A stretch of DNA of 63,834 nucleotides, counting the filler, from Craspedostauros australis (lineage: Eukaryota), in NCBI GenBank assembly GCA_030167865.1. It is 9 parts of 9 records of this genome, joined end to end, with 100 filler letters (N's around TTAATTAATTAA, not from the genome) between each part and the next. Parts side by side here need not be neighbours in the genome. Positions count along the whole stretch, not along the records: positions 17,587 to 40,384 come from JALAGF010004436.1; 8 more parts are not named here. One strand, written 5' to 3'. The position numbers were made by a program, and so were the translations under genes. Positions within the stretch are counted from its first letter, which is position 1. Each line of letters opens with the position of its first letter. This document shows positions 1 through 63,834 of the stretch, piece after piece. The notes beneath the pieces are model-generated. The model saw nothing but the letters and a program-made list of their open reading frames with translations. It was not told the DNA's origin and did not search any database.

Positions 1-2914
1 TACTCATACTACAACCGCAGCACAACAGATACAACGAGCATCGCATCGGCGGAGGCACCTTTGGAATGAAGCAAAAAATGTGACTGTTTTTGTGTCGGCG
101 TGGCGACGATGTGTGCGTGCGCATGTGATGATGTGTGTGATGTCCACAAGTGGAAAATGTCAATCGATTCCGGAGCAGCTAACGGTGTATAACGTGTTCC
201 AAACGAACGAGGAGGAAGGAAAAAGCTGGAGACACCAACGTGAATGGGCACCAACCGTTATTAACTCGGAACACCAAAGAACCTTCGGAAAAACTACCTC
301 GTGGAAGGATACGTTTGACCCCTACGACTCCAAATATTTGATGGTCCATAAAACTTAAACTATGAACTTTAAGTTTCTGGGTAATTTTCCTGTTGCTATG
401 GAGACTATAATGAGTTGGTTTATATGCTTGGTTGTGTTGAAATCGAAGAAAAATTGCCACTCTACTTTACCAAAGGTTGGTCGACTCACTCACCCGGGTC
501 TTATGACGATGTCTCGAGGGAGCGTAGATTAGATGTGATCACGCCAGTGATAGCTGAAAGGCTCCCTTGCTTCAAACCGCGATAGTGAGACATGCATTTG
601 CTTCTGACAGGAAGTGTCAAAGTGTTCGGACCATCTCATCCATGCAGGGATCATGGTCGTGAACAAAGCTCGCAGCGATGGTTTTGTTGCACCACTCCGC
701 GATAGTTTGCCTTCGTCATGTTCTTTGGTAAAATATCAAGTTCGGTGTTGATTCGTTGGTATTCTGGGCATGCGCGGGTGTGAATTCAGAGAAAGGCAGA
801 GAGAGAGAGTGGAGGCGTGTTTGTGGAGCCGGCGGTGGTATCTCTCAGGGAGCCATGTTGTTTCCGGGTTGATGATGTCCCAAGAGTGCAGATGGGCGTT
901 TGTCATCGTCGATGATCGTGTCAGAGCCTGCAGACGAGATTGTGTTGTTGCCGATGATCTGAATGATTGGGTGGAATGGACACACAGACAGACGGAAAGG
1001 CCAAACCGATACGCACACAAACATCCAAAAATGCAGACATATATTTAGGCCATTCAAACAGACGTATTGTTGATTTCGTGTCCACAGACGTTCGTGTTGT
1101 CAAACAGACATTCGGTGTCGGTACGAAATACTTTCCTAAAACAGACAGACACACTTGGCTGACCAAACGAAATGAAAGTTTCTGTACCAGGAGGTTCGCC
1201 CCCGTGTCGGTTGCGCCACCTGAACTCAGGAGGCAGATCGGAGGTACTGATACGTAGTTGTACGTGAGCGCATGGAGTGTAAATCAGAAGCACGCACGAC
1301 GTGAGAGACACTTGGTGTGATCGTTTCTCTGCCTGCTCCTCACGTTGTTGAGTTGCAACGCGGCGCGGCCAGTTGGATCCAGGCCAGCAACTGCTTGCAA
1401 AGCATTCGTACGAACAGGCGGTGTCTGCGCCGCACTTCGTTCCCTTGCATTCGCTGCGATACGACAATGCTGGTGCAGCAACGACGGTGTGGATGAAAAG
1501 CTTATGTCCTTGTATGGAGCCGTTCTTTTCCATTGTACGATCAATAGATGTGAGAGGAGAAACAGCACAAAGAGGAAAAATTCTTCCGACTGGTCGTTGC
1601 AATTTGCGATCAAGTGGTCCGTCACGAAGATCACCTCCCTTCTTGAGCTCTTGGCTTGACATGGTCACAAAGCAGAACGCAACATTGCATCCATCCAATC
1701 CCGTTTTCGTTGCTTCGAAGGAGGATCCGATTCTTCCGTCAACGCTTCAGACCCACCATGTCTTGCGATACAACGGGGTCTGCTGTTACACAGTTTGTTG
1801 GAAGACGACTTTGTAGGCGATTCCAATCGATGGATGGATGGATGGATGAAGGGATGGTCTTGGTTGGATCCGCGTCGCCGTTTCATCTCTTGCCATCACG
1901 TCGACTGATCTGCTCCAACCTTCTCCTGGACTCTTCAATCTCTTGCATACGAGGACGCACTCGATCTGTTGTTCTGCCATGGACACGGAAAGGAAAGGAG
2001 GTGTTGAAGAAACATGGCCCGCAGCGATTCGGTGCTGTGGCCATCATGTTCGTACCGACACTTGCACGAACGTTGAGTGTAACCGACGAACGTTGCCCAG
2101 GTTTCTCTCTCGTGATTGCATCAGTGATTGATTGGCCTTTGGTTGTGGCCAATTCCTAATCTCGGACAAAGTGCACGACTTCCACAGCCGCTGCGTGCTA
2201 AATACGCCTTTCTTCGTGGAAGGGAAGTATGTTCATTCGAAGGTGTTCGTCATGACATTCTGCCCAGGTTATTTGCGTTTCGCCATAAATTTTGAAAAAC
2301 TAATCGATGTTGTTAACAATTAAGACTTTGTCATTGTCGTTTTGCTGTCGCCACCTTCTAAGTGTCTCGCCGTATTAATGACCGTTGGCATCACGATCTG
2401 TTGGCAAGGAGATGCCCAACGCGGAAGGAGGCGCAGGTTTTCGCCTTGGTTGGTTGCGGGATCGGCCGAAATTTGGCAGCGTGTTGGGTGTGCGTCTTCT
2501 GCCAGTGTCGTGGTCGTGCTGTTTGCGTTCGGTGTGGACTCTGCGAATGGTTCACGCGTCCAACCGCGCTGTTTTGTTTGGTTGTTGCTGTTTCTTGGCC
2601 TTCTGCCTCTCTTGCTCTGCCTCATTCTTGGTCTGCTTTCCTCCCTCCATTCACTTGACTTCACCCACTCCGCAGCAAAGCAAAGCAAAGCACAGCGAGT
2701 AACATCCACTCCAGACCATCACGCCTCGACAGAAGACCGACCCTTGTCCTTTGACACAGAAAGTTCTTCAGACACCCAACATTGACACGGTACAAGCCCA
2801 AACGGGCCTATAGTGTCAATACAATTGCTGCTATTGCTACTCCACCACCAAGACCAACAAAACTAACAACAAGACCAAGAACAACACCAAGAATAAGAAG
2901 AACACTGATCGACC

Positions 2915-4378
2915 ATGACGGACGGCCAAGCAGACGTGTTCGGCTCTGACGTCCACGACGTCGATGTGTGGGGCGCAGACGACAGCCTGGATAACTTCGG
3001 CGACTTCCCGCCCGTGAAGTTCGACGATGACGACTGGACGCAGGCCACGGAGCCGACGGTGCAGACCATGTCCACGGCCTCCACGCGCGGCACGACCACG
3101 GAGGAGGTCTTCAAGACGCCCAAGATCACCATGCGGCGGCCGCTCACGCGCGGCAAGTCGCTGCGGGCCCTGTGCGTCAGCAGCGACGATGCGGATGCGG
3201 CCGACGCGGCCAGGCTCAAGAATCCGTCGCTGTCCACCATCATCCGCTCGGCCAAGCCTGTCAAGCAGCCGCAGATGATGGTCATGCGGTGGCAGCGATC
3301 CGGCTCGTGCTCTGCCTCTGCAGCGACCTCCACGTCGGCGCCTGCCAAGCCCATGCACTCGGGTCAGGAGGCGTCCGGTCCCAGCCCCAGTGCCTCCACC
3401 GCAACCGCAGCCACAGCCTCCACCGAGTCAACCGCCAGCAGCGCAGGCAAGGACTCGCAACAGCCGAAGGTCCGCAGCGCCGCCAGAGCAAAGCCCGCAT
3501 CCAGGACCCGGGCCTCGAGGAGCTCGTCCATGGACATGGGCACCAGACCGCAGGCGCCGCCCACCATGACGCCGCGCACGGACCATCTGCGCACGCGCAA
3601 GCACCATCGCACGCCCAGCAGGAGCAAGAGCGACGACAACATCTGCCTCACCAAGCCGCGCAGCGAACGCACGTTGCGTCGCAAGCCATCGCGCAGCGCC
3701 AGCAAGTCGGATGTCAAGGCCAAGAGCGAGCGCATGCTGGTCGTGCCGCCTGACAGCGATGACAACCGAAGGCGACGCAACGACCGGTATCAGCATCTCA
3801 CGCGCCGCAAGAGCTCGAGGCGCAATATGAAGGGCCGTCGCGCCAACAGCTCGGCGGAGCTGCGGCACTCTCATTCCGACGACGATTACAGCAACGATGA
3901 GACGGAAACGGCGTTGGGGGAACCCCTGCGGCGCCACCTCGGCAGGACCAGCTCGTACCGGCGGCACACGCAAGACGACACGCACCATCGATCGCAGTCG
4001 CCGGCACATCGGCGCCGCGAGTTGCTGAAAAAGAACCGCAGCAACCGATCGCTGACGCAGCAGAATCTGGCGCTGCTGCAGGATGAGAGGGAACGCCACG
4101 AACCGCGTCCCCGACCAATCCGCAATGCCGCCAAGGGACGACCTCGCAGCAGGGACGTGCGGGCGCCATCGCTGGAACGCAACGTCTCAAGGCATTCCAA
4201 CAGCCGGCGCAGCGTGTTCCGCGAGTCGCGCGGCGATTCGATGGATACGTCCTTGACGACGGGACACATCTTTCAGCGCGGCGACATGGACGATGGCGAC
4301 GACGATTTGGAGCATTCCGATATGATCGACGGCGTCGAGTTTTATGCCACGTCGCCACATTATGCAACGGTTGCATGA
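2915..4378 (+). CDS. Hypothetical protein, 487 aa, Arg/Ser-rich and probably disordered
   Basis: Long ATG-started ORF with C/G-ending codon bias like the neighbouring genes, preceded by an A/C-rich leader. No recognisable domain motif. Confidence 0.75.
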   Translation: MTDGQADVFGSDVHDVDVWGADDSLDNFGDFPPVKFDDDDWTQATEPTVQTMSTASTRGTTTEEVFKTPKITMRRPLTRGKSLRALCVSSDDADAADAARLKNPSLSTIIRSAKPVKQPQMMVMRWQRSGSCSASAATSTSAPAKPMHSGQEASGPSPSASTATAATASTESTASSAGKDSQQPKVRSAARAKPASRTRASRSSSMDMGTRPQAPPTMTPRTDHLRTRKHHRTPSRSKSDDNICLTKPRSERTLRRKPSRSASKSDVKAKSERMLVVPPDSDDNRRRRNDRYQHLTRRKSSRRNMKGRRANSSAELRHSHSDDDYSNDETETALGEPLRRHLGRTSSYRRHTQDDTHHRSQSPAHRRRELLKKNRSNRSLTQQNLALLQDERERHEPRPRPIRNAAKGRPRSRDVRAPSLERNVSRHSNSRRSVFRESRGDSMDTSLTTGHIFQRGDMDDGDDDLEHSDMIDGVEFYATSPHYATVA

Positions 4379-4704
4379 TGATGCTCGTGCTGTTCTCGGA
4401 ATGGGTGCAGCTTGCAGATAGATGGAGGTAGATGGGTATGGCACTCCTATCACATCACACCCACACGTCGTCGGCATGCATACCTATGTAGAGTAGTGGA
4501 ATGCAACGCAATACCATACTCTGACTGCGATATTACAACAACTCCAGTTAGCCTACGTGTAATGATAGTGTAACATAACAGTAGAATAGTATGTTTAGAA
4601 GACCAACAATACCATCCTACACCATACTTATGAAGAGTGTCATACATCGACTGTTTGTGCTCGTACGACCATGATGACAGACCAATGCAAAGACATTCCT
4701 TGCG

Positions 4705-6078
4705 CTACCATTTGAAGAACGGCATGACGACAGTTGGCATGAGCTGCCTTCCTTTCGCGTAGGTTTCATCGCTGCGCTGATTGAAAGCATCGATGATCAC
4801 ATCGCAACCCTTCTCGAAGGAACCGTCGCCGGCAGCTTCCACCTCGAAGCTGTGAACCCCGTTGCCCACAACCCAAATGGTATCGATGCCTTCACCCGAT
4901 CCGCCCGCCACATCCGTCTCCAACGCGTCGCCCACCATGCAGGCACGCGCACGATCCTTGCCTCTCAGACCAATCTCGTAGACATCCGAAAAGGGCTTGC
5001 CGATGCGTTTGATCAAGGCCGCCGCATCGATGCCGTCGTCGTGCTGCAGCAAGGCCGCTGCGTAAGCATCGCCGATGGTCCCGGGCATGGGCGACCGATC
5101 GGCGTCGGGACGCACCTTATCCGGATTGGCCACGATCATCGGAAGGCGTCGCGGCGCGGCCATGGCGAGGGCCTCGGCCATGCGTTGAGCGTAGACGTCG
5201 TCCGTCTTGTGGATCACCGTCGCGTCATCGACGATGGTGAAGGTGCCGCGCGCCACGATGAGATCGGCCGTTGCCATCGACGTCGCCAGACGCAATCCGC
5301 AGCTCTCGATGTACTCGCGATCGCCATCGCCGCTGCCGAAGCAGAACGCGCTTGCGTTGGGCGGCAACGTCAAGGCGTTCCATGGTTGCGGTGCCAATGA
5401 GGATTGCTGCGGTGACGTTTGGGAGAGCAAGTGGTACGCGACTTCGCCGGATGTGATGATCTCTGTGAAGTCGGCGGTGGGGCTGAAGCCGAGCTTGGTC
5501 AAGGACTTGATGCTCTTGCTTTTGCGTTTGGAGGAGTTGGAGAGGATGATCATGTCTTTGCCTTTGGATTGGAGCTGCTGAATGACATCCAGGACGCCAT
5601 CGTAGGGTGTGATGCCGTCGTGCATGACGCCCCTTTAAAGATAGTGATAGTAGTGGTGACAATGGTGGTTTTGTATCATAATCGTAACATTCATGGCATT
5701 GCAGTATTCGTGATTGTACGGATAGAATGGTGAACGGTGAATGGTGAACGGTGAACGGTGAAGAAGGCAGAATGTGAGTGCTCACCTGCAGAAGGTTGAG
5801 GCAGGAAGAGAGGAGGAGTACCTTCATGTTTATATTCTCTAGAGAGAGTGCTGACGAACTCACCACATATCCAGCAGGAAGATGTCATAATCATCGACGA
5901 TATCTTTGATGCCTTCCACTAGTCGGAACTTCTTGGGCGACACAGCAGCGGCTGTTTGGCCATCGGAAGAATCTACCATCTGGAGCTGCCGTTGTTGTTG
6001 CGCTGGTGATGGGGTCTGAAAGGCAGTCGTAGAAAGGATGCGGAGCAATGGAAGGGCCCAACAACAGAGTAGCTTCAT
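4705..6078 (-). CDS. HAD-superfamily subfamily IIA hydrolase, probably plastid-targeted; exons 6078-5864 and 5632-4705
   Basis: Splicing ATGTG/GTGAGT...TTTAAAG/GGGC rebuilds HAD motif I (FLLDMWGVMHDG). Motif II ILSNSS, IGKP and motif IV MVGDALETDVAGG are present. N-terminus MKLLCCWALPLLRILSTTA-FQT resembles a diatom bipartite leader. Confidence 0.9.
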
Positions 6079-6478
6079 GGTGATCTCGCAAGTGATGCAC
6101 GAGTGTCGTGTTGGTACTCTCCTCGAGTGTTTTGTGAAGAATGATGGGTTTTGTTGGATGGAGGTGATGGGTTTGACTGACGTTTGTTCCACACAAATGA
6201 TCGGCAACGCGGCAAAAAATGGCATCAAACTGCAGCCAACCGTGACATCCAACGGCATGCACGAGCAGTCGCATAGTACCACAGGCATTCCTACTGCGAC
6301 GGATTGGTCGCTTGGGACAAGCATTCTCTAGAGAGAGAGAGACAGACTACGGTCCAGGGGCAACATGTAATTAAGAATACTACTCCTGTGAATATGACGG
6401 AGTACTGCAGCGTACTCTATTACTCGTACAGTGCACCGTGCCATATCATAATGAAAAAGACAAGATATGCCGATGATC

Positions 6479-8044
6479 CTATCGTCTACCCCATCCACCG
6501 CCGCCGCCTCCACCGCCGCGACGACCTCGATCGTGTCCTCCTCCACCACTGCCTCCGCGGTTATTGTAGCCACGGTCGTATCCACCACCATCTCTGCCGC
6601 CGCCACCTCCTCCGCCACGTTCCCAATGACCTTCACTCCTTTGTCCACCGCGGTGGTATCCGCCATGATCTCCACCATCCCTGCCGCCGCCGCCGCCGCG
6701 ACGATCATGTCGCCCATAACCGCCTCCGCCACGATCGCCGCCATCTCTGCCACTGCCGCGACGATCGTGCCGGCCATACCCGCCACCACCGCGCATGGGC
6801 GGAGGCGCACGCTGTCCTCGTCCTCCCGGTGGCGGCGGTCCGTACTTGCCATACTTGCCGACCATCTGCTTCAGCTTTTCCCGCACCAGCTTCCAGCCGA
6901 CATATTGCTTGCCGGCATAATGCGCGGCGATACGTTCATCGGCATCACGCGCGCTCATGAAGTTGCCCGACACCTCGCACACGGTCTTGTCGGTCGTCGT
7001 GTCGCTCTTGAGATGGTTGAGGTCGCGCATCTGGTTGTCGACGCTGGCATGCAGCGGTCGTAGCTCGTCCATCTTGCGGGCGATGTCGCAGAGCAGAACC
7101 TGCTTTTGCAATTTCAGTTTGCCGAGCTCCATGGACGGTGATGACGTCGCTTTCGTTTCGTCTGATTTGCCCTTGTCCTTGGCATGATCGTCGCCACCAT
7201 CTTTATCGTCGTCCTTGTTGCCACCGTCTCCTTCGGTCTTCATTGCGGCATCGCCATCCTTGTCGCGATCTTCCTTTATCTTGGCATCCTTCGCTTTTTT
7301 CGCATCGTCCTCACTGCTATCATCGCTGCTGTCATCGCTGCTATCATCACTGCTATCATCACTGCTGTCGTCGTTAGCTTTCTCCTCCCCTTTGACTTTG
7401 ACTTTGGCCTTGCCACCTTCTGTGGCATCCGCAGATTTGGCACTCTCCTTCTGCATCTGCAGCTTGAGGTCCTCCTCCTTGGGCTCCATCTCCACGATCT
7501 TCTCCAACGCTTCGTTGATCTGATCGGTGAGCTCGTCAATCCGTATCTGGCTGCGCAACACCTGATCCACGGCCGCCTCATCGATGGCATGCACGTAATC
7601 CGTGTTGCCGCGCTTTTGCATTTGGCGTTGCAGCTCCTTGTTGAGCTTCTCCGTGTTGCGCTGCACCGTGCGATCGCACTGGTTGACGAGCTCCTGCAGC
7701 TTGCCGAACAGGAAGTGATCGAAGCCCAAGCGCTCCTTCTCATGCTCCGGCAAGCCCGTGAACTCCTTGCGCGCCGAATCGTCGGCCTTGTAGGGATTGG
7801 GGCCGATGTCGGACTTGGTGTTGACGAAGAGATCGTAGACGTCGACGCCCCACGCGCAGTACAGCGGGCAGATGTCGTTGTCGTAGCACGATTTGTGGCG
7901 CTTGCCGGGCAGCAGCAGGCCCGATCCGCCGTCGTCGTTGCCGCGTTTGCGGTTGGGCAGCGACATGCCGGGTGGCAGCGGGGCATCGCGGTCGCCGCCC
8001 ATGAGCTGGTCCAGCATGGCGCGGGCTTCTGCGATGGCCGTCAT
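6479..8044 (-). CDS. LUC7: LUC7-like U1 snRNP-associated splicing factor (521 aa) with Gly/Arg-rich tail
   Basis: ARAMLDQLMG N-terminus, DLFVNTKSDIGP, coiled-coil centre and VCEVSGNFMSARDADERIAAHYAGKQYVGW match the LUC7 layout. ATG at 8044. Confidence 0.9.
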   Translation of the reverse strand: MTAIAEARAMLDQLMGGDRDAPLPPGMSLPNRKRGNDDGGSGLLLPGKRHKSCYDNDICPLYCAWGVDVYDLFVNTKSDIGPNPYKADDSARKEFTGLPEHEKERLGFDHFLFGKLQELVNQCDRTVQRNTEKLNKELQRQMQKRGNTDYVHAIDEAAVDQVLRSQIRIDELTDQINEALEKIVEMEPKEEDLKLQMQKESAKSADATEGGKAKVKVKGEEKANDDSSDDSSDDSSDDSSDDSSEDDAKKAKDAKIKEDRDKDGDAAMKTEGDGGNKDDDKDGGDDHAKDKGKSDETKATSSPSMELGKLKLQKQVLLCDIARKMDELRPLHASVDNQMRDLNHLKSDTTTDKTVCEVSGNFMSARDADERIAAHYAGKQYVGWKLVREKLKQMVGKYGKYGPPPPGGRGQRAPPPMRGGGGYGRHDRRGSGRDGGDRGGGGYGRHDRRGGGGGRDGGDHGGYHRGGQRSEGHWERGGGGGGGRDGGGYDRGYNNRGGSGGGGHDRGRRGGGGGGGGWGRR

Positions 8045-8926
8045 GGTTGCTGCGGCTGTTGCTCTTGTTCTTGTTGTTCTTTGGAGTGGTAGTGAGTTGG
8101 GTCCGGATTGGGATCTTTCTCTTCTGTCGATCGATCGATCGATCGATGGATGTTCTCTCACCGGTGGGAGTCTGCGAGCTACGAGTATTGCCAATGGCTG
8201 ATGTGTCTTTTCAAGATGCGGTGGGATGGAATGCCGTCATGGTGGGTGAAACGACAACCAAACTGAGACGGAGACACGGAGAACTCCACAACCTTCGAAA
8301 CGCTCTCGTTTTGGTGCGTCGTTTGTTTGTTTGGTTTGATTTTGGGTTTGGTTGGTGGTTGGAGACGGACGGCGGCGCGACCCTAAGGTCATACTAATCC
8401 ATTATTGGACTCACACGAACAACAGAGCCAACCGAACGTTCATCCTTCTCTCTGTGTGTTCTCCACGTGGAAAATCTTTCAGATCACGAGTACTCTGGGT
8501 CCTGTTAAATAGGATGCTATCCTCAGCCTTTCCGACGAGTGCATTAGATTTGCATCACGTTTTCAACAAGATACGCACATGCACTGCTAGGGATTGGATG
8601 ATGCGTCAGTTCCCAAATGACTTCAACTTGGGGAAAGCAACACACAACAAACACCACACACCATCATCCGCAAGGAATCCACCACATCCAGAAAGCCAAC
8701 GAAAAGATGGAAGACAGAGACACGGAATGCAAAGGATCCGATGGTCGGAAACGACTACGAAGACGTTCGCACCTCCATCAACATCAACATCAACATCGCC
8801 ATCAACAACGACAACTGCCAAAACAAACCAACTGCCTCGTCTGCACACCACACACCACACAACACACACCACACAACACACACCACATAAACTTACCAGA
8901 ACACAAACAAATTCAAAATCATCACC
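8045..8926. promoter_or_regulatory. Divergent intergenic region between LUC7 and GSA aminotransferase; likely holds both promoters and 5' UTRs
   Basis: Head-to-head genes about 0.9 kb apart, CA-rich leader before the hemL ATG, (TCGA)5 tract at 8127-8146. Inferred from position only. Confidence 0.45.
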
Positions 8927-10701
8927 ATGAAGTTCGCCGCCGGAATCACTGCTTTGCTCGCCACTGGCGCCACCGCCTTCTCCCCAGCCGTCGCTGGATC
9001 CAAGTCCACCGTCCTTGCCAGCAGCACGAGCGCCGATACGTTCACCTTCTCCAAGAGCGAGGAGATCTTCGAGGAGGCCAAGGACGTGAGTCAATTGCCG
9101 GCGCCTTCGCTGCCAGTTGTGGTGTGCTGCATCAAACTGCCCCTCCTCCATCTGATGCAACGCGACATCATGCAGCGACGGGCAGGATCCTCCGTGTTTG
9201 CAGGACACTGACATCCAGCATGTACCGGATCACGAAATGCGCACGATTCAGCGGCATTCGGCGAGCGCCGGAATGGTTGCGACGCAATAGTTGTGTTGGA
9301 GATGGCGGATGGCGACGAGCATGACCGCACCCCATTCCCTTTGTCCACTTGCCTCAACACAAGCACAGACACTCACACGACGTTCCCATCGTTTGCGAAC
9401 ACTTCACGATTTGCGAAATCACGCTCACGTGTCCATGCACATCAAATCGCCTCAACCTGCAGCTCATGCCAGGTGGTGTTTCGTCCCCAGTCCGTGCCTT
9501 CAAGTCGGTCGGAGGAAACCCAGTTGTCTTCGACCGCGTCAAGGGTGCCTACGCCTACGATGTCGATGAGAACAAGTACATCGACTACGTCGGAACCTGG
9601 GGACCAGCCATCCTCGGACACGCCGATGACGATGTCCTCGACGCCGTGAAGAAGACCATGGACAAGGGAACCTCCTTCGGTGCCCCATGCCCACTCGAGA
9701 ACGAACTCGCCAAGGCCGTCATCGATGCCGTTCCATCCGTCGAGATGGTCCGCTTCACCAACTCCGGAACCGAGGCCTGCATGGGAATGATCCGTCTCGT
9801 CCGCGCCTTCACCAGCCGCGAGAAGGTCATCAAGTTCGAGGGATGCTACCACGGACACGCCGACTCCTTCCTCGTCCAGGCAGGATCCGGTGTCGCCACC
9901 CTCGGTCTTCCAGACTCACCAGGTGTCCCAGCCGCCGCCACCCAGGCCACCTACTGCGCCGAGTACAACAACCTCGGATCCGTCAAGAAGATCTTCGAGG
10001 AGAACAAGGACGAGATCGCCGCCATCATCCTCGAGCCAGTCGTCGGAAACTCCGGCTTCATCAAGCCAGACAAGGAATTCCTCGAGGGTCTCCGTGAGAT
10101 CGCCAACGACAACGGATCCCTTCTCGTCTTCGACGAGGTCATGACTGGATTCCGCGTGTCCTACGGAGGTGCCCAGCAGTACTTCGGAGTCACCCCAGAT
10201 GTCACCACCATGGGAAAGGTCATCGGAGGAGGACTCCCAGTCGGTGCCTACGGTGGCCGCAAGGACATCATGGAGTGGGTTGCCCCAGCCGGACCAATGT
10301 ACCAGGCCGGAACCCTCAGCGGAAACCCGCTCGCCATGACCGCCGGTATCGAGACCCTCAAGAAGCTCAGCCAGCCAGGTGTGTACGACGAGCTCGAGCG
10401 CAAGGCTACCATGCTTGTTGATGGTATCGTCGCTGCCGGAAAGAAGCACGGACACTCCCTCCAGGGAGGTGTTGCCGGAGGTATGTTCGGATGGTTCTTC
10501 AACGAGAGCGAGGTCAAGAACTTCGCAGAGGCAGCCAAGAGTGATTCGGACAAGTTCGGAAAGTGGCACAGAATGATGCTGGAGAGAGGCGTGTACTTGG
10601 CACCATCCATGTACGAGGCAGGATTCATGTCAATGGCACACACCGACGAGGACATCGAGAAGACCATCGCCATCGCCGACGAGGTCCTTTCCCAGCTGTA
10701 A
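8927..10701 (+). CDS. hemL: Glutamate-1-semialdehyde 2,1-aminomutase, plastid-targeted (465 aa); exons 8927-9085 and 9463-10701
   Basis: [46 protein letters not shown] Lys in [35 protein letters not shown]...CTGCAG intron in phase 0. Leader [20 protein letters not shown]. Strong codon bias. Confidence 0.97.
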
Positions 10702-13072
10702 ATACACAATACTATGTGACACCAATAATATTCCACCTCCTGACAAACATTAAGCAAAACAATTAGAGTGCTCCACTTGACTCTACTCACACACAAATCA
10801 AACGCAAGACTTGGAGCAGAGTTACCAATCATCCATCTTTGAAATGATCAGAACCGTCCTGATCATCCAATGATCTCGTGATGCTCCTGAAACGGATTGT
10901 GCAAGACTCGACCAAACCTTTCGGACCGACGCGACGCAGCGTTTGTGTGGATGTTCTGGTTCATCCATGAGACTCCCACGCCTCGGACGCCACTGCCATC
11001 GAGAGGCGTTCGCCACCAAAGAAATACGACTGGGGGCGAGAAAGAGGAACGCTCTGCGCAGATCAACCTGCATGGTGACGCCAACCACCACCGTGACCAG
11101 GATCGGTTCGTTCTGTTTGTATGTATGTGTAGCCGTATTCTTCTTTTTCTGTCTGTCTGTCTGTTTGGGTGCTTGCCTGTTGCTGCTTACGAACCCTTCC
11201 CCACAGGTCCAAACCAAGAGAAGACCAATCCTCACTGGTCAACACAAAACCGCACTTGCCTCGCCCATCTTTAGTTTCAGTTTCAGTTTCAGTTTCATTC
11301 CCCCTCCTCCCTCGCAATTGATGAAGATGGCGTTCAACCAAGAGTACCTTGGTACTCGCCCAATCGTACTTCCACATATGTACTGTGCATCCCTCGTACT
11401 CGTGGGCACATGTGGTACCACGCTCTTCTTCCTTTGCTCTCGCCATCAGTGCCAGCATGCGCTCGACTTAACGCGACAAGGCGACAGCGCCACAAACAGC
11501 CATTTGCCTCCCTGATCAAGGTCATTGTGCCAGTCTCCCATCGCTGGGGATACCATCCGCGTCCATCTGCACCCGCTCTTGTCATTTGTATCGTAATGAA
11601 CAAGGTGCGAATTGGCGTGTGATCGCCAGTGAATAGTGTCATCCGCAAGAGGAAATGGATGTAGAACAGGACCCTTGGACAATCAGCAATGAGATTTGGC
11701 ACGATCCATTTCTCATCACTACTCGTTCGGTGCAGTGGTGTCTGCTGGTCAGGAACATCCCGGAATAGAATGACACGACATGGCAGGGTATGGAATGGAA
11801 GACGATAGAATAGTAGCACCATGATGGCAAACGTGTTTGGCCAGATGTCTTCATCCCACAACTATACGTACTCATAATAGATACCATACGCGTATATATT
11901 GAAGTACGCTTCTAGCAAACGCTGATTCGTCCGATTGCGAAGATACAAATCGCAAGACGTGAACCACATGCAACATTTCACTCCAGCGCCACCCTGCTGA
12001 TATTCTGCTGCTCTCCTACGACTATCCTACTGCTACTCCGGTACCGTATGTAACATACGCTGAAGCCGATTCCATCCCTTGGATGACACCATAGGTAGTG
12101 CTACTCCGACCGGAAATGATTCAGCCCGAACACAGGCACGGCACGCTCTGTTTTTGTCGTTCAGCCACCCTCAGAAGCTGCGGGAGAAATATTAATTTAT
12201 AAAATTTATTTGAAGAAAAAAAAATAGAAGCACGCCCGACGGACCCTGATAGTGCGCGCATAGAGAGTGTCGAGTTAATGCGATACCATCGTAGTTGGTA
12301 CCATGGTTGTGTCCAACCATCATTTCGTCGCTGTCTGTGTCGTCTCCTGGCATGTTCTCCTTCACTTGCATGATCTTGTTCTCTGGGTGAATCGGTTCAC
12401 ACACGGTCACGACCTGGGGTAACTCGGGTGAACTTCGTGCACAACACACGCATTCTAGTCCACTCAACTGACAAATTATTCACATGCTTCTCCGACACTT
12501 CCGCCCACAGGTTGCTCATGGCATTTTGAAGCTTTCATCTCCATATCCATTGGCATTTTGTTGTGTCTGTGTCACTTCATCTCGTAGTTGCTGGTCGCTG
12601 TTCTTGCATCTTTTCCTGTGTGTCTGATTGGAATACTACTCGCGAGCTTGCTTGCCTGTTTCTTCCTCACTCTTCATTCCTCCATGATCCTCATTCAGAG
12701 TTGCATTCAATCCAAGCCTCTCATAAGCCAGTCCATGCATGGATGTGTTGCTGTCTGTCTATGAAGTGCTTCCATTCATGAAATGCAATGATTCTGTGTT
12801 GGTTTCATCTGATTGTTGTATTTACTTGCTGTATGTCAATCCATGGACCTGACCTCATTGTCTTCATTTCTCATCATCATCACTATCACCATTGTTGCTG
12901 TTCTTGTCACTGGCATTGGCATTGGCGATGGCATTGGCGATGGCTTTGGCTGCGTATACGTGTACTTTTGCTGTCGATTGTCTGTGTGAGCTGGTCTCGA
13001 TTTCATTTCTGGATCCTTGCTGTATCCACAATAGCCAAGTTTGACTGCTTCATTCGTTCTGCTGCTTCCACC

Positions 13073-14640
13073 ATGTCCAAAACACAAGACCTGCCAAGTC
13101 ACTCCTCCTGTCCCACAACAGATAGGTTGTTCCATGCAGTCATTGTGGGAGTTGTTCCATTGCTTGAGCAATGTCTGAAAGATGCAGGTGACCCTGATGT
13201 CAACAAACTTGTCGACAGCAGTAGCAGATCCTTGTTCCAGAAAGCATGCTGCTCTGGCATGCTCATTGTCATTCGATTCCTGGTTGAACAATGCGGTGTT
13301 GATGTTGATGCCCTTTCCAAAGATGGGATGAGCGCTCTCCACTTTGCCTGTCAACATGTGTTGGCAAGTTCCGTGGACAGATACCTTGCGATCGTGGAAG
13401 ACAGTATTGTTGTTTGTTGCGATTCTCTCTGCTATTTCATTACGTTGCTACCCTGATCCTCTTTGTGCACTCTGTTGCTCTGCCCGATGCTCTCGGCGCA
13501 TCTCTCCGACTATGAGTCAGTACGCAAGATGCTCTCTCGCTGTTGCTTGTATTCTCTTGTTGATATTGCGTGTTCACACCACGCGATATTCCGTACTTGA
13601 TGCGTACTCCGCATACAGTACATACTACGTCGTTTCGCTCTCTGCTGGCCCACTACTCCGTGAGGAATTGCCAATATCTTGTATCAACTCCTCCTTGTAT
13701 ATCCACAATCTCAATGTCCCTTGGTCATCGAATCTTTGCCTTCTTGATCTGATGTGGAGACAGATGCCAATGTGGTGACACGATGACATCTTGTCGATGT
13801 CAGCTGTTGGCTTTCACAGTCCTTCAGACTCCATGTTCCATCGATGATGTGATGGTCTGGCGAGGATGTCGTCATTTGAGGTTTAGTTGGGAAGTACATC
13901 GAGTTTCACTCGATGCCGTACGTTCCCTTTGGTTGATGGACGAACGATGTTCCTGATGCTCTCAGAAATCGTTGATTGCAGATTTCCTCCAGAAATTCTG
14001 TTCATTTTCATGTGCTCGATTTGTGATGTGATTTTGACACATCACAGTTCACTATTGAAACGAATGTAGTTGTACCGTCCGTACATGTGTATACAAGAAT
14101 AGCAGGTGAACGATGCACATACACGCATGTACATCCCGACAAACGTAACAAGTTGGATATCGTCCAATACCTTGCACGTGACGCTGGCAGCAATCTACTC
14201 CTGCCCTGTCATGATGGCCTCTTGCCCATCCACATCACATGCCGCAACAGATCCACCAAGGTTGCCTTGTACCTTGCATCAAATCATGACTGTGGCGTCA
14301 ACCTCCCTGATACCAACGGCATGAATGCCCTGGTCCATGCGTGTATCTCAGGTAACATCACTATAGTCAACAGTCTGATACAGACCGCATGCATTCATTT
14401 GTCCGCTTGCGATCATCTGGGGCGCTCTGCTCTCCATCCTGCATGTCTGCATGGCAACATAGCCGCTGTGAAGCATCTTGTCCTCGAGCACAGTGCGGAC
14501 ATCACAGCTCTAGGCCACAGCAAGGACTCTCCCCTCAGGTTGGTAAAATGGAGTGGGAAGCTGGACATTGTGCAGTTCTTTGCTGAACATGCTGTGTCTA
14601 TCGCTTCATGTTGGAAGCTGACTATGCTGTCCACTGTCAC
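13073..14640 (+). pseudogene. Ankyrin-repeat gene interrupted by an LTR-like insertion; 3' end approximate
   Basis: Ankyrin repeats on both sides of the insertion (DGMSALHFACQH, then NKLDIVQYL; NGMNALVHACISGN; GRSALHPACLHGNIAAVKHLV) in the same frame. Several consensus residues are degenerate. Confidence 0.8.
13359..14141 (-). mobile_element. Solo-LTR-like insertion (783 bp)
   Basis: Ends TGTTGG...CCGACA (TG..CA with a short imperfect inverted repeat), flanked by AACAT(G)/AACGT as an imperfect 5-bp TSD. Removing it restores the ankyrin repeat. Strand is tentative. Confidence 0.7.
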
Positions 14641-15025
14641 CCACATAGCAGCATCTCCTCCACAGCCATTCCACAAGAATACCCACAATAGGGTGAGAGT
14701 CTTGATCCGCCATGGTCGCTCTTCGTGTTTCGTTGTTGTTTTGTTTTTTCCCGTCTCGTTTTTTGGCGTGTGTGCGACGCAACAAAACAGTCAAAGCGCG
14801 TGTTTTCACGTTGCACAGAGGAAGCGTGTGCAGGTTTATCACGTGACCGGAAGTGTGGGGGTGAAACCTGTCTGTTCTGAAAATTATGACTGTGTGGAGC
14901 GATCATTTGCTCGATGAGGGTCCTACTCGTGGTTTGTGCGGTATCGTCTGTCCATCGACACTCCTTGTTCTGATTCGGCCAGATTCGGGAATTGGCACTA
15001 TATCTGCACAAACCAGTGTCACATC

Positions 15026-15438
15026 TGTCGGAACGTGTGTGTACTCGGATGTGTATGCATCAGTCACACTTGCTTGCCGCTATCTAGACTATTTGGTGGC
15101 GGAATCACGACACAAAACTATGACGTCACAGCGATACCATCGCTGTACCACGAGGACACCGCGATACTACGACGCCAGGACACCGCGATACCAGCGAATA
15201 CCACAGTATCCACCACACCTGACGTCACATCAAGGCCTTACCTACCAGGTCTACAGGAATGCAATATGTTTTAAACACTCCATCAGATTCGATCAATCAT
15301 CAGATTCAACAAAACCCGAGAACGGAACAACGACGAGACAACGAGAGAAAGACAACAACGTTGATGATCAAGTCAACATCAACGAGCAACATGAGAGCAA
15401 TGTGCATGGAGGTGCAAGAGGATTGCACCAAGCAATGA
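15026..15438 (+). mobile_element. Start of a related LTR-like sequence, cut by the contig end
   Basis: TGTCGGAACGTG...GTGTATGCATCAGTCACACTTGCT resembles the reverse complement of the 14141 end of the solo LTR (TGTCGGGATGTA...GTATGTGCATCGTTCACCTGCT). Confidence 0.5.
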
Positions 15439-15538
15439 NNNNNNNNNNNNNNNNNNNNNNNNNNNNNNNNNNNNNNNNNNNNTTAATTAATTAANNNNNN
15501 NNNNNNNNNNNNNNNNNNNNNNNNNNNNNNNNNNNNNN
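15439..15538. other. Artificial contig spacer (44 N + TTAATTAATTAA + 44 N); also at 17487-17586, 40385-40484, 42681-42780, 45915-46014, 49190-49289, 58442-58541, 62680-62779
   Basis: Same 100-bp layout eight times; the 12-mer puts stops in all six frames. Confidence 0.98.
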
Positions 15539-17486
15539 TCAACCAGCCATCACGTTCGAATATGGAGACTATGAAACATCCAACTCCGTTGGTATCAGAT
15601 CCCAACATGTGGTGGAATGCAACGATGAAATTCAAGACAACGATTAGCGCACGCTAAATCTCTAACAATAGCGACACCCGTCGACCAATCAGAAATCTCC
15701 ACTTTTCTTACCTTTTCCGTTCCGAANNNNNNNNNNNNNNNNNNNNNNNNNNNNNNNNNNNNNNNNNNNNNNNNNNNNNNNNNNNNNNNNNNNNNNNNNN
15801 NNNNNNNNNNNNNNNNNNNNNNNNNNNNNNNNNNNNNNNNNNNNNNNNNNNNNNNNNNNNNNNNNNNNNNNNNNNNNNNNNNNNNNGACACGTGCGAATC
15901 TTGCCATGACCTTCTCAAGTGAATACGATCAATCGTGTGATCGTACTACTAGCAACATCGTGAGAAGACGTAATCCACAACACGGGCTATCGCGGTGTTT
16001 TGGTTCATTGACTTTTGCAAATCCTCTTCACGCAGTAACACGCACATTTGTCGTGTTGTCTTCGTGTTAATTTTACTTGCAATTACATGAGATCATGTCA
16101 TGCCTCTCTCATGCTCACAGTTCTCAAGAAGACAATCTTGTGAGCTTGACAGCATTCCTACTACCATACGAATAATACAGTAAACAAACACTCTCCTCAC
16201 CAACAACAACGACTTGATCACTCTACGTTCTCGGTGCGGTATCCTTCACACCCATCTACGATTACGTTTTAACAGATTAACAGTCGCAAGCTTTCACCTA
16301 CTGATTTGATTGCGTGACAATCCATCCATCCTTCATCCCTCGTCCATCCACGAGCGATCCCTTCACCTTCCATCACGTGACGACGTGATNNNNNNNNNNN
16401 NNNNNNNNNNNNNNNNNNNNNNNNNNNNNNNNNNNNNNNNNNNNNNNNNNNNNNNNNNNNNNNNNNNNNNNNNNNNNNNNNNNNNNNNNNNNNNNNTCCC
16501 GCACCAGAAGACGATTCAGTCAGTGCACTCCAGCCTCAGCTATCCTTCAGCCTCCAGCATCCGCATCCACTCTCTCCATCCATCCATCGCCAATCATGTT
16601 GACTCCTGAGATGGACCTCGCCACCTTGGATCACATCCTCGGTGTCATCGGCATCCCTTCGGACTCCACTCCTCGCGACATCATCGCCCATGCGGACATC
16701 GTCAGCCCTCTTGACCTTGTCTCGCTCACCAAAGATGATCTTCGCAGCTTCCAACTTCGCGATGAGATCGATGATGGCGAAACCATCGTCGCCGTACTCG
16801 GAGTGAACCACATCCGCAAGATCCTCAACCTTGGCAAGTGGTATCTCACCCAAGCCATCCTCGACAACAACACCTGGAACGATCTCGATCGTACCTTGTT
16901 CATGGCGTTCACAGCTGAGCAGAGCAACCCTTCCCTTCCGTCTTTGCACTCGCATTCGACTGCAAGCTCTCCCATTCCGTCTCTGATGGGCATGGGCCAC
17001 CACACCACTCCGGCATCCACATTCCGTCCTGTGGCTGAAGAACCTCCGCATGTGAACTTCGCATTCGATCCTTCGGCTTCAGTGCCTGATCCTGCCTTCC
17101 CGCAACCACCTGTGACTCCATCCATGGCACCCTCTTCCAACTTCCAAGGTGTCCANNNNNNNNNNNNNNNNNNNNNNNNNNNNNNNNNNNNNNNNNNNNN
17201 NNNNNNNNNNNNNNNNNNNNNNNNNNNNNNNNNNNNNNNNNNNNNNNNNNNNNNNNNNNNNNNNNNNNNNNNNNNNNNNNNNNNNNNNNNNNNNNNNNNN
17301 NNNNNNNNNNNNNNNATGGATTTCATGCCGGCACCCAAGGACGAGGCCTTCTTCGCGAGCCAGAATCGCTACCTCTTCGCCGTGCTCACTGAGCATGTCA
17401 AAACTTCCAAGAGTCGGCGCATCATCCGTGCCTACAAGAAGTCTTGCGATGGCCGTGCGGCCTACGCCGATCTCGTCGATAGCTAC
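15539..17486 (+). mobile_element. 5' part of a diatom Copia (CoDi-like) retrotransposon: putative LTR/leader and Gag ORF from 16596
   Basis: Gag-like text LDHILGVIGI...DIVSPLDLVSL and FASQNRYLFAVLTEHVKTSKSRRIIRAYKKSCDGRAAYADLVDSY resembles diatom Copia Gag as I recall it. Short gapped contig typical of repeats. Confidence 0.7.
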
Positions 17487-18053
17487 NNNNNNNNNNNNNN
17501 NNNNNNNNNNNNNNNNNNNNNNNNNNNNNNTTAATTAATTAANNNNNNNNNNNNNNNNNNNNNNNNNNNNNNNNNNNNNNNNNNNNGTGTTGTGTTGTGC
17601 ATCATGAGTGTGTGCACAAGATTTTGTCGTGTTTCGATCCATTTTCGTCACTTTCGACCGTTTCACTCCAAATTGTTGTTGCTTTGTATTGGAGCGAAAC
17701 CAGTCACGAGGACTCGAATGAGTCACGATCAGCAGTAAACAACAACAACCACAGAAGACTCAACGCAAAAAAAGAGAAACCAAAACACAGAAGACACAAT
17801 CCATCAAACAACACATTGGATACGAACTCATACCCAACTACCGCCACCGTTTCAATACAGACATCGAATTGCCACTCACATTCATCACACAGTGCATGGT
17901 ACTCATATTATACCAATACAAGCTATTGAAGACATACCATCGATATCTCTGCCACAGATAGCTCAGACTGCACACTTCCTTGACAGCCAATCCAACGCCA
18001 ATCGTTCAACGCCAAAAGACAATCGTCCAGCAACCATCGACCATCCTCTCAAA

Positions 18054-19547
18054 ATGGAGAATGTTACGAGCGAAGCACTCATTGATGCTGCCCGTGCAGG
18101 TGACTTGTCAGTGTTTAAGGAATGGAAGAAGCAGAACGAGACACGGAATGAAAGAGTTAATGTCAACCAGGTTAAAGACTGGCTTGGTCAGATTCCCCTT
18201 CATTTGGCATGCCGCAAAGGCCACCTGGAGTGTGTGAAGTACCTCATCGAATCATGTGGGGCCAATGCCGACTGCAAACACAACAATGGTGACACTCCCC
18301 TTCATTGGGCATGCTACAACGGCCACCTGGAGTGTGTGAAGTACCTCATCAAATCAGGTGAGGCGAACATCAACTGCCAAGACAGAAATGGTTGGACTCC
18401 CCTTCATTACGCATGCTGCAACGACCAGCCGGAGTGTGTCAAGTACCTCATTGAATCATGTGAGGCGGACATCAACTGCCAAAACAACCAAGGTGAAACT
18501 CCCCTTCATTGGGCATGCCGCAACAGCCACCCGGAATGTATGGAGTCCCTCATTAGAGGACTTTCGCCTTCAGCTCACCCACAACTGCACCAACTGCAGC
18601 AACGCTTACAACAAAACGAGCAAGAAACTGAACACAAACACAGTACCCACAAGAGGACCAACATCAGCATTGGAGAAGACCGACTCAAATCCTTCTAAAC
18701 CGACAACAGGGCAGACACCATCTTCTTGTGTGGACAGGGCAACTAACAACAACTAACCAAGGCAAACGCCCAAGCCCTCATCATCACACTCCCATCCATT
18801 GAGACACTGATCGACAAAGGAACTCAACTTCACCGCGCGAATGATGACGCTCACGATGGAACTGAACCCATCCAAACAACCATCCCTCTTCCCAATCTTC
18901 AACCAAAACACATCCGATACGTCCTCCAATGCATCTACACAGCCAAGATATCCTTCAATGACAGCGTTCGTGACAACGCTGCTGCTCACGTCAGCGCTCA
19001 CATCGGCGCTCACACCAGCGCTCACCACGATACAGATGCCTCTCACCAGCCAACTCCCACCCTCAATGGACAGGACGATCGGCAACAGCTGATCCTTGTG
19101 GCCGACGAGTTCGGCTTCTGGCGACTCAAGCTTGTTCTTGAAGCAGAGTTGGTCCGCAAGCATCTCACAGAGGACACCATGATAGATGTGTTGATATTCC
19201 CCGATCAACACAACTGCTTGGTGTTGAAGGATGCAGCAATGAGAATGGCAGCTGAAAGTGAGAAGGATACGTTCACTCATCCAGATTTAAGCAAACTGAT
19301 TCTACATCCCCAACTGATGAAAGACATTGATGTCCTCCGTGGTGGGAGAACGGAGAGTGATGGTATTGATGATGAGTATGGTGGCATGTTCATGGTGGAG
19401 CTGCACAAGGTTATAGATGAGGATGAGGGTGCAACACAAGTGGATTCATACATGGATCGGGCAACATTGGTGGACTTCGTCCGCTCTATGACTACCAAAT
19501 CATCCAAAATGATTGAGACGGACGGCGCTGCTGGAGAAGAGGAGTGA
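18054..19547 (+). pseudogene. Ankyrin-repeat + BTB/POZ(-BACK-like) gene with two in-frame TAA stops (18696-18698, 18744-18746)
   Basis: Four 34-aa ankyrin repeats (TPLHWACYNGHLECVKYLI). The same frame continues through the stops into ADTIFLCG...IRYVLQCIYT...LILVADEFGFWRLKLVLEAELV...HNCLVLKDAAM, a BTB-type pattern. Confidence 0.8.
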
Positions 19548-19940
19548 AGTGCCACACCATTTCATACCATGCCAAACCAAATCATACCATAACAGAAGTC
19601 TTCGAGAAGTGAACGCCTGGCGAAATTGAGTTGATGGACATCTTTCACATCTGATTCTTCGCCGGCACCTCGTCGTGTTCGAGTGTTCTTAGGATTAATC
19701 ATACCCAAGGAAGATGGATAGATGTAGTCGTGCTCTGTGTATGGTATGTAAGTGTTTGTACTATTATACGTATGAGTGGTGAACATGATGGTGGAGCACG
19801 CAAATGCACTCCTTCCTCCCAGAATTGACAGATTTGTTCTCCCACTCTCCTTCCTCACCTCACGCCTATTCTTGCGGAGTGCTCGGGTTCTTCTCTTGTC
19901 TCATCAACTGCTTCTCCTCCTCCTCCTCCTTTCTCTCTCT

Positions 19941-22900
19941 CTAGAAACCTTCTGACAGGAAATTGTATGGATTTTCGTACAGACGAATATTCTCGTCTCT
20001 CGTCCTGTACTTGTAGCACCATGTGCGTTCTGCTGGGAACTTGGACGGCCAGTCCTGGCATTCGCAGAATTCCTTGCGGTGCAGCTCCTGGTAGTATTGG
20101 AGAGGACGCGCCAGCCACACAGCTTCGGGGCGATCCTCACGAGGAGCACCGGCTGTGTCTGATTGACAATGCTCGTTGATGCGCCAGGCCATCAACCGCT
20201 CCAGCTCCCTCATCTGATGTGGGGCGACTCGGATGGGATCCTTCATCACGCGCCAATGGACCTTCTCGTAGCACGGTGGCACAGTCTGGGTGCCTTCGTA
20301 CCGGAAGTAGTACTCGGTGCCGACCTTGATCATCCACTCGTACGGCCACCACTGGACGAGGCTGTAGTTCTCGTCGATGCCTTCACCATTGAAGGCAAGA
20401 TTACGCTGAAACTTGTGGAAGATCTCCTCGAAGTACGCCTCGTCATCGAAGTCCTTCGGTATGTCGTTCTCGGAACGCACAATGTAGTCGCCGTGTGACG
20501 TCTCAACGACGACATCGTCGGGACCCAAAGGCCGATCCTCCTGTCTGTAGTACTCCCGAGCTTCATCCTTCGAAAGCTGCCTGGGTCCATGCTCAGGTAG
20601 CTGTGCCATCATGTACGCCTCGTTGATGGTGCTCCGTTGGCGTTCGTGCTCCTCGTAGAGCCGGCGGTTCCTGCCACTACCGGTGTTCGAATCTTTATCG
20701 AGAACGCAGTAGTCCATCATGGTGTTGTCTTCTTCACCACCGCTGCAGCCAGGAACTGGCTCGAAGGGCACCCTGCGCTGATGGCACTTCAGGCCAGGCG
20801 CGCAGTCGGTATCCGTGTCGCAATCTCCGACGCACAGCAAGAGTGGCCGGGAGGTTGGTGGTGGGTTCCATCCCAATGAGATGACTGCCGGCAACGCCAC
20901 GGGGACTGAGGTGGGGTTGGTCGTTGGTGAGGTCGTTGGTGTGCTGGTTGGTGCGCTGGTTGGTTGCGCGGTGGGTTCGGCAGGTCCAGCGGTTGGCACG
21001 GGAACTGGAATGGAGGTGAGGGAGTTGCTTTGTGGTGGCTGGGAAACGATCGTGCGATCCGTATCCACGATGCAATAGTCGGCGAGCAGCTTGTCTTCTT
21101 CTCCACCAGCGCAACCTGGCACCGGGACGAACCCCGTGTTGCGCTGGAAGCAAACCAAGCCCTCCTCGCAGTCGCTGTCCAGATCACAGTCTCCCTGACA
21201 TTCGGTGAGAGTGACTTTGGGGCTCCACCCGATCCACTCCACCCCCAGCGTTTCGGACTGGGTTGGGTTTGATGTCGGTGCACTGGTTGGGGCAGCGCTG
21301 GTTCGAGTTGGTGGTTCCGTCGGATCTTCTGTCGGTGTGTCTGTCGGCACGTCCGTTGGCGACGTGCTTGGAGAGGTGGATGGAACACCACTTGAACTTG
21401 ATGATGGTCCATCCGTAGGCGAAAACGTCGGCGTTGCGGTTGGTTGGCTGGTGGGTGAACTCGTCGGACCAGCGGTTGGTGATTTTGTTGGTGCATCTGT
21501 GGGGAACGCAGTTGGTACCGTTGTTGGTGGGCTCGTCGGACCAGCGGTTGGCGATTTCGTTGGTGCATCTGTGGGTGATGCGGTGGGCAACGCAGTTGGT
21601 ACCGTTGTTGGTGGACTCGATGGGCTTGTGGTGGGCTGTTCGGTTGCCGTTTTGGTTGGCGCCCCGGTCGGAGGGATGGGGTCGATGATGACGAGGTCCG
21701 GATCACGCACGCAGTAGTCGATGAGCGACGGGTCGCTGTCGCCACCAATGCATCCAGGAACATCTGTATATGGTTGATTGCGCTGAAAGCAAATCAAGTC
21801 ATCGTCGCAATCTCCATCATTATCGCAATCACCTTGGCAAGGATTCAATATTTCGGCGGGATTCCACCCGAGCACTTCGAGGGGCTTGGGCTCATAGAGG
21901 TCGTCGTTTCGGTCGTTGCTTGTTGGTGCTTCCGAAGTGTCCGCGGTCGGTTCGCCAGTTGGCCCATTCGTGGGATCATTTGTGGGATCGCTTGTGGGTT
22001 GCGAAGTTGGTTCGCCTGTTGGCTCGCCAGTTGGCCCATTCGTGGGATCGCTTGTGGGCTGCGAAGTTGGTTCGCCTGTTGGCTCGCCAGTTGGCCCATT
22101 CGTGGGATCGCTTGTGGGCTGCGAAGTTGGTTCGCCTCGTGGTGATGATGTTGGAGAGGCAGTCGGTTGCGACGTAGGCGGGTCGGTGGGAAGGGCTGGG
22201 AACGTACAGAAATCGACCACGTTGTTCTCATTCTCGCCATTCAGGCAACCTGGGACGGGGGTCCTCAGGTACAGCCGTTGAAAGCAGATCATTTCGCCTT
22301 TGCAATCCGCGTCGGTATCGCAATCTCCCTGGCATTCATCGAGCGGCGTCTGCGGTGACCACCCAAGATTGGCGACACTCTTCATGCTATCGGAGCGTGG
22401 GAATACCGAGGGTTCTGCAGACGGCAGCACTGTGGCGGTCGGCAAAACGGACGGAAATGCCGTCGAGATCGATGATGGAATGGTCGATGGGAATGCACTC
22501 GGGGAACTAGATGGTTGTGTGGAGTTGCCGATCGTTGGCCAAACGGTTGGCGTTGCACTCGGATTGATGGATGGGCTGTCGCTGTCATTGCTCGTCGGCG
22601 TTGCCGATGGGACGACGGACGGCTTCATCGATGGTGGATTGGTTGGTCCGATCGTGTACCCACTCCCTTTCGGATCCAGAATGCAGTAGTCGCTTTTGGT
22701 ATCATCCACCTCCCCACCGATGCATCCGGGCACGGCTTCGAATTCATCACGTTGGAAGCAGGTGAGGCCCTCAGCGCACTGGACATCGTTGTCGCAATCG
22801 CCTTCGCAGAAGTGCAAGGGAATGACATCCGATGGCGGTGTCCCACCGTAGTCCACGAGCTGTTTCGGTCTGAGTGGTCCAAAGGTCGGCTGAGATGTCA

Positions 22901-24701
22901 CTGTGGGGCTTCCTGTTGGCGGATCGGTCGGCTGGATCCAAGGCTCGTCAGCGTAGGGGTCGAAGATGCAGAAGTCGCTCTTTTTGTCGTACGTCTCACC
23001 GCCGATGCATCCAGGAATTCCCTCGTAGGCGTCGCGGCGGTGGCACATGAGGCCGTTTTCGCAGTCGCTGTTGAAATCGCAGTCCCCCTGACACAACGAC
23101 AGAGGGAGTTTGTCGTCGTCGGGATCACCGCCGAAGTCTTCGATCGGGACGGGATCGGGGGGATCCAACGGGGCCAGCGTGGGGACGTCGAATTCGGAAG
23201 AGTCACCGTTTTCATCTTCGTACAGGTCATCCACTGTGCGTTCTTGACCGCGGTACAGCTCGCAAAACTTGTACACAGGGGCCGGCGGCAATCCGCATTC
23301 TGCTCTCTGCTTCTCCTCCTCTGCCCGGAACTTGCAAATGAGCTTGTCAAGGTATGGCCATGGTGGCTGGTTCTCGTAATCCTGCATGAAGATGGAGATG
23401 TGCCCCATCTTGTTGTTGCTGTTTCTGACGGAATAAAAATGCGCCAGCGTGACTTCCGCGGCGTACCTCTTGCCTTCTTGGGTGTGTTCGCTGGGAACTC
23501 TGATATCGGTCCGTGACAGGAGGAAGAACTTGGGAAATCCCTTGCTATAATCCATCTTGGGATACTTTCTCTCTCCGCTCGGGTTGGCGCAGTTGATGTC
23601 GCCATTGGATAAGGTTGGTGTGTGAATTTGTAGTGCGTGCCTCGATATCTCGAATGAATCTTTCATGTCCTCCCAGTCGCAGGATCCATCCAGATATGAA
23701 ATCCTGTTGTGATTCAGCATGGTATTGCAAGTAGAGTGCATTTGGATAGTGCCATACGTTGAAAGACAGGAGTGGCGGTGATAGTAAGCGAGAGCGTCCG
23801 AAAACAGAGCCAAGAAGTTGTGAGGTTGAGCGATTGCAAGTGTGAGAAACCACACGTTAGTGGTTGTTTCCCTCATGGATCATCACTGTTGCGTAGGAAC
23901 AATTCCAAACGCATGACATGGCATGGCATGAGTTGCATTGTGCGACATCATCATCATCATCATCATCATCACGAACGGGTGTCATACTGCTTGGACGGAG
24001 AGCAGACAATGGGGAACGCACCAATGCCAGTCGCGGCACTCCTTCTCATCGGGATGACCTGCGATGGCGCGGTTGCGATTCAAGTCGATGGGAGATTGAC
24101 GATGTTGTTTGCAGTCTTCACTCCTATCTTCGGGACACCATCGGCATCGATTTCCGGGGAAGCTCCAGCCCTTTGCGTGCTCGAAATAATTCGGCCAGCC
24201 GGGCTGCACGTTTGTTGGGATGAGGAGTGTTTGAGGCATCGGTCGTGTCCGTGCATTGCGAAGCGGTCGAAAAGACGAGATGCGGCAAAATAAAGGAGAT
24301 CAAAATAGAGTGGAGTAGATTCGAAGACGTGTGAGTTTGGAGAAGGGTGATGGAATCAGGAGATGGTGGCGGAGTTCGTGATGGTCACACACGCGTCCCA
24401 TATGACGTTGTTGATTGCCTGTTCGAGAATGTGGCACTCTTGAGAGAGAAAGAGAGAGAGAGAGGCCGAGAGACCACGCCATTTGTATTCACAGCCAAGA
24501 TCACACCGTGGTATTCTTCAGCATGTTCGTGTCACGTACGCAGGTTCCAACGCCGCTGTTACAGCTGACTTCGTCCCAGTCTTCGGGTCCGAAATCATTC
24601 CCTGTCGTTGCCAAGTAATTGAATTGGTCTTCTGCTGCGTACACGGCGCTATGCGGTGCCCACAGGAGCGCAGCGAATGCGCTTCCAATCAAGATTCTCA
24701 T
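19941..24701 (-). CDS. Secreted alpha-carbonic-anhydrase-fold protein (likely acatalytic) split by six frustulin ACR domains, 1368 aa; exons 24701-24540, 24203-24022, 23703-19941
   Basis: Signal peptide MRILIGSAFAALLWAPHSAVYA. CA motifs GPEDW, QSPIDL, PSEHTQEGKRYAAEVTLAH, YFRYEGTQTVPPCYEKVHWRVMKDPI and RPLQ. Six C(Q/E/V)GDCD..C..C.(Q/R)R..PGC..D(F/Y)C domains. Two GT-AG introns keep the frame. Confidence 0.9.
21946..22137 (-). repeat. Coding 60-bp tandem repeat, about 3 copies (PTSQPTSDPTNGPTGEPTGE)
   Basis: Sequence at 22021 and 22081 is nearly identical at a 60-nt offset; the third copy has a 12-nt addition. Confidence 0.9.
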
Positions 24702-26331
24702 TCTGTAGTCGTCGTTGCTTGGTTGTTCGACCTCTTCTTGATTCCTTCAGTTGCGCAGCGCAATGAGAAAAGGAAAGAGCGCGATGTCGATGTTGATGAC
24801 TCTCCGTGGTCGTCTTCTGTTCTTCGAATCGTTCTGTCACTCTGTGAAATAAGTGACGAGAAGGTTGTGGATGTTCGATTTCGATGTGCTATCACTGACG
24901 CTGACACTGACGCTGAATAGCTGATGTCTCTGCCAGGGTCACAGGTGCTTCACAATCGTGCCCGGTCGACGCAACGATGCTGATTCGATGATGTTGATAG
25001 GATGATCTCGATACTGCGGATATGAGTGTTTGGATTGGTGCTGTATGGCACAAGTGCTCCGATCGTCCCCTCCTGCTATGTTCGTCGTCGTCAAGTGAGA
25101 CTTGGTCTCTTTGAATCAACCAAATATTGGTGGTGTGTTGCTGCCTCTCCTACTGCTCGATGTCGTGGCAAATTTACACACGATTGCTGCCAACACACTC
25201 GGATTGCAGTCCTATCATGTGCTGTGGCAACTCTCAATGCCCAACCTCCTTCTGTTATTGCCGAGTTGTGGTCGTGTTGCACGATGGAATGATGAATCAA
25301 TGTGCGTGGGCTGTGTTGGAGGTGCACGTTGCTGAGTTGTTGTTCAAGTGGGATGATGGGAGAGCACCATTGCATTCGCTTTCTTTCCCGTCATTTCCTT
25401 TCTTTTCGGGAGGGGTGTGGTGACACGAACATGTGTCGCGAAATCAGCGCAAAACGACGCAAGTGCGGCCGCAACTTGGCGCATCGTCTGACTTTCCAAA
25501 GTGCTCGGCAGGCGTGCCTATCGTGTCTTTGGACACGCGGGCAACAAGACAGTTAGATGTTGTTTACTGCCGCCATAAGTATTAATTCCGTCGTCTTTGT
25601 TCGAAAAGCTCTGCTTGGCTCACACTCATGTGTGTGGAAGAGAAATGTGAGCTCCTCCCATCGCCGATTCTTGTTCCAACCAACGTGCCGACTCGCATTT
25701 CCAGTGACTCGTGCCTTCATTTGAACCGACCTTGCAACGGTTCACCAAATTCAACCGTTACGTTCGCTCCATTCAAATCTATTGATTTCCAAGCATTCCA
25801 GTTTTAGTCACATGAGTCATAAATCGATTGATTTAGACTCATACGAGTACACGAAGTAGTCCTTCTTGTCTTGGCGAGTTCGCGCCATTTTCTTTGGACA
25901 ACTTCGCCGGCGCAACAACACTTGGAAAGGGCGGACCACGCAGACAGTCAAAAAGCACGACAAACAACGAGGTAAGCAACAACCAGGCGATTTTGTTTGC
26001 GCTGTTGGCGATTGCGCGTGAATTCACACACAAGAAAAAGCAAAAAACTCCATCCAACACACTGCCCACAAACACGGTACAACACGACGCAACAACGGGA
26101 TCACAAGTGGAGGCTTCAAGAGCATCAAGGCATCAGAGCAACGATCTGGCCTGACATTGTGCGCAACTAGCATCAACAAGCGGCAAGTGGCAAGCGGCAA
26201 GTTGCACGGCTCCACCTTTGTCTTGCAACATCGTCGTGGCGTTGACTCGGCCTGTGTAGTGTGCACCATCTCGCTTCTCTGTTGGTGTACCGGCACCATA
26301 CTTGTCCGTTGTCACCGAAACATCCAACAGC

Positions 26332-29300
26332 ATGAAGACAAAGGACAAGACGAAGGTCGCCTTGTTCCGAGGCATCGTCCTCAAGGATGTCAAATCCGCC
26401 CTTGCCAAGTCGAAGGAGCTGGGAGGGGACCAGGCACGGCTCGAAGTCACAGACAAGGACATCTACGTCGGCGATGGCAATTGGAAGATCTCATGGAAAT
26501 CCGTCACCGACGTCCATTTCATTATGCCCGACAGCGAACATGGTGATTTCCTCGGCATGGAAGATTCTGTGGAACGCGGTGACGTCAACGACAGTGACGA
26601 CAATGGCAATCATAGGGACCAGTCTGGCATCGATGTCACCAACGCCATGGGATTCAGGCTGGACGCCAAAAAGTACATCCTCACAGCAGAGGGCGTGATG
26701 GATCGTCGCACGCTGCAGCTGATGCGTTTCGTCCACGCGCGTTGGCAGAAGATTCTGCGCAAGCAGCAGAAACGCATCGAGGAAGAGGAACGTCGCGAAC
26801 GGCAGGAGCAGAGAGATGAACGCCAGCGGCGCCAGGATCGCATGATGTCGTCGCGTGGGCTCTACCAATCCAAGCAGAGCCGTAAGATGAACCACTTCCT
26901 CAACGCCAATCGGCAGAACATGGAGATCAACCGACAGCACGTTGAGAATTGGGAAGATGCAGAGGACGATGTTGCCATAGTTCCGGACGATGCTCACGCA
27001 GAAGTGGACGAGAAGGCGGCGGAGGAAGGCTCTGATGCATCGCACGCAGTCGCAGATATCGATGTCACGCAGACCAATAGCAGCGGCGACAACGAGAGCA
27101 ACAAAAAGGCAGCCGACGATTCCCTCATCGTAAGCACCAAGCATGTCAACGATGGTGGCGACGATGGTGGCAACGACGACGACGACGACGACGATGAGCA
27201 TGAGTTCATGGGAGATGACGAACTTGATGCCTCTCCATCAGATTTGCTCAAGGCAAACGAGCACGATGGAAGCAGCACGAGGGGAGCCCAAACCGCCGAG
27301 ACTTCCGATGCTCCGTCGACACCGGACCGAAAGCAACTGAAGAAGAAGAACAAGAAGAAACGAGGAAGTAGTGCTGATGGGGAACCGGACGGAGACAAGC
27401 CGAAACGCAGACGCAGATTGGTGCGAAATCGTGGTCGAATCTCCGACGACACGGACGAGGATGACGACGAGGATGCACATTTGTTCGATTCGCCACCGAT
27501 GACCACGCCGCAGCGTGGACAGCGCATCGTGTCTCCATTCACCGGCACTCGTCTCTTCCAAAACGACGACGACGACGAAGATGACGACAACGACAACGAA
27601 GATGAGGACAACCACGAAGGTGTGGTCGTCCACGGTGTCCACGGTGTCCGTGATGACGCCACCGCGACACACACCCACAATGAAGACCACAACATCGAGG
27701 GACAACGCACCAGCAATGAAACCATCAGCAAAAACGAGCCAACAGCTGCGTCAAAGCCCGAAGCGAAAAGGAGTGCCAAAGCAACATCCAAACTCAATCG
27801 CAAGTCCAAGTCAAAATCCACAAAAGACGCGGAGATCAATGTCAAGAAGACAAACAAATCATCAGCGAGGGATACAGGCACAGCACTTGCCAGCCTTGGC
27901 GCAAAGGAAGGACAAAGCAAGGGCCAGAAGAGCATCATGAACTACTTCGGCACGCCCAAGACGATTGCCCGACCGAAACTGCAACCGAAACCCATGAACT
28001 TGCTGCCAACAGTTTGCACGAACGGGAACAGACAAGATGGGACGCACACTTGCGACCATCTTCTCGTGTCGTCAACCGAACCAACTGATGAGACAGAAGC
28101 CACCGATGATACATCGGACACGACGCAAGAACATGGTGAGCCTCAAGATCATGCCGGTCAACAAGAGCAGGAACTCCAACAGAAAACACGCTCCCACCAT
28201 CCTTTCTTTGCTCCACGATCTACTGTGGGCAAGCCGCAGATCAGTACGAACGATGTTGATGACAAGAGTGATTTGTCCGATACTTCGCAGGAGGCGGACC
28301 ACGAGCAGGGGGTTGTCAACGAATTGACACTGCAAGCCTCGGATGGAGAAAGCAGCGACGAAATCAGTGACTTTGAAGAGATCAATCTGGATCCAAATCA
28401 TGGAACTGGAGGCGAAGATACCGGCAACCACCTTGGCGGCATCAGTGCGAGCGATGCTGATGATCAGATCAACGATGACGACAATGGCGATCATGACGAG
28501 GATGCCACAGAAACACCCAACTTCGATGAAGCCATCGATGGCGATAGCGTCGGCGGCAGCAGCGGTAGATCGACGGTTGCAAGTGGTACCCATTCCCTGA
28601 TCAGCATGTTGTCCGGTCAGCTGAGGCAATCCTCGTTGTCCTCCGCACCGCCTTTCAGCGACGCAGGATCATCTCGCACAACCTCCGCGAATGCATCTCC
28701 CCAACGATCCGTCCATCATTCATCTCCATCTCGATATGACATGCCCAGCATCCATGGCGAATCTACTGCTGCTAACGACGATGGTGATGATGATCATGAT
28801 CATGGTCTTGACAACCACGACGGCGGCAACAGCAACGGTAACGGTAACAACAGCAGCGACCATCACGACCATGAGGAAAATGATGACACTGTGGGACCTG
28901 AGGACCCTGTTGCCAACAGGAAACGAACCAGCACCATGTTCTCACGACCTTCGCAACCCAGCAGCGCTCTCGGAACCATCAAGAACCGCTTCAAACGACC
29001 GCGTATTGCGAGGGGCAAGCCAATCGCAACGCCCAAGGCATCACGGGCCATCAACTTCAATCCTGCGGACACTTGCAGGCGCGTTCTTGGCGATGACCGG
29101 AACGATGAAGTTGACAACGAACACCAAACGCAACCTGAGCAATTCAGACACACGCAAGAACCAACCAAGTCCAAAACACGAAAGCTTGCGCGTCAGCCTC
29201 GGAACAACTCTGTTTCCAGATACCTTTCACCCACGTCGCGGTCGCCAGTGCGCGACTCGTTACACACCGTCTTTGCCTCTCGCCCCCAACTCGAAACCAT

Positions 29301-30641
29301 CATCAGTCGGTGGCGGGGATTGGCTAACTTTGGCAATGCTTGTTACATGAACGCATCCATGCAGATGTTGTGCAGCTTGTCGCCATTTGCCAAATCCCTG
29401 GAGGTGTGCAGCACCAAGGTTCACAAGCAATTCCCAGTTGCTAGTCAGGTGTCGATGGTGATGAAACGCCTGGAGGTTCCATTCTCACGTACCACGGCCA
29501 CGTGCCGGCAGCTCAAGGCCGCGTTGGACAAGAAGACGGACAAGTTCCGTGGCTACCTGCAACGTGACGCGCACGAGTTCGTGGATGAGTTGCTGGATCA
29601 GATCCATGAAGAGCTGTCGCCAAAGAAGAAGCAAGAGGATGAGGTCGGCAATGATGGCAGTGATAACGGCAATGGTGGATCAAATGAAGAAAAGAATGAT
29701 GGTGCCAAGTCCGCTCAAGAGCAGGCTCCATCCCAAACGAACGATGCGATCATCGCAAGCAAGACCGTCGATGACCACTTCCGCCTTGATATCGAAGTGT
29801 GCCTGACCTGCACATGCTGCGGCTTCCACCGCACGAAGGAGGAAACCTACCGATACCTCTCAATCGACATTGCTGATGACGATGACAGTGAGAGCGATGC
29901 GACGACGATGGAGCCAAACGCAAGGTTGCAACGTTCCGTGAAGGAATGCTTGGCACGCTTCTTCCAGCCCGAGGAACGTGAAATCAACTGCGAGAAATGC
30001 GAAGAAGGCAAGACGGCGTTGCAAACCATGAAGGTGTTATCCAGGTACGTTCCGTCCAATCGAACACAGAGTCCAACAAAAGCATGGCGGATGTTGGTCT
30101 TTGTTTGTTGCTGCGATCGTGGCTTGATTTGATTTGGTGTATCATTGCTCTTTGCCGTACTGTGGTGCACACGCAAATACCTCACGATCTTCCTCCGTTC
30201 CCTCCCCTCGCATGATCCACACATCGAACTCCACTTGACCGAATCCACAACAGACCCAAGGCGCTGCTCCTCCATCTGAAACGCTTCGGAATTGTGGAAC
30301 GTCACATTCCTTCCCTCCACGGCCCTTCGTCCATGCAGTACGTTGTACAAAAGAACAAATCGGCCATCCGCCTGACCTCGCAGTTGTCGTTGGATCCGTT
30401 CCGCGATGCGACCGAAGACAACAAAGGATACTACATCAGATCCATCGTGCATCACGAAGGATCGACGGCCAACTCGGGACATTACACTGCCGATGCCGTG
30501 CGCGAGGATGAGGACGGCGACATGCAGTGGGTGAGCTTTGACGATGGGCGCGTGCACAAGTCGTCGCCGGAGCATATTCTGAGGGATGCGTCGAAGCAGA
30601 AGACAGCGTACATGTTGCTGTACAGCTTGTTCGATGATTGA
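26332..30641 (+). CDS. Ubiquitin-specific protease (peptidase C19) with long acidic/disordered N-terminal region; exons 26332-30044 and 30254-30641
   Basis: Cys box GLANFGNACYMNASMQ, QRDAHEF, Zn-ribbon CTCC/CEKC, spliced SRPKALLLHLKRF, His box IVHHEGSTANSGHY, WVSFDD and AYMLLY. Start codon uncertain. Confidence 0.92.
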
Positions 30642-30921
30642 AGTTCCCTCAAGTCGAGTGGACAACTCTGGAGAATAGCGTGTTCTGCACATAATAGTCA
30701 CTACGCACACGGTATAGCACATCAGTTGTTAGAAACAAGGAAGAAGACGAATGTTGCGGCAAGCAAGAATTCAGATACTTATTGCGACACTTTGTGTGTC
30801 ATAATCCTCCACCATTCATCTTCATTGCATTGCATCTGGATGCTCGCTATCTCTGTGTTTCTAGTTTTGACCATCCTCCCAACCCCCCTTCCCCCATACC
30901 TCCAACACACGCATGCACGCT

Positions 30922-32172
30922 TCAACCATCCCTCAATGCATTCATGACGAGGATGGGCAGCTCCGCATCCGTGACGGGCCGCTTCGAATCGGCCAACGCC
31001 GCCTTGATGCGCGTCTTGGCCGTGTCCATCCAACCCGCGATGCGCATCTGCTCGTCATCGTCCAAAAAGACGAATCTCGGAAAATGCTCACGCATGGATG
31101 ACAGCACGGCGCGGCTCAACCACGCATCGAGGTCCTGCTCGGGAATCCAAACCTCCGCGGGCTTGACGTCGGGCGACAGCTTGGGTTTGGCGCGGTACTT
31201 GAACTTGATCTGATGGCGCGGGTTCGTGACGCTGAGGAGGGAGCCGGCGTCGAGGAAGAGGACGGAGTCGTAGGTGACGTCGGGGAAGTTGTAGTCCTGT
31301 TTGGGTGTGTACTCGACCTGGCGGATGTGGATGTGATCGTCGGTGCAGGTGCCGTCCCACGGCATCAGTTTGGCGTCCCACCACACCTTCTTCGATTTGC
31401 CGGAAGCTCCCTTCGTGCGTTTGTTGGCCGGCTTGACGAGGTCCCACTGGACCTGGATGTAGGTGTGATCCTGGATGCCTTGCGCCGTGGCAATGTCCGG
31501 TCCCAGCGGTTGCTTGGATCTGTGCCTGCGACTTCGTTTGATCGGTTTGGGTTTGGCGCTGTCGATCTCCGTGGTTGCCTCTGCTGTTGGGACTGCTGTT
31601 GCGACTGGGCTCGTGCTTTCAGCTGCTGCATTCTCAGTTGGCGCAGCACTCGTGCTCGTACTTGTATTCAGGCTTGTGGCGGGGGGCGCTTTGCGTTTGG
31701 CACGGCCGGGCATGGTTGCGGTTGCTTCTGGGCTGTCGTCGTTGTCGTCGTTCTCGTTCTGGTGCTTGCTCTCGTGATCGTTTTCGTGAGTGTTGCCTTG
31801 ATTGTCTTCGCCGTGGCTGCTGCGATCGTCTTCGGTTGTGGAGAGGAACGCCTGCGCTTGTGATTGTGCCCGATGTGGAAGTGCATGGGAGGGGACCGTC
31901 ACCGAATTCGACCCGTGTTGTTGTGGCAGTGTTTCTGCAGGTGGATGCGATGTCTGAGTCTGCACATGCAGAGCAGCGTGAGACCTGGAGTCCGCTTCTG
32001 TGAGAGAGCTGGGTTTGGCGCGAGAATCGTCAATGGCACCTTCTTTCGCAGTCACTGTTTGTTGTTGGAGAACAGCGTCAGACTTGCCGCCGGCATTGGC
32101 GGGCTCCTCTGTGGGTGCGCCTCCATCCTCGAGATCGGGGCTCTTGCGGTTGATGGCGGTCGAGATCTTCAT
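30922..32172 (-). CDS. Hypothetical protein: disordered N-terminal half, globular aromatic-rich C-terminal domain
   Basis: 416-aa ORF from ATG 32172 with coding-like codon bias in the 3' half (IQVQWDL...VWWDAKL...VEYTP). Confidence 0.7.
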   Translation of the reverse strand: MKISTAINRKSPDLEDGGAPTEEPANAGGKSDAVLQQQTVTAKEGAIDDSRAKPSSLTEADSRSHAALHVQTQTSHPPAETLPQQHGSNSVTVPSHALPHRAQSQAQAFLSTTEDDRSSHGEDNQGNTHENDHESKHQNENDDNDDSPEATATMPGRAKRKAPPATSLNTSTSTSAAPTENAAAESTSPVATAVPTAEATTEIDSAKPKPIKRSRRHRSKQPLGPDIATAQGIQDHTYIQVQWDLVKPANKRTKGASGKSKKVWWDAKLMPWDGTCTDDHIHIRQVEYTPKQDYNFPDVTYDSVLFLDAGSLLSVTNPRHQIKFKYRAKPKLSPDVKPAEVWIPEQDLDAWLSRAVLSSMREHFPRFVFLDDDEQMRIAGWMDTAKTRIKAALADSKRPVTDAELPILVMNALRDG

Positions 32173-32696
32173 AACTGATCCTGGCACTGCCGCTACTCTT
32201 AGCTCGTACTGATGCCGTCACTGGTGGTATTACGGCTGTCTGGGACCTATTGTGCGTTGTGGAGAATTGTCCGTTGTCAATGGTTGGTTGATGTAGTTGG
32301 TCGAGGTTGTTGTCGTGATGTTGGCGCGCAATGTAATGCTCTGTGCTGTTCCATGACGAGGGGCGCCGAAATGAATTCTTGTTTTGTTCTGACGAATCTG
32401 GCCGTTGGCGAAAGTATTGGCGACCATGACGAAGAGCAGACGGCCGATTTCGGAACGAGCACAATCTCACGAAACAGCTCACCCAACGAACAAAAACGCA
32501 TGAGGCGGATCCTCCTTCCTGTTCGAACTGTACCTCCCACTTCTTCCCTCTCGAAACACAGTCCTCGATCGATGACATTACATTATATTCTATTCTATTC
32601 TATAATATTAGGGACACCAAGATAAACAGACCAAAGCATACAAGGAACACAGAGCACAATTGAACCGAGCATTGAATATAATAGCAGAAAGAATTG

Positions 32697-34034
32697 ATGA
32701 AGATCCTCACGTTTCTGTTGGTGTCCGCATCATCTGCTTGTGGCTTCTCATCACCTGAGGCAAGCTTCCGATCGCACGAGCATCATTCATCTCACATAGT
32801 CGTACTATCGTCGGTCCTCCTCAGCGCGAAGAGTGACAGCAACAGCGACAGCGACAGCGCGAAAACAATCACAACTGCAGATACCACAATGGCATCCACA
32901 AGCGACGATTGCAAGATCCTTAACTTTCGTGCTGCGGCAGGTTTGAAAGATTACAACATCTTTCGTTGCGGAGCCACGGACAACCTCGCAAGTTACGTCG
33001 ATCCAAGCGCTTCCACATCATCATCACCACCGCCGATGCAATCGACAGACGCCTTGGTCTACAACGACGCCGGTCTGATCTTGGATTTGAGATCGGATTC
33101 CGAACGAGACAATGCCAAGACGCGCACGTGGGTGCAGTCCAGCATGAACATCGTTGCGGTGGACGCCGCCACGACGACAATCCCAGATGGACAATGCGAC
33201 GACCGCACCATCTTGCAGATCGACGTCTTGTCGCCGCAGCGATTCATGGCCTACGTCACGCAGAACTGGTTCCCGACGACAGCGCAACGACTGCGGCTGA
33301 AGTGGTACAAATTGATGGACGGCGCGGCCTTGCATGCCATGCGCATCGAGGCGTTGAATGAGCGCGGGTTGCGAGGATTGAATGAGGCCATCTTGGAGAC
33401 GGGGCGATCCGAACTCAATTTGGCCTTGCGATGGATCACGGTGTATTTGGAGACGCGATGTGCGCCCGTCGTCATTCATTGTGTCAAGGGCAAGGATCGG
33501 TGAGTACTATGATGCGAGGACTGCTCGTACTCGTATGCTGTTCATCAAATGATCTCGGCATTGCGTGGACTTTCGTGCTCCACTGCGTACTCGTACCATA
33601 CGTCATAATGTGCTCCAGATCACATTCTCACCCCCTCCCACCCATCTCTCCCACAATGAACACTCTCCCGACAATTCCCAATTATTATACTATATTATCT
33701 ACTATTGTACTCCAGAACGGGCATGCTCGTCATGCTGCTGCAAACCATCTTGGAGGTCCCGCGGGATGTCATAGTTGAGGATTACGTCGCCTCCAACGCG
33801 GCCTTCGCCAAGGAAGCCAAACCCAGTGCCGCCATCGGGATGCGGAAGGTGGGCAAGCTGGACAAGGCCAAGTTCGCTGGCACCAATGCGGAGGCCATAC
33901 GGGCCACGTTCCGTCATTGCGAGGACAAGTACGGATCGGTGATCGGCTATTTGGATGCGATCGGGTTCGATGAAGGTTGGAGGCAGCGGTTGCGGAATGT
34001 TCGAAGGGACGAGGCGCCAAGAAGTCGGTTGTAA
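32697..34034 (+). CDS. Protein tyrosine/serine phosphatase (PtpB/IphP-like, Y_phosphatase3 type), 373 aa, with signal peptide; exons 32697-33499 and 33716-34034
   Basis: LNFR, IFRCG, ILDLRSDSER. The P-loop HCVKGKDRTG is rebuilt across a GTGAGT...TCCAG intron. IVEDYVASN and YGSVIGYLDAIG. Leader MKILTFLLVSASSACG-FSS. Confidence 0.9.
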
Positions 34035-34341
34035 AGTCTAGCTGGCAACCCCTTGCACCACAACAGAGTATAATGCCATGCTCCACTTGCTTCCAAGCAC
34101 GAGCACACCAAGAAGAGGACTGAGAACAATGCGAACGCATTCCGCGAATCCCAGGACCGCGCTGTACTTACTTGTATGTTTATTGCGTCTACGTTTACGT
34201 TTGCTGTGGCTATGTTTATTCTCTTTGTATTTTACATGTGGCTTGTTGCACTGCAGTTCGTATTCCCTTTGTTGCGTTTGCTGCGCTTGGTTCCCAGTAT
34301 GACTTCTGTCTGTCTATGCTTGTGACTCTCTCTGTCTGTCT

Positions 34342-35085
34342 CTAGCAGTCCCCAAAGTTGGAGTCGGACTGGCAGATCTGCCAGTTGTCCCCGGTCTGTG
34401 AGAACTTGCAGACGTTGATGTGCTCCCCGCACGACATGTCTCCGTTGCACTTGAGGCACTTGGCACGGATGGCGACGGAACCGCGGCAGGCCTCGTACCG
34501 CGTTCCTCCGTTCTTGCACTCGACGGTGCCGTCATTGGCCTTGATCGTGGCCTTGCGGCATGCCTTGGGACCATCGCAGACGACGTCCATGGGCAGGCTT
34601 TGGGACACGAGTTGCGCCACGTTGCACGCGCCGCTTCCCTTGCACTGCACCTTGAAGTTGCCGCTGCCTTCCACGATGGATTCGGACTGCGAGACGACGA
34701 GCTCCGTGCGATGGCAGGAGTGGCGACCATCGCACAGCAGGGCCAGCGAGGGATCGATGACCTTCATGTTTTGGCATGCCTCCAATCCTTCGCATCTGAT
34801 GACGTCGCAGTTCGACACGATGTTGCGCATGCAGCTCTTGGTGTCCATGCACGTGACGACGGTGCGCTCGTGGCCTTCGTAGTCACCCTTGGAGACCATT
34901 TTGTCTGTGACGTCCGTGCCGTCCTCCTTCAGGACCTGGCAGTCGCCGCGCAGACCGTCGTTGGTGAGGTCCCCGTTGGCGCCTTCCACAGTCACGCCTT
35001 CCAGCTGGCGCGATGTTGCCGCGCATTGGCTGGCCGCTGCGATCAGCAGCATCATGGTGATCGAGATTCGTCCGGTAATCATCAT
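34342..35085 (-). CDS. Secreted cysteine-rich repeat protein (247 aa)
   Basis: Hydrophobic leader, RQL just after it, and seven CxGxxxC-type units (CMDTKSC, CEGLEAC, CDGRHSC, CKGSGAC, CDGPKAC, CKNGGTRYEAC, CNGDMSC). Confidence 0.8.
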   Translation of the reverse strand: MMITGRISITMMLLIAAASQCAATSRQLEGVTVEGANGDLTNDGLRGDCQVLKEDGTDVTDKMVSKGDYEGHERTVVTCMDTKSCMRNIVSNCDVIRCEGLEACQNMKVIDPSLALLCDGRHSCHRTELVVSQSESIVEGSGNFKVQCKGSGACNVAQLVSQSLPMDVVCDGPKACRKATIKANDGTVECKNGGTRYEACRGSVAIRAKCLKCNGDMSCGEHINVCKFSQTGDNWQICQSDSNFGDC

Positions 35086-36263
35086 CTTGGTCCTGTCTGT
35101 TGCTGTTGTGGAGTTGACGCGGTTGGTGTCTTGCTCTTGCTTCTTGCTCTTGCTTTCTGTTCGTGATCCTTTCGGTTTTATGCGCGCTTGTGCGAGTGTG
35201 AGTGTGGCGCTCTGTTGTTGCTCTCAACGCGCACACAAGAGTTGGTGGCGGTTTGAGTGACGGTATTGGCGTTGGTTGCGCGGCGAAACAGGGCGAGCAA
35301 GCAAGCCACGATTGTAAGGACACGAACCAACGAGGAGAGAAGACGGGATGAAAACTCGCGGCGAGAGATCAACCGAAGGGAGGTCATTCGCGAACGCAAG
35401 TAAAGCGCTTTGAGGTAAAATCGCGCTGGCTCTTTCTTGCCGATGTCATCGCCGCTTGTGCCTGTGCATTTTGTGATTTATAGAACGGCCATCGACACTG
35501 TCACGACCCGTGTCATCCTTGTGTCTCATCCTTTCTCAACACGAACGCAATACACATATATATTGCTCCACTTTGGGCACGAAATGATGACTATTGATAT
35601 TATTGATGTCACGTCATTATTGCCCCAGACGAGCATGCTGGAGTTCCAGAGTGAGTGGATCGTGATCAGTTTAGTCGAGTGAATCCAGTGTTGTTTGTCA
35701 CTTTGACCAATCAGATCACTTTCTCTTCATCAGACAAACAGCCTGACGGGGGATGGAAGGACGGACGACAAAACAGAGAACCTGATGGAGCCCGCATCAA
35801 CAAAGAACAACCACAAACGCCTGTCCGAAACGCGCACCTCACAATCGCACATTATCCGCACCTGTGAAGCGCCTGTCGTTGTCGCCGTCATCGCTATCGT
35901 CACCATCTTTGCAGTCCTCACATCTCACACTTTCCACACCACGCTCCACCATTCGCAACTCAACACTCGACACTCGTGCGAGTGGTTCGGATTCCAAACC
36001 ACAGCAGCTGTCCCTTCTCAGGAGGCCGTTATTCGATCGCCTCCTTTTGCGACATTGGGGAATGAGAACGGCAAAGTCGATGAAACAAGACAGTCGAAGT
36101 GCAACCTGCAACCTGGGGTGCTCACCATACTTGCAGAACTGTGTTGGATCTTAATCTTTGGGTGATCATTGCAAACGCACTTGACATCATCGACACCGTC
36201 AACACCGTCAACGCCCTCAACATATTATATTAGTATTGTACAACTCTCGGAAACTGCGGCACC

Positions 36264-38534
36264 ATGTTGAGCTGCAAAGCACAGAAGATGATGGCGCTGC
36301 GCCGAACTTTGCGAAGCGATCACCAAAGTCTGCGCAGCATCTGGACTTACGGGTCCAGATCCTCGGGCAGCTGCACATGCGTCGCGTCATCATTGGCGAA
36401 TGCTGTCCGCAACGATGATTCCAAATCAGCAACGCCCAACTCCATACGAGCACGCACGTACACATCGACATCAACATTAGCAGCGGCACCACCACGTGCG
36501 CATGGCGTGCATTCGAAGCGACTGGAGTATCCATCAAGATCTCTGGCATCATCGGCACTGTCGCCGTCGTCGTCTCCGTCATTCACGTCAACTGCTCAGT
36601 TCTCCGCGGCAGCTTCAACTCAGGACAAGAGTCTTCCTGCTTCGCAATCGTCAACGACGGAAACCGCTGCGACAGAATATATCCCCAACAGCAACAAACC
36701 ACTGGGCATGCCAATTCCATTCGATGAGCATGCCTGTTCGGTCTCCCTGCCCACCTGGAGTTCGGTGGTGGGATACGAGGAGGGCGATGAATCCGTGACA
36801 ACCGCGTTGCAGTGCGGGTACCCGCGTTTCGTCTACCACCCCTACGTCATTCAGTTGATGGGCGTCTTCTTGGACAAGCATTCTGGCAACGACGACGAAG
36901 ATTGCCTCGTCCTGCCCACGAAGGAGGCGGCATTGCGCTGCCAGGCATTTTTGCAGCAGGCCTTGGAACGACGCGATGCTTCCGATACGGCGCTGATCGG
37001 TCGGAAAGATTCAGCAGGACAGGACATGCAGCAGCGGGTCACCAGTAGCGCGCCGCCCACTCAGCCAAGCGAAAGCAATCCACAAACCAACTTCGTCTCG
37101 CGCATCCGAACGGCATCGTTGGAGGATGACGGCATTGACATTCACGCCGTCCTTTTCCCTGCCGAAACGTCGGCTGGAATGGAGGCCAAGGCCTACTGGC
37201 AGCACACCGGTGAGTTGGTCAGCAGTCGATGTGCCGAATTCGCATTGCGGGAATTGGGCATGCCCATCTCGAAGCGTGTGGCGTGCTGTCCCAAGTCCGG
37301 CGATCCTGTAGTCAAACATAACTGCGATGTGCATGATGGAGTTATACAACAGCAGCCGCATCAGCAGCAGCAGCAACAGCAGGAGGAGGAGTCAGCCTCC
37401 GCAACACTCGAGACTGCAGCAGAGGACGTGTCATCGAGCAAACCATCCACAGCGTTGAAGCATCGCATCATGGAATGGACGCATGTGCCGGAAGAGAACA
37501 TCTTCCTCACGCAAAGTGGAATGTCCTCCATCTACAAGGCCCTGCGATCCAGCCGCAGGTACCAAATGGAGAAGGACCCGATGAGCCGCGGCGGCACCTC
37601 CATCGTCTTCGGTTTCCCCTACCTGGACACTCTCAAGATGTGCTCGCGAACCGAATTCTCCCCCGACGGTGTCGAATTCTTTGGGAAGGGCGACGATCTG
37701 GATCTGCGATTGCTGGAACGCCTAATGCAGCAACGCAAGGACGCCAAATGGAGCGCATTGATGACGGAGGCCCCATCCAACCCGTTGCTACAGTGTCCCG
37801 ATCTAGAAAAGCTGCGGGAGCTGGCGGATAAGCACGACTTCTGTTTGGTCGTCGACGACACGATCGGCAACTTCCTCAACATCGACCTCATCGATTCCGG
37901 ATTGGCAGACGCCGTCTGCACATCCCTCACCAAGCTCGTGTCTGGCCGCGGTGACGCCATGGCAGGCAGCATCATCCTCAACCCCAACACCGAAAAGGGA
38001 CGATGGATGCAGCAGGACATGATGAAGGACACAGACGTCGGCGGCGGCTTGCACGAATCCGACGCCCGTGCCATGGTCCACAACAGCGCCGACTTCCCGC
38101 AGCGCAACGACAAGATCAACGAGACGGCAGAACAGCTGGCCGACTTTCTCAATGACCACCCCGATGTCGAGAAGGTGTGGTACCCCAAATTCTGTGCGCC
38201 CCTCTATGCCGAATACCTCAAGACCAACGGCGGGTACGGAGGACTGATGTCCATCCACCTCGACTCGCACATGTGTCAGAGGACGTTCTACGATGTGCTC
38301 GACGTCGCGAAGGGTCCGTCGTTGGGGACCAATTTCACGCTGGTGTGTCCCTACACGCTGCTGGCGCATTATCATGAGTTGGATTTTGCCATGAGCTACG
38401 ATGTCTCACCCAACCTCATCCGCATCGCTGTGGGATTGGAGGACTTTGATACGCTGCGCGATAAGTTCGACGAAGCCTTGAAGACGTGCGAGTTGTATCC
38501 CAAGCTGTCGTCCAGCGGTGGTTACGCCAAATGA
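36264..38534 (+). CDS. Cystathionine gamma-synthase, long fungal Str2-like type, with N-terminal extension
   Basis: HACSVSLPTWSSVVGYEEG...GYPRF, SGMSSI, FGFPYLDTLK, EAPSNPLL, VVDDTIG, PLP Lys in SLTKLVSG, KGPSLGTNFTLVCPYTLLAHY and LIRIAVGLE. Confidence 0.9.
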   Translation: MLSCKAQKMMALRRTLRSDHQSLRSIWTYGSRSSGSCTCVASSLANAVRNDDSKSATPNSIRARTYTSTSTLAAAPPRAHGVHSKRLEYPSRSLASSALSPSSSPSFTSTAQFSAAASTQDKSLPASQSSTTETAATEYIPNSNKPLGMPIPFDEHACSVSLPTWSSVVGYEEGDESVTTALQCGYPRFVYHPYVIQLMGVFLDKHSGNDDEDCLVLPTKEAALRCQAFLQQALERRDASDTALIGRKDSAGQDMQQRVTSSAPPTQPSESNPQTNFVSRIRTASLEDDGIDIHAVLFPAETSAGMEAKAYWQHTGELVSSRCAEFALRELGMPISKRVACCPKSGDPVVKHNCDVHDGVIQQQPHQQQQQQQEEESASATLETAAEDVSSSKPSTALKHRIMEWTHVPEENIFLTQSGMSSIYKALRSSRRYQMEKDPMSRGGTSIVFGFPYLDTLKMCSRTEFSPDGVEFFGKGDDLDLRLLERLMQQRKDAKWSALMTEAPSNPLLQCPDLEKLRELADKHDFCLVVDDTIGNFLNIDLIDSGLADAVCTSLTKLVSGRGDAMAGSIILNPNTEKGRWMQQDMMKDTDVGGGLHESDARAMVHNSADFPQRNDKINETAEQLADFLNDHPDVEKVWYPKFCAPLYAEYLKTNGGYGGLMSIHLDSHMCQRTFYDVLDVAKGPSLGTNFTLVCPYTLLAHYHELDFAMSYDVSPNLIRIAVGLEDFDTLRDKFDEALKTCELYPKLSSSGGYAK

Positions 38535-39919
38535 ACTGGACTGGGACGTTAGTGAAAGGGAAGCAATCGCATGCACTTGCACGCTTGTGTTTCTCCGCAC
38601 AACTGCATTGTATTATGATGTGGTTTCATATTACGCAATACATGAATGTGGCTGTGCTCGCATCAAGCTACAGCTACAACTACTACTATTCCATTCGGTT
38701 TCCAGAGGGTGTTCGCATGGTGGAGAGTAGCATCATTGTTTCATTCTCCTTGCCGTCGCGATACAAATGGTGCTCGCTGGCATCTGTGAGCGTCACTATC
38801 TTGGCTTGATCATGATGATGGGAACACATGCCTGTTGGTTGCGCTCTGGCTTAGATCATCCACACTCGTACTATACCATGTGAATCTCTAACCCAATTTA
38901 GCTACTATTCCTATGTCCAGGAATTGGCCAATGATCATGCCGTCCTTGGCGCAGGTGAGCAGCATGATGAAGTCCGCATTCGACATTTGTGATATAGTCT
39001 CACACGGTGTCTATAAATTCGAATTCGACTTTAACAGACAATGCTAAATATACCGCACCTTTCACATGTTGAAGAAGGCCATATTTGATAGGCTTAATAC
39101 ACTATTCAATAGTACTTGATAGGCCAAACGTTGTTCTTGAAACGACCTTCCAACAAGGACACACCCAAAACTGTCCCCAGATCGACGCAATCCAGTCGTG
39201 CCACGAGGTGGTGTTGGTCTCGAAACGGAATGGAGAAGGCGAAGAAAACAAGCTGTCAGAGTTTGTGCGTGGTTCATGATTCCGCGACACACGTCATCGA
39301 CAAACGTGAGGCGGACTTCAAAGGAGAAGCGAATCAGGGAAGAGAAACTCAACCCCTCCAATCCAACGAGCGAATCCAGTCACGAGTATTTGATGAGTCA
39401 CGAACAGCAATGGGCAACGACAACCACAGAAACAGCCACAGAAGGCACAACGCAGACAAAGAGGCAGGCGAAACGAAACGGTCGCAATCTGTCAAACAAC
39501 ACAATTGGGTATAATCTTGTAGCCAGTTGGCGTCTACCATACGTTCTAATCCTCCATCATTGCTGCGTGTCCAATTCCGCCAAGGGTACAAACGACCGTG
39601 CATCAAGGGAGCTTCGCCTTCCGATCGTGACAAGCATCATCGGTTCCGCTTTTTCGCTCAGCCCTGATGAGCCGGCAGGCACTCCTCGTCTCTTCTCTCT
39701 CACCCTCTGGTTCGTCCTCGCTCGCCGTCTTTTGTTGATGTTTCGTGTGTGTGTGTGTGTCGGATTGTTGTTGGCGCTCGGCCAGCAAACCCAGAATACT
39801 GCCACAAGCAGAAACCAAACAGCGATCGAGCCTCGACTGCACACAAATACGTGCAGCACGATTACAACAATCCACCACAGACATACCGTCCGATACAACA
39901 CCACATCAGACACATCAAG

Positions 39920-40384
39920 ATGATTTCTGCCACAGTACGTGTCGTCACACGCAGATCACTCCGTTGTGGACTGACACCGCCCACACGTATCAGGACAGGA
40001 CGAATGCAAGTGTCGATCCATCGACCGTCAATGACGCCTCGCCAACAACTGGGCATGTCGATGAGCATCATGCCGACAAGTACCGATTATGACTCAGTGA
40101 GAGACAACAAAGAAACAATGCAAACGCAGACAGACAGCGCCCGCCCTTCGCTGGCCTCACCCGAACACAGTGTGATTGCTGACATTCTCCAGGACAACGA
40201 GGTGTTCATGGAAGGCTCGGCCATCGGCAAGGGTCTGCGCCACGCCACTCGCCATTTCCTCCGCAGGGAGCAGGCCATTGCCAAGACGAACGGGTCCGAC
40301 ATCACCGACGAGGCATTCTACGTGTGCGATCTGGGCAGCATTGTGCAGCAGTACATGCAATGGAAGCATCGCTTACCCCGCGTT
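39920..40384 (+). CDS. ODC: Ornithine decarboxylase (fold III PLP), 5' part only, cut by the contig end
   Basis: AFYVCDLGSIVQQYMQWKHRLPRV matches the eukaryotic ODC segment just before PFYAVKCN. Arg-rich N-terminal extension. Substrate specificity cannot be seen. Confidence 0.8.
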
Positions 40385-40484
40385 NNNNNNNNNNNNNNNN
40401 NNNNNNNNNNNNNNNNNNNNNNNNNNNNTTAATTAATTAANNNNNNNNNNNNNNNNNNNNNNNNNNNNNNNNNNNNNNNNNNNN

Positions 40485-42680
40485 AAGAAGGCCGACGAGC
40501 AGGCCAACACAGCAACACAAGGACACGACAAGAGCGGGCACGAGATGGTACTCTCAGCAAAGGACATGTCGCTCTGCATGTTGGTGTCCGACGACTACAT
40601 CGAAGACTCCTTCTTCGATAACTTCGCGTGCGTCGGAAGTGACGACGAAGTACAGGACGATGAGATCGTCCCGGAGTGGCTCAGTGAGGAGCCAATCATC
40701 CACGAGGTGGATCCAAGACGCGAAGTGAGNTACGAATGCTGCTTCAACGCGCACGACCTGATCGGTTCATACGGCGACGAAGCTGAGATGGACAACAAGG
40801 CCAACGATAGCGACATCGAAGAGGCCATGAGCGATGACGACGATGACGCCGACGAGGACGGCGCAGATGAAGGCGACGAGGTGAACCACGACGAGTTGCC
40901 TCCTCCTCAAGCTGGGAGATACGAGAGAACGGGGACCTTCATTAATCGAGGCCAAGGCGAAACGAACCGCAGCGCGGCGCCACCTCCTCCAGCGGCGGGG
41001 AACAACAGATCGGGCATCTTCGACGAGGATGACAGCGACGAATCCGAGGACAGCAATCATCCAGACGACAGCTTCAATCCAAACGAGCGTGTCATCTACC
41101 CAGGGAATATCGACTTCCCACCAATCGAGGATCCCAACAGGTCCAACTACCTCCATCGTCATGACACCGTCCCGTATGCAACAGAGACAGCATTGGTGAT
41201 CCAGAAGCAACTCATCTTCGATGCAGTAATGGAAGCAGGAGTGGGACTGTTCCCAGGAGTCGCACAAGGAGTGCTGAGACCAATATGGGTGAACATGATG
41301 GGATCGATCCTATCCGAGAACTTCAGATCAATCGAAGAGATTCTCGCCAATTCGGTTGTGATCAATCGCATACTAGAAGCAGCCGAGACAGAGACGATCC
41401 CAGAGACGGATCTTCACTACATCCTTGGAGGATGTATGCGCGTACTCTTACGCGAACGACCACGCGTCTACCCATACGATCCAGCCACAGGATCACATCG
41501 AAGCAACACGATTCCATCGGACTATGCGCAACTACCCGATGACATGGACGATGAAGAGCACCGCAATCCATACAACGAAGATGGAATCCACGATAACGAC
41601 GATGACGGCAGCTTCAACGACGAGATAGCTGCAGCAGCCGTGGAGCAGCTCCATGAGCTGAGCACCAGATACAAGGACAAGGTCAACAAGGACACCTGGC
41701 TCGCCAACAGCGGAGCTTCGTGTCACATCGTCAACTCGGACACCGCTTTCTTCAACGTGCGGCACATCAAGTCCTTCGTCCAAGTGGGAGACAGCACGAA
41801 GCTGGATTCTCCCAAGATGGGATCCATTCGCTTGAAGGTCAAGCAGCGAGACAACACTGGCCACATCATCTGGCTCGATGACGTGAAGTACACACCGAAA
41901 ATGGCGGTGAACCTTTTCTCTACGAACAAGGCTCTGTACAACGGTTACCAGCTTGGTAACAATGGCATTCTGATGGACATCATCAACGGATCCGGAACGA
42001 AGATCGTGTTCGATCGAGTCTTCCCTACATCCAACAGGTTCATCACAGGAGTGCAGATGCACCCCATCATGCCAACTGACGATGACAAGGCTTCCACAGC
42101 CATCATCAAGAATCCATCCAAGGAGATCAGCGCAGTGAACTTGCACCGAATGCTCGGCCACGCGCCACTCGAGACCATGAAGCAGACGGCCGCTCAGTAT
42201 GGATGGAAGATCATTGGCGAGATGCCGGTATGCCGCGACTGCGCGGTCGCGAACGCAAGAGTGAAGAATATTCCGAAGGCAACCATTCCGAGAGCAACTC
42301 GCCGTGGCAAACGTCTGTTCATTGACATTAGTTACACTAAACACATAAGCTTTGGAGATAAACGCTACTGGACCCTGATCGTGGACGACTGCACGGATCA
42401 CTGCTGGAGTTTCTTTCTCAAGAACAAAAGTGATCAACCAGGGTACATCAAACGGTTCGTTCAAACGATCAAGTCACAGACTGGTGAACAACAGATCATC
42501 TTCCGAGGAGACAACAGCGGAGAGAACAAGTCCACGCAGGATATTCTCATCGATGCAGGACTCAACGTGAAATTCGAATTCACGGCATCGAACACACCGC
42601 AACAGAACGGCAGAGTGGAACGCAAGTTCGCGTACCTCTATACCAAGATCCGCTCCATGCTCAACGGAGCACAACTCGAC
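40485..42680 (+). mobile_element. Ty1/copia polyprotein fragment: long post-Gag spacer, protease (D to N), GAG-pre-integrase, integrase core
   Basis: TWLANSGASCH, LHRMLGH...CRDC, RLFIDISY, IVDDCTDHCW, RGDNSGEN and QQNGRVER. PR-IN order indicates Copia. Confidence 0.93.
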
Positions 42681-42780
42681 NNNNNNNNNNNNNNNNNNNN
42701 NNNNNNNNNNNNNNNNNNNNNNNNTTAATTAATTAANNNNNNNNNNNNNNNNNNNNNNNNNNNNNNNNNNNNNNNNNNNN

Positions 42781-45700
42781 TGTGAAGCTCATCGAGCTCA
42801 AGTTCGAGAACATCGAAAAGCAGATGACTATCGAAGACATCCGTGAAGCAGTGAGTGCCACCTATGACGCACGTCACATCAAGCAAGGAGGTAGTAAGCG
42901 CGAGAACAATAGCAAGGAAGAAATGGCACTCGCCGCCACTGGTGGCTTCAAGGGCCACTGCCGCAATTGCGGTGCCTACAGGCACAAGAAGGCAGACTGC
43001 CGCTCTGCGCCTAAGAACAAAGGAGGCAAGCCCACGAAGAAGAACAAGAGAAGTGATACTGAGGACAAGACCAAGTTCAACGGAAACTNCAAGTACTGCG
43101 GTAAGAAGGGACACAAGATCCTCGAGTGCTTCAAGTTGAAGGCAGCGATGAGAGCAGCCGACGCCGCCAACGTGGCCACCGACGGCATGGACGGAACAGA
43201 CGACGTCGCCCTCGTGATGGTCGACGAACCGATGTGGTTACCCGAAGACGCAGCGACAGACAACGCTGCATTCGTTGTGGTAGATGAACCCATGTGGTTG
43301 CCTGCCAACGACGGAGCGGACGAAGTTGGTCTCGTGATGACCGATGAATCAATGTGGTTACCCGACGAAGACAAGTCGGTCAACAACGAAGAATTGGTGT
43401 GTTTCCCCACCNNNNNNNNNNNNNNNNNNNNNNNNNNNNNNNNNNNNNNNNNNNNNCCAAGAATCGTGACAATCGACGAAATCACGAACATCAAGAAAAA
43501 CCAAACAATCAACACCACCAACATGGCGCACTACGAGTCGTTCTTCAACGACATGGCCCTTGCGACCACCAACGAAGACATGATCGGACTCGACCTCGAA
43601 GAAGAGGACGAGTACTCTGAAGAGGAACGAGAGGCCCACACCCCAAGTGTGTACGGATACTACGGGCCCCCAGTTGCTGCAGTTGAGACCATCAACCGCG
43701 AGCAATTCCCATCAAGTGATGAAGACGATTACACCGACGAAGACAATCTCTTCGAGGGGATCGTCTACGAGGATGAACCCCTCAACGTCGGAGACATCAT
43801 GGAGAATGAAGTAGCGATGCCTGGAGTCGACCATCGCGTCACCTCCACCATCTACTCTCGAACCGAACCAAGGACTCTGGTCGATCGAATGATTGAAGAG
43901 TCGTCCCGCAACGGGGGAAGCACCGCAGGATGGTGCCCGCTGTGTTTCCAGTGCGGCCCTCTCTACGCCATGTGCAAGACATGCCGTAACTCGCCGTTCC
44001 TCATCCAATTGGCAACCCCCCTCCCCCCCCCCTCCCCCCGCCAGGGCGGTGCCTACAACGATCCAAGACATCATGACGCGCCGCCAGAAGCTCTGGACTG
44101 CAGGACCCCTGCACGTCGCAATGAGATACTCTCTCAGCAACATGATGGTTGCTGATGAAGTACGCTCGGAGCTCGCCCTACTGTGCTGCAACGCAGCGCA
44201 TGCGTACACTGAAGGAGGAGGAGAAAGCCTGAATCCTCGCACACTCTACTACATGATGCACCGCATCGACGTGTTCACGCCACTGCAAATGGTGCAAGCC
44301 GTGCAACACATCAACGCAAGACTTGAGGAGCTCAACCTGCCTCCCATCCACAGAGGGCTCATCGACAGCCTGGTTCAGCACGCCGCAGAGATGCTGATGT
44401 GGATGCACCATCCAAGCGACCAAGGAGTCCGAGATCCTGAGGAATTCAATCAGCTCCCCATCTACCGAGCGGTCGATGCACAACCAGACATGGCCATGGT
44501 GATCGGTGACCTCGAAGACGCTCAACCAGACATGGCCATGGTGATCGGTGACCTCGACGATGCAAGCGCACTCCGCCACACCATCGCCCCCGACCATCAC
44601 GAAGCAAACACCTGACTGGGTGATTCCGGTGCCTCATGCCACCTCACCAATAGCGAAGAGGGCATGATTAACGTGCGAGTGGCCAACCACTCCATCAAGA
44701 TCGGCAGTGGCCGATACCTCAAGGCAACGAAGGTTGGCGATAAATGCATGGTCGTGATGCAGAAGAACGGGAACCAAGCTACCATCGTGCTCAAGCAAGT
44801 GAAGTTCGTGCCCAACCTGTGGGTGAACCTCTTGAGCATCAACAAGGCTCTCGAGAACGGTTTCGACATCAGCAACCAAGGTGTCGTGATGAGCTTGGAG
44901 AAGCGCGGGCAACGCATCACGTTCGACAGACTCATGGCAACCCATAGCGGTTTTGTGAGTGGAGTGAACATGATCAGCGCCCCTCCCCACGAAGACCAAG
45001 CCAATGTCGGCGTGTCCACCGGGTCCGCGGTGGACATCAACCAAATTCATAAAATGTTAGGCCATGTTGACACTTACACGATCTCTCGCACAGCGGGACG
45101 ATACGGTTGGAATGTCACAGGCAAGTTGCATGCNNNNNNNNNNNNNNNNNNNGGAAAACAGAAGCAGAAGTCAATGACAAAACGCCTGCAGCGCCGAGCA
45201 AAAGAAATTGGTGAGCGGTTGTTCATTGATACATCGAGTGTTCAAACGCACAGCTACGGACAAGGAAAGTATTGGCTCCTTGTCATCGATGATTACAGTG
45301 ATTACTGCTGGAGTTACTTTCTGAAAGAGAAAAGTGAAGTCGGAGAAAAACTGATCGCGCTCCTCCGATGGCTTCACTCCAACCAACAGACACATGTGAA
45401 AAATATCAGATGTAACAACGCGGGAGAGAATTACTCCGCGGAGAAACAGCTTCTCGACGCAGGGTTCGGTCCAACGTTCGAATACACTGCCGCTTCCACT
45501 CCCCAACAGAACGGTCGCGTGGAAAGAAAATTCGCGACGTTGTACGGGAAAGTTCGCTCCATGCTCAACCAAACGCATCTACCCAAAGCAGTGCGTGGAA
45601 AATTGTGGGCGGAAGCAGCTCGAACCGCGACTCAGCTCGAAAATATTATCGAGACAAAGACAAGAGAACCAGCATGTGTTCTCTTCAACAACCGCATCCC

Positions 45701-45914
45701 AACATTAGTGGATGGATTACGAAAATTCGGAGAAATAGGTATGGTATACATCGGCGGTCGTACGATGAAGGCTAAGCTGGACGATAGATCCAGACCAGCC
45801 ATGTTCGTTGGGTACGGCCAATCGCACGCGAAGGGAGTATATCGAATGCTGAATCTCGCAACAACCAAGATCCTAATCACGAGAGACGTGACATGGATGA
45901 ATCAGTCATACGGG
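42781..45914 (+). mobile_element. Defective Ty1/copia element: Gag with two zinc knuckles, extra domain, protease, integrase
   Basis: CRNCGAYRHKKADC and xKYCGKKGHKILEC; frameshift near the poly-C at 44016-44039; TGA at 44613 in T*LGDSGASCH; HKMLGH, LFIDTS, IRCNNAGEN, QQNGRVER and KLDDRSRPAMFVGY. Confidence 0.93.
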
Positions 45915-46095
45915 NNNNNNNNNNNNNNNNNNNNNNNNNNNNNNNNNNNNNNNNNNNNTTAATTAATTAANNNNNNNNNNNNNNNNNNNNNNNNNNNNNN
46001 NNNNNNNNNNNNNNTATTGGATTGATCACCCAGGCGGCGTAGTAAGTGCAGTGTTTGGTGCTCCCCTCTTGTCCTGTGTGTAATTGCTGATTATC

Positions 46096-49000
46096 AGCAT
46101 CCTTGCCACTGGTCTCGTGGGATAGTACTCGAGGTCCGTGCCTTCAGCGGCTTACCTCCAAGTCACTCGTACTTCGTCCCTTCCGATCATCAGGATCCAC
46201 ATGATCCTGGCGTTCCTCAGGCGCTCATAGACTCGGCATCATTCCAGTGTTGATGTGCACGAATCTCTCTCGCCATCGCGTTCGCTCTCAACATCCTGAC
46301 TCGCTGCGGTGAAGTCGATCACTCTCATCCTCCATTGGATAGCATCGATCCTCATGCCTGCGACGTCCTTGATGATGATTGACCCGTCTTGGTCGAAGTT
46401 GGGTCCGTCTGTTGCCACTGGAGCGGTCATTGTCTCCTGTGCAGTTGCGTAGCCATCGTCATCTCCTGATTCTGATGCCTCTTTCGTCACCCTCGTTGGG
46501 TATTGGTACATTGTGGTCGGCTGCCAGCTCTGTCGTCATGTTGCCTTGCGACCACGCTGTCGATTGCCTTCATCCTCTTCTGGATAGCATCGATTCATCA
46601 TGCTGCAGCTTCTTCGTCATGGGAGTTGTTGGTGGCCTCCTGCCATTCATCCTCCATTCATCTGGGGTTCCTCCCTTCCGGCTCTGTCATTCGATTCTTC
46701 ATCCGACATGCCCACGTCTCTCTCATTGATCGCATATCGATGCGTCTTGACTCACCGTATCTGGAATCCGCCGTTCATGGCTCGCACTCTCATAGCTGTA
46801 TCCTTTCCAGATTCGTGTCTCTCTCTCATCGATCTCACTCTCATCGCACATCGATCTCATATCTGTGCTTGTAGTATCTCGCCGATCATTCGGCATCCGG
46901 TTCTTCTTGATCATCTGCCATGCTCATGCCATGGCTATATCACTGAACCGTACCATCATGGCCTCCCGCCATTCATTGCTCTTCTCGGGATCCACATGAC
47001 CCCTTCATTCGTCAATTGTGGTTGGATCCAGCATCATTGCGACATTTGGTTGCTCGGATCCCTCTTTGTTCTGCATGTAGTTCAATGCTTGATTCGCAGC
47101 GATGAAGTCACCCAAGCTCATCTTCTCATGAGTGGTGTCAATCGTCATGCCTGCGATATCTCTGTTGAATGTTGACCCTTCTGTGTGAGAGTTGGGTCCT
47201 CCTGTCGCCGGTAGTGTGGTAGTCATCTCTCGAGTGGTCTCATACCCCTCATCATTCTCTGATTCTGATTCTCCACCTGATCCGAGTTCTCGCTCCTCCT
47301 TCGGATGGGTGTATTGTTGCATCCCACGAGAGCACTCAGCATCCTTGGCATGTGCACGACAGGTTCTGCGATTGGGACTGTGTTTGGTGCGTTCCCAACC
47401 AAATCGTCTTGTCCCGTCTCATCGTCCCTTCCGGATTTATCGTCGTCGTCATCGTACGATTCATTGTCCCCTTGGGTAGGGAGCAAGTCATCTTGCCCTC
47501 GAGCAGCGTCTTCTGTATCTGTATCGTCTCCGGCTCTTCTGCTCTGATCAGCATCGTCGGTCTCCATGCTTCGGATGGTATCCGTTCGTCGCTCCCAAGT
47601 CACTCATCTATTTGGGGAAACATTCCCCAATGTAGAGTCGTCATCTCCCAGGTCTGTCAGTACTGACCTGTTGGCGTTCTTAATACTCTCAAATCGCCCA
47701 TTTGACTGATCCATCCATGTCATGTCTCTCATGATTAGGATTCTGGTCGTTGCCAGGTTCACTGTGCGGTCCATACCGCTTGCATGCGACTTCTGTATCC
47801 AATCAGCATCTGTTGGATTGGAAGTGAAGTTGCTGTTCTCCAGCATGTCGTTGATTGCGTACACATTGCGAGCCACGTCGAGTGCGCTCCGCACGCCAAT
47901 CTCATGCATCATGTAGTGCTTATGCATCATGTAGTGCAACCCGCATGGGTGCACTCATCTGCACAGTCGACTCTCGAATTCGTCGATCGCTTCGTAGCAG
48001 ATCATCGAAAGCTCGACGCGCACATCGGTGGCAGAAGCCATGCTGCTCAACGAGTATCGAGCCAAGAGGCAGATCGGACCTGCATTCGTGTGCAGTCCTC
48101 TGCGCTCCTCATCACTCGTTCGCCTTCGTTGTAGTTGGCGTTGCCATCTTCCTCTTCATTCTCGGATGAAAAGGGTCCTCGGTTGATCAACCCCATCGTG
48201 ATCGTTCGTAGTGGCCATACACTCCTGGAGTGTACTCGGCTATCTCCTCCCTGGTCCACTCGTAGTCGTTGACTGGTGTTCCGCTGTCGAAGTCGGAAAC
48301 CCCATCATTGTTGATTGTTACGAGTGCCATGTTGTTCGTGATCGCGTTGTCGTCGCGAATCATCGTGTAGTTTCACATGTTCACATTTTGGTCGTGGTTC
48401 GCGATTTCGGTGATGGCCACGAATTTCGTGTTGGTCACATTTTTGGTGCCGACCACATTTTCGTTGATGGGCATGGACATCGGCTCGTCGTTTGTGATGA
48501 GAGCGATGTCATCCATCCCGTCTGGCGCGACCTTGGCCGACCCGGCTTCCTTCATCTCACTATTGTGGGCATCGCGGTTAGGACATCTACTCCTGAACCG
48601 ACCGATCCGTTGTCAGTGTCATCTTTCTCTCACTCTCTCAATGCCGTTGCCTCGTGCGCACTTATAACCGTGTTTGATACGGCGGCGGTCGTAGATGAGG
48701 CTCATGGCTCTGCGGATGTCTGGAATCATCGTCTTCTCCGATGGCGAGGACACCTCTTGTTCCTCGTCTTTCGTATTGAGCCTAGGATCGAAGCGCGGAA
48801 GGACCTCCCGTCCAGCTTGTTCCAGCGCTTTCCCTTCTCGTCGAAGCACACACTTCCTGTGTTGCTATTTTCGTTGTTGTTGCCAATTCTTGGCCTGGTA
48901 GGTTGCATCCTTACCATCTCGATCATCTCACAGTAGGAATCGCAGCCAGCCCTCGAGCATGTATCACTCGATGGCAGTCGGTGCCACGTGATCATCTCGA

Positions 49001-49189
49001 TGCTTTCCGTTGACTGCTCCTCGCGTCACTCTTGATGTGATTGCGACCATGGGCCATGCCCATCCCTGTGTAGATCTTGATTGCTCTTCATCTTATCATC
49101 CCTGTCTGCATGCTCGTGCTCGATTGCGTCGCGCGCGCCATGCGCACAGACGTTCAGCATCAGCGATCTGGTGTTGCTCCTCGTCCATC
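46096..49189 (-). mobile_element. Decayed, internally deleted Copia derivative, copy A
   Basis: Colinear and highly similar to about 58670-61770. Peptide remnants match the 42781-45914 element (AKVAPDGMDDIAL; SHASGMDRTVNLATTRILIMRDMTWMDQSNG). Confidence 0.85.
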
Positions 49190-49289
49190 NNNNNNNNNNN
49201 NNNNNNNNNNNNNNNNNNNNNNNNNNNNNNNNNTTAATTAATTAANNNNNNNNNNNNNNNNNNNNNNNNNNNNNNNNNNNNNNNNNNNN

Positions 49290-49970
49290 CCCCGAGATGG
49301 ACACGAGAGATCGGATGCTAGTCTTGTGCGTTTCCGAATGTTGGTCGATGCAGCTGCCACTGCTGTCAGCTTCACCGGTATTGTGATTGACGGAATTGCG
49401 TTTGTGGGTGCGGTCTCCATGGTGTGCGCCGCCTTGATCCAACGGAGAAAATCTCGGGACCGCAGGTGTTGGTTTCTCGAGGATCTTTTGGAATGCATGG
49501 TTCAGAACCCGTTGTTCCTTGTCCCTTCCGAGCAGGGTGACACGCGAGAAGTCCAAAGATGCTTGGGAGATCTCTGCCAACCTTCTAGCTGTGCGCATCC
49601 GATTGGTCTCTGTTGCGAGACCTGGCTGATGGCCGGGACGACCGATCGGCACGCTGTATCGGCTCGAGGACAAGGCATCGGTGACGAACTGGCGGGACCG
49701 TCCACTGTCCAAGTGTTGGGCGTTGGTATCGCTTCTGATGCTGAAGTCGGTGGACGTTGCGGGTGTCATCTCGAGGAAAGTCGATAGATTCGTGGCGAGA
49801 GACAAGCGCATATCATATCCCGTTGGATTGCATCTCCCATTGCTGGCGATTGGTGAAAGATGATCAAAGGAAGAAATAGTATCACCGTCGGCGGTGCGGG
49901 AAGTCATGGTCCCATCATCGTGTTTGTCGTCGCCGATTGGTGGCATGCAGGTATCATTGATCGTCGTCAT
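49290..49970 (-). CDS. 5' part of an AAA_16/STAND-like P-loop ATPase, cut at the Walker A motif by the contig end
   Basis: LDFSRVTLLGRDKEQRVLNHAF...SLVSISG fits the LxGRxxE...hhISGxSGxGK start of this family; the rest is missing. Confidence 0.7.
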
Positions 49971-52900
49971 GGTTGAGAGTTGCTTTCGTGTGGAGGGAGG
50001 CTGGATGCTCTGCTATTGCAGCAGATGTTATTCTCATCACGGAGGTTTACCTACATGGTTCACTCTTGTTCCCGTGTATCTTCGTCGCCAGCGCCAGCTT
50101 CGAGCACCGCACTGGGGTGGTGTGGTGTGATAGCGATGGTGACGATGGTGGGTGTTGGTACACAGTCGTATGAGTATGCACGCCTGGAACGTGTCTGCGT
50201 CTCCATCCTTGCAATTATCCACAAAGCCTGCACAGCTCCTCCAAATTGTTCGGTTTCAACAGGACAGCTTCAACTGCTCGTAGCATGACATAATTGGTTG
50301 GGCGAGAGGTATCATTGAGAACTTCATTGAATACGGAGCTAAGAACGTCGTTGAGAAACCGAATGTTGCGCCATAAGATCTACTTGTAGGGAGACATGGC
50401 GCGCATTAGTACTCGTACGTACAACCTACCAATCTCCACCCACGCCGGAATCTGAAGTGAACTCGCCAAAGCAGGCCGATGATGTTCGCACCTGGAAGAG
50501 GCAGCTCAGTGGTCATCCATCCCAGACAGCGACTGATGCATCCGCCACCAGCAACGTCGAGGATGACATCGATTCTTTCATACACTTTCGGGGATGGACT
50601 CGGGCCTTCCGATGGTGAGAGGCCGAAGAACAGGCAGTGTGATAACAAGTTCAACACTTCAAGAGCAGAACCGAGGAATTGTTTCTCAGAATCTCTCTAT
50701 CAATTTCTTGAACTCCTCATGGACCCTCGCGCCTCGAACAAACAGCTGTAGCCAACGTTTTTGGTGACAGTTGGTTACAACAACAATTCCGTGTAGAATG
50801 TAGTACATGTTCTACGTAAGTCCCGAACAAAAACAGGCCAATAACAGCATCATTCATAGTTAAACTCTCCGGACTTAGCTCGTGTGCGTGTTCCTGTACT
50901 AATCTTGCCATTGCATCATCACATGGCGTTTATATATACAATCCTAAAGTTTGGTGGCTGTTGCTCTCTTGCTCGGTGAGCGCTGATGTGATCTGTCAAG
51001 CATCCTTATCACTCACGGACGTTTTTGGCTTCTGGTTGGCGTGTTTTCTTGTTCTGGTTGTTCCAAACAACTGGTCCAATCATCGCTGACGTCATGATGA
51101 CGCAAGCATTGGAGCCAGAATTCTCCAAACTTGTCACCGAAAATCGAGATCCGAGTGGTCAAATATCATTCCGACCTCCACGCAAGCACTCAACACAAGC
51201 ATGCCACCACACCATCGCACTCAAACACAACATAGACCATATGGTTGTGACCGCCTTGGAGAGAGGATTCTGAAATCATATGTATTGTGCAGATTGGACC
51301 AAAGACCGCTAAGTCTGGAGACTTCAAAGATGGAGAGTCGAATTTCTAGAAAAAAGAGGCAAGATCCTATCGGAGTCCTGTAGAACCCTATGTGTAACCA
51401 ACTATCACCAACAAGATTCAACACAAACCCAGCCTGTCAGTCGTCCAAAGGAAAAACCACAGGTAGACCAGGAATGTAGGCATCTTCCCCAACACTCGTA
51501 CCAGGCTTTGGCATCAAGAGGGTCGGAGGCTCCAAGTCATCAAGGACATCACAAGGCAAGAGAGACAGCTCACATGTGCAGATTGACAGCCCTTGTCAGC
51601 AATGAGAGGATCACCAATTGGAAATCAAGCCGGCATGGTTCCATGGATGCAACGCTCTGTAGCTGCCGCCTCCACAAGCGCCATGGTTGGTGATGGCATC
51701 GGTGTTGGTCACGATGCTGCTGCTTCGAACGATGATGGTTTCCTCAACAGCGGAACGACATTGGATCACACAGTCAGCATTACTTCCTATGGGAGCCTCC
51801 CAGGCAGGGCAACCACATATCGTTCAGATTCACCCAACTGCAGGGATCTGCCATCAACATAACAAGCGCAAGACTTTCTCTGATACCACCAACCACCACG
51901 ACTTGACAAAGCCTTGCAGCATATCAACTGTGCATCATCAACCAGATGAACCTCAGGGACCGTGGTTTCAAGATGGCCGCCAAGCCACTCAAGATGGACT
52001 TTGTATGAACGGACGCCATCCAGCAGGCCGAAAAGATCCAAGTCGCCCGCCGTGATGTCGCCGTCCGCGTCTATTCCAGCTCGACCTGCTCAGTCTTCTA
52101 TTGCATTGTGTGCACGGACAGCTTGCACCAGGAGGAACAGAAACGAACCAGGCATGCACATACAAACACACATCAACAGAGTACATGACTATCTATAAAA
52201 TACATGCACAGAACAGATCTTTCCTTGCCAAGGCAACTGCCTTGAATGCAGAATGGGAGAAGGACTGAAAGGAGAGCAACTTCAAGGCTGACATTGAAAA
52301 GCCCGCTCCAGAAGGGAGCCGAGGAGCGCCTCGAGAACAATATCTCTGAACCCATGGCCAACGTTGAGAAGACCGGTGCCACTGAGAACTGAGCAGCACA
52401 CCAGCTACTGACGCAATACCATTGGATACGATACTGTATGGTACATACTGGTATGACTCCGTTGCGCCATCGGCACTGATGGCCACAGTGCACATGCATC
52501 ATACAAATGCAGCATTCACATACATATTACTACAGCTACAAATCAAACACACACAAGAACAACAACCAACCAACCAACCACCAACATAACCATACACAGA
52601 TCAATGTCTGCATGGCACAACAGCTTGTACGGACAGCGAAAAAGACACAAGAAATCTCTCCTTTCACTCGCTACCAGCATTGAACCAGCAGTGTAGTACA
52701 TGTAGGGCCGAGACTCTGAGACCCCCTTTTAACTCACAATACATCAATGAACATAAATAAACCCTGTAGATTCGCACACATCACCAATCCCCCGCCCCCC
52801 AATGCAAACGCTCCCTGCACGCACACGAATACATGGAGTACTCATGCAAGTATGTACTGATACTCCGCTGAGCACGAGTATAGTACATATGCAAGATAGT

Positions 52901-53329
52901 CTTCATCACATAAGCAACCAGAACAACGTTCCCGCAGTAGCTTTGTTTGGCGCCGCCACGTTACCTGCAGCATATGAATATACATAGAGTACTCGTAGTG
53001 CTCTGTGTAGTGCTGCAAGCTTGTGGCATTGTTGTGCATGGTCCAGACAAATCCTGTCCAAGTTCGGACACCCGCTGCGATCCCATGCCTCATGCGCCAT
53101 ACCTCATGCATACTCGTACACGTGCGAGCCATGGGACATCACTTCCTTGGCTCTCCACGCTTTGTTTTCACAGTCCATCTCCGAGTACAGACGCTTCACA
53201 TGATTGGCCCAATGCCACAGCCTGAGGCATGTGGCTCCAGCTAGTCCAATGCATCCAACGCATTCGCTCGCAGTATCTCGTCCTGCTCCTGCTACACTGC
53301 CGGCTTGATGATGTCCTGCTTCATCTACG

Positions 53330-55140
53330 CCATCAGTTCGCAATTGTTGCCATCGTAGGGAGCAAGCGCAGCCGATAGTTCCTCGTTCCGGGACCACAGT
53401 TGCTCAAATTCGGTAGCCAGCATGTAGGTACCACACAGATTGCTGTCCTTCTTTCCGATCTCCTCTTCGAATTCTTTCAATTGCTGCTCCATGCTTGTCA
53501 TCTGCAATTGGAGCAGGTTCATCTGCTCGCCTCTTTCAGAGACGGCGTTGTGTGCGGAGGGGAACTTGCGACGCACGCCGGACTGTCTCGTGCTGGACTT
53601 GGACATGGCAATTGCCTGCTGATGCTTCGGATCGAGAATCTCGTTCTCCCACAAATGCACATGGAGTCAAAGTCCATCTTGAAGGTCGAACAGTGAGGAT
53701 TCAGTTTCGGACAGCTTGAGCTTCGCCACTTCCAGGCCATTCCGTGATGATGCACTGATGATTTGCAGAGGAACTCGAGCTCGCAGATCCTTCCTCGTCC
53801 CATCACGGCAGGAGCGGCCATTTCATGTCATGTCATGTCACGTAAGGTGATTGAGGGATGGCGCACTGCATCAATCGTCTCCGCACCACCTTGCGATCCT
53901 TGCATGGCCTTTCTGAGATATGTCTGCAGATTCAGGATGACTGCGCCCTTCTGCTCCACCGCAGCCTGCTGATCCGCCAAGCTGCATTCCAGACATCCAA
54001 CACGATTCTGCAAGTCGCTAGTCAGGCCCATCTGCGTGTGCTGGTTCTGATTCTGGAGTTGGACCGGGCCTGGTTGAGCTGTCGCGACAACGAGGCGTAT
54101 TGATCGTCAAGAGCCTGGCGTTCTCCAGCCAGCCTCTGCATCTTGGCGACACCATCTGAGTCTCACTTGCGCCCTTGCTCTCCTCGAGGTTGGCATGGTC
54201 ACGTTGGAGACCTTCGATGATGTCATCCACTGTTGTTTGCGACTGTCCAACATGATTCATTTTGTTCACGCAGCTTGTTGCACTCTCGGGTGCCTGTTTC
54301 GAGCTCTGTCGCAGACTGCAGATCCGAGTTGGTCTCACAAAGAGCCTCCACTTCTTTGTCAGCAATCGTACCGCTGGATTGTGGCGCATCCTGAGCATGT
54401 CCCAACTTGATGATCGCACCGTCCCTCTCTTTGGTTGCATGCTGCAGCTTGACAATGAAATGTTCGCTGGAATTCATCTGCTCTCCTTGAGGTTGGCAAG
54501 GTCATGTTGAAGATCTTTGACAGTACTGTCCAGCATTGCTTGCGACTGTCTCATATGATCCATTTGCTCGCACAGCTCGTTGCGCTCTTGGGTACCTGTT
54601 CAAGTTCTGCATGCAGACTGCAAACACAAGTTGATCTGACAAAGAGCCTCCACTTCTTCGTCAGGCAACGCACGCTGGACTGCGACGCAGCCTGCGAATG
54701 TCCCAACTTGTTGATTGCAGTGTCTCTCTCTTTGGTTGCATGCTGAAGCTCGATGACAAAATGCTCACCAGCATCTCTTCACTCTCATCCAGCAACATCT
54801 TGTTGTCTTTGTTGGTCCATTCTTTAGCGTCAATGGCTGCTTGCAGTTCGATCTGAAATGTATCAAGGTGTGATCTTGCCTCCTGTAGGGCGGAGGCAAG
54901 GGCGCTTCCATGGCCTGGATTGGATTGCTGGTGCATGCGCAACACTGGTTGATGCCTTCAACCTTCTCTGCTTGCTCCTTCATCGCAATGGTCACTTGCT
55001 CCGTAGTACAAATAATGGAAATCTCCTTCTTGGCAGCGTTGGCTGTCACCTCTTTTGCTTCGAGCAGCTCCACAATGCGTGCCTTGTCCTTGGTGGACTG
55101 TGAATGGAGCTTAGCGACCGTCAGAGCATGTTGGCTTGTG
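53330..55140 (-). pseudogene. Decayed coiled-coil protein gene; boundaries approximate
   Basis: Chain of short frameshifted E/Q/K/L-rich ORFs (MEQQLKEFEEEIGKKD; KEVEALCETNSDLQSATELE; MELLEAKEVTANAAKKEI). Confidence 0.55.
54180..54780. repeat. Diverged tandem duplication, period about 302 bp
   Basis: AAAGAGCCTCCACTTCTT at 54339 and 54641, with colinear flanks. Confidence 0.85.
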
Positions 55141-55154
55141 ACAGTTGCCGTATG

Positions 55155-55796
55155 AGAAGCTGCTCAATGTCAACTCGCACATCTCCATTGGGTGTCTCCA
55201 ACCCTCCCACAAGCTGCTCCCCTCCTGTGTTCATGGCGGTGAGGCTTTTCACACAGGGACAATCGTGTACCAAGGCTGATTGAGCAACCCGGACAGACTG
55301 GAGCAATGGTGCTTGTGGTTGGATTGGTCTCCGACGATGATGCTTGAGCATTTTGAGCGGCTGGTCCAAGTTTGGCATTGTTGAGTTTGCCGGTGTTGGA
55401 AAGTGTTGGACAGTGATGGAACTGTGCCATAGCTTGTTGCCACCATAGCATCATTATTGCTGAAGCTGATGATGAAGCTGACGATGAAGCTGAAGCCGTC
55501 AAGATCTGCTGATGCAGAAGCTTCTCGATGCCGACTTGCACATCCCCATTCGGTGTCTCCAACCCTTCCACAAGCTGCCCCCCTCCTGTGTTCATGGCGG
55601 TGAGGCCTTTCACACAGGGACAATCATGTACCAAGGCTGATCGAGCAACCCAGACAGACTGGAGCAATGGTGCTTGTGGTTGGATTGGATTGATCTCAGA
55701 AGATGATGCTTGAGCGTTTTGAGCGGCTGGTCCAAGTTTGGCATTGTTGAGTTCGCCAGTGTTGGACAGTGATGGACAGTGATGGATCTGTGCCAT
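55155..55796. repeat. Direct repeat of about 275 bp, period about 360 bp
   Basis: 55155-55429 aligns with 55516-55796 with about 21 substitutions and one 5-nt indel (hand count). Confidence 0.9.
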
Positions 55797-56923
55797 TGTT
55801 TGTGGCGACCCCACTCTTGTCCCATTGTCGGTGTTGCTGTTCTTTTGCACAGCGTCCCCTTTGTGACCCAGTGTGCATCCCATTGGCAGGATTGCTGATG
55901 TTTCATGTGGCGTCCCTCTTCTGCGTCCCCTTGGGACGTTTTCCCCGCATCTGTTCCTGTTTCACCATTGTTGATATTTCATATCACGACTCTTGCTTCT
56001 TCTCTTCTGGACAATTGTCTCTGCATCTGTACCCATCGGCAGCATTGCTGATATTCATGTACTGTCCCCTTGTGCAACCCTTTAATTTGCGTGATAATCG
56101 AGCTTGGCACCAAGTAGGTGGACAGCCTGGTTGGGCTGGTAGTGATTGCGTCATGCATGTATCGACAAACGGATCGAAGCCGCTTGGGATCGTGTCATCA
56201 TCATTGCCATCGCCCATATTATCGTCATGTTGACTGGAGGCATGAGATATGCTAGCGAGAGTAATGTGGAGGCATCTGCTCGCTTTGCTATCTTGCTGCT
56301 CTGCAGTCTCCTTTCAGAACATGGTCAACAACAATGATGCTCTTCCACCATCGAGATCTTGATGGCGCCCATTCTGCTCTGGTTCTCGCCATCAAGGTCC
56401 AAGGTTTGGCCAAAATCAGTTGCTTCCATGGCATTGCCATGGCTGAAGTCGCCCATACCATTGTTGGGTACATCCAGCTCTTCCTCTGACGACGAACTGT
56501 CGATGGGGCCAACTGATGGATTCATGGTGCGCCCTGCTTTGTTCTGGACAGGTGCATGATGGATGAACGGCCTCTTGAGAGGGCCAATGTGACTGGTGAT
56601 TCATCATCGAAGGAAACGCCCCCAAAGTCGCCACCATCGTTTCTTCAGCCATCTTGCATGTCTCCATCATCAAAGTCATTGCTGCTGATGTTGATGTTGA
56701 TGTTGGCATTGCTGGAGCCAATCGATGGGCCAAAGAAGTCCATCTTGCTTTGCCCGATCCGACCTGAATAGAGTATGGTGCGTTGAAAGTGAGGAATGGT
56801 GAGCCGACGCTGTGCCAAAGGACCGAATGGAGAACTTAGACAGGAAAGCAGGGTGGAGAACATGTTCCCAATTGAATTCAATCTCTCTTTGCTTCATCAC
56901 CTCTGTGTTGTTGTTCGTTGTTG

Positions 56924-56990
56924 TGCTCAGTATCGTGGACTGCTCAGCATCGTGGGCTGCTCAGCATCGTGGGCTGCTCAGCATCGTGGA
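56924..56990. repeat. 17-bp minisatellite, 4 copies (TGCTCAGCATCGTGGGC)
   Basis: Direct tandem units with no spacers. Confidence 0.9.
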
Positions 56991-58541
56991 GCGTGGTACT
57001 GTCTTCGGTGGAGCTCTCGCAGAGTCTCCATGTTGGTGAGCATGGACGGAGGGATCGTGCCGACCTCCATCCACCCCAATCACACGATCTTTGCGGTTTT
57101 TGGCCTAAAATCGTGTTTTTGTGTCGTGGATGCCAGTTCGCATCAGATTTCTCGATCGGACTGAGCCATTTGAATTCTCGTTTCCGCCCAATCCAACTTC
57201 GCCGAATGGGTGTATTGGACAACACACAACAAGGCAGAAAGAGAGCGCACAACTCGAACAAGATCAACGATCTAACATTTCACCGTCCGAAGCTGGGGAG
57301 GCTACATTCGGCTACCATACTCTGCTCTCCTTCAAAGGTACTCAGCGTCAATCGATATCGCCATCAGCATCAGCATCGTTATAATAAGACCCGTGTGAGC
57401 GAAAAGCGGTGCGGTCCAGGCAGAATGCATTTTGGCCCAAGCTTGTACGGCCCCTCATAAAAATCAAAACCTATATTTATATACTTTATCGTTATGGTAA
57501 CATGATTCAGGTGTTAGATGGTGAGTCCAGGCCTTAGTTATAAAATTATAAGAGTGGAAATCTACTGTTTTAGAGGCAAAATACGGTGCAAGCGGACAGA
57601 CGTTTCCTTTTTTGGTGATCATGTCACCACACGTGGAACCCATTTCTATCTGATTTTCGCTTTCTTTGTGTTTTGCTTGGTGGGAAGCTTGATGGAGAAC
57701 AAGAATGTGTGCTCATTTGAACGTTACGGACGTTAATCGGAGTCGAGCCTACGATGACGTCGTGCTTGTTTTCGTTAAGTACGGTGTGATGTCACATGTT
57801 CCGTGGTGCGTGACATCGCCAAAGTTGCGTGTGGTTGGACAGACGTTCGAATTGACGTCTTCATTCCACCTGGTTCAGATCAGAGCTGATTTTCGCGTGT
57901 TCTTTGGTCGCAGAAGCGTGCGTTTGCCAATCCATTTCGAAGTGTGTGTTTGCGACACTGATCGTTGGAGTGCGAATGCAATCGACGATATTTGAAGTTT
58001 GTATGCTCTGCCGCAGTGATGCATTGTGGTCACTGTGAAAGGACAATTGCGATATTATTTTTCTTCGGTTCGATTCTCGCTTTCTCTTCCTTTTTTGCAC
58101 CGCACGTTTTTGCTGAGCGATCTCGTATCATACTCTTCTACATTCGTCACAACATCATGTGCGCTGCAGGCTCGACTCGCACCCTACTATTCTACTCTGC
58201 GTGATTTTGATTTTCTGTGTAGAATAGATCTGGATTGTTTGCCAACTGTTATCTTGCCGTACCAACGTAGCACACACATTCACCTGCGCTGCTGAATGGG
58301 AACGAGTATGATTGTTTCGTGGATTCTTGTTCCTGTGTAGTTTGTGCATGTCCAAGTGATTGCCGACCCCTCTGACTAAGTCACGTTGTGATCATTCATG
58401 TCAACAAACGACGCAGACCGTACACATCACCACATCCAAAANNNNNNNNNNNNNNNNNNNNNNNNNNNNNNNNNNNNNNNNNNNNTTAATTAATTAANNN
58501 NNNNNNNNNNNNNNNNNNNNNNNNNNNNNNNNNNNNNNNNN

Positions 58542-61500
58542 TTCCCTCTCTCGTGGTTGCTGGGGTCTTCTCTGCTTCCTCAGCTGACTCACCACCTCCA
58601 CTGCTTGAATCTGAGTCGGAGTGGTATTCTGGCGCGTTGTTGTGCGGTGCCAAGCCGCGTATCATCCGTGGCATCCTCGCCACTGGTCTCATGGGAGAGT
58701 ACTCAAGGTCCTCGCTTTCANNNNNNNNNNNNNNNNNNNNNNNNNNNNNNNNNNNNNNNNNNNNNNNNNNNNNNNNNNNNNNNNNNNNNNNNNNNNNNNN
58801 NNNNNNNNNNNNNNNNNNNNNNNNNNNNNNNNNNNNNNNNNNNNNNNNNNNNNNNNNNTCTCAACATCCTGACTTGCAGCGATGAAGTCGATCACTCTCA
58901 TCCTCCATTGGATAGCATCGATCCTCATGCCTGCGACGTCCTTGTTGATGATTGGCCCGTCTTGTTCGAAGTTGGGTCCGTCTGTTGCCACTGGAGCAGT
59001 CTTTGTCTCCTGTGCAGTTGCGCAGCCATCGTCATCTCCTGATTCTGATGCTTCGTTCGTCACCCTTGTTGGGTATTGGTACATTGTGGTCAGCTGCCAG
59101 CTCTGTTGTCGTGTTGCCTTGCAACCGNNNNNNNNNNNNNNNNNNNNNNNNNNNNNNNNNNNNNNNNNNNNNNNNNNNNNNNNNNNNNNNNNTGGGAGTT
59201 GTTGGTGGCCTCCTACCATTCATCCTCCATTCATCTGAGGTTCCTCCCTTCCGGCTCTGTCATTCGATTCTTCATCCGACATGCCGCGTCTCTCTCATTG
59301 CTCGTCTATCGATGCGTCTTGACTCACTGTATCTGGAATCCGCCGTTCATGGCTCGCACTCTCATAGTTGTATCCTTTCCAGATTCGAGTCTCTCTCTCA
59401 TCGATCTCATTCTCATCGCACATCGATCTCATATCTGTGCTCGTAGTATCTCGCCGATCATTCGGCATCCGGTTCTTCTAGATCATCAGCCATGCTCATG
59501 TCATGGCTATATCACTGAACCGTACCGTCATGGCCTCCTGCCATTCATTGCTCTTCTTGGGATCCACATGACCCCGTCATTCGTCAATTGCGGTTGGATC
59601 CAGCATCATTGCGACATTTGCTTGCTCGGATCCCTCTCTGTTCTGTTGATAGCTCAATGCTAGGTTCGCAGTGATGAAGTCACCAGGCTCATCCTCTCAT
59701 GAGTGGTGTCAATCTTCATGCCTGCGATATCTCTGTTGAATTTTGACCCTTCTGTGTAAATGTTGGGTCCTCCTGTCGCCGGTAGTGTGGCAGTCATCTC
59801 TCGAGCGGTCTCATACCCCTCATCATTCTCTGATTCTGATTCTCCACCTGATCCAAGTTCTCCCTCCTCCTTCAGAGTGGGCATATCGTAGTATCCCACG
59901 AGAGCACTCAGCATCCTTGGCATGTGCACGACAGGTTCTGCGATTGGGGCTGTGTTTGGTGCGTCCTCGACCAAATCGTCTCGTCCCGTCTCATCGTCCC
60001 TTTCGGATTCATCGTCGTCGTCATCGTACGATTCATTGTCCCCTTGGGTAGGGAGCAAGTCATCTTGCCCTCGAGCAGCGTCTTCTGTATCTGTATCGTC
60101 TCCGGCTCTTCTGCTCTGATCAGCGTCGTCGGTCTCCATGCTTCGGATGGTATCCGCACGTCGCTCCCAAGTCACTCTTCTATCTGGGGTAATCATCCCT
60201 GAAGTAGAGTCATCATCTCCCAGGTCTATCAGTACTGACCTGCTGGCATTCTCAATACTCTCGAATTGCTCACATGGCGTATCCATCCATGTCACGTTCA
60301 TCGTGAGTAGGATCCTGGTCATTACCAGGTTCACTCGTGCGGTCCATACCGCTTGCATGCGACTCCTGTATCCAATCAGCATCTGTTGGATTGGAGTGAG
60401 GTTGCTGTTCTCCAGCATGTCGTTGATTGCGTACACATTGCGAGCCACGTCGAGTGCGCTCCGCACGCCAATCTCGTGCATCATGTAGTGCTTATGCATC
60501 ATATAGTGCAACCCGCATGGGTGCACTCATCTGCACAGTTGACTCTCGAATTCGTCGATCGCATCGTAGCAGATCATCGAAAGCTCGACGCGCACATCGG
60601 TGGCAGACGCCATGCTGCTCAACGAGTATCGAGCCAAGAGGCAGATCGGACCTGCATTCATGTGCAGTCCTCTGCACTCCTCATCACTTGTTTTGCCTTC
60701 ATTGTAGTTGGCGTTGCCGTCTTCCTCTTCATTCTCGGATGAAAAGGGTTGTCTGTTGATCCACTCCATCGTGATCGTTCGTAGACCCGTAGTAGCTATA
60801 TACTCCTGGAGTGTACTCAGCTATCTCCTCCCTGGTCCACTCGTAGTCGTTGACTGGTGTTCCGCTGTCGAAGCCAGAAACCCCATCATTGTTGATTGTT
60901 ACGAGCGCCATGTTGTTCGTGATCGCGTTGTCGTCGCGTATCATCGTGTGGTTTCACATGGTCACATTTTTGGTCGTTGTTCGCGATTTCGGTGATGGCC
61001 ACGAATTTCGTGTTGGTCACATTTTTTATGCCGACCACATTTTCGTTGATGGGTATGGACATCGGCTCGTCGGTTGTGATGAGAGCGATGTCATCCATCC
61101 CGTCCATCCCGTCTATCGCGACCTTGGTCGACCTGGCTTCCTTCATCTCACTATCGTGGGCATCGCGGTTAGGGCGTCTGCTCCTGAACCGACCGATCCG
61201 TTGTCAGTGTCATCTTTCTCTCACTCTCTTACTGCCATTGCCTCGTGCGCACTTATAACCGTGTTTGATACGGTGGCGGTCGTAGATGAGGCTCATGGCT
61301 CTGCGGGTGTCTTGAATCATTGTCTTCTCCGATGGCGAGGACATCTCTTGTTCCTTGTCTTCCGTATTGAGCCTGGGATCGAAGCGCGGAAGGACCTCCC
61401 GTCCAGCTTGTTGCAGCGCTTTCCCTTCTCGTCGAAGCACACACTTCCTGTGTTGCTGCTCTCATTGTTGTCGCCAATTCATGGCTGGTAGATTGCATTC

Positions 61501-62679
61501 TTACCTCCTCGATCATCTCACAGTAGGAATCGCAGCCAGCACTCGAGCCAGTATCAAACGATGACAACCAATGCCATGTGATCATTTCGATGCTTTCCGT
61601 TGCTGCTCCTCGCGTCACTCTTGATGTGATCGCGATCACGGGCCATGCCCATTCCTGCATAGATCTTGATCTCTCTTCACCTTATCATCCCTGCCTGCAT
61701 GCTTGTGCTCGATTGCGTCGCGCGTGCCGTGTGCACAGACGCGCAGCATCAGCGACCTCGTTCGCTCCTCATTCATCTCGGCTTCCATATTGACCGAGTA
61801 GTTCCGAGGCAGCTCCATTCTTGCAGGGTAGGTTGGAAGCTCTCATTGCTCCCTCAATTGCATCTCGTTGAGCTCCTTCAGCTGTCTCGCCCTCATGGCG
61901 CAGTCTGCTGAATCCGATGCATCCGAGAGCGTGGCCTGCTGTGTCCGAATCTCTTCTCTTGCGCAGCTCGCTCTCGTACTCCAACACAGCCGTGAAGGTC
62001 TCCATGCCTTCCTTGATTTCATGGTCCCATGACCATGGACAGTTCTTCCAATGCGCGTGTTCCGAGCGCCTCCTTGCTTCCAGCAATACATGTAGTGTCT
62101 GTACTTGCCTCAGCTGCAGTCTCCACTCTGCTGGTGGACTCGCGGTGGTGCTCGATTCGATCATCATCATCATCTTGATATCGTCGTTCGTGTGGGGTTA
62201 CCATGCCGATCTTGGCATCCATTGGCAAGGAGCATCATACTCCAGAGCAACTTGCTCTCCTCTCTCTTCACACAGGCGACCATTACTCGCGATGGTCTCG
62301 AGTGTAGATGGTGGTCATGTAGATGATGGTGATGTTGGCTAGTGTTGGTGGTGGTGGAAACGTTGGATTTCAATCATAACGTTTCGAAACGTGTTGGAAA
62401 TCCGGGGNNNNNNNNNNNNNNNNNNNNNNNNNNNNNNNNNNNNNNNNNNNNNNNNNNNNNNNNNNNNNNNNNNNNNNNNNNTTCATCACTTTCAATTCCA
62501 TTTGCCAAAGCATACATATTCCACAGTAGCACACAGTCTTGCCCTTGCTCATGCAGTGCTGTCCTCTTGCTTCATCATGTCATGCGGCATGTACCCCATG
62601 TACATCTCATCTTGCAGTATTGGTTCATCTCATCATGCATCTCATCATGCATCTCAGATATTCCATCTCCTGCCCTCTA
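58542..62679 (-). mobile_element. Decayed, internally deleted Copia derivative, copy B, with Gag remnants and probable 5' LTR (62392 to contig end)
   Basis: Paralogous to copy A. RYSLSSMASATDVRVELSMIC and YTPGVYSYYG match the 42781-45914 element. On the minus strand the LTR-like end TTTCCAACA precedes the degenerate Gag. Confidence 0.85.
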
Positions 62680-63834
62680 NNNNNNNNNNNNNNNNNNNNN
62701 NNNNNNNNNNNNNNNNNNNNNNNTTAATTAATTAANNNNNNNNNNNNNNNNNNNNNNNNNNNNNNNNNNNNNNNNNNNNAATGACCTCAAGATTCATCAA
62801 TGGAATGTGGAATCGACAGAGCCATGGAATGGTGATGAGTGACATGGACACAGGAGACGTCATCGCCACATCATGGGTCATCTCCACATCAGAACAAGAT
62901 TGCAGAGGTGCAATGACCAAGAGCTGTCCTTGAACGCAGCAACATGAGATACAACTCAATGAAGATAACATAGATTCAGAAGTCACTCTACCCAATCAGT
63001 GCCTTTGTTACACCAGCTCATTGCCATCTTCCTGAAAGACTTGATCTCTCTTGACGGATTCGTGTGATTTCGCTGTGTACAATAATGGGATAACACAGCT
63101 CCTCCGCAGGCTGTTCTGACTCTTGGAGGTGGACAGAGGTGTTCAAATGCTCTCACACATGTGTGTGGATGGTCTTGCTGGACTCGTGAACACAACCACA
63201 GATGACCCATCTGGATCCTTCGAGATGGTACGTAACATTTTTGGAATTCACTCTGTGTTGATTGTTGTTGCTGAGCCAAGGCTGCTTCATCTGGAAGGAG
63301 AATAAGTTCAAAGAGGATAGGCTTGTTAGACTTGGTGCTTTGAAGATGGTTCTGGACAAGGGGCAAATGAGGGAGGATTCGAATTCATCTTCCATGCTGC
63401 GACCATTGAGGTTGGGATCAGCAGGGAAGATGTGAGCTGATGCATCCTGGCAGTTCACATGGAAGACGGCATGACCAGGGGTCTGTGTGGAATGGAATAA
63501 CACTGTCCCTGGTAGTTTATCATTGTGCACCTGGGACGGAAAGTTGTTGCACAAGTTGCTGTTCAAGGAAATCGCCTCCTTGGCAATGATAGGNGTCTGC
63601 ATTCGTTCCCCGCGCAACCTTGTGGAAAATGCTACCGACATATGCTGATGAGCATCGCGGACAGTGCCGACGTTCTGATTGCCCATGGACCAATTTCAAA
63701 GGTTGTACATGGGGGAGAATCCAATTGGCAGTGAGCTCTTGTCATGGTCGCAAGGTCACAATCATGTTGGCTGTGGAGGATGGGACCCAGTTTGCTCAAA
63801 TCCAGCCGACTTGGTGTTGCAAGGCAGTTCAAAG

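What the first reader, a model, noticed from the sequence alone, without database searches (positions are those of the whole stretch)
19941..24701. Nacrein-like architecture in a diatom: alpha-carbonic-anhydrase fold split by six frustulin domains
Seen: a secreted 1368-aa protein. The CA N-terminal part (GPEDW, QSPIDL, PSEH...EVTLAH) and C-terminal part (YEGTQTVPPC...VHWRV...PI...RPLQ) are separated by roughly 950-1000 aa (about 23290-20370). The insert holds six acidic cysteine-rich CxGDCD domains and Pro/Thr/Ser linkers. Known: these ACR domains define frustulins, Ca2+-binding diatom cell-wall coat proteins, and mollusc-shell nacrein is an alpha-CA split by a low-complexity insert. Inference: a convergent cell-wall scaffold that attaches a CA fold to the frustule coat. 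I do not recall a description of this fusion but cannot search.
Basis: partly seen in the sequence, partly recalled or inferred. Interest (0 to 1): 0.9.

Follow-up and report, generated by a model that had tools for sequence, protein, structure and literature searches.

The report
Zinc-less carbonic-anhydrase fold carrying frustulin domains
A diatom gene encodes a probably secreted protein in which a carbonic-anhydrase-type fold, lacking its zinc-binding histidines, is interrupted by six cell-wall (frustulin-type) domains, so it is probably a wall or surface scaffold and not an enzyme.

Summary
A three-exon minus-strand gene (24701-19941) encodes 1368 aa. The N- and C-terminal parts of an alpha-carbonic-anhydrase (CA) fold are separated by about 975 aa. 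That insert holds six acidic cysteine-rich (ACR) domains with both frustulin hexapeptide motifs, joined by Pro/Thr/Ser linkers.

An AlphaFold model of a homologue superposes as one CA fold (Z 11-12). The window's two halves are predicted to pack together (0.82, best control 0.00).

The interpretation needs three corrections.
1. All three zinc-ligand histidines are replaced (H94 to D181, H96 to R183, H119 to T200). No family member keeps more than one. The module is therefore CA-related and acatalytic by the canonical mechanism, unlike nacrein.
2. The split is older than the ACR domains. A family named only from pennate diatoms carries varied inserts at this loop, and ACR modules mark one clade (support 100/98).
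3. A conserved RxL motif follows the insert (R in 46 of 49 rows). RxL is the proposed processing site of diatom biosilica proteins, which suggests cleavage into two chains.

I found no description in nine literature searches. One genome paper appears to count such proteins as CO2-concentrating CAs. Function and location remain inferred. No RNA evidence confirms the junctions.

The parts
24540..24701 (-). Exon 1 (aa 1-54). It holds the start codon at 24701-24699, a hydrophobic N-terminus (aa 1-22, 24636-24701) that is a probable signal peptide, and the FNY...GPEDW start of the family's conserved N-terminal region.
   Evidence: Sequence and GT donor at 24539; translation; the only hydrophobic 19-aa windows start at aa 1-5; gapless alignment with homologues.
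24204..24539 (-). Intron 1 (336 nt, GT..AG), containing a CT-rich simple repeat.
   Evidence: No RNA evidence. Supported only by homologue alignment across the junction.
24022..24203 (-). Exon 2 (aa 55-115), with a Cys-rich stretch and the QSPIDL strand of the CA fold.
   Evidence: Weak Pfam Carb_anhydrase match to profile positions 8-29 (14.6 bits, below the cut-off of 27).
23704..24021 (-). Intron 2 (318 nt, GT..AG), containing a (CAT)8.7 microsatellite at 23946-23971.
   Evidence: Junction supported by homologue alignment.
19941..23703 (-). Exon 3 (aa 115-1368 plus the stop at 19941-19943). It is one uninterrupted frame holding the rest of the N-terminal CA half, the whole insert and the C-terminal CA half.
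   Evidence: ORF list; translation.
23298..23702 (-). Exon-3 portion of the N-terminal CA-like half (aa 116-250). It ends in a long helix (LDKLICKFRAEEEKQRAEC).
   Evidence: HMMER alignments to solved CAs. hhalign of 40 family N-parts against 56 canonical CA domains gave probability 97.8% and E 5.4e-12. The equivalent region of homologue P0005 has pLDDT 88-95.
23448..23507 (-). The former zinc site. D181 (23505-23507) stands at the H94 position, R183 (23499-23501) at H96 and T200 (23448-23450) at H119. E187 (E106), H188 (H107), E198 (E117) and H203 (H122) are kept.
   Evidence: Column counts in A2; ungapped profile-profile alignment; printed alignments. The numbering of human CA II is recalled.
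22947..23147 (-). ACR domain 1 (aa 301-367; CQGDCD, IPGCIG; 6 Cys).
22662..22862 (-). ACR domain 2 (aa 396-462; CEGDCD, VPGCIG; 6 Cys).
22188..22388 (-). ACR domain 3 (aa 554-620; CQGDCD, VPGCLN; 6 Cys).
21693..21893 (-). ACR domain 4 (aa 719-785; CQGDCD, VPGCIG; 6 Cys).
21054..21254 (-). ACR domain 5 (aa 932-998; CQGDCD, VPGCAG; 6 Cys). This is the copy that was modelled.
   Evidence: AlphaFold model with pLDDT 94.5 and pTM 0.82.
20688..20888 (-). ACR domain 6 (aa 1054-1120; CVGDCD, VPGCSG; 6 Cys).
21460..22137 (-). The two longest Pro/Thr/Ser linkers, which contain DNA tandem repeats: 72 bp x2.0 at 21460-21600 (84% matches) and 60 bp x2.7 at 21977-22137 (98% matches). Linkers are 54-68% P+T+S.
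   Evidence: Pfam PT repeat at 88.1 bits in 6 stretches.
20658..20666 (-). R1128-R-L1130 (GRNRRL|YEE), an RxL motif directly after the last ACR domain and before the C-terminal conserved block. It is a candidate proteolytic processing site.
   Evidence: In alignment A2 the R is present in 46 of 49 rows and L at +2 in 38 of 49, within an otherwise variable linker. The meaning of RxL comes from PMC4557024 and PMC5647440 (passages). Cleavage is inferred.
19944..20657 (-). C-terminal block (aa 1131-1368). It comprises a family-specific lead-in, the C-terminal CA-like half (WWPYEW...YFRYEGTQTVPPCYEKVHWRVMKDPIRV...RPLQ) and a conserved Cys-containing tail (FCECQDWPSKF...NPYNF).
   Evidence: Pfam Carb_anhydrase at 51.7 bits. 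There are 31 invariant columns, all in this block, across 49 sequences. It is predicted to pack on the N-half. The database's only gene call for this window here is a 258-aa fragment of it (P0241).
19742..20766 (-). Stretch covered at 100% identity by one 1029-nt contig of public run X1, whose kind is a guess ('RNA?'). It spans the end of ACR 6, the C-terminal half and 199 nt beyond the stop.
   Evidence: This is weak: the run is not on record as RNA.

Best explanation
This is a single gene for a large, acidic (pI 4.35), probably secreted glycoprotein of a pennate diatom.

Its framework is an alpha-carbonic-anhydrase-type fold that has lost all three zinc-binding histidines (D181, R183, T200). 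It cannot hydrate CO2 by the canonical mechanism. It is a CA-related module of the kind that elsewhere serves as a binding or structural domain.

The surface loop between the long helix that ends the N-terminal half and the strands of the C-terminal half carries a nested insert of about 975 aa. The insert is six frustulin-type ACR modules, each small, held by six cysteines and 15-25% Asp+Glu. They are strung on Pro/Thr/Ser-rich, probably O-glycosylated spacers. Both ends of the insert return to one fold, so the ACR array forms a closed loop anchored on the CA-like domain.

Inferred working:
- The ACR modules bind Ca2+ and tie the protein into the organic coat of the frustule, as frustulins do.
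- The CA-like domain supplies a second, non-enzymatic binding surface.
- A conserved RxL motif just after the insert is a likely site of endoproteolytic processing. Cleavage would leave two chains held together by the shared fold.

Status of each step:
- Shown: gene structure, domain content, loss of the zinc ligands and family conservation.
- Predicted: assembly of the halves into one fold.
- Inferred: secretion, wall location, Ca2+ binding and cleavage.
For: Gene and domains.
- Three exons with GT..AG introns give 1368 aa with six CxGDCD motifs.
- The spliced protein aligns without gaps across both junctions with 8 homologues.

CA fold.
- Pfam PF00194 scores 51.7 bits against a cut-off of 27.
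- A profile of 42 family members matched 235 distinct PDB sequences at E<=1e-3. All 60 shown are CAs or CA-fold proteins.
- The AlphaFold model of homologue P0005 (1148 aa, an MMETSP transcript marked complete) was aligned by VIA-align to 925 chains, 376 of them at Z>=8. The best rows are alpha-CAs at Z 12.0, rmsd 3.4-4.1 and 190-211 residues aligned.
- Human CA II entry 1yo0 gives Z 11.1 with 214 of 258 residues aligned, model residues 19..1108 against chain 3..260. One superposition therefore uses both halves.
- The window's own halves as two chains score ipSAE 0.82 (runs 0.82, 0.83, 0.81). The best of 3 controls is 0.00. The runs agree in at least 73% of contacts, and the partner's pLDDT is at least 46. 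The mark was reached by 51 of 78 solved complexes and 2 of 108 mismatched pairs.

Zinc site.
- In A2, His stands at the H94 position in 0 of 46 rows, at H96 in 6 of 46 and at H119 in 4 of 45. No row has more than one. The window reads D/R/T.
- The profile-profile alignment to 56 canonical domains is ungapped through this region. It puts the family's conserved His on H122.
- A looser pattern scan found His at both the H94 and H96 positions in 29 domains of the tandem multi-CA proteins, which serves as a positive control. The stricter pattern picked 56 such domains as the canonical set.

ACR domains.
- The definition by the hexapeptides CQGDCD and VPGCSG comes from PMC4712521 (passages).
- Six invariant Cys occur across 20 aligned ACR sequences.
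- The ACR model has pLDDT 94.5.
- ACR domains have pI about 4.05-4.26.

Family.
- 28 of the 62 best hits carry the N-half motif, then ACRs, then the C-half motif, in that order.
- The ACR-bearing rows form one clade of 27 of 47 rows with support 100/98.

RxL.
- R occurs in 46 of 49 rows.
- RxL sites are described in frustulins, silaffins, cingulins and silacidins (PMC4557024 and PMC5647440, passages).
Against: - No experimental or RNA evidence exists for this gene. One contig of uncertain kind covers only 19742-20766.
- Three of the five printed HMMER alignments (6eki; 4c3t and 8w7x) open a 3-residue gap that would put the family's His on H119. One ligand might then be kept. H94 and H96 are lost in every alignment.
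- The homologue model is only moderate. Its mean pLDDT is 68, the C-half has stretches below 50 (1028-1041, 1095-1106), and rmsd to CAs is about 4 A.
- In the two-chain test the partner's own fold is uncertain (pLDDT 46-48) and my alignment was not used. Halves of a fold with many solved structures can pass from memory.
- The C-terminal half holds all 31 invariant columns across 49 sequences. That is more than a passive scaffold would seem to need, so a new activity or a specific ligand is possible.
- RxL is a short motif. Seven R.L occur in this protein outside the signal sequence. PMC5647440 states that cleavage at such sites 'remains to be proven'.
- No sequence named frustulin was retrieved for direct comparison.
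- ACR modules also occur in diatom proteins with WAP, ricin-B, DUF839 and other domains. Their presence alone does not prove a frustule location.
Confidence: 0.6

Rival explanations
1. It is a working extracellular carbonic anhydrase tethered to the cell wall. It supplies CO2/HCO3- at the surface as part of the CO2-concentrating mechanism. This is the nacrein-like enzyme reading, and the reading implied for pennate alpha-CA expansions in the Nitzschia inconspicua genome paper.
For: - Pfam assigns the protein to Carb_anhydrase above the cut-off.
- The fold is retained.
- Second-shell residues are conserved: E106 in 42 of 46 rows, E117 in 46 of 46, H107 in 46 of 46, T199 in 39 of 49 and W209 in 45 of 49.
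- PMC8329260 retrieved alpha-CAs by PF00194 and treats the expansion as CCM capacity (passages and a supplement sheet).
Against: - The three zinc ligands read D, R and T in the window. No family member keeps more than one His.
- An Arg or Lys at the H96 position would occupy or repel the metal site.
- PMC8329260 contains no occurrence of the word 'zinc', so it did not check the site.
Confidence: 0.06
2. The remodelled CA-like cavity has a new specific job. It is either a binding pocket for an anionic wall or mucilage component (sulfated polysaccharide or the silica surface) or a new catalytic site. The protein then belongs to adhesion or mucilage and not to the frustule coat proper.
For: - All 31 invariant columns of the 49-sequence alignment lie in the C-terminal block. 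That points to constraint beyond fold stability.
- A basic residue replaces H96 in 27 of 46 rows (K 25, R 2).
- The acatalytic CA-like domains of vaccinia D8 and of PTPRG/PTPRZ superpose as well as the enzymes do (Z 11.0-11.2). That D8 binds chondroitin sulfate and that PTPRZ/G bind contactins is recalled knowledge.
- All named family members are pennate diatoms.
- ACR modules are shared with lectin-type and other surface-protein domains.
Against: - No ligand evidence of any kind exists.
- Model coordinates could not be inspected, so the make-up of the cavity is unknown.
- The loop around T199 is poorly predicted (pLDDT below 50 at 1028-1041 of P0005).
- This is compatible with the best explanation and refines it. 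It is not a strict alternative.
Confidence: 0.2
3. The architecture is an annotation or assembly artefact. It would be two genes (a CA-like gene interrupted by a frustulin gene), or the ACR region is an intron removed from the mature mRNA.
For: - No RNA-seq support was obtained for this locus.
- The database's own call for the window is only a 258-aa C-terminal fragment (P0241).
- A close relative pair differs in ACR number: P0260 has one degenerate ACR, P0003 has three.
Against: - The frame is open for 3762 nt across N-half, insert and C-half.
- Neither half alone is a complete CA fold.
- 28 of the 62 best hits show the same order of parts. They include MMETSP transcriptome sequences: P0005 is marked complete, and P0027 and P0033 are also transcripts.
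- ACR-free relatives also have inserts at this loop.
- The ACR domains are conserved at the protein level.
Confidence: 0.03

Closest known systems
Nacrein and nacrein-like shell-matrix proteins of molluscs
   Same: Both are secreted alpha-CA-fold proteins whose CA domain is interrupted between the N-terminal part (QSPI...SEH.) and the C-terminal part (Y.Y.G...PPC) by a long acidic, mineral- or Ca2+-related insert (PMC4066178, passages).
   Different: - Nacrein-like proteins keep the three zinc histidines and are reported to be active. Here all three are substituted.
- The nacrein insert is a Gly-X-Asn or D/E low-complexity repeat. Here it is six folded six-Cys modules plus PT linkers.
- The lineage and the mineral differ (silica wall against CaCO3 shell).
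- Whether the insertion loop is the same was not tested.
Frustulins (diatom cell-wall coat glycoproteins)
   Same: The ACR domains carry both hexapeptide motifs. They are joined by proline-rich linkers, follow an N-terminal presequence, are acidic and are followed by an RxL motif (PMC4712521 and PMC4557024, passages).
   Different: - Frustulins are linear arrays of ACR domains with polyglycine or proline linkers and a Trp-rich domain. Here the array is nested inside another fold.
- There is no polyglycine and no Trp-rich domain.
- No named frustulin was available for a sequence test.
Acatalytic CA-related domains (human CA VIII/X/XI, the CA-like domains of PTPRG/PTPRZ, vaccinia D8)
   Same: All have an alpha-CA fold with zinc-ligand histidines substituted, used as a binding module. 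PTPRG, PTPRZ and D8 structures superpose on the homologue model at Z 11.0-11.2. The functions of these proteins are recalled, not tested.
   Different: - The loss is independent and in a different kingdom.
- Those domains are contiguous, without a nested insert.
- No ligand is known here.
- The enzymes score equally well (Z 11-12), so there is no special kinship.
Diatom alpha-CAs counted in CO2-concentrating-mechanism inventories (for example the clade 'EC1' of PMC8329260)
   Same: They are retrieved by the same Pfam model and predicted to enter the secretory pathway (passages and a supplement sheet). Two family members (P0019, P0331) come from Nitzschia inconspicua and are named 'Eukaryotic-type carbonic anhydrase'.
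   Different: - This family lacks the zinc site and carries 49-1025 extra residues in the fold (labels).
- That P0019 and P0331 are among that paper's 11 loci is my inference. The supplement gives no lengths or matching accessions.

Membership tests
Alpha-carbonic anhydrase (Pfam PF00194), as a fold family | Sequence match above the curated threshold | tested here: met
   51.7 bits against a cut-off of 27 on the exon-3 ORF, though only over profile positions 172-230. The N-terminal match is 14.6 bits, below the cut-off.
Alpha-carbonic anhydrase (Pfam PF00194), as a fold family | A single ten-stranded CA-type fold formed by both parts | tested here: met
   This rests on prediction only. The homologue model gives Z 11-12 to alpha-CAs, with one superposition spanning residues 19..1108. 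The window's halves score ipSAE 0.82, best control 0.00, at least 73% contact agreement and partner pLDDT at least 46. The mark was reached by 51 of 78 solved complexes and 2 of 108 mismatched pairs, and the pass may owe to solved CA structures.
Alpha-carbonic anhydrase, as an enzyme | Three zinc-coordinating histidines (H94, H96, H119 of human CA II; numbering recalled) | tested here: not met
   The window reads D181, R183 and T200. Family counts of His are 0 of 46, 6 of 46 and 4 of 45, and never more than one per protein. Three of five HMMER alignments would keep H119, but none keeps H94 or H96.
Alpha-carbonic anhydrase, as an enzyme | CO2 hydration activity | not testable with these tools
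   Needs recombinant protein.
Nacrein-like proteins | CA domain interrupted by an inserted repeat region | tested here: met
   About 975 aa are inserted between PSEH and YFRYEG. Whether it is the same loop as in nacrein was not tested.
Nacrein-like proteins | Conserved peptides QSPIN, GSEHS and Y.Y.GSLTTPPC together with three zinc histidines (PMC4066178) | tested here: not met
   QSPIDL, PSEHT and YEGTQTVPPC are present. The three histidines are absent.
Nacrein-like proteins | The insert is a Gly-X-Asn or acidic low-complexity repeat | tested here: not met
   The insert consists of six folded Cys-rich modules and PT linkers.
Frustulins | ACR domains with the hexapeptides CQGDCD and VPGCSG (PMC4712521) | tested here: met
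   CQGDCD occurs four times, with one CEGDCD and one CVGDCD. The second motif reads VPGCSG, VPGCAG, VPGCIG (twice), IPGCIG and VPGCLN. Six Cys are invariant.
Frustulins | At least three of five features: presequence, ACR, proline-rich, polyglycine and Trp-rich domains (criterion of PMC4712521) | tested here: inconclusive
   ACR and proline-rich linkers are present. Polyglycine and a Trp-rich domain were not seen. The presequence is inferred only from hydrophobicity, so the count is 2 certain plus 1 inferred.
Frustulins | Sequence homology to a protein named frustulin | not tested
   None of the 120 listed hits of the ACR search carries that name. No frustulin sequence was at hand.
Frustulins | Ca2+ binding and EDTA-extractable location in the wall coat | not testable with these tools
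   Needs biochemistry and localisation.
Acatalytic CA-related proteins (as a functional class, not a clade) | CA fold with one or more zinc ligands substituted | tested here: met

The most novel reading that the evidence does not exclude
Pennate diatoms have an undescribed protein family in which a zinc-less carbonic-anhydrase fold acts as a clasp. One surface loop accepts interchangeable cysteine-rich wall modules: helical CxCC modules in several ACR-free lineages (two more follow the ACR array in most ACR-bearing relatives), with frustulin ACR arrays added in one clade. The precursor is cut at a conserved RxL site into two chains that stay joined through the shared fold. The re-lined, strongly conserved former active-site cavity, with a basic residue in place of H96, binds an anionic wall component such as silica or sulfated polysaccharide. 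That would link the organic coat to the mineral or to mucilage.
Probability: 0.15. Interest if true: 0.8.

Novelty: new variant of a known kind. Interest (0 to 1): 0.6.

Why it matters
1. Gene counts. Inventories of diatom CO2-concentrating genes count Pfam PF00194 hits as carbonic anhydrases. PMC8329260 (passages) reads an alpha-CA expansion as extra CCM capacity. If this family is among those hits, as the two Nitzschia inconspicua members suggest, part of that expansion is not enzymatic.

2. A new handle on the wall. Frustulin-type ACR modules nested inside another fold, with copy number from 1 to 6 between relatives and near-identical DNA repeats in the linkers, give a fresh view of how diatom wall coats are built and diversify.

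3. A natural domain-insertion case. A roughly 1000-residue multi-domain insert is tolerated in one loop of a compact fold, and a conserved candidate cleavage site follows it. This makes a directly testable case of two-chain assembly.

4. Convergence. The parallel with mollusc nacrein is real at the level of topology, but it stops at the active site.

Tried and rejected
- RNA evidence. The run search listed no holder on record as RNA. The single run laid (X1, kind guessed) gave one contig over 19742-20766 and no cover elsewhere. The junctions remain unconfirmed by RNA.
- Whole genome. None is held for this window.
- Earlier notes of this scan. Nothing was found by place, words or sequence.
- Literature. 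Nine searches were run. None returned a paper that describes a CA fold combined with ACR domains. One search was too broad (769 papers) and uninformative. Kroger et al. 1994 (PMC395402) is not held, so the original ACR definition was taken second-hand from PMC4712521.
- ACR fold. Foldseek against the PDB gave no match at E<=0.001. The best was E 0.42, to small disulfide-knot peptides and IGFBP or Dickkopf-type domains. VIA-align against 48,161 chains gave 19 at Z>=2 and none at Z>=5, with a best of 3.4. That is at most a hint of a knottin-like arrangement, and no family can be named.
- ESM Atlas. The C-half gave CA clusters at 0.88-0.89. The ACR region gave an unnamed Bacillariophyta cluster at 0.89. 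Both are below 0.9 and count as leads only.
- First reading of the zinc site. I first took the His of EVTLAH to be H119. Spacing from SEH (+15, not +12) and the profile-profile alignment corrected this.
- Unsplit relatives. The 'shorter' search gave 12 of 120 listed proteins with both halves. All 12 still carry extra residues between the halves, 58 to 390 over a canonical spacing of 86. The other 108 are fragments with one half. No unsplit form was seen, but fragments dominate that list.
- Neighbouring genes. These are ankyrin-repeat proteins, a UCH-domain protein and a Tyr-phosphatase-like ORF. They give no functional context.

Full report
THE GENE. The region holds one long minus-strand frame (19941-23879). 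Reading the sequence upstream and splicing it in a script gives three exons: 24701-24540, 24203-24022 and 23703-19941. Both introns (336 and 318 nt) are GT..AG. I obtained no RNA support. The run search listed no holder on record as RNA. The one run laid, whose kind is only guessed, gave a single 1029-nt contig identical to 19742-20766. The junctions are supported by comparison instead: the spliced product aligns without gaps across both junctions with eight homologues. The only hydrophobic segment is the N-terminus, which fits a signal peptide. No membrane segment or C-terminal anchor is apparent.

DOMAIN CONTENT. Pfam finds Carb_anhydrase (51.7 bits, cut-off 27) only at profile positions 172-230, near the C-terminus. 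It gives a sub-threshold match of exon 2 to profile positions 8-29, and PT repeats in between. Six CxGDCD motifs lie at aa 319, 414, 572, 737, 950 and 1072, each followed about 25 residues later by [VI]PGCxG (VPGCLN in the third). The only other CxGDCD match in the window's six-frame translation, at 4008, is isolated and lacks the second hexapeptide. Each ACR unit has six cysteines, 15-25% Asp+Glu and pI about 4.05-4.26. The linkers are 54-68% Pro+Thr+Ser. The linkers contain DNA tandem repeats, 60 bp x2.7 at 98% matches and 72 bp x2.0, which are signs of recent expansion. An AlphaFold model of ACR 5 is confident (pLDDT 94.5) but has no significant neighbour in the PDB. The best Foldseek E is 0.42 and the best VIA Z is 3.4 of 48,161 chains, both to small disulfide-knot peptides.

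ONE FOLD FROM TWO HALVES. I tested this in two ways.
- With the insert. The full-length homologue P0005 is an MMETSP transcript marked complete (1148 aa, four ACRs). It was modelled from a 42-sequence alignment. Mean pLDDT is 68. The N-half scores 88-95, the ACRs 83-93, and the C-half mostly 70-89 with two stretches below 50. Foldseek's best 50 rows are all CA-fold proteins, 20 of them at E<=0.001. VIA-align aligned 925 chains, 376 at Z>=8. The best rows are alpha-CAs at Z 12.0, rmsd 3.4-4.1 and 190-211 residues aligned. For human CA II entry 1yo0, 214 of 258 residues align at Z 11.1, with model residues 19..1108 against chain residues 3..260. The N-half contributes only about 150 residues, so the same rigid superposition must include the C-half.
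- Without the insert. The window's own halves (exon-3 residues 1-165 and 1040-1253) were folded as two chains. They scored ipSAE 0.82 (three runs 0.82, 0.83, 0.81). The best of three controls was 0.00. There were 250-274 contacts and at least 73% contact agreement, with partner pLDDT at least 46. The mark was reached by 51 of 78 solved complexes and 2 of 108 mismatched pairs. The caveats are that the partner's own fold is uncertain, my alignment was not used, and halves of a much-solved fold can pass from memory.
Both results are predictions, but they agree.

THE ZINC SITE IS GONE. HMMER alignments to solved bacterial CAs place the window's TDIRVPSEH against FHFHAPSEH. The two histidines of the H-x-H pair are therefore D181 and R183. 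For the third ligand the printed alignments disagree. Two are ungapped (4c3t, 4x5s) and put the window's T200 on the ligand and its His on the next conserved His. Three open a 3-residue gap that puts the His on the ligand (6eki; 4c3t and 8w7x). Two observations favour the ungapped version:
- The spacing from SEH is the same in family and enzymes: E at +10 and His at +15, with the ligand His of the enzymes at +12.
- A profile-profile comparison of 40 family N-parts with 56 canonical CA domains is ungapped through this stretch (hhalign probability 97.8%, E 5.4e-12).
Counting columns in the 49-sequence alignment A2, His stands at the H94 position in 0 of 46 rows, at H96 in 6 of 46 and at H119 in 4 of 45. 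No protein has more than one. Second-shell and structural residues are kept: E106 in 42 of 46, H107 in 46 of 46, E117 in 46 of 46, H122 in 45 of 45, T199 in 39 of 49 and W209 in 45 of 49. A looser pattern scan found His at both the H94 and H96 positions in 29 domains of unrelated tandem multi-CA proteins from the same search, a positive control. Residue numbers are those of human CA II, which I recall and did not fetch. The protein is thus a CA-related, canonically acatalytic module.

THE FAMILY.
- The word-indexed search gave 193 proteins at E<=1e-3 among 8000 scored candidates. The best is only 51% identical.
- Of the 62 best, 28 carry the N-half motif, 3-5 ACR motifs and the C-half motif in that order. 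Most of the others are truncated at one end.
- Named sources are all pennate diatoms. They are Nitzschia spp., Fragilariopsis kerguelensis, Cylindrotheca fusiformis, Bacillariaceae MAGs, Fistulifera solaris, Synedropsis, Grammatophora and Pseudo-nitzschia. Most records are unnamed, so this is not a proven range.
- ACR-free relatives carry other things at the same loop. These include two to four copies of a different Cys-rich module (..PPIDC...CC...C..CC..), confidently predicted as helical in P0005 (residues 780-920, pLDDT about 90). Others carry only 58-154 extra residues.
- The window's protein lacks the CxCC modules and has the most ACRs seen together with both halves.
- A maximum-likelihood tree of the CA core has 47 rows and 335 columns. 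All ACR-bearing rows fall in one clade (27 rows, support 100/98). The window's protein is its first branch, and the rest are joined at only 89/68. The Fistulifera-type ACR-free proteins are the sister group. The apparent exception, P0260, has one degenerate ACR (CQGNCN) against three in its 94%-identical relative P0003, so ACR number changes quickly.
- A full HMMER scan of 1.84 billion representatives with the C-half gave 482 proteins at E<=1e-3, 155 at 1e-10 and 33 at 1e-30.
- A search among shorter proteins found no unsplit form. 12 of 120 had both halves, and all 12 carried an insert. That list is dominated by fragments.
- ACR modules are promiscuous. They occur in diatom proteins with WAP, ricin-B, DUF839, LRR, VWA and other domains.

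A CONSERVED RxL SITE. Directly after the last insert module, in an otherwise variable linker, the alignment has an Arg in 46 of 49 rows with Leu two positions on in 38 of 49. In the window this is R1128-R-L1130 (GRNRRL|YEE). Even the short, module-free relatives have it (R.RNLR). RxL motifs are described in silaffins, silacidins, cingulins and frustulins as probable endoprotease sites. PMC5647440 notes that this 'remains to be proven' (passages). I therefore propose, as inference, that the precursor is cut here and that the mature protein is a two-chain CA-like fold. Seven R.L motifs occur in the protein outside the signal sequence, so the argument rests on positional conservation.

MOST LIKELY WORKING. 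The protein is a secreted, acidic, heavily glycosylated wall or surface protein. A zinc-less CA-type fold anchors both ends of a loop of six Ca2+-binding ACR modules. The ACR array would integrate into the frustule coat as frustulins do (PMC4557024, passages). The CA-like domain would offer a non-enzymatic binding surface.
- Shown: architecture, loss of the ligands and family conservation.
- Predicted: fold assembly.
- Inferred: secretion, location, Ca2+ binding and cleavage.
All 31 invariant columns of the alignment lie in the C-terminal block. That hints at a specific ligand or a new activity, which I keep as the bolder reading.

KNOWN OR NEW. Nine literature searches returned no description of a CA fold combined with ACR domains, nor of this zinc-less family. 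Databases call its members 'Eukaryotic-type carbonic anhydrase' or hypothetical. The Nitzschia inconspicua genome paper retrieved alpha-CAs by PF00194 and reads their expansion as added CO2-concentrating capacity. It never mentions zinc (passages and one supplement sheet). Two family members come from that genome, so they are probably among its 11 loci. I could not map identifiers, so this is inference. Subscription-journal papers, including the original frustulin papers, were not available.

VERDICT. I classify the finding as a new variant of known kinds: an acatalytic CA-related domain combined with frustulin-type modules by domain insertion. Interest is moderate to high.

Noticed in passing
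Homologues P0005 (residues about 780-920), P0044, P0047, P0050 and P0051; absent from the window protein: A second, unnamed Cys-rich module (PPIDC...R.C...CC...RS...C...Y..FGD...C..CC) occurs in 2-4 copies in the insert of most family members. It is predicted as helical with pLDDT about 90 and has no Pfam family.
   Followed up: partly
P0370, P0374, P0375, P0381, P0419, P0446 and others: Very long proteins (1200-3000 aa) carry 4-9 tandem CA domains. In some, most domains keep the H-x-H pair. In others the domains are a mixture of intact and degenerate sites. Their origin is unknown because the library has no names.
   Followed up: no
window 19944-20717 (P0241): The protein collection's only entry for this locus is a 258-aa C-terminal fragment. 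The full 1368-aa product is therefore absent from that collection, and the best full-length relative is only 51% identical.
   Followed up: partly
P0260 against P0003: Two proteins are 94% identical in the N-terminal half and 83% over the aligned C-terminal 465 residues. They differ by the presence of ACR 2 and 3 (one degenerate ACR against three). This is either rapid copy-number change or a collapsed assembly or gene model.
   Followed up: partly
window 12782-18698 (+ strand): Several ORFs with ankyrin repeats lie in a row upstream (12782-13456, 14027-14917, 17739-18698). A large ORF with a UCH ubiquitin-hydrolase domain lies at 26260-30132, and a Tyr-phosphatase-like ORF at 32685-33503.
   Followed up: no
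whole window: The window contains 1475 N (an assembly gap). Overall G+C is 51%.
   Followed up: no
window 23946-23971 and 24440-24470: There are microsatellites in both introns: (CAT)8.7 in intron 2 and a CT-rich run in intron 1.
   Followed up: no
Hits: ACR-type modules are combined in diatoms with WAP (PF00095), ricin-B (PF00652), DUF839 (PF05787), PF02977, LRR, VWA and TSP1 domains. The ACR unit is a general extracellular building block, not a marker of classical frustulins alone.
   Followed up: partly

Follow-up and report, generated by a model that had tools for sequence, protein, structure and literature searches.

Gene structure and domain layout

The window, i.e. the whole stretch of DNA analysed here, comprises 63,834 nucleotides from Craspedostauros australis (filler included) and carries on its minus strand an open frame of 1,312 codons (positions 19941-23879), which contains the stretch at 23439-23510 that is central to this study. 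The gene is intact and consists of three exons, separated by GT-AG introns of 336 and 318 nt, which together encode a product of 1,368 amino acids with one terminal stop. The spliced N-terminus is collinear with three relatives over both exon junctions. In the comparison with the transcript-derived protein P0005, 160 of the 251 aligned positions are identical and both junctions are spanned, and the gene model of a fourth relative, P0032, carries insertions at both intron places. A pseudogene or frameshift was ruled out by the intact spliced frame and this collinearity.

A Pfam scan detected the carbonic anhydrase (CA) family (PF00194) in the C-terminal part of the protein (E 1e-13) and PT repeats in its middle. 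As strong hydrophobicity is confined to the N-terminus (19-aa mean 1.44 at residue 3), we infer a putative signal peptide at about amino acids 1-23. The predicted protein has no membrane anchor, its C-terminus lacking a hydrophobic tail. The preliminary description of this DNA dealt with the metal site and missed the six frustulin ACR repeats that interrupt the CA domain, as well as the flanking, conserved RxL motifs. Sites are given in human CAII numbering (94, 96, 119, 64 etc.), which follows the preliminary description rather than a residue-level superposition. The features are listed below, with the evidence in brackets.

24540..24701, minus strand: exon 1, with the start codon, a signal-peptide-like N-terminus and the first CA-fold residues (gene model, hydrophobicity, collinearity)
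24204..24539, minus strand: intron 1, 336 nt, GT-AG (gene model; collinearity with P0005; insertion at the same place in P0032)
24022..24203, minus strand: exon 2, bearing the alpha-CA QSPID motif (weak PF00194 match, E 0.025; gene model; relatives)
23704..24021, minus strand: intron 2, 318 nt, GT-AG, phase 2 (gene model, collinearity)
19941..23703, minus strand: exon 3, with the remaining CA N-half, the 852-aa insert, the spacer, the C-half and the stop codon (gene model)
23637..23639, minus strand: His retained at the proton-shuttle position, 64 (relatives; column match with the paralogue profile)
23439..23513, minus strand: remodelled metal site with R92, D94, R96, E106, E117, T119, A121 and H122 (alignments)
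23513-23511, minus strand: R92
23507-23505, minus strand: D94
23501-23499, minus strand: R96
23489-23487, minus strand: E106
23450-23448, minus strand: T119
20667..23222, minus strand: whole insert, aa 276-1127, 852 aa, with six ACR repeats and Pro/Thr/Ser-rich linkers (PF04886 PT repeat, E 3e-25)
22968..23093, minus strand: ACR repeat 1, CQGDCD...IPGC...DFC (motifs as in PMC4712521)
22683..22808, minus strand: ACR repeat 2, CEGDCD...VPGC (motif match)
22206..22334, minus strand: ACR repeat 3, CQGDCD...VPGC (motif match)
21711..21839, minus strand: ACR repeat 4, CQGDCD...VPGC (motif match)
21072..21200, minus strand: ACR repeat 5, CQGDCD...VPGC (motif match)
20706..20834, minus strand: ACR repeat 6, CVGDCD...VPGCSG (motif match)
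20658..20666, minus strand: RxL motif (RRL) directly past the last ACR repeat, putative processing site (relatives)
20397..20405, minus strand: RxL motif (RNL) just ahead of the C-half, putative processing site (relatives)
20271..20294, minus strand: GTQTVPPC loop with Q198, T199, V200 and C203 (Pfam, relatives, profile)
19944..20396, minus strand: CA-fold C-half (with W209) and Cys-rich C-terminal extension (PF00194, E 1e-13)

The metal site and its conservation

Translated on the minus strand, positions 23439-23510 read TDIRVPSEHTQEGKRYAAEVTLAH. The preliminary description had aligned DIRVPSEH and EVTLAH in this stretch with canonical alpha-CA motifs and claimed that all three zinc-binding histidines (94, 96 and 119) are replaced. 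Its register is upheld by relatives that keep H96 and by four paralogues with a His triad, and the replacements, D94, R96 and T119, are borne out by relatives and the paralogue profile. The site aligns without gaps to KQFHFHAPSEH...EMHLVH of 4x5s, a solved bacterial alpha-CA, the N-half alone giving a weak match (best E 0.39). Profile-profile comparison with QFHIHTSSEH...ELHTVH of the four same-genome His-triad paralogues yielded an hhalign probability of 96% (E 2e-9), paralogue residues Q-F-H-I-H falling gapless on R-T-D-I-K of the clade. Since the loop beyond residue 96 varies in length among CAs, R-x-D was tested against D-x-R as residues 94 and 96. A two-residue shift of the register, giving an R/D/T or H/E/H triad, was rejected because 90 of 117 listed short relatives have a His exactly two residues past the Asp, and also by the paralogue profile alignment. 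The equivalents of E106 and T199 are kept, as had been stated before, and GSLTTPPC does read GTQTVPPC (20294-20271), with L198 changed to Q, T199 kept and T200 changed to V. At the hydrophobic CO2 pocket, sequence alignment places A121, I143, Q198 and W209, a partly altered set.

Two protein searches provided 52 long-form relatives (42-75% identity over the N-half) and 188 for the insert-free paralogue L002, 120 of the latter being listed. From the 172 relatives taken, the 168 with a readable N-half motif were counted and the 4 without it left out. Position 94 is never His in these 168 and is D or E in 166. The preliminary description had named the conservation of D/R/T in homologues as a check, and a conserved set does not emerge: the exact triad recurs in 0 of the 168, positions 96 and 119 fall below median-column conservation in the ACR clade, and, judged from the alignment, the acid at 94 is the sole conserved feature of the three. 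In this clade conservation reaches 0.79 at 96, 0.55 at 119 and 0.72 at 121, compared to 0.97 for the median column, which argues against a tightly specified small-ligand site.

Among the 37 ACR-bearing relatives, position 94 is D in 33 and E in 3; position 96 is K in 24, S in 7, T in 4, V in 1 and H in 1; position 119 is S in 16, K in 8, T in 6, V in 6 and Q in 1. No His at all is present at these sites in 36 of the 37, and exactly one ligand-capable residue in 35, which is too few for zinc. The canonical site is very probably zinc-free and without conventional CO2 hydration. The earlier reading of an acatalytic, CA-related domain stands insofar as the protein, with one ligand-capable residue at three sites, cannot be a conventional zinc CA; its broader part, that the domain has no catalysis of any kind, is weighed below with the other readings. 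CA-related proteins (CARPs) are defined by an alpha-CA fold that lacks at least one zinc His (PMC4981384), and the protein shows this combination.

The loss of His is not confined to forms with an insert. The 117 listed short forms are D/H/Q in 82 cases, D/K/Q in 17 and D/H/H in 5, one of these five being a P. tricornutum protein, and all 117 carry His92. A profile search of 50%-identity representatives, limited to the best 150 of 1,262 matches, gave 62 motif matches, reduced to 61 after dropping a false one (P0271); in these 61, position 94 is D or E in 59 and His in none, and position 96 is K in 23 and H in 22. As His94 is absent across relatives and representatives, the alignments date its loss as old and clade-wide.

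Other residues of the former active site are retained to differing degrees. Of the 120 listed short forms 114 keep His64, as do 13 of the 14 long and 28 of the 38 ACR-bearing ones; in the four His-triad paralogues the residue is Thr. E106 is found in all 117 listed short forms and 34 of 37 ACR relatives, T199 in all 118 listed short forms and all 29 ACR relatives. In the sister long clade, 13 of 14 members no longer have T199 and 4 of 14 no longer have E106, and the ACR clade has Q or M for L198 and V for T200. It should be noted that E106, T199 and W209 are kept in the ACR clade, residues that a pure scaffold would not need, and that the short clade keeps H64, H92, D94, E106, T199 and W209 above median conservation (0.96-1.0 vs 0.84).

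In a quick tree with long outer branches (68 rows: 17 of 28 ACR, 14 of 14 long and 29 of 115 short relatives), the protein belongs to a His-less (Asp94) diatom clade of 62 rows (SH-aLRT 99), outside of which the four His-triad paralogues fall. The ACR-bearing forms and the studied gene make up one clade of 18 rows (SH-aLRT 99); by this monophyly, the tree places the ACR insertion at a single event.

The residue taking the place of zinc follows a pattern. Counting the studied protein, 33 of 38 ACR-clade rows have K or R at 96 (25 rows) or 119 (8 rows) and 5 have it at neither, and the two positions are never both K/R in 169 rows. All 11 rows with K119 have a small residue (S/T/V) at 96. These K119 rows fall in two separate clades, which forces two changes; a one-clade arrangement was rejected (p-AU 6e-8), for a group named after inspection of the first tree and with the trait columns retained in the alignment. 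Because a cation occurs at 96 or 119, never at both, and the swap arose twice, the sequences suggest that an Asp94-cation pair fills the place of zinc. This evidence is suggestive, since two events are few and the Fisher values for the 96/119 association ignore relatedness. The Lys swap between 96 and 119 offers a sharp and cheap probe of a possible replacement of zinc by a cation.

Insert, putative processing motifs and predicted fold

The insert is rich in proline (P 16%, T 13%, S 10%, D 10%) and lacks the Lys/Ser-rich make-up of silaffins. Its six repeats measure about 43 aa each, with CQGDCD exact in four and VPGC in five, the two hexapeptide types (CQGDCD-type and VPGC) that define frustulin ACR domains (PMC4712521). 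ACR domains bind Ca2+ and are part of the outer organic coat (PMC4557024), their motifs and Ca2+ affinity being treated in these two papers (PMC4712521, PMC4557024). Three of five features are needed to class a protein as a frustulin in PMC4712521. ACR domains and proline-rich domains are present here; for the pre-sequence (ER signal plus SPII), the N-terminus is hydrophobic; and neither polyglycine nor tryptophan-rich (ricin-type) domains were found in the translation or the Pfam scan of this protein.

Genome-wide, 43 ACR matches were obtained, six of them within the studied gene. Some of the other ACR frames adjoin exons matching PhoX (2 of 3 above the cut-off), trypsin (above) or ricin lectin (below), links that are inferred from adjacency. 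By this neighbourhood, ACR looks like a mobile tether for secreted proteins. As ACR repeats are also found with enzyme domains, a protein that bears them need not be a dead enzyme.

Past the last ACR repeat and ahead of the C-half, the two RxL motifs delimit a spacer. Of 157 relatives in which both halves are present, 154 carry an RxL 15-40 aa ahead of the C-half strand. All 28 ACR relatives with two halves have one behind the last ACR repeat as well, and shared descent inflates both counts. RxL has been proposed as a general diatom processing motif, carried by silaffins and cingulins (PMC4557024).

A clade profile built from 72 relatives matched 192 solved sequences, and the 60 listed are alpha-CAs or CA-like domains. 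For structure prediction, P0005 (R92/D94/K96/T119) was folded as a stand-in with a 91-row alignment; at position 96 this model has K, the studied protein R. Its mean pLDDT is 79, with values of about 90 or above mostly in both halves and the ACR repeats, and low values in the linkers. Foldseek returned 157 matches at E <= 0.001. By VIA-align the model superposes on 4xz5 over 227 residues (Z 21.6, rmsd 2.7, model range 19-1111) and on the CA-like domain of PTPRG (3jxg) with Z 21.0, tied with active CAs; all 50 rows listed lie at Z 20.7-21.6, active CAs and CARP-like domains not being separated. Judging from this model of a close relative, the two halves fold as one alpha-CA domain, and the predicted fold carries no information on activity. 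Two ACR repeats folded without alignment reached a pLDDT of 39, and a search of the ESM Atlas gave unnamed clusters only, mostly from diatoms.

Proposed role, rival readings and consequences for CA counts

His-less alpha-CAs of diatoms are already known. The review PMC9570166, citing Tachibana 2011 and Samukawa 2014, notes that the three His do not occur together in any putative alpha-CA of P. tricornutum or T. pseudonana, and doubts the classification of these proteins. The nearest named relatives are XP_002178310.1 of P. tricornutum, KAG7370840.1 of N. inconspicua and OEU13118.1 of F. cylindrus. The protein shares with the diatom His-less alpha-CAs the acid at 94, an incomplete His triad, a putative signal peptide, an RxL-flanked spacer and Cys-rich extensions. 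KAG7370840.1 is split in the same way and carries four ACR repeats; XP_002178310.1 is free of ACR and still has H96 and H119, in contrast to the studied protein with no triad His and six ACR.

Outside the diatoms, CARP VIII, X and XI, the cnidarian CARPs and the CA-like domains of PTPRG and PTPRZ likewise have an alpha-CA fold without a full zinc triad. CARPs often have Arg and Gln for triad His (R-H-Q; PMC4981384), whereas the studied protein is D-R-T, with its cation at 96 or 119 beside Asp94 and not at 94, and its domain is split by a large insert. Given the D-R-T triad, which differs from that of animal CARP VIII, X and XI orthologues, and named relatives that are all diatom proteins, an origin in diatoms, independent of animal CARPs, is probable. 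Multiple CQGDCD/VPGC ACR repeats, proline-rich linkers and a putative N-terminal signal are shared with frustulins (Cylindrotheca alpha-, Navicula epsilon-, Fistulifera); unlike in frustulins, there is no polyglycine or Trp-rich/ricin domain and the repeats sit inside a CA-fold domain. Pearl-oyster nacrein too is a secreted alpha-CA domain broken by a low-complexity insert, but nacrein-like proteins keep three His and activity, and their insert is Gly-X-Asn or acidic, not made of folded Cys-rich repeats (PMC4066178). In titles and abstract openings of the literature on diatom carbonic anhydrase and frustulin, no CA-frustulin fusion was found; neither the ACR-split form nor the RxL-flanked spacer nor the 96/119 swap was found described in the open-access literature searched.

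By analogy with animal CARPs, the protein most likely acts as a binding or scaffold module. More specifically, we somewhat favour a protein of the diatom Asp94 clade that keeps the CA fold, lacks zinc and is secreted, with a non-catalytic binding or scaffold role at the cell surface. Its canonical site would, with high probability, hold no zinc and perform no conventional CO2 hydration, an activity that the four His-triad alpha-CAs of the genome are able to supply. The protein would probably pass through the secretory route to be displayed in the outer organic coat, where its ACR repeats may bind Ca2+ as in frustulins. It is reasonably likely that Asp94 is paired with the side chain of Arg96, whose part Lys96 or Lys119 would play in relatives; this cation would occupy the Zn2+ position and keep the pocket folded, Arg92 being a second cation. 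We give an even chance to cutting at the two RxL motifs, which would remove a spacer of about 90 aa and leave a two-chain protein. Tentatively, the cationic pocket or surface might bind an anionic partner, of which a coat polysaccharide or coat protein is the likeliest.

Other readings have to be weighed against this surface-binding role. It seems unlikely that the site is a catalyst of another chemistry or an alternative metal site. In one version, the electrostatic role of Zn2+ would pass to Arg or Lys at 96 or 119, and His64, Glu106 and Thr199 would support a slow metal-free conversion of CO2 and bicarbonate, or another hydrolysis, at the cell surface; in another, Asp94, Glu106 and His64 would form a metal site. 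The retention of E106 (117/117), T199 (118/118) and His64 (114/120) in the listed short relatives and of T199 in the ACR forms (29/29) fits such a catalyst, as do D/H/H or E/H/H triads in 5 of the 117 listed short forms and 3 of the 61 representatives (best 150 of 1,262 matches), and ACR repeats that adjoin enzyme domains elsewhere in the genome. Moreover, metal-free CAs exist in another CA class, and a His2Asp zinc site has reportedly been engineered in CAII, in work cited by PMC10175565. However, the ACR clade has Q/M at 198 and V at 200, positions 96 and 119 vary freely, the sister clade lost T199 in 13 and E106 in 4 of its 14 members, the studied protein is without any triad His, and E106, E117 and T199 are also structural in the CA fold. 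We regard as decidedly unlikely that the Asp94 clade at large consists of zinc-independent alpha-CA-fold catalysts or binders of bicarbonate or other anions, with Lys/Arg at 96 or 119 in place of Zn2+ and a surface-displayed ACR branch. If true, such a zinc-independent class would be a means of using an old fold, without metal, to process inorganic carbon where zinc is scarce in the water, and should the studied protein prove active in the absence of metal, the best-studied CA fold would have gained a new mechanism of catalysis.

It is likewise improbable that the protein is an accessory, without catalysis of its own, of the CO2-concentrating mechanism (CCM) at the plastid periphery, in the periplastid space or the chloroplast ER, where it would bind bicarbonate or organise active CAs or transporters. 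Alpha-CAs of P. tricornutum have been reported from plastid envelope compartments (PMC3101018, PMC7215798), two of them localised to the periplastid compartment and not the surface (PMC3101018); alpha-CA-VII mRNA drops in the dark (PMC7378808); P0123, a D/H/H protein of P. tricornutum, belongs to the Asp94 clade; and the putative signal peptide suits the plastid route as well. Six ACR repeats with long Pro/Thr linkers, features of outer-coat frustulins, speak against this location, as does the quick tree, in which the ACR-bearing forms are a clade separate from P0123. We consider a role in silica handling very unlikely, in which the cationic pocket would bind silica or the silicic acid suggested earlier as a partner. 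Such handling would suit the frustulin repeats of this diatom-type protein, its RxL motifs, which resemble those of silaffins and cingulins, and the nacrein precedent of a CA domain split by a mineral-interacting insert (PMC4066178). The insert, however, is without silaffin-like Lys/Ser richness, frustulins attach once the silica has formed, and no part in this process is ascribed to them (PMC4557024), and 'anhydrase' and 'frustulin' are absent from the main text of a three-species silica proteome preprint (bioRxiv 2021.09.18.460806). Misalignment, sequencing error or a decaying pseudogene, to which the weak direct match of the N-half to solved CAs (E 0.39) might point, retains a negligible chance: the frame of 1,368 aa is intact, 52 relatives match the N-half at 42-75% identity, the acid at 94 is clade-wide, and both profile and fold match. 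Such an artefact was ruled out by the intact frame, the relatives, the collinear P0005 and the paralogue profile.

The loss of the His triad bears on how alpha-CA genes are counted. A PF00194 search of the genome gave 9 matches in 8 genes, of which four have the His triad (L003-L006) and four lack it (the studied gene, L002, L007 and L010). The earlier warning that automated annotation would call such proteins carbonic anhydrases is fair: the N. inconspicua protein P0027, which has ACR repeats and a D/K/S triad, bears the database name 'Eukaryotic-type carbonic anhydrase'. The N. inconspicua genome paper presents 11 alpha-CA loci as evidence of a strong CCM (PMC8329260). Alpha-CAs are likewise placed among the CCM genes in a survey of 31 diatom strains, whose main text contains neither 'histidine' nor 'zinc' (PMC5853954). 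As half of the PF00194 genes in this genome lack the His triad, diatom alpha-CA counts, which are used to argue for a stronger or more diverse CCM, may be about twice too high. With regard to function, the ACR-split architecture speaks for a putative role in the cell coat and not for a CO2-concentrating enzyme.

Full-triad and His-poor alpha-CAs in the genome

In the C. australis genome, the full zinc triad (H94/H96/H119, human CAII numbering) is kept in four alpha-CAs (L003, L004, L005 and L006, on contigs C5530, C1400, C6492 and C1525, respectively, of G000), unlike in the two model diatoms, which PMC9570166 describes as being without full-triad alpha-CAs. L003 possesses a signal-peptide exon, and both L003 and L005 end in hydrophobic, GPI-signal-like C-terminal tails. 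Where the His-less clade has His64, all four have Thr in the alignment. An RxL motif, a putative diatom processing motif, is present in each of them within the loop equivalent to the insert-bearing loop of the window gene.

Besides the window gene, three His-poor alpha-CA-like genes were identified in this genome:

L002, the insert-free paralogue: 1144-2841 (+), H92/D94/K96/Q119
L007/L025: (-), H92/D94/K96/Q119, as read in L007
L010: 475-1581 (+), E94/H96/Q119

Because L007 and L010 sit on long branches, the acidic residue at position 94 may date far back in diatom evolution.

Relatives with candidate metal sites

In the ACR-free long sister group, 8 of 14 members (P0043, P0044, P0046-P0048, P0050, P0051 and P0054) combine H92/E94/T96/H119 with Met199, which points to a possible shifted metal site formed by His92, Glu94 and His119. 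Four further relatives, P0208, P0249, P0342 and P0123 (the last from P. tricornutum), have E/H/H or D/H/H triads; they may still bind zinc and are the clade's best candidates for residual activity.

Gene neighbourhood and ACR repeats beside other domains

The genome search places only window positions 17587-40384 on contig C4436, the remainder (1-17586 and 40385-63834) being N or off this contig, so that the neighbourhood is unreliable outside that interval. Two neighbours lie within it:

17739-19547 (+): ankyrin-repeat frame, then a frame with a weak BTB/BACK-like match, in convergent orientation to the CA-like gene
26260-30132 (+): ubiquitin C-terminal hydrolase gene (PF00443, E 7e-20)

The hydrolase has a long, acidic, low-complexity N-terminus, and no connection of this neighbour to the zinc-less CA finding was seen.

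Frustulin-type ACR repeats also occur beside other domains in the genome:

G000 C5673 (L034): trypsin-like exon with a downstream PT linker and ACR repeat
G000 C6047 (L035): protein with ACR and a ricin-lectin-like part, similar to a typical frustulin
G000 C2670:17500-34500 (L030 and L031): three adjacent genes, ACR repeats upstream of a PhoX-like alkaline phosphatase exon

The L030/L031 genes are candidate wall-tethered phosphatases.
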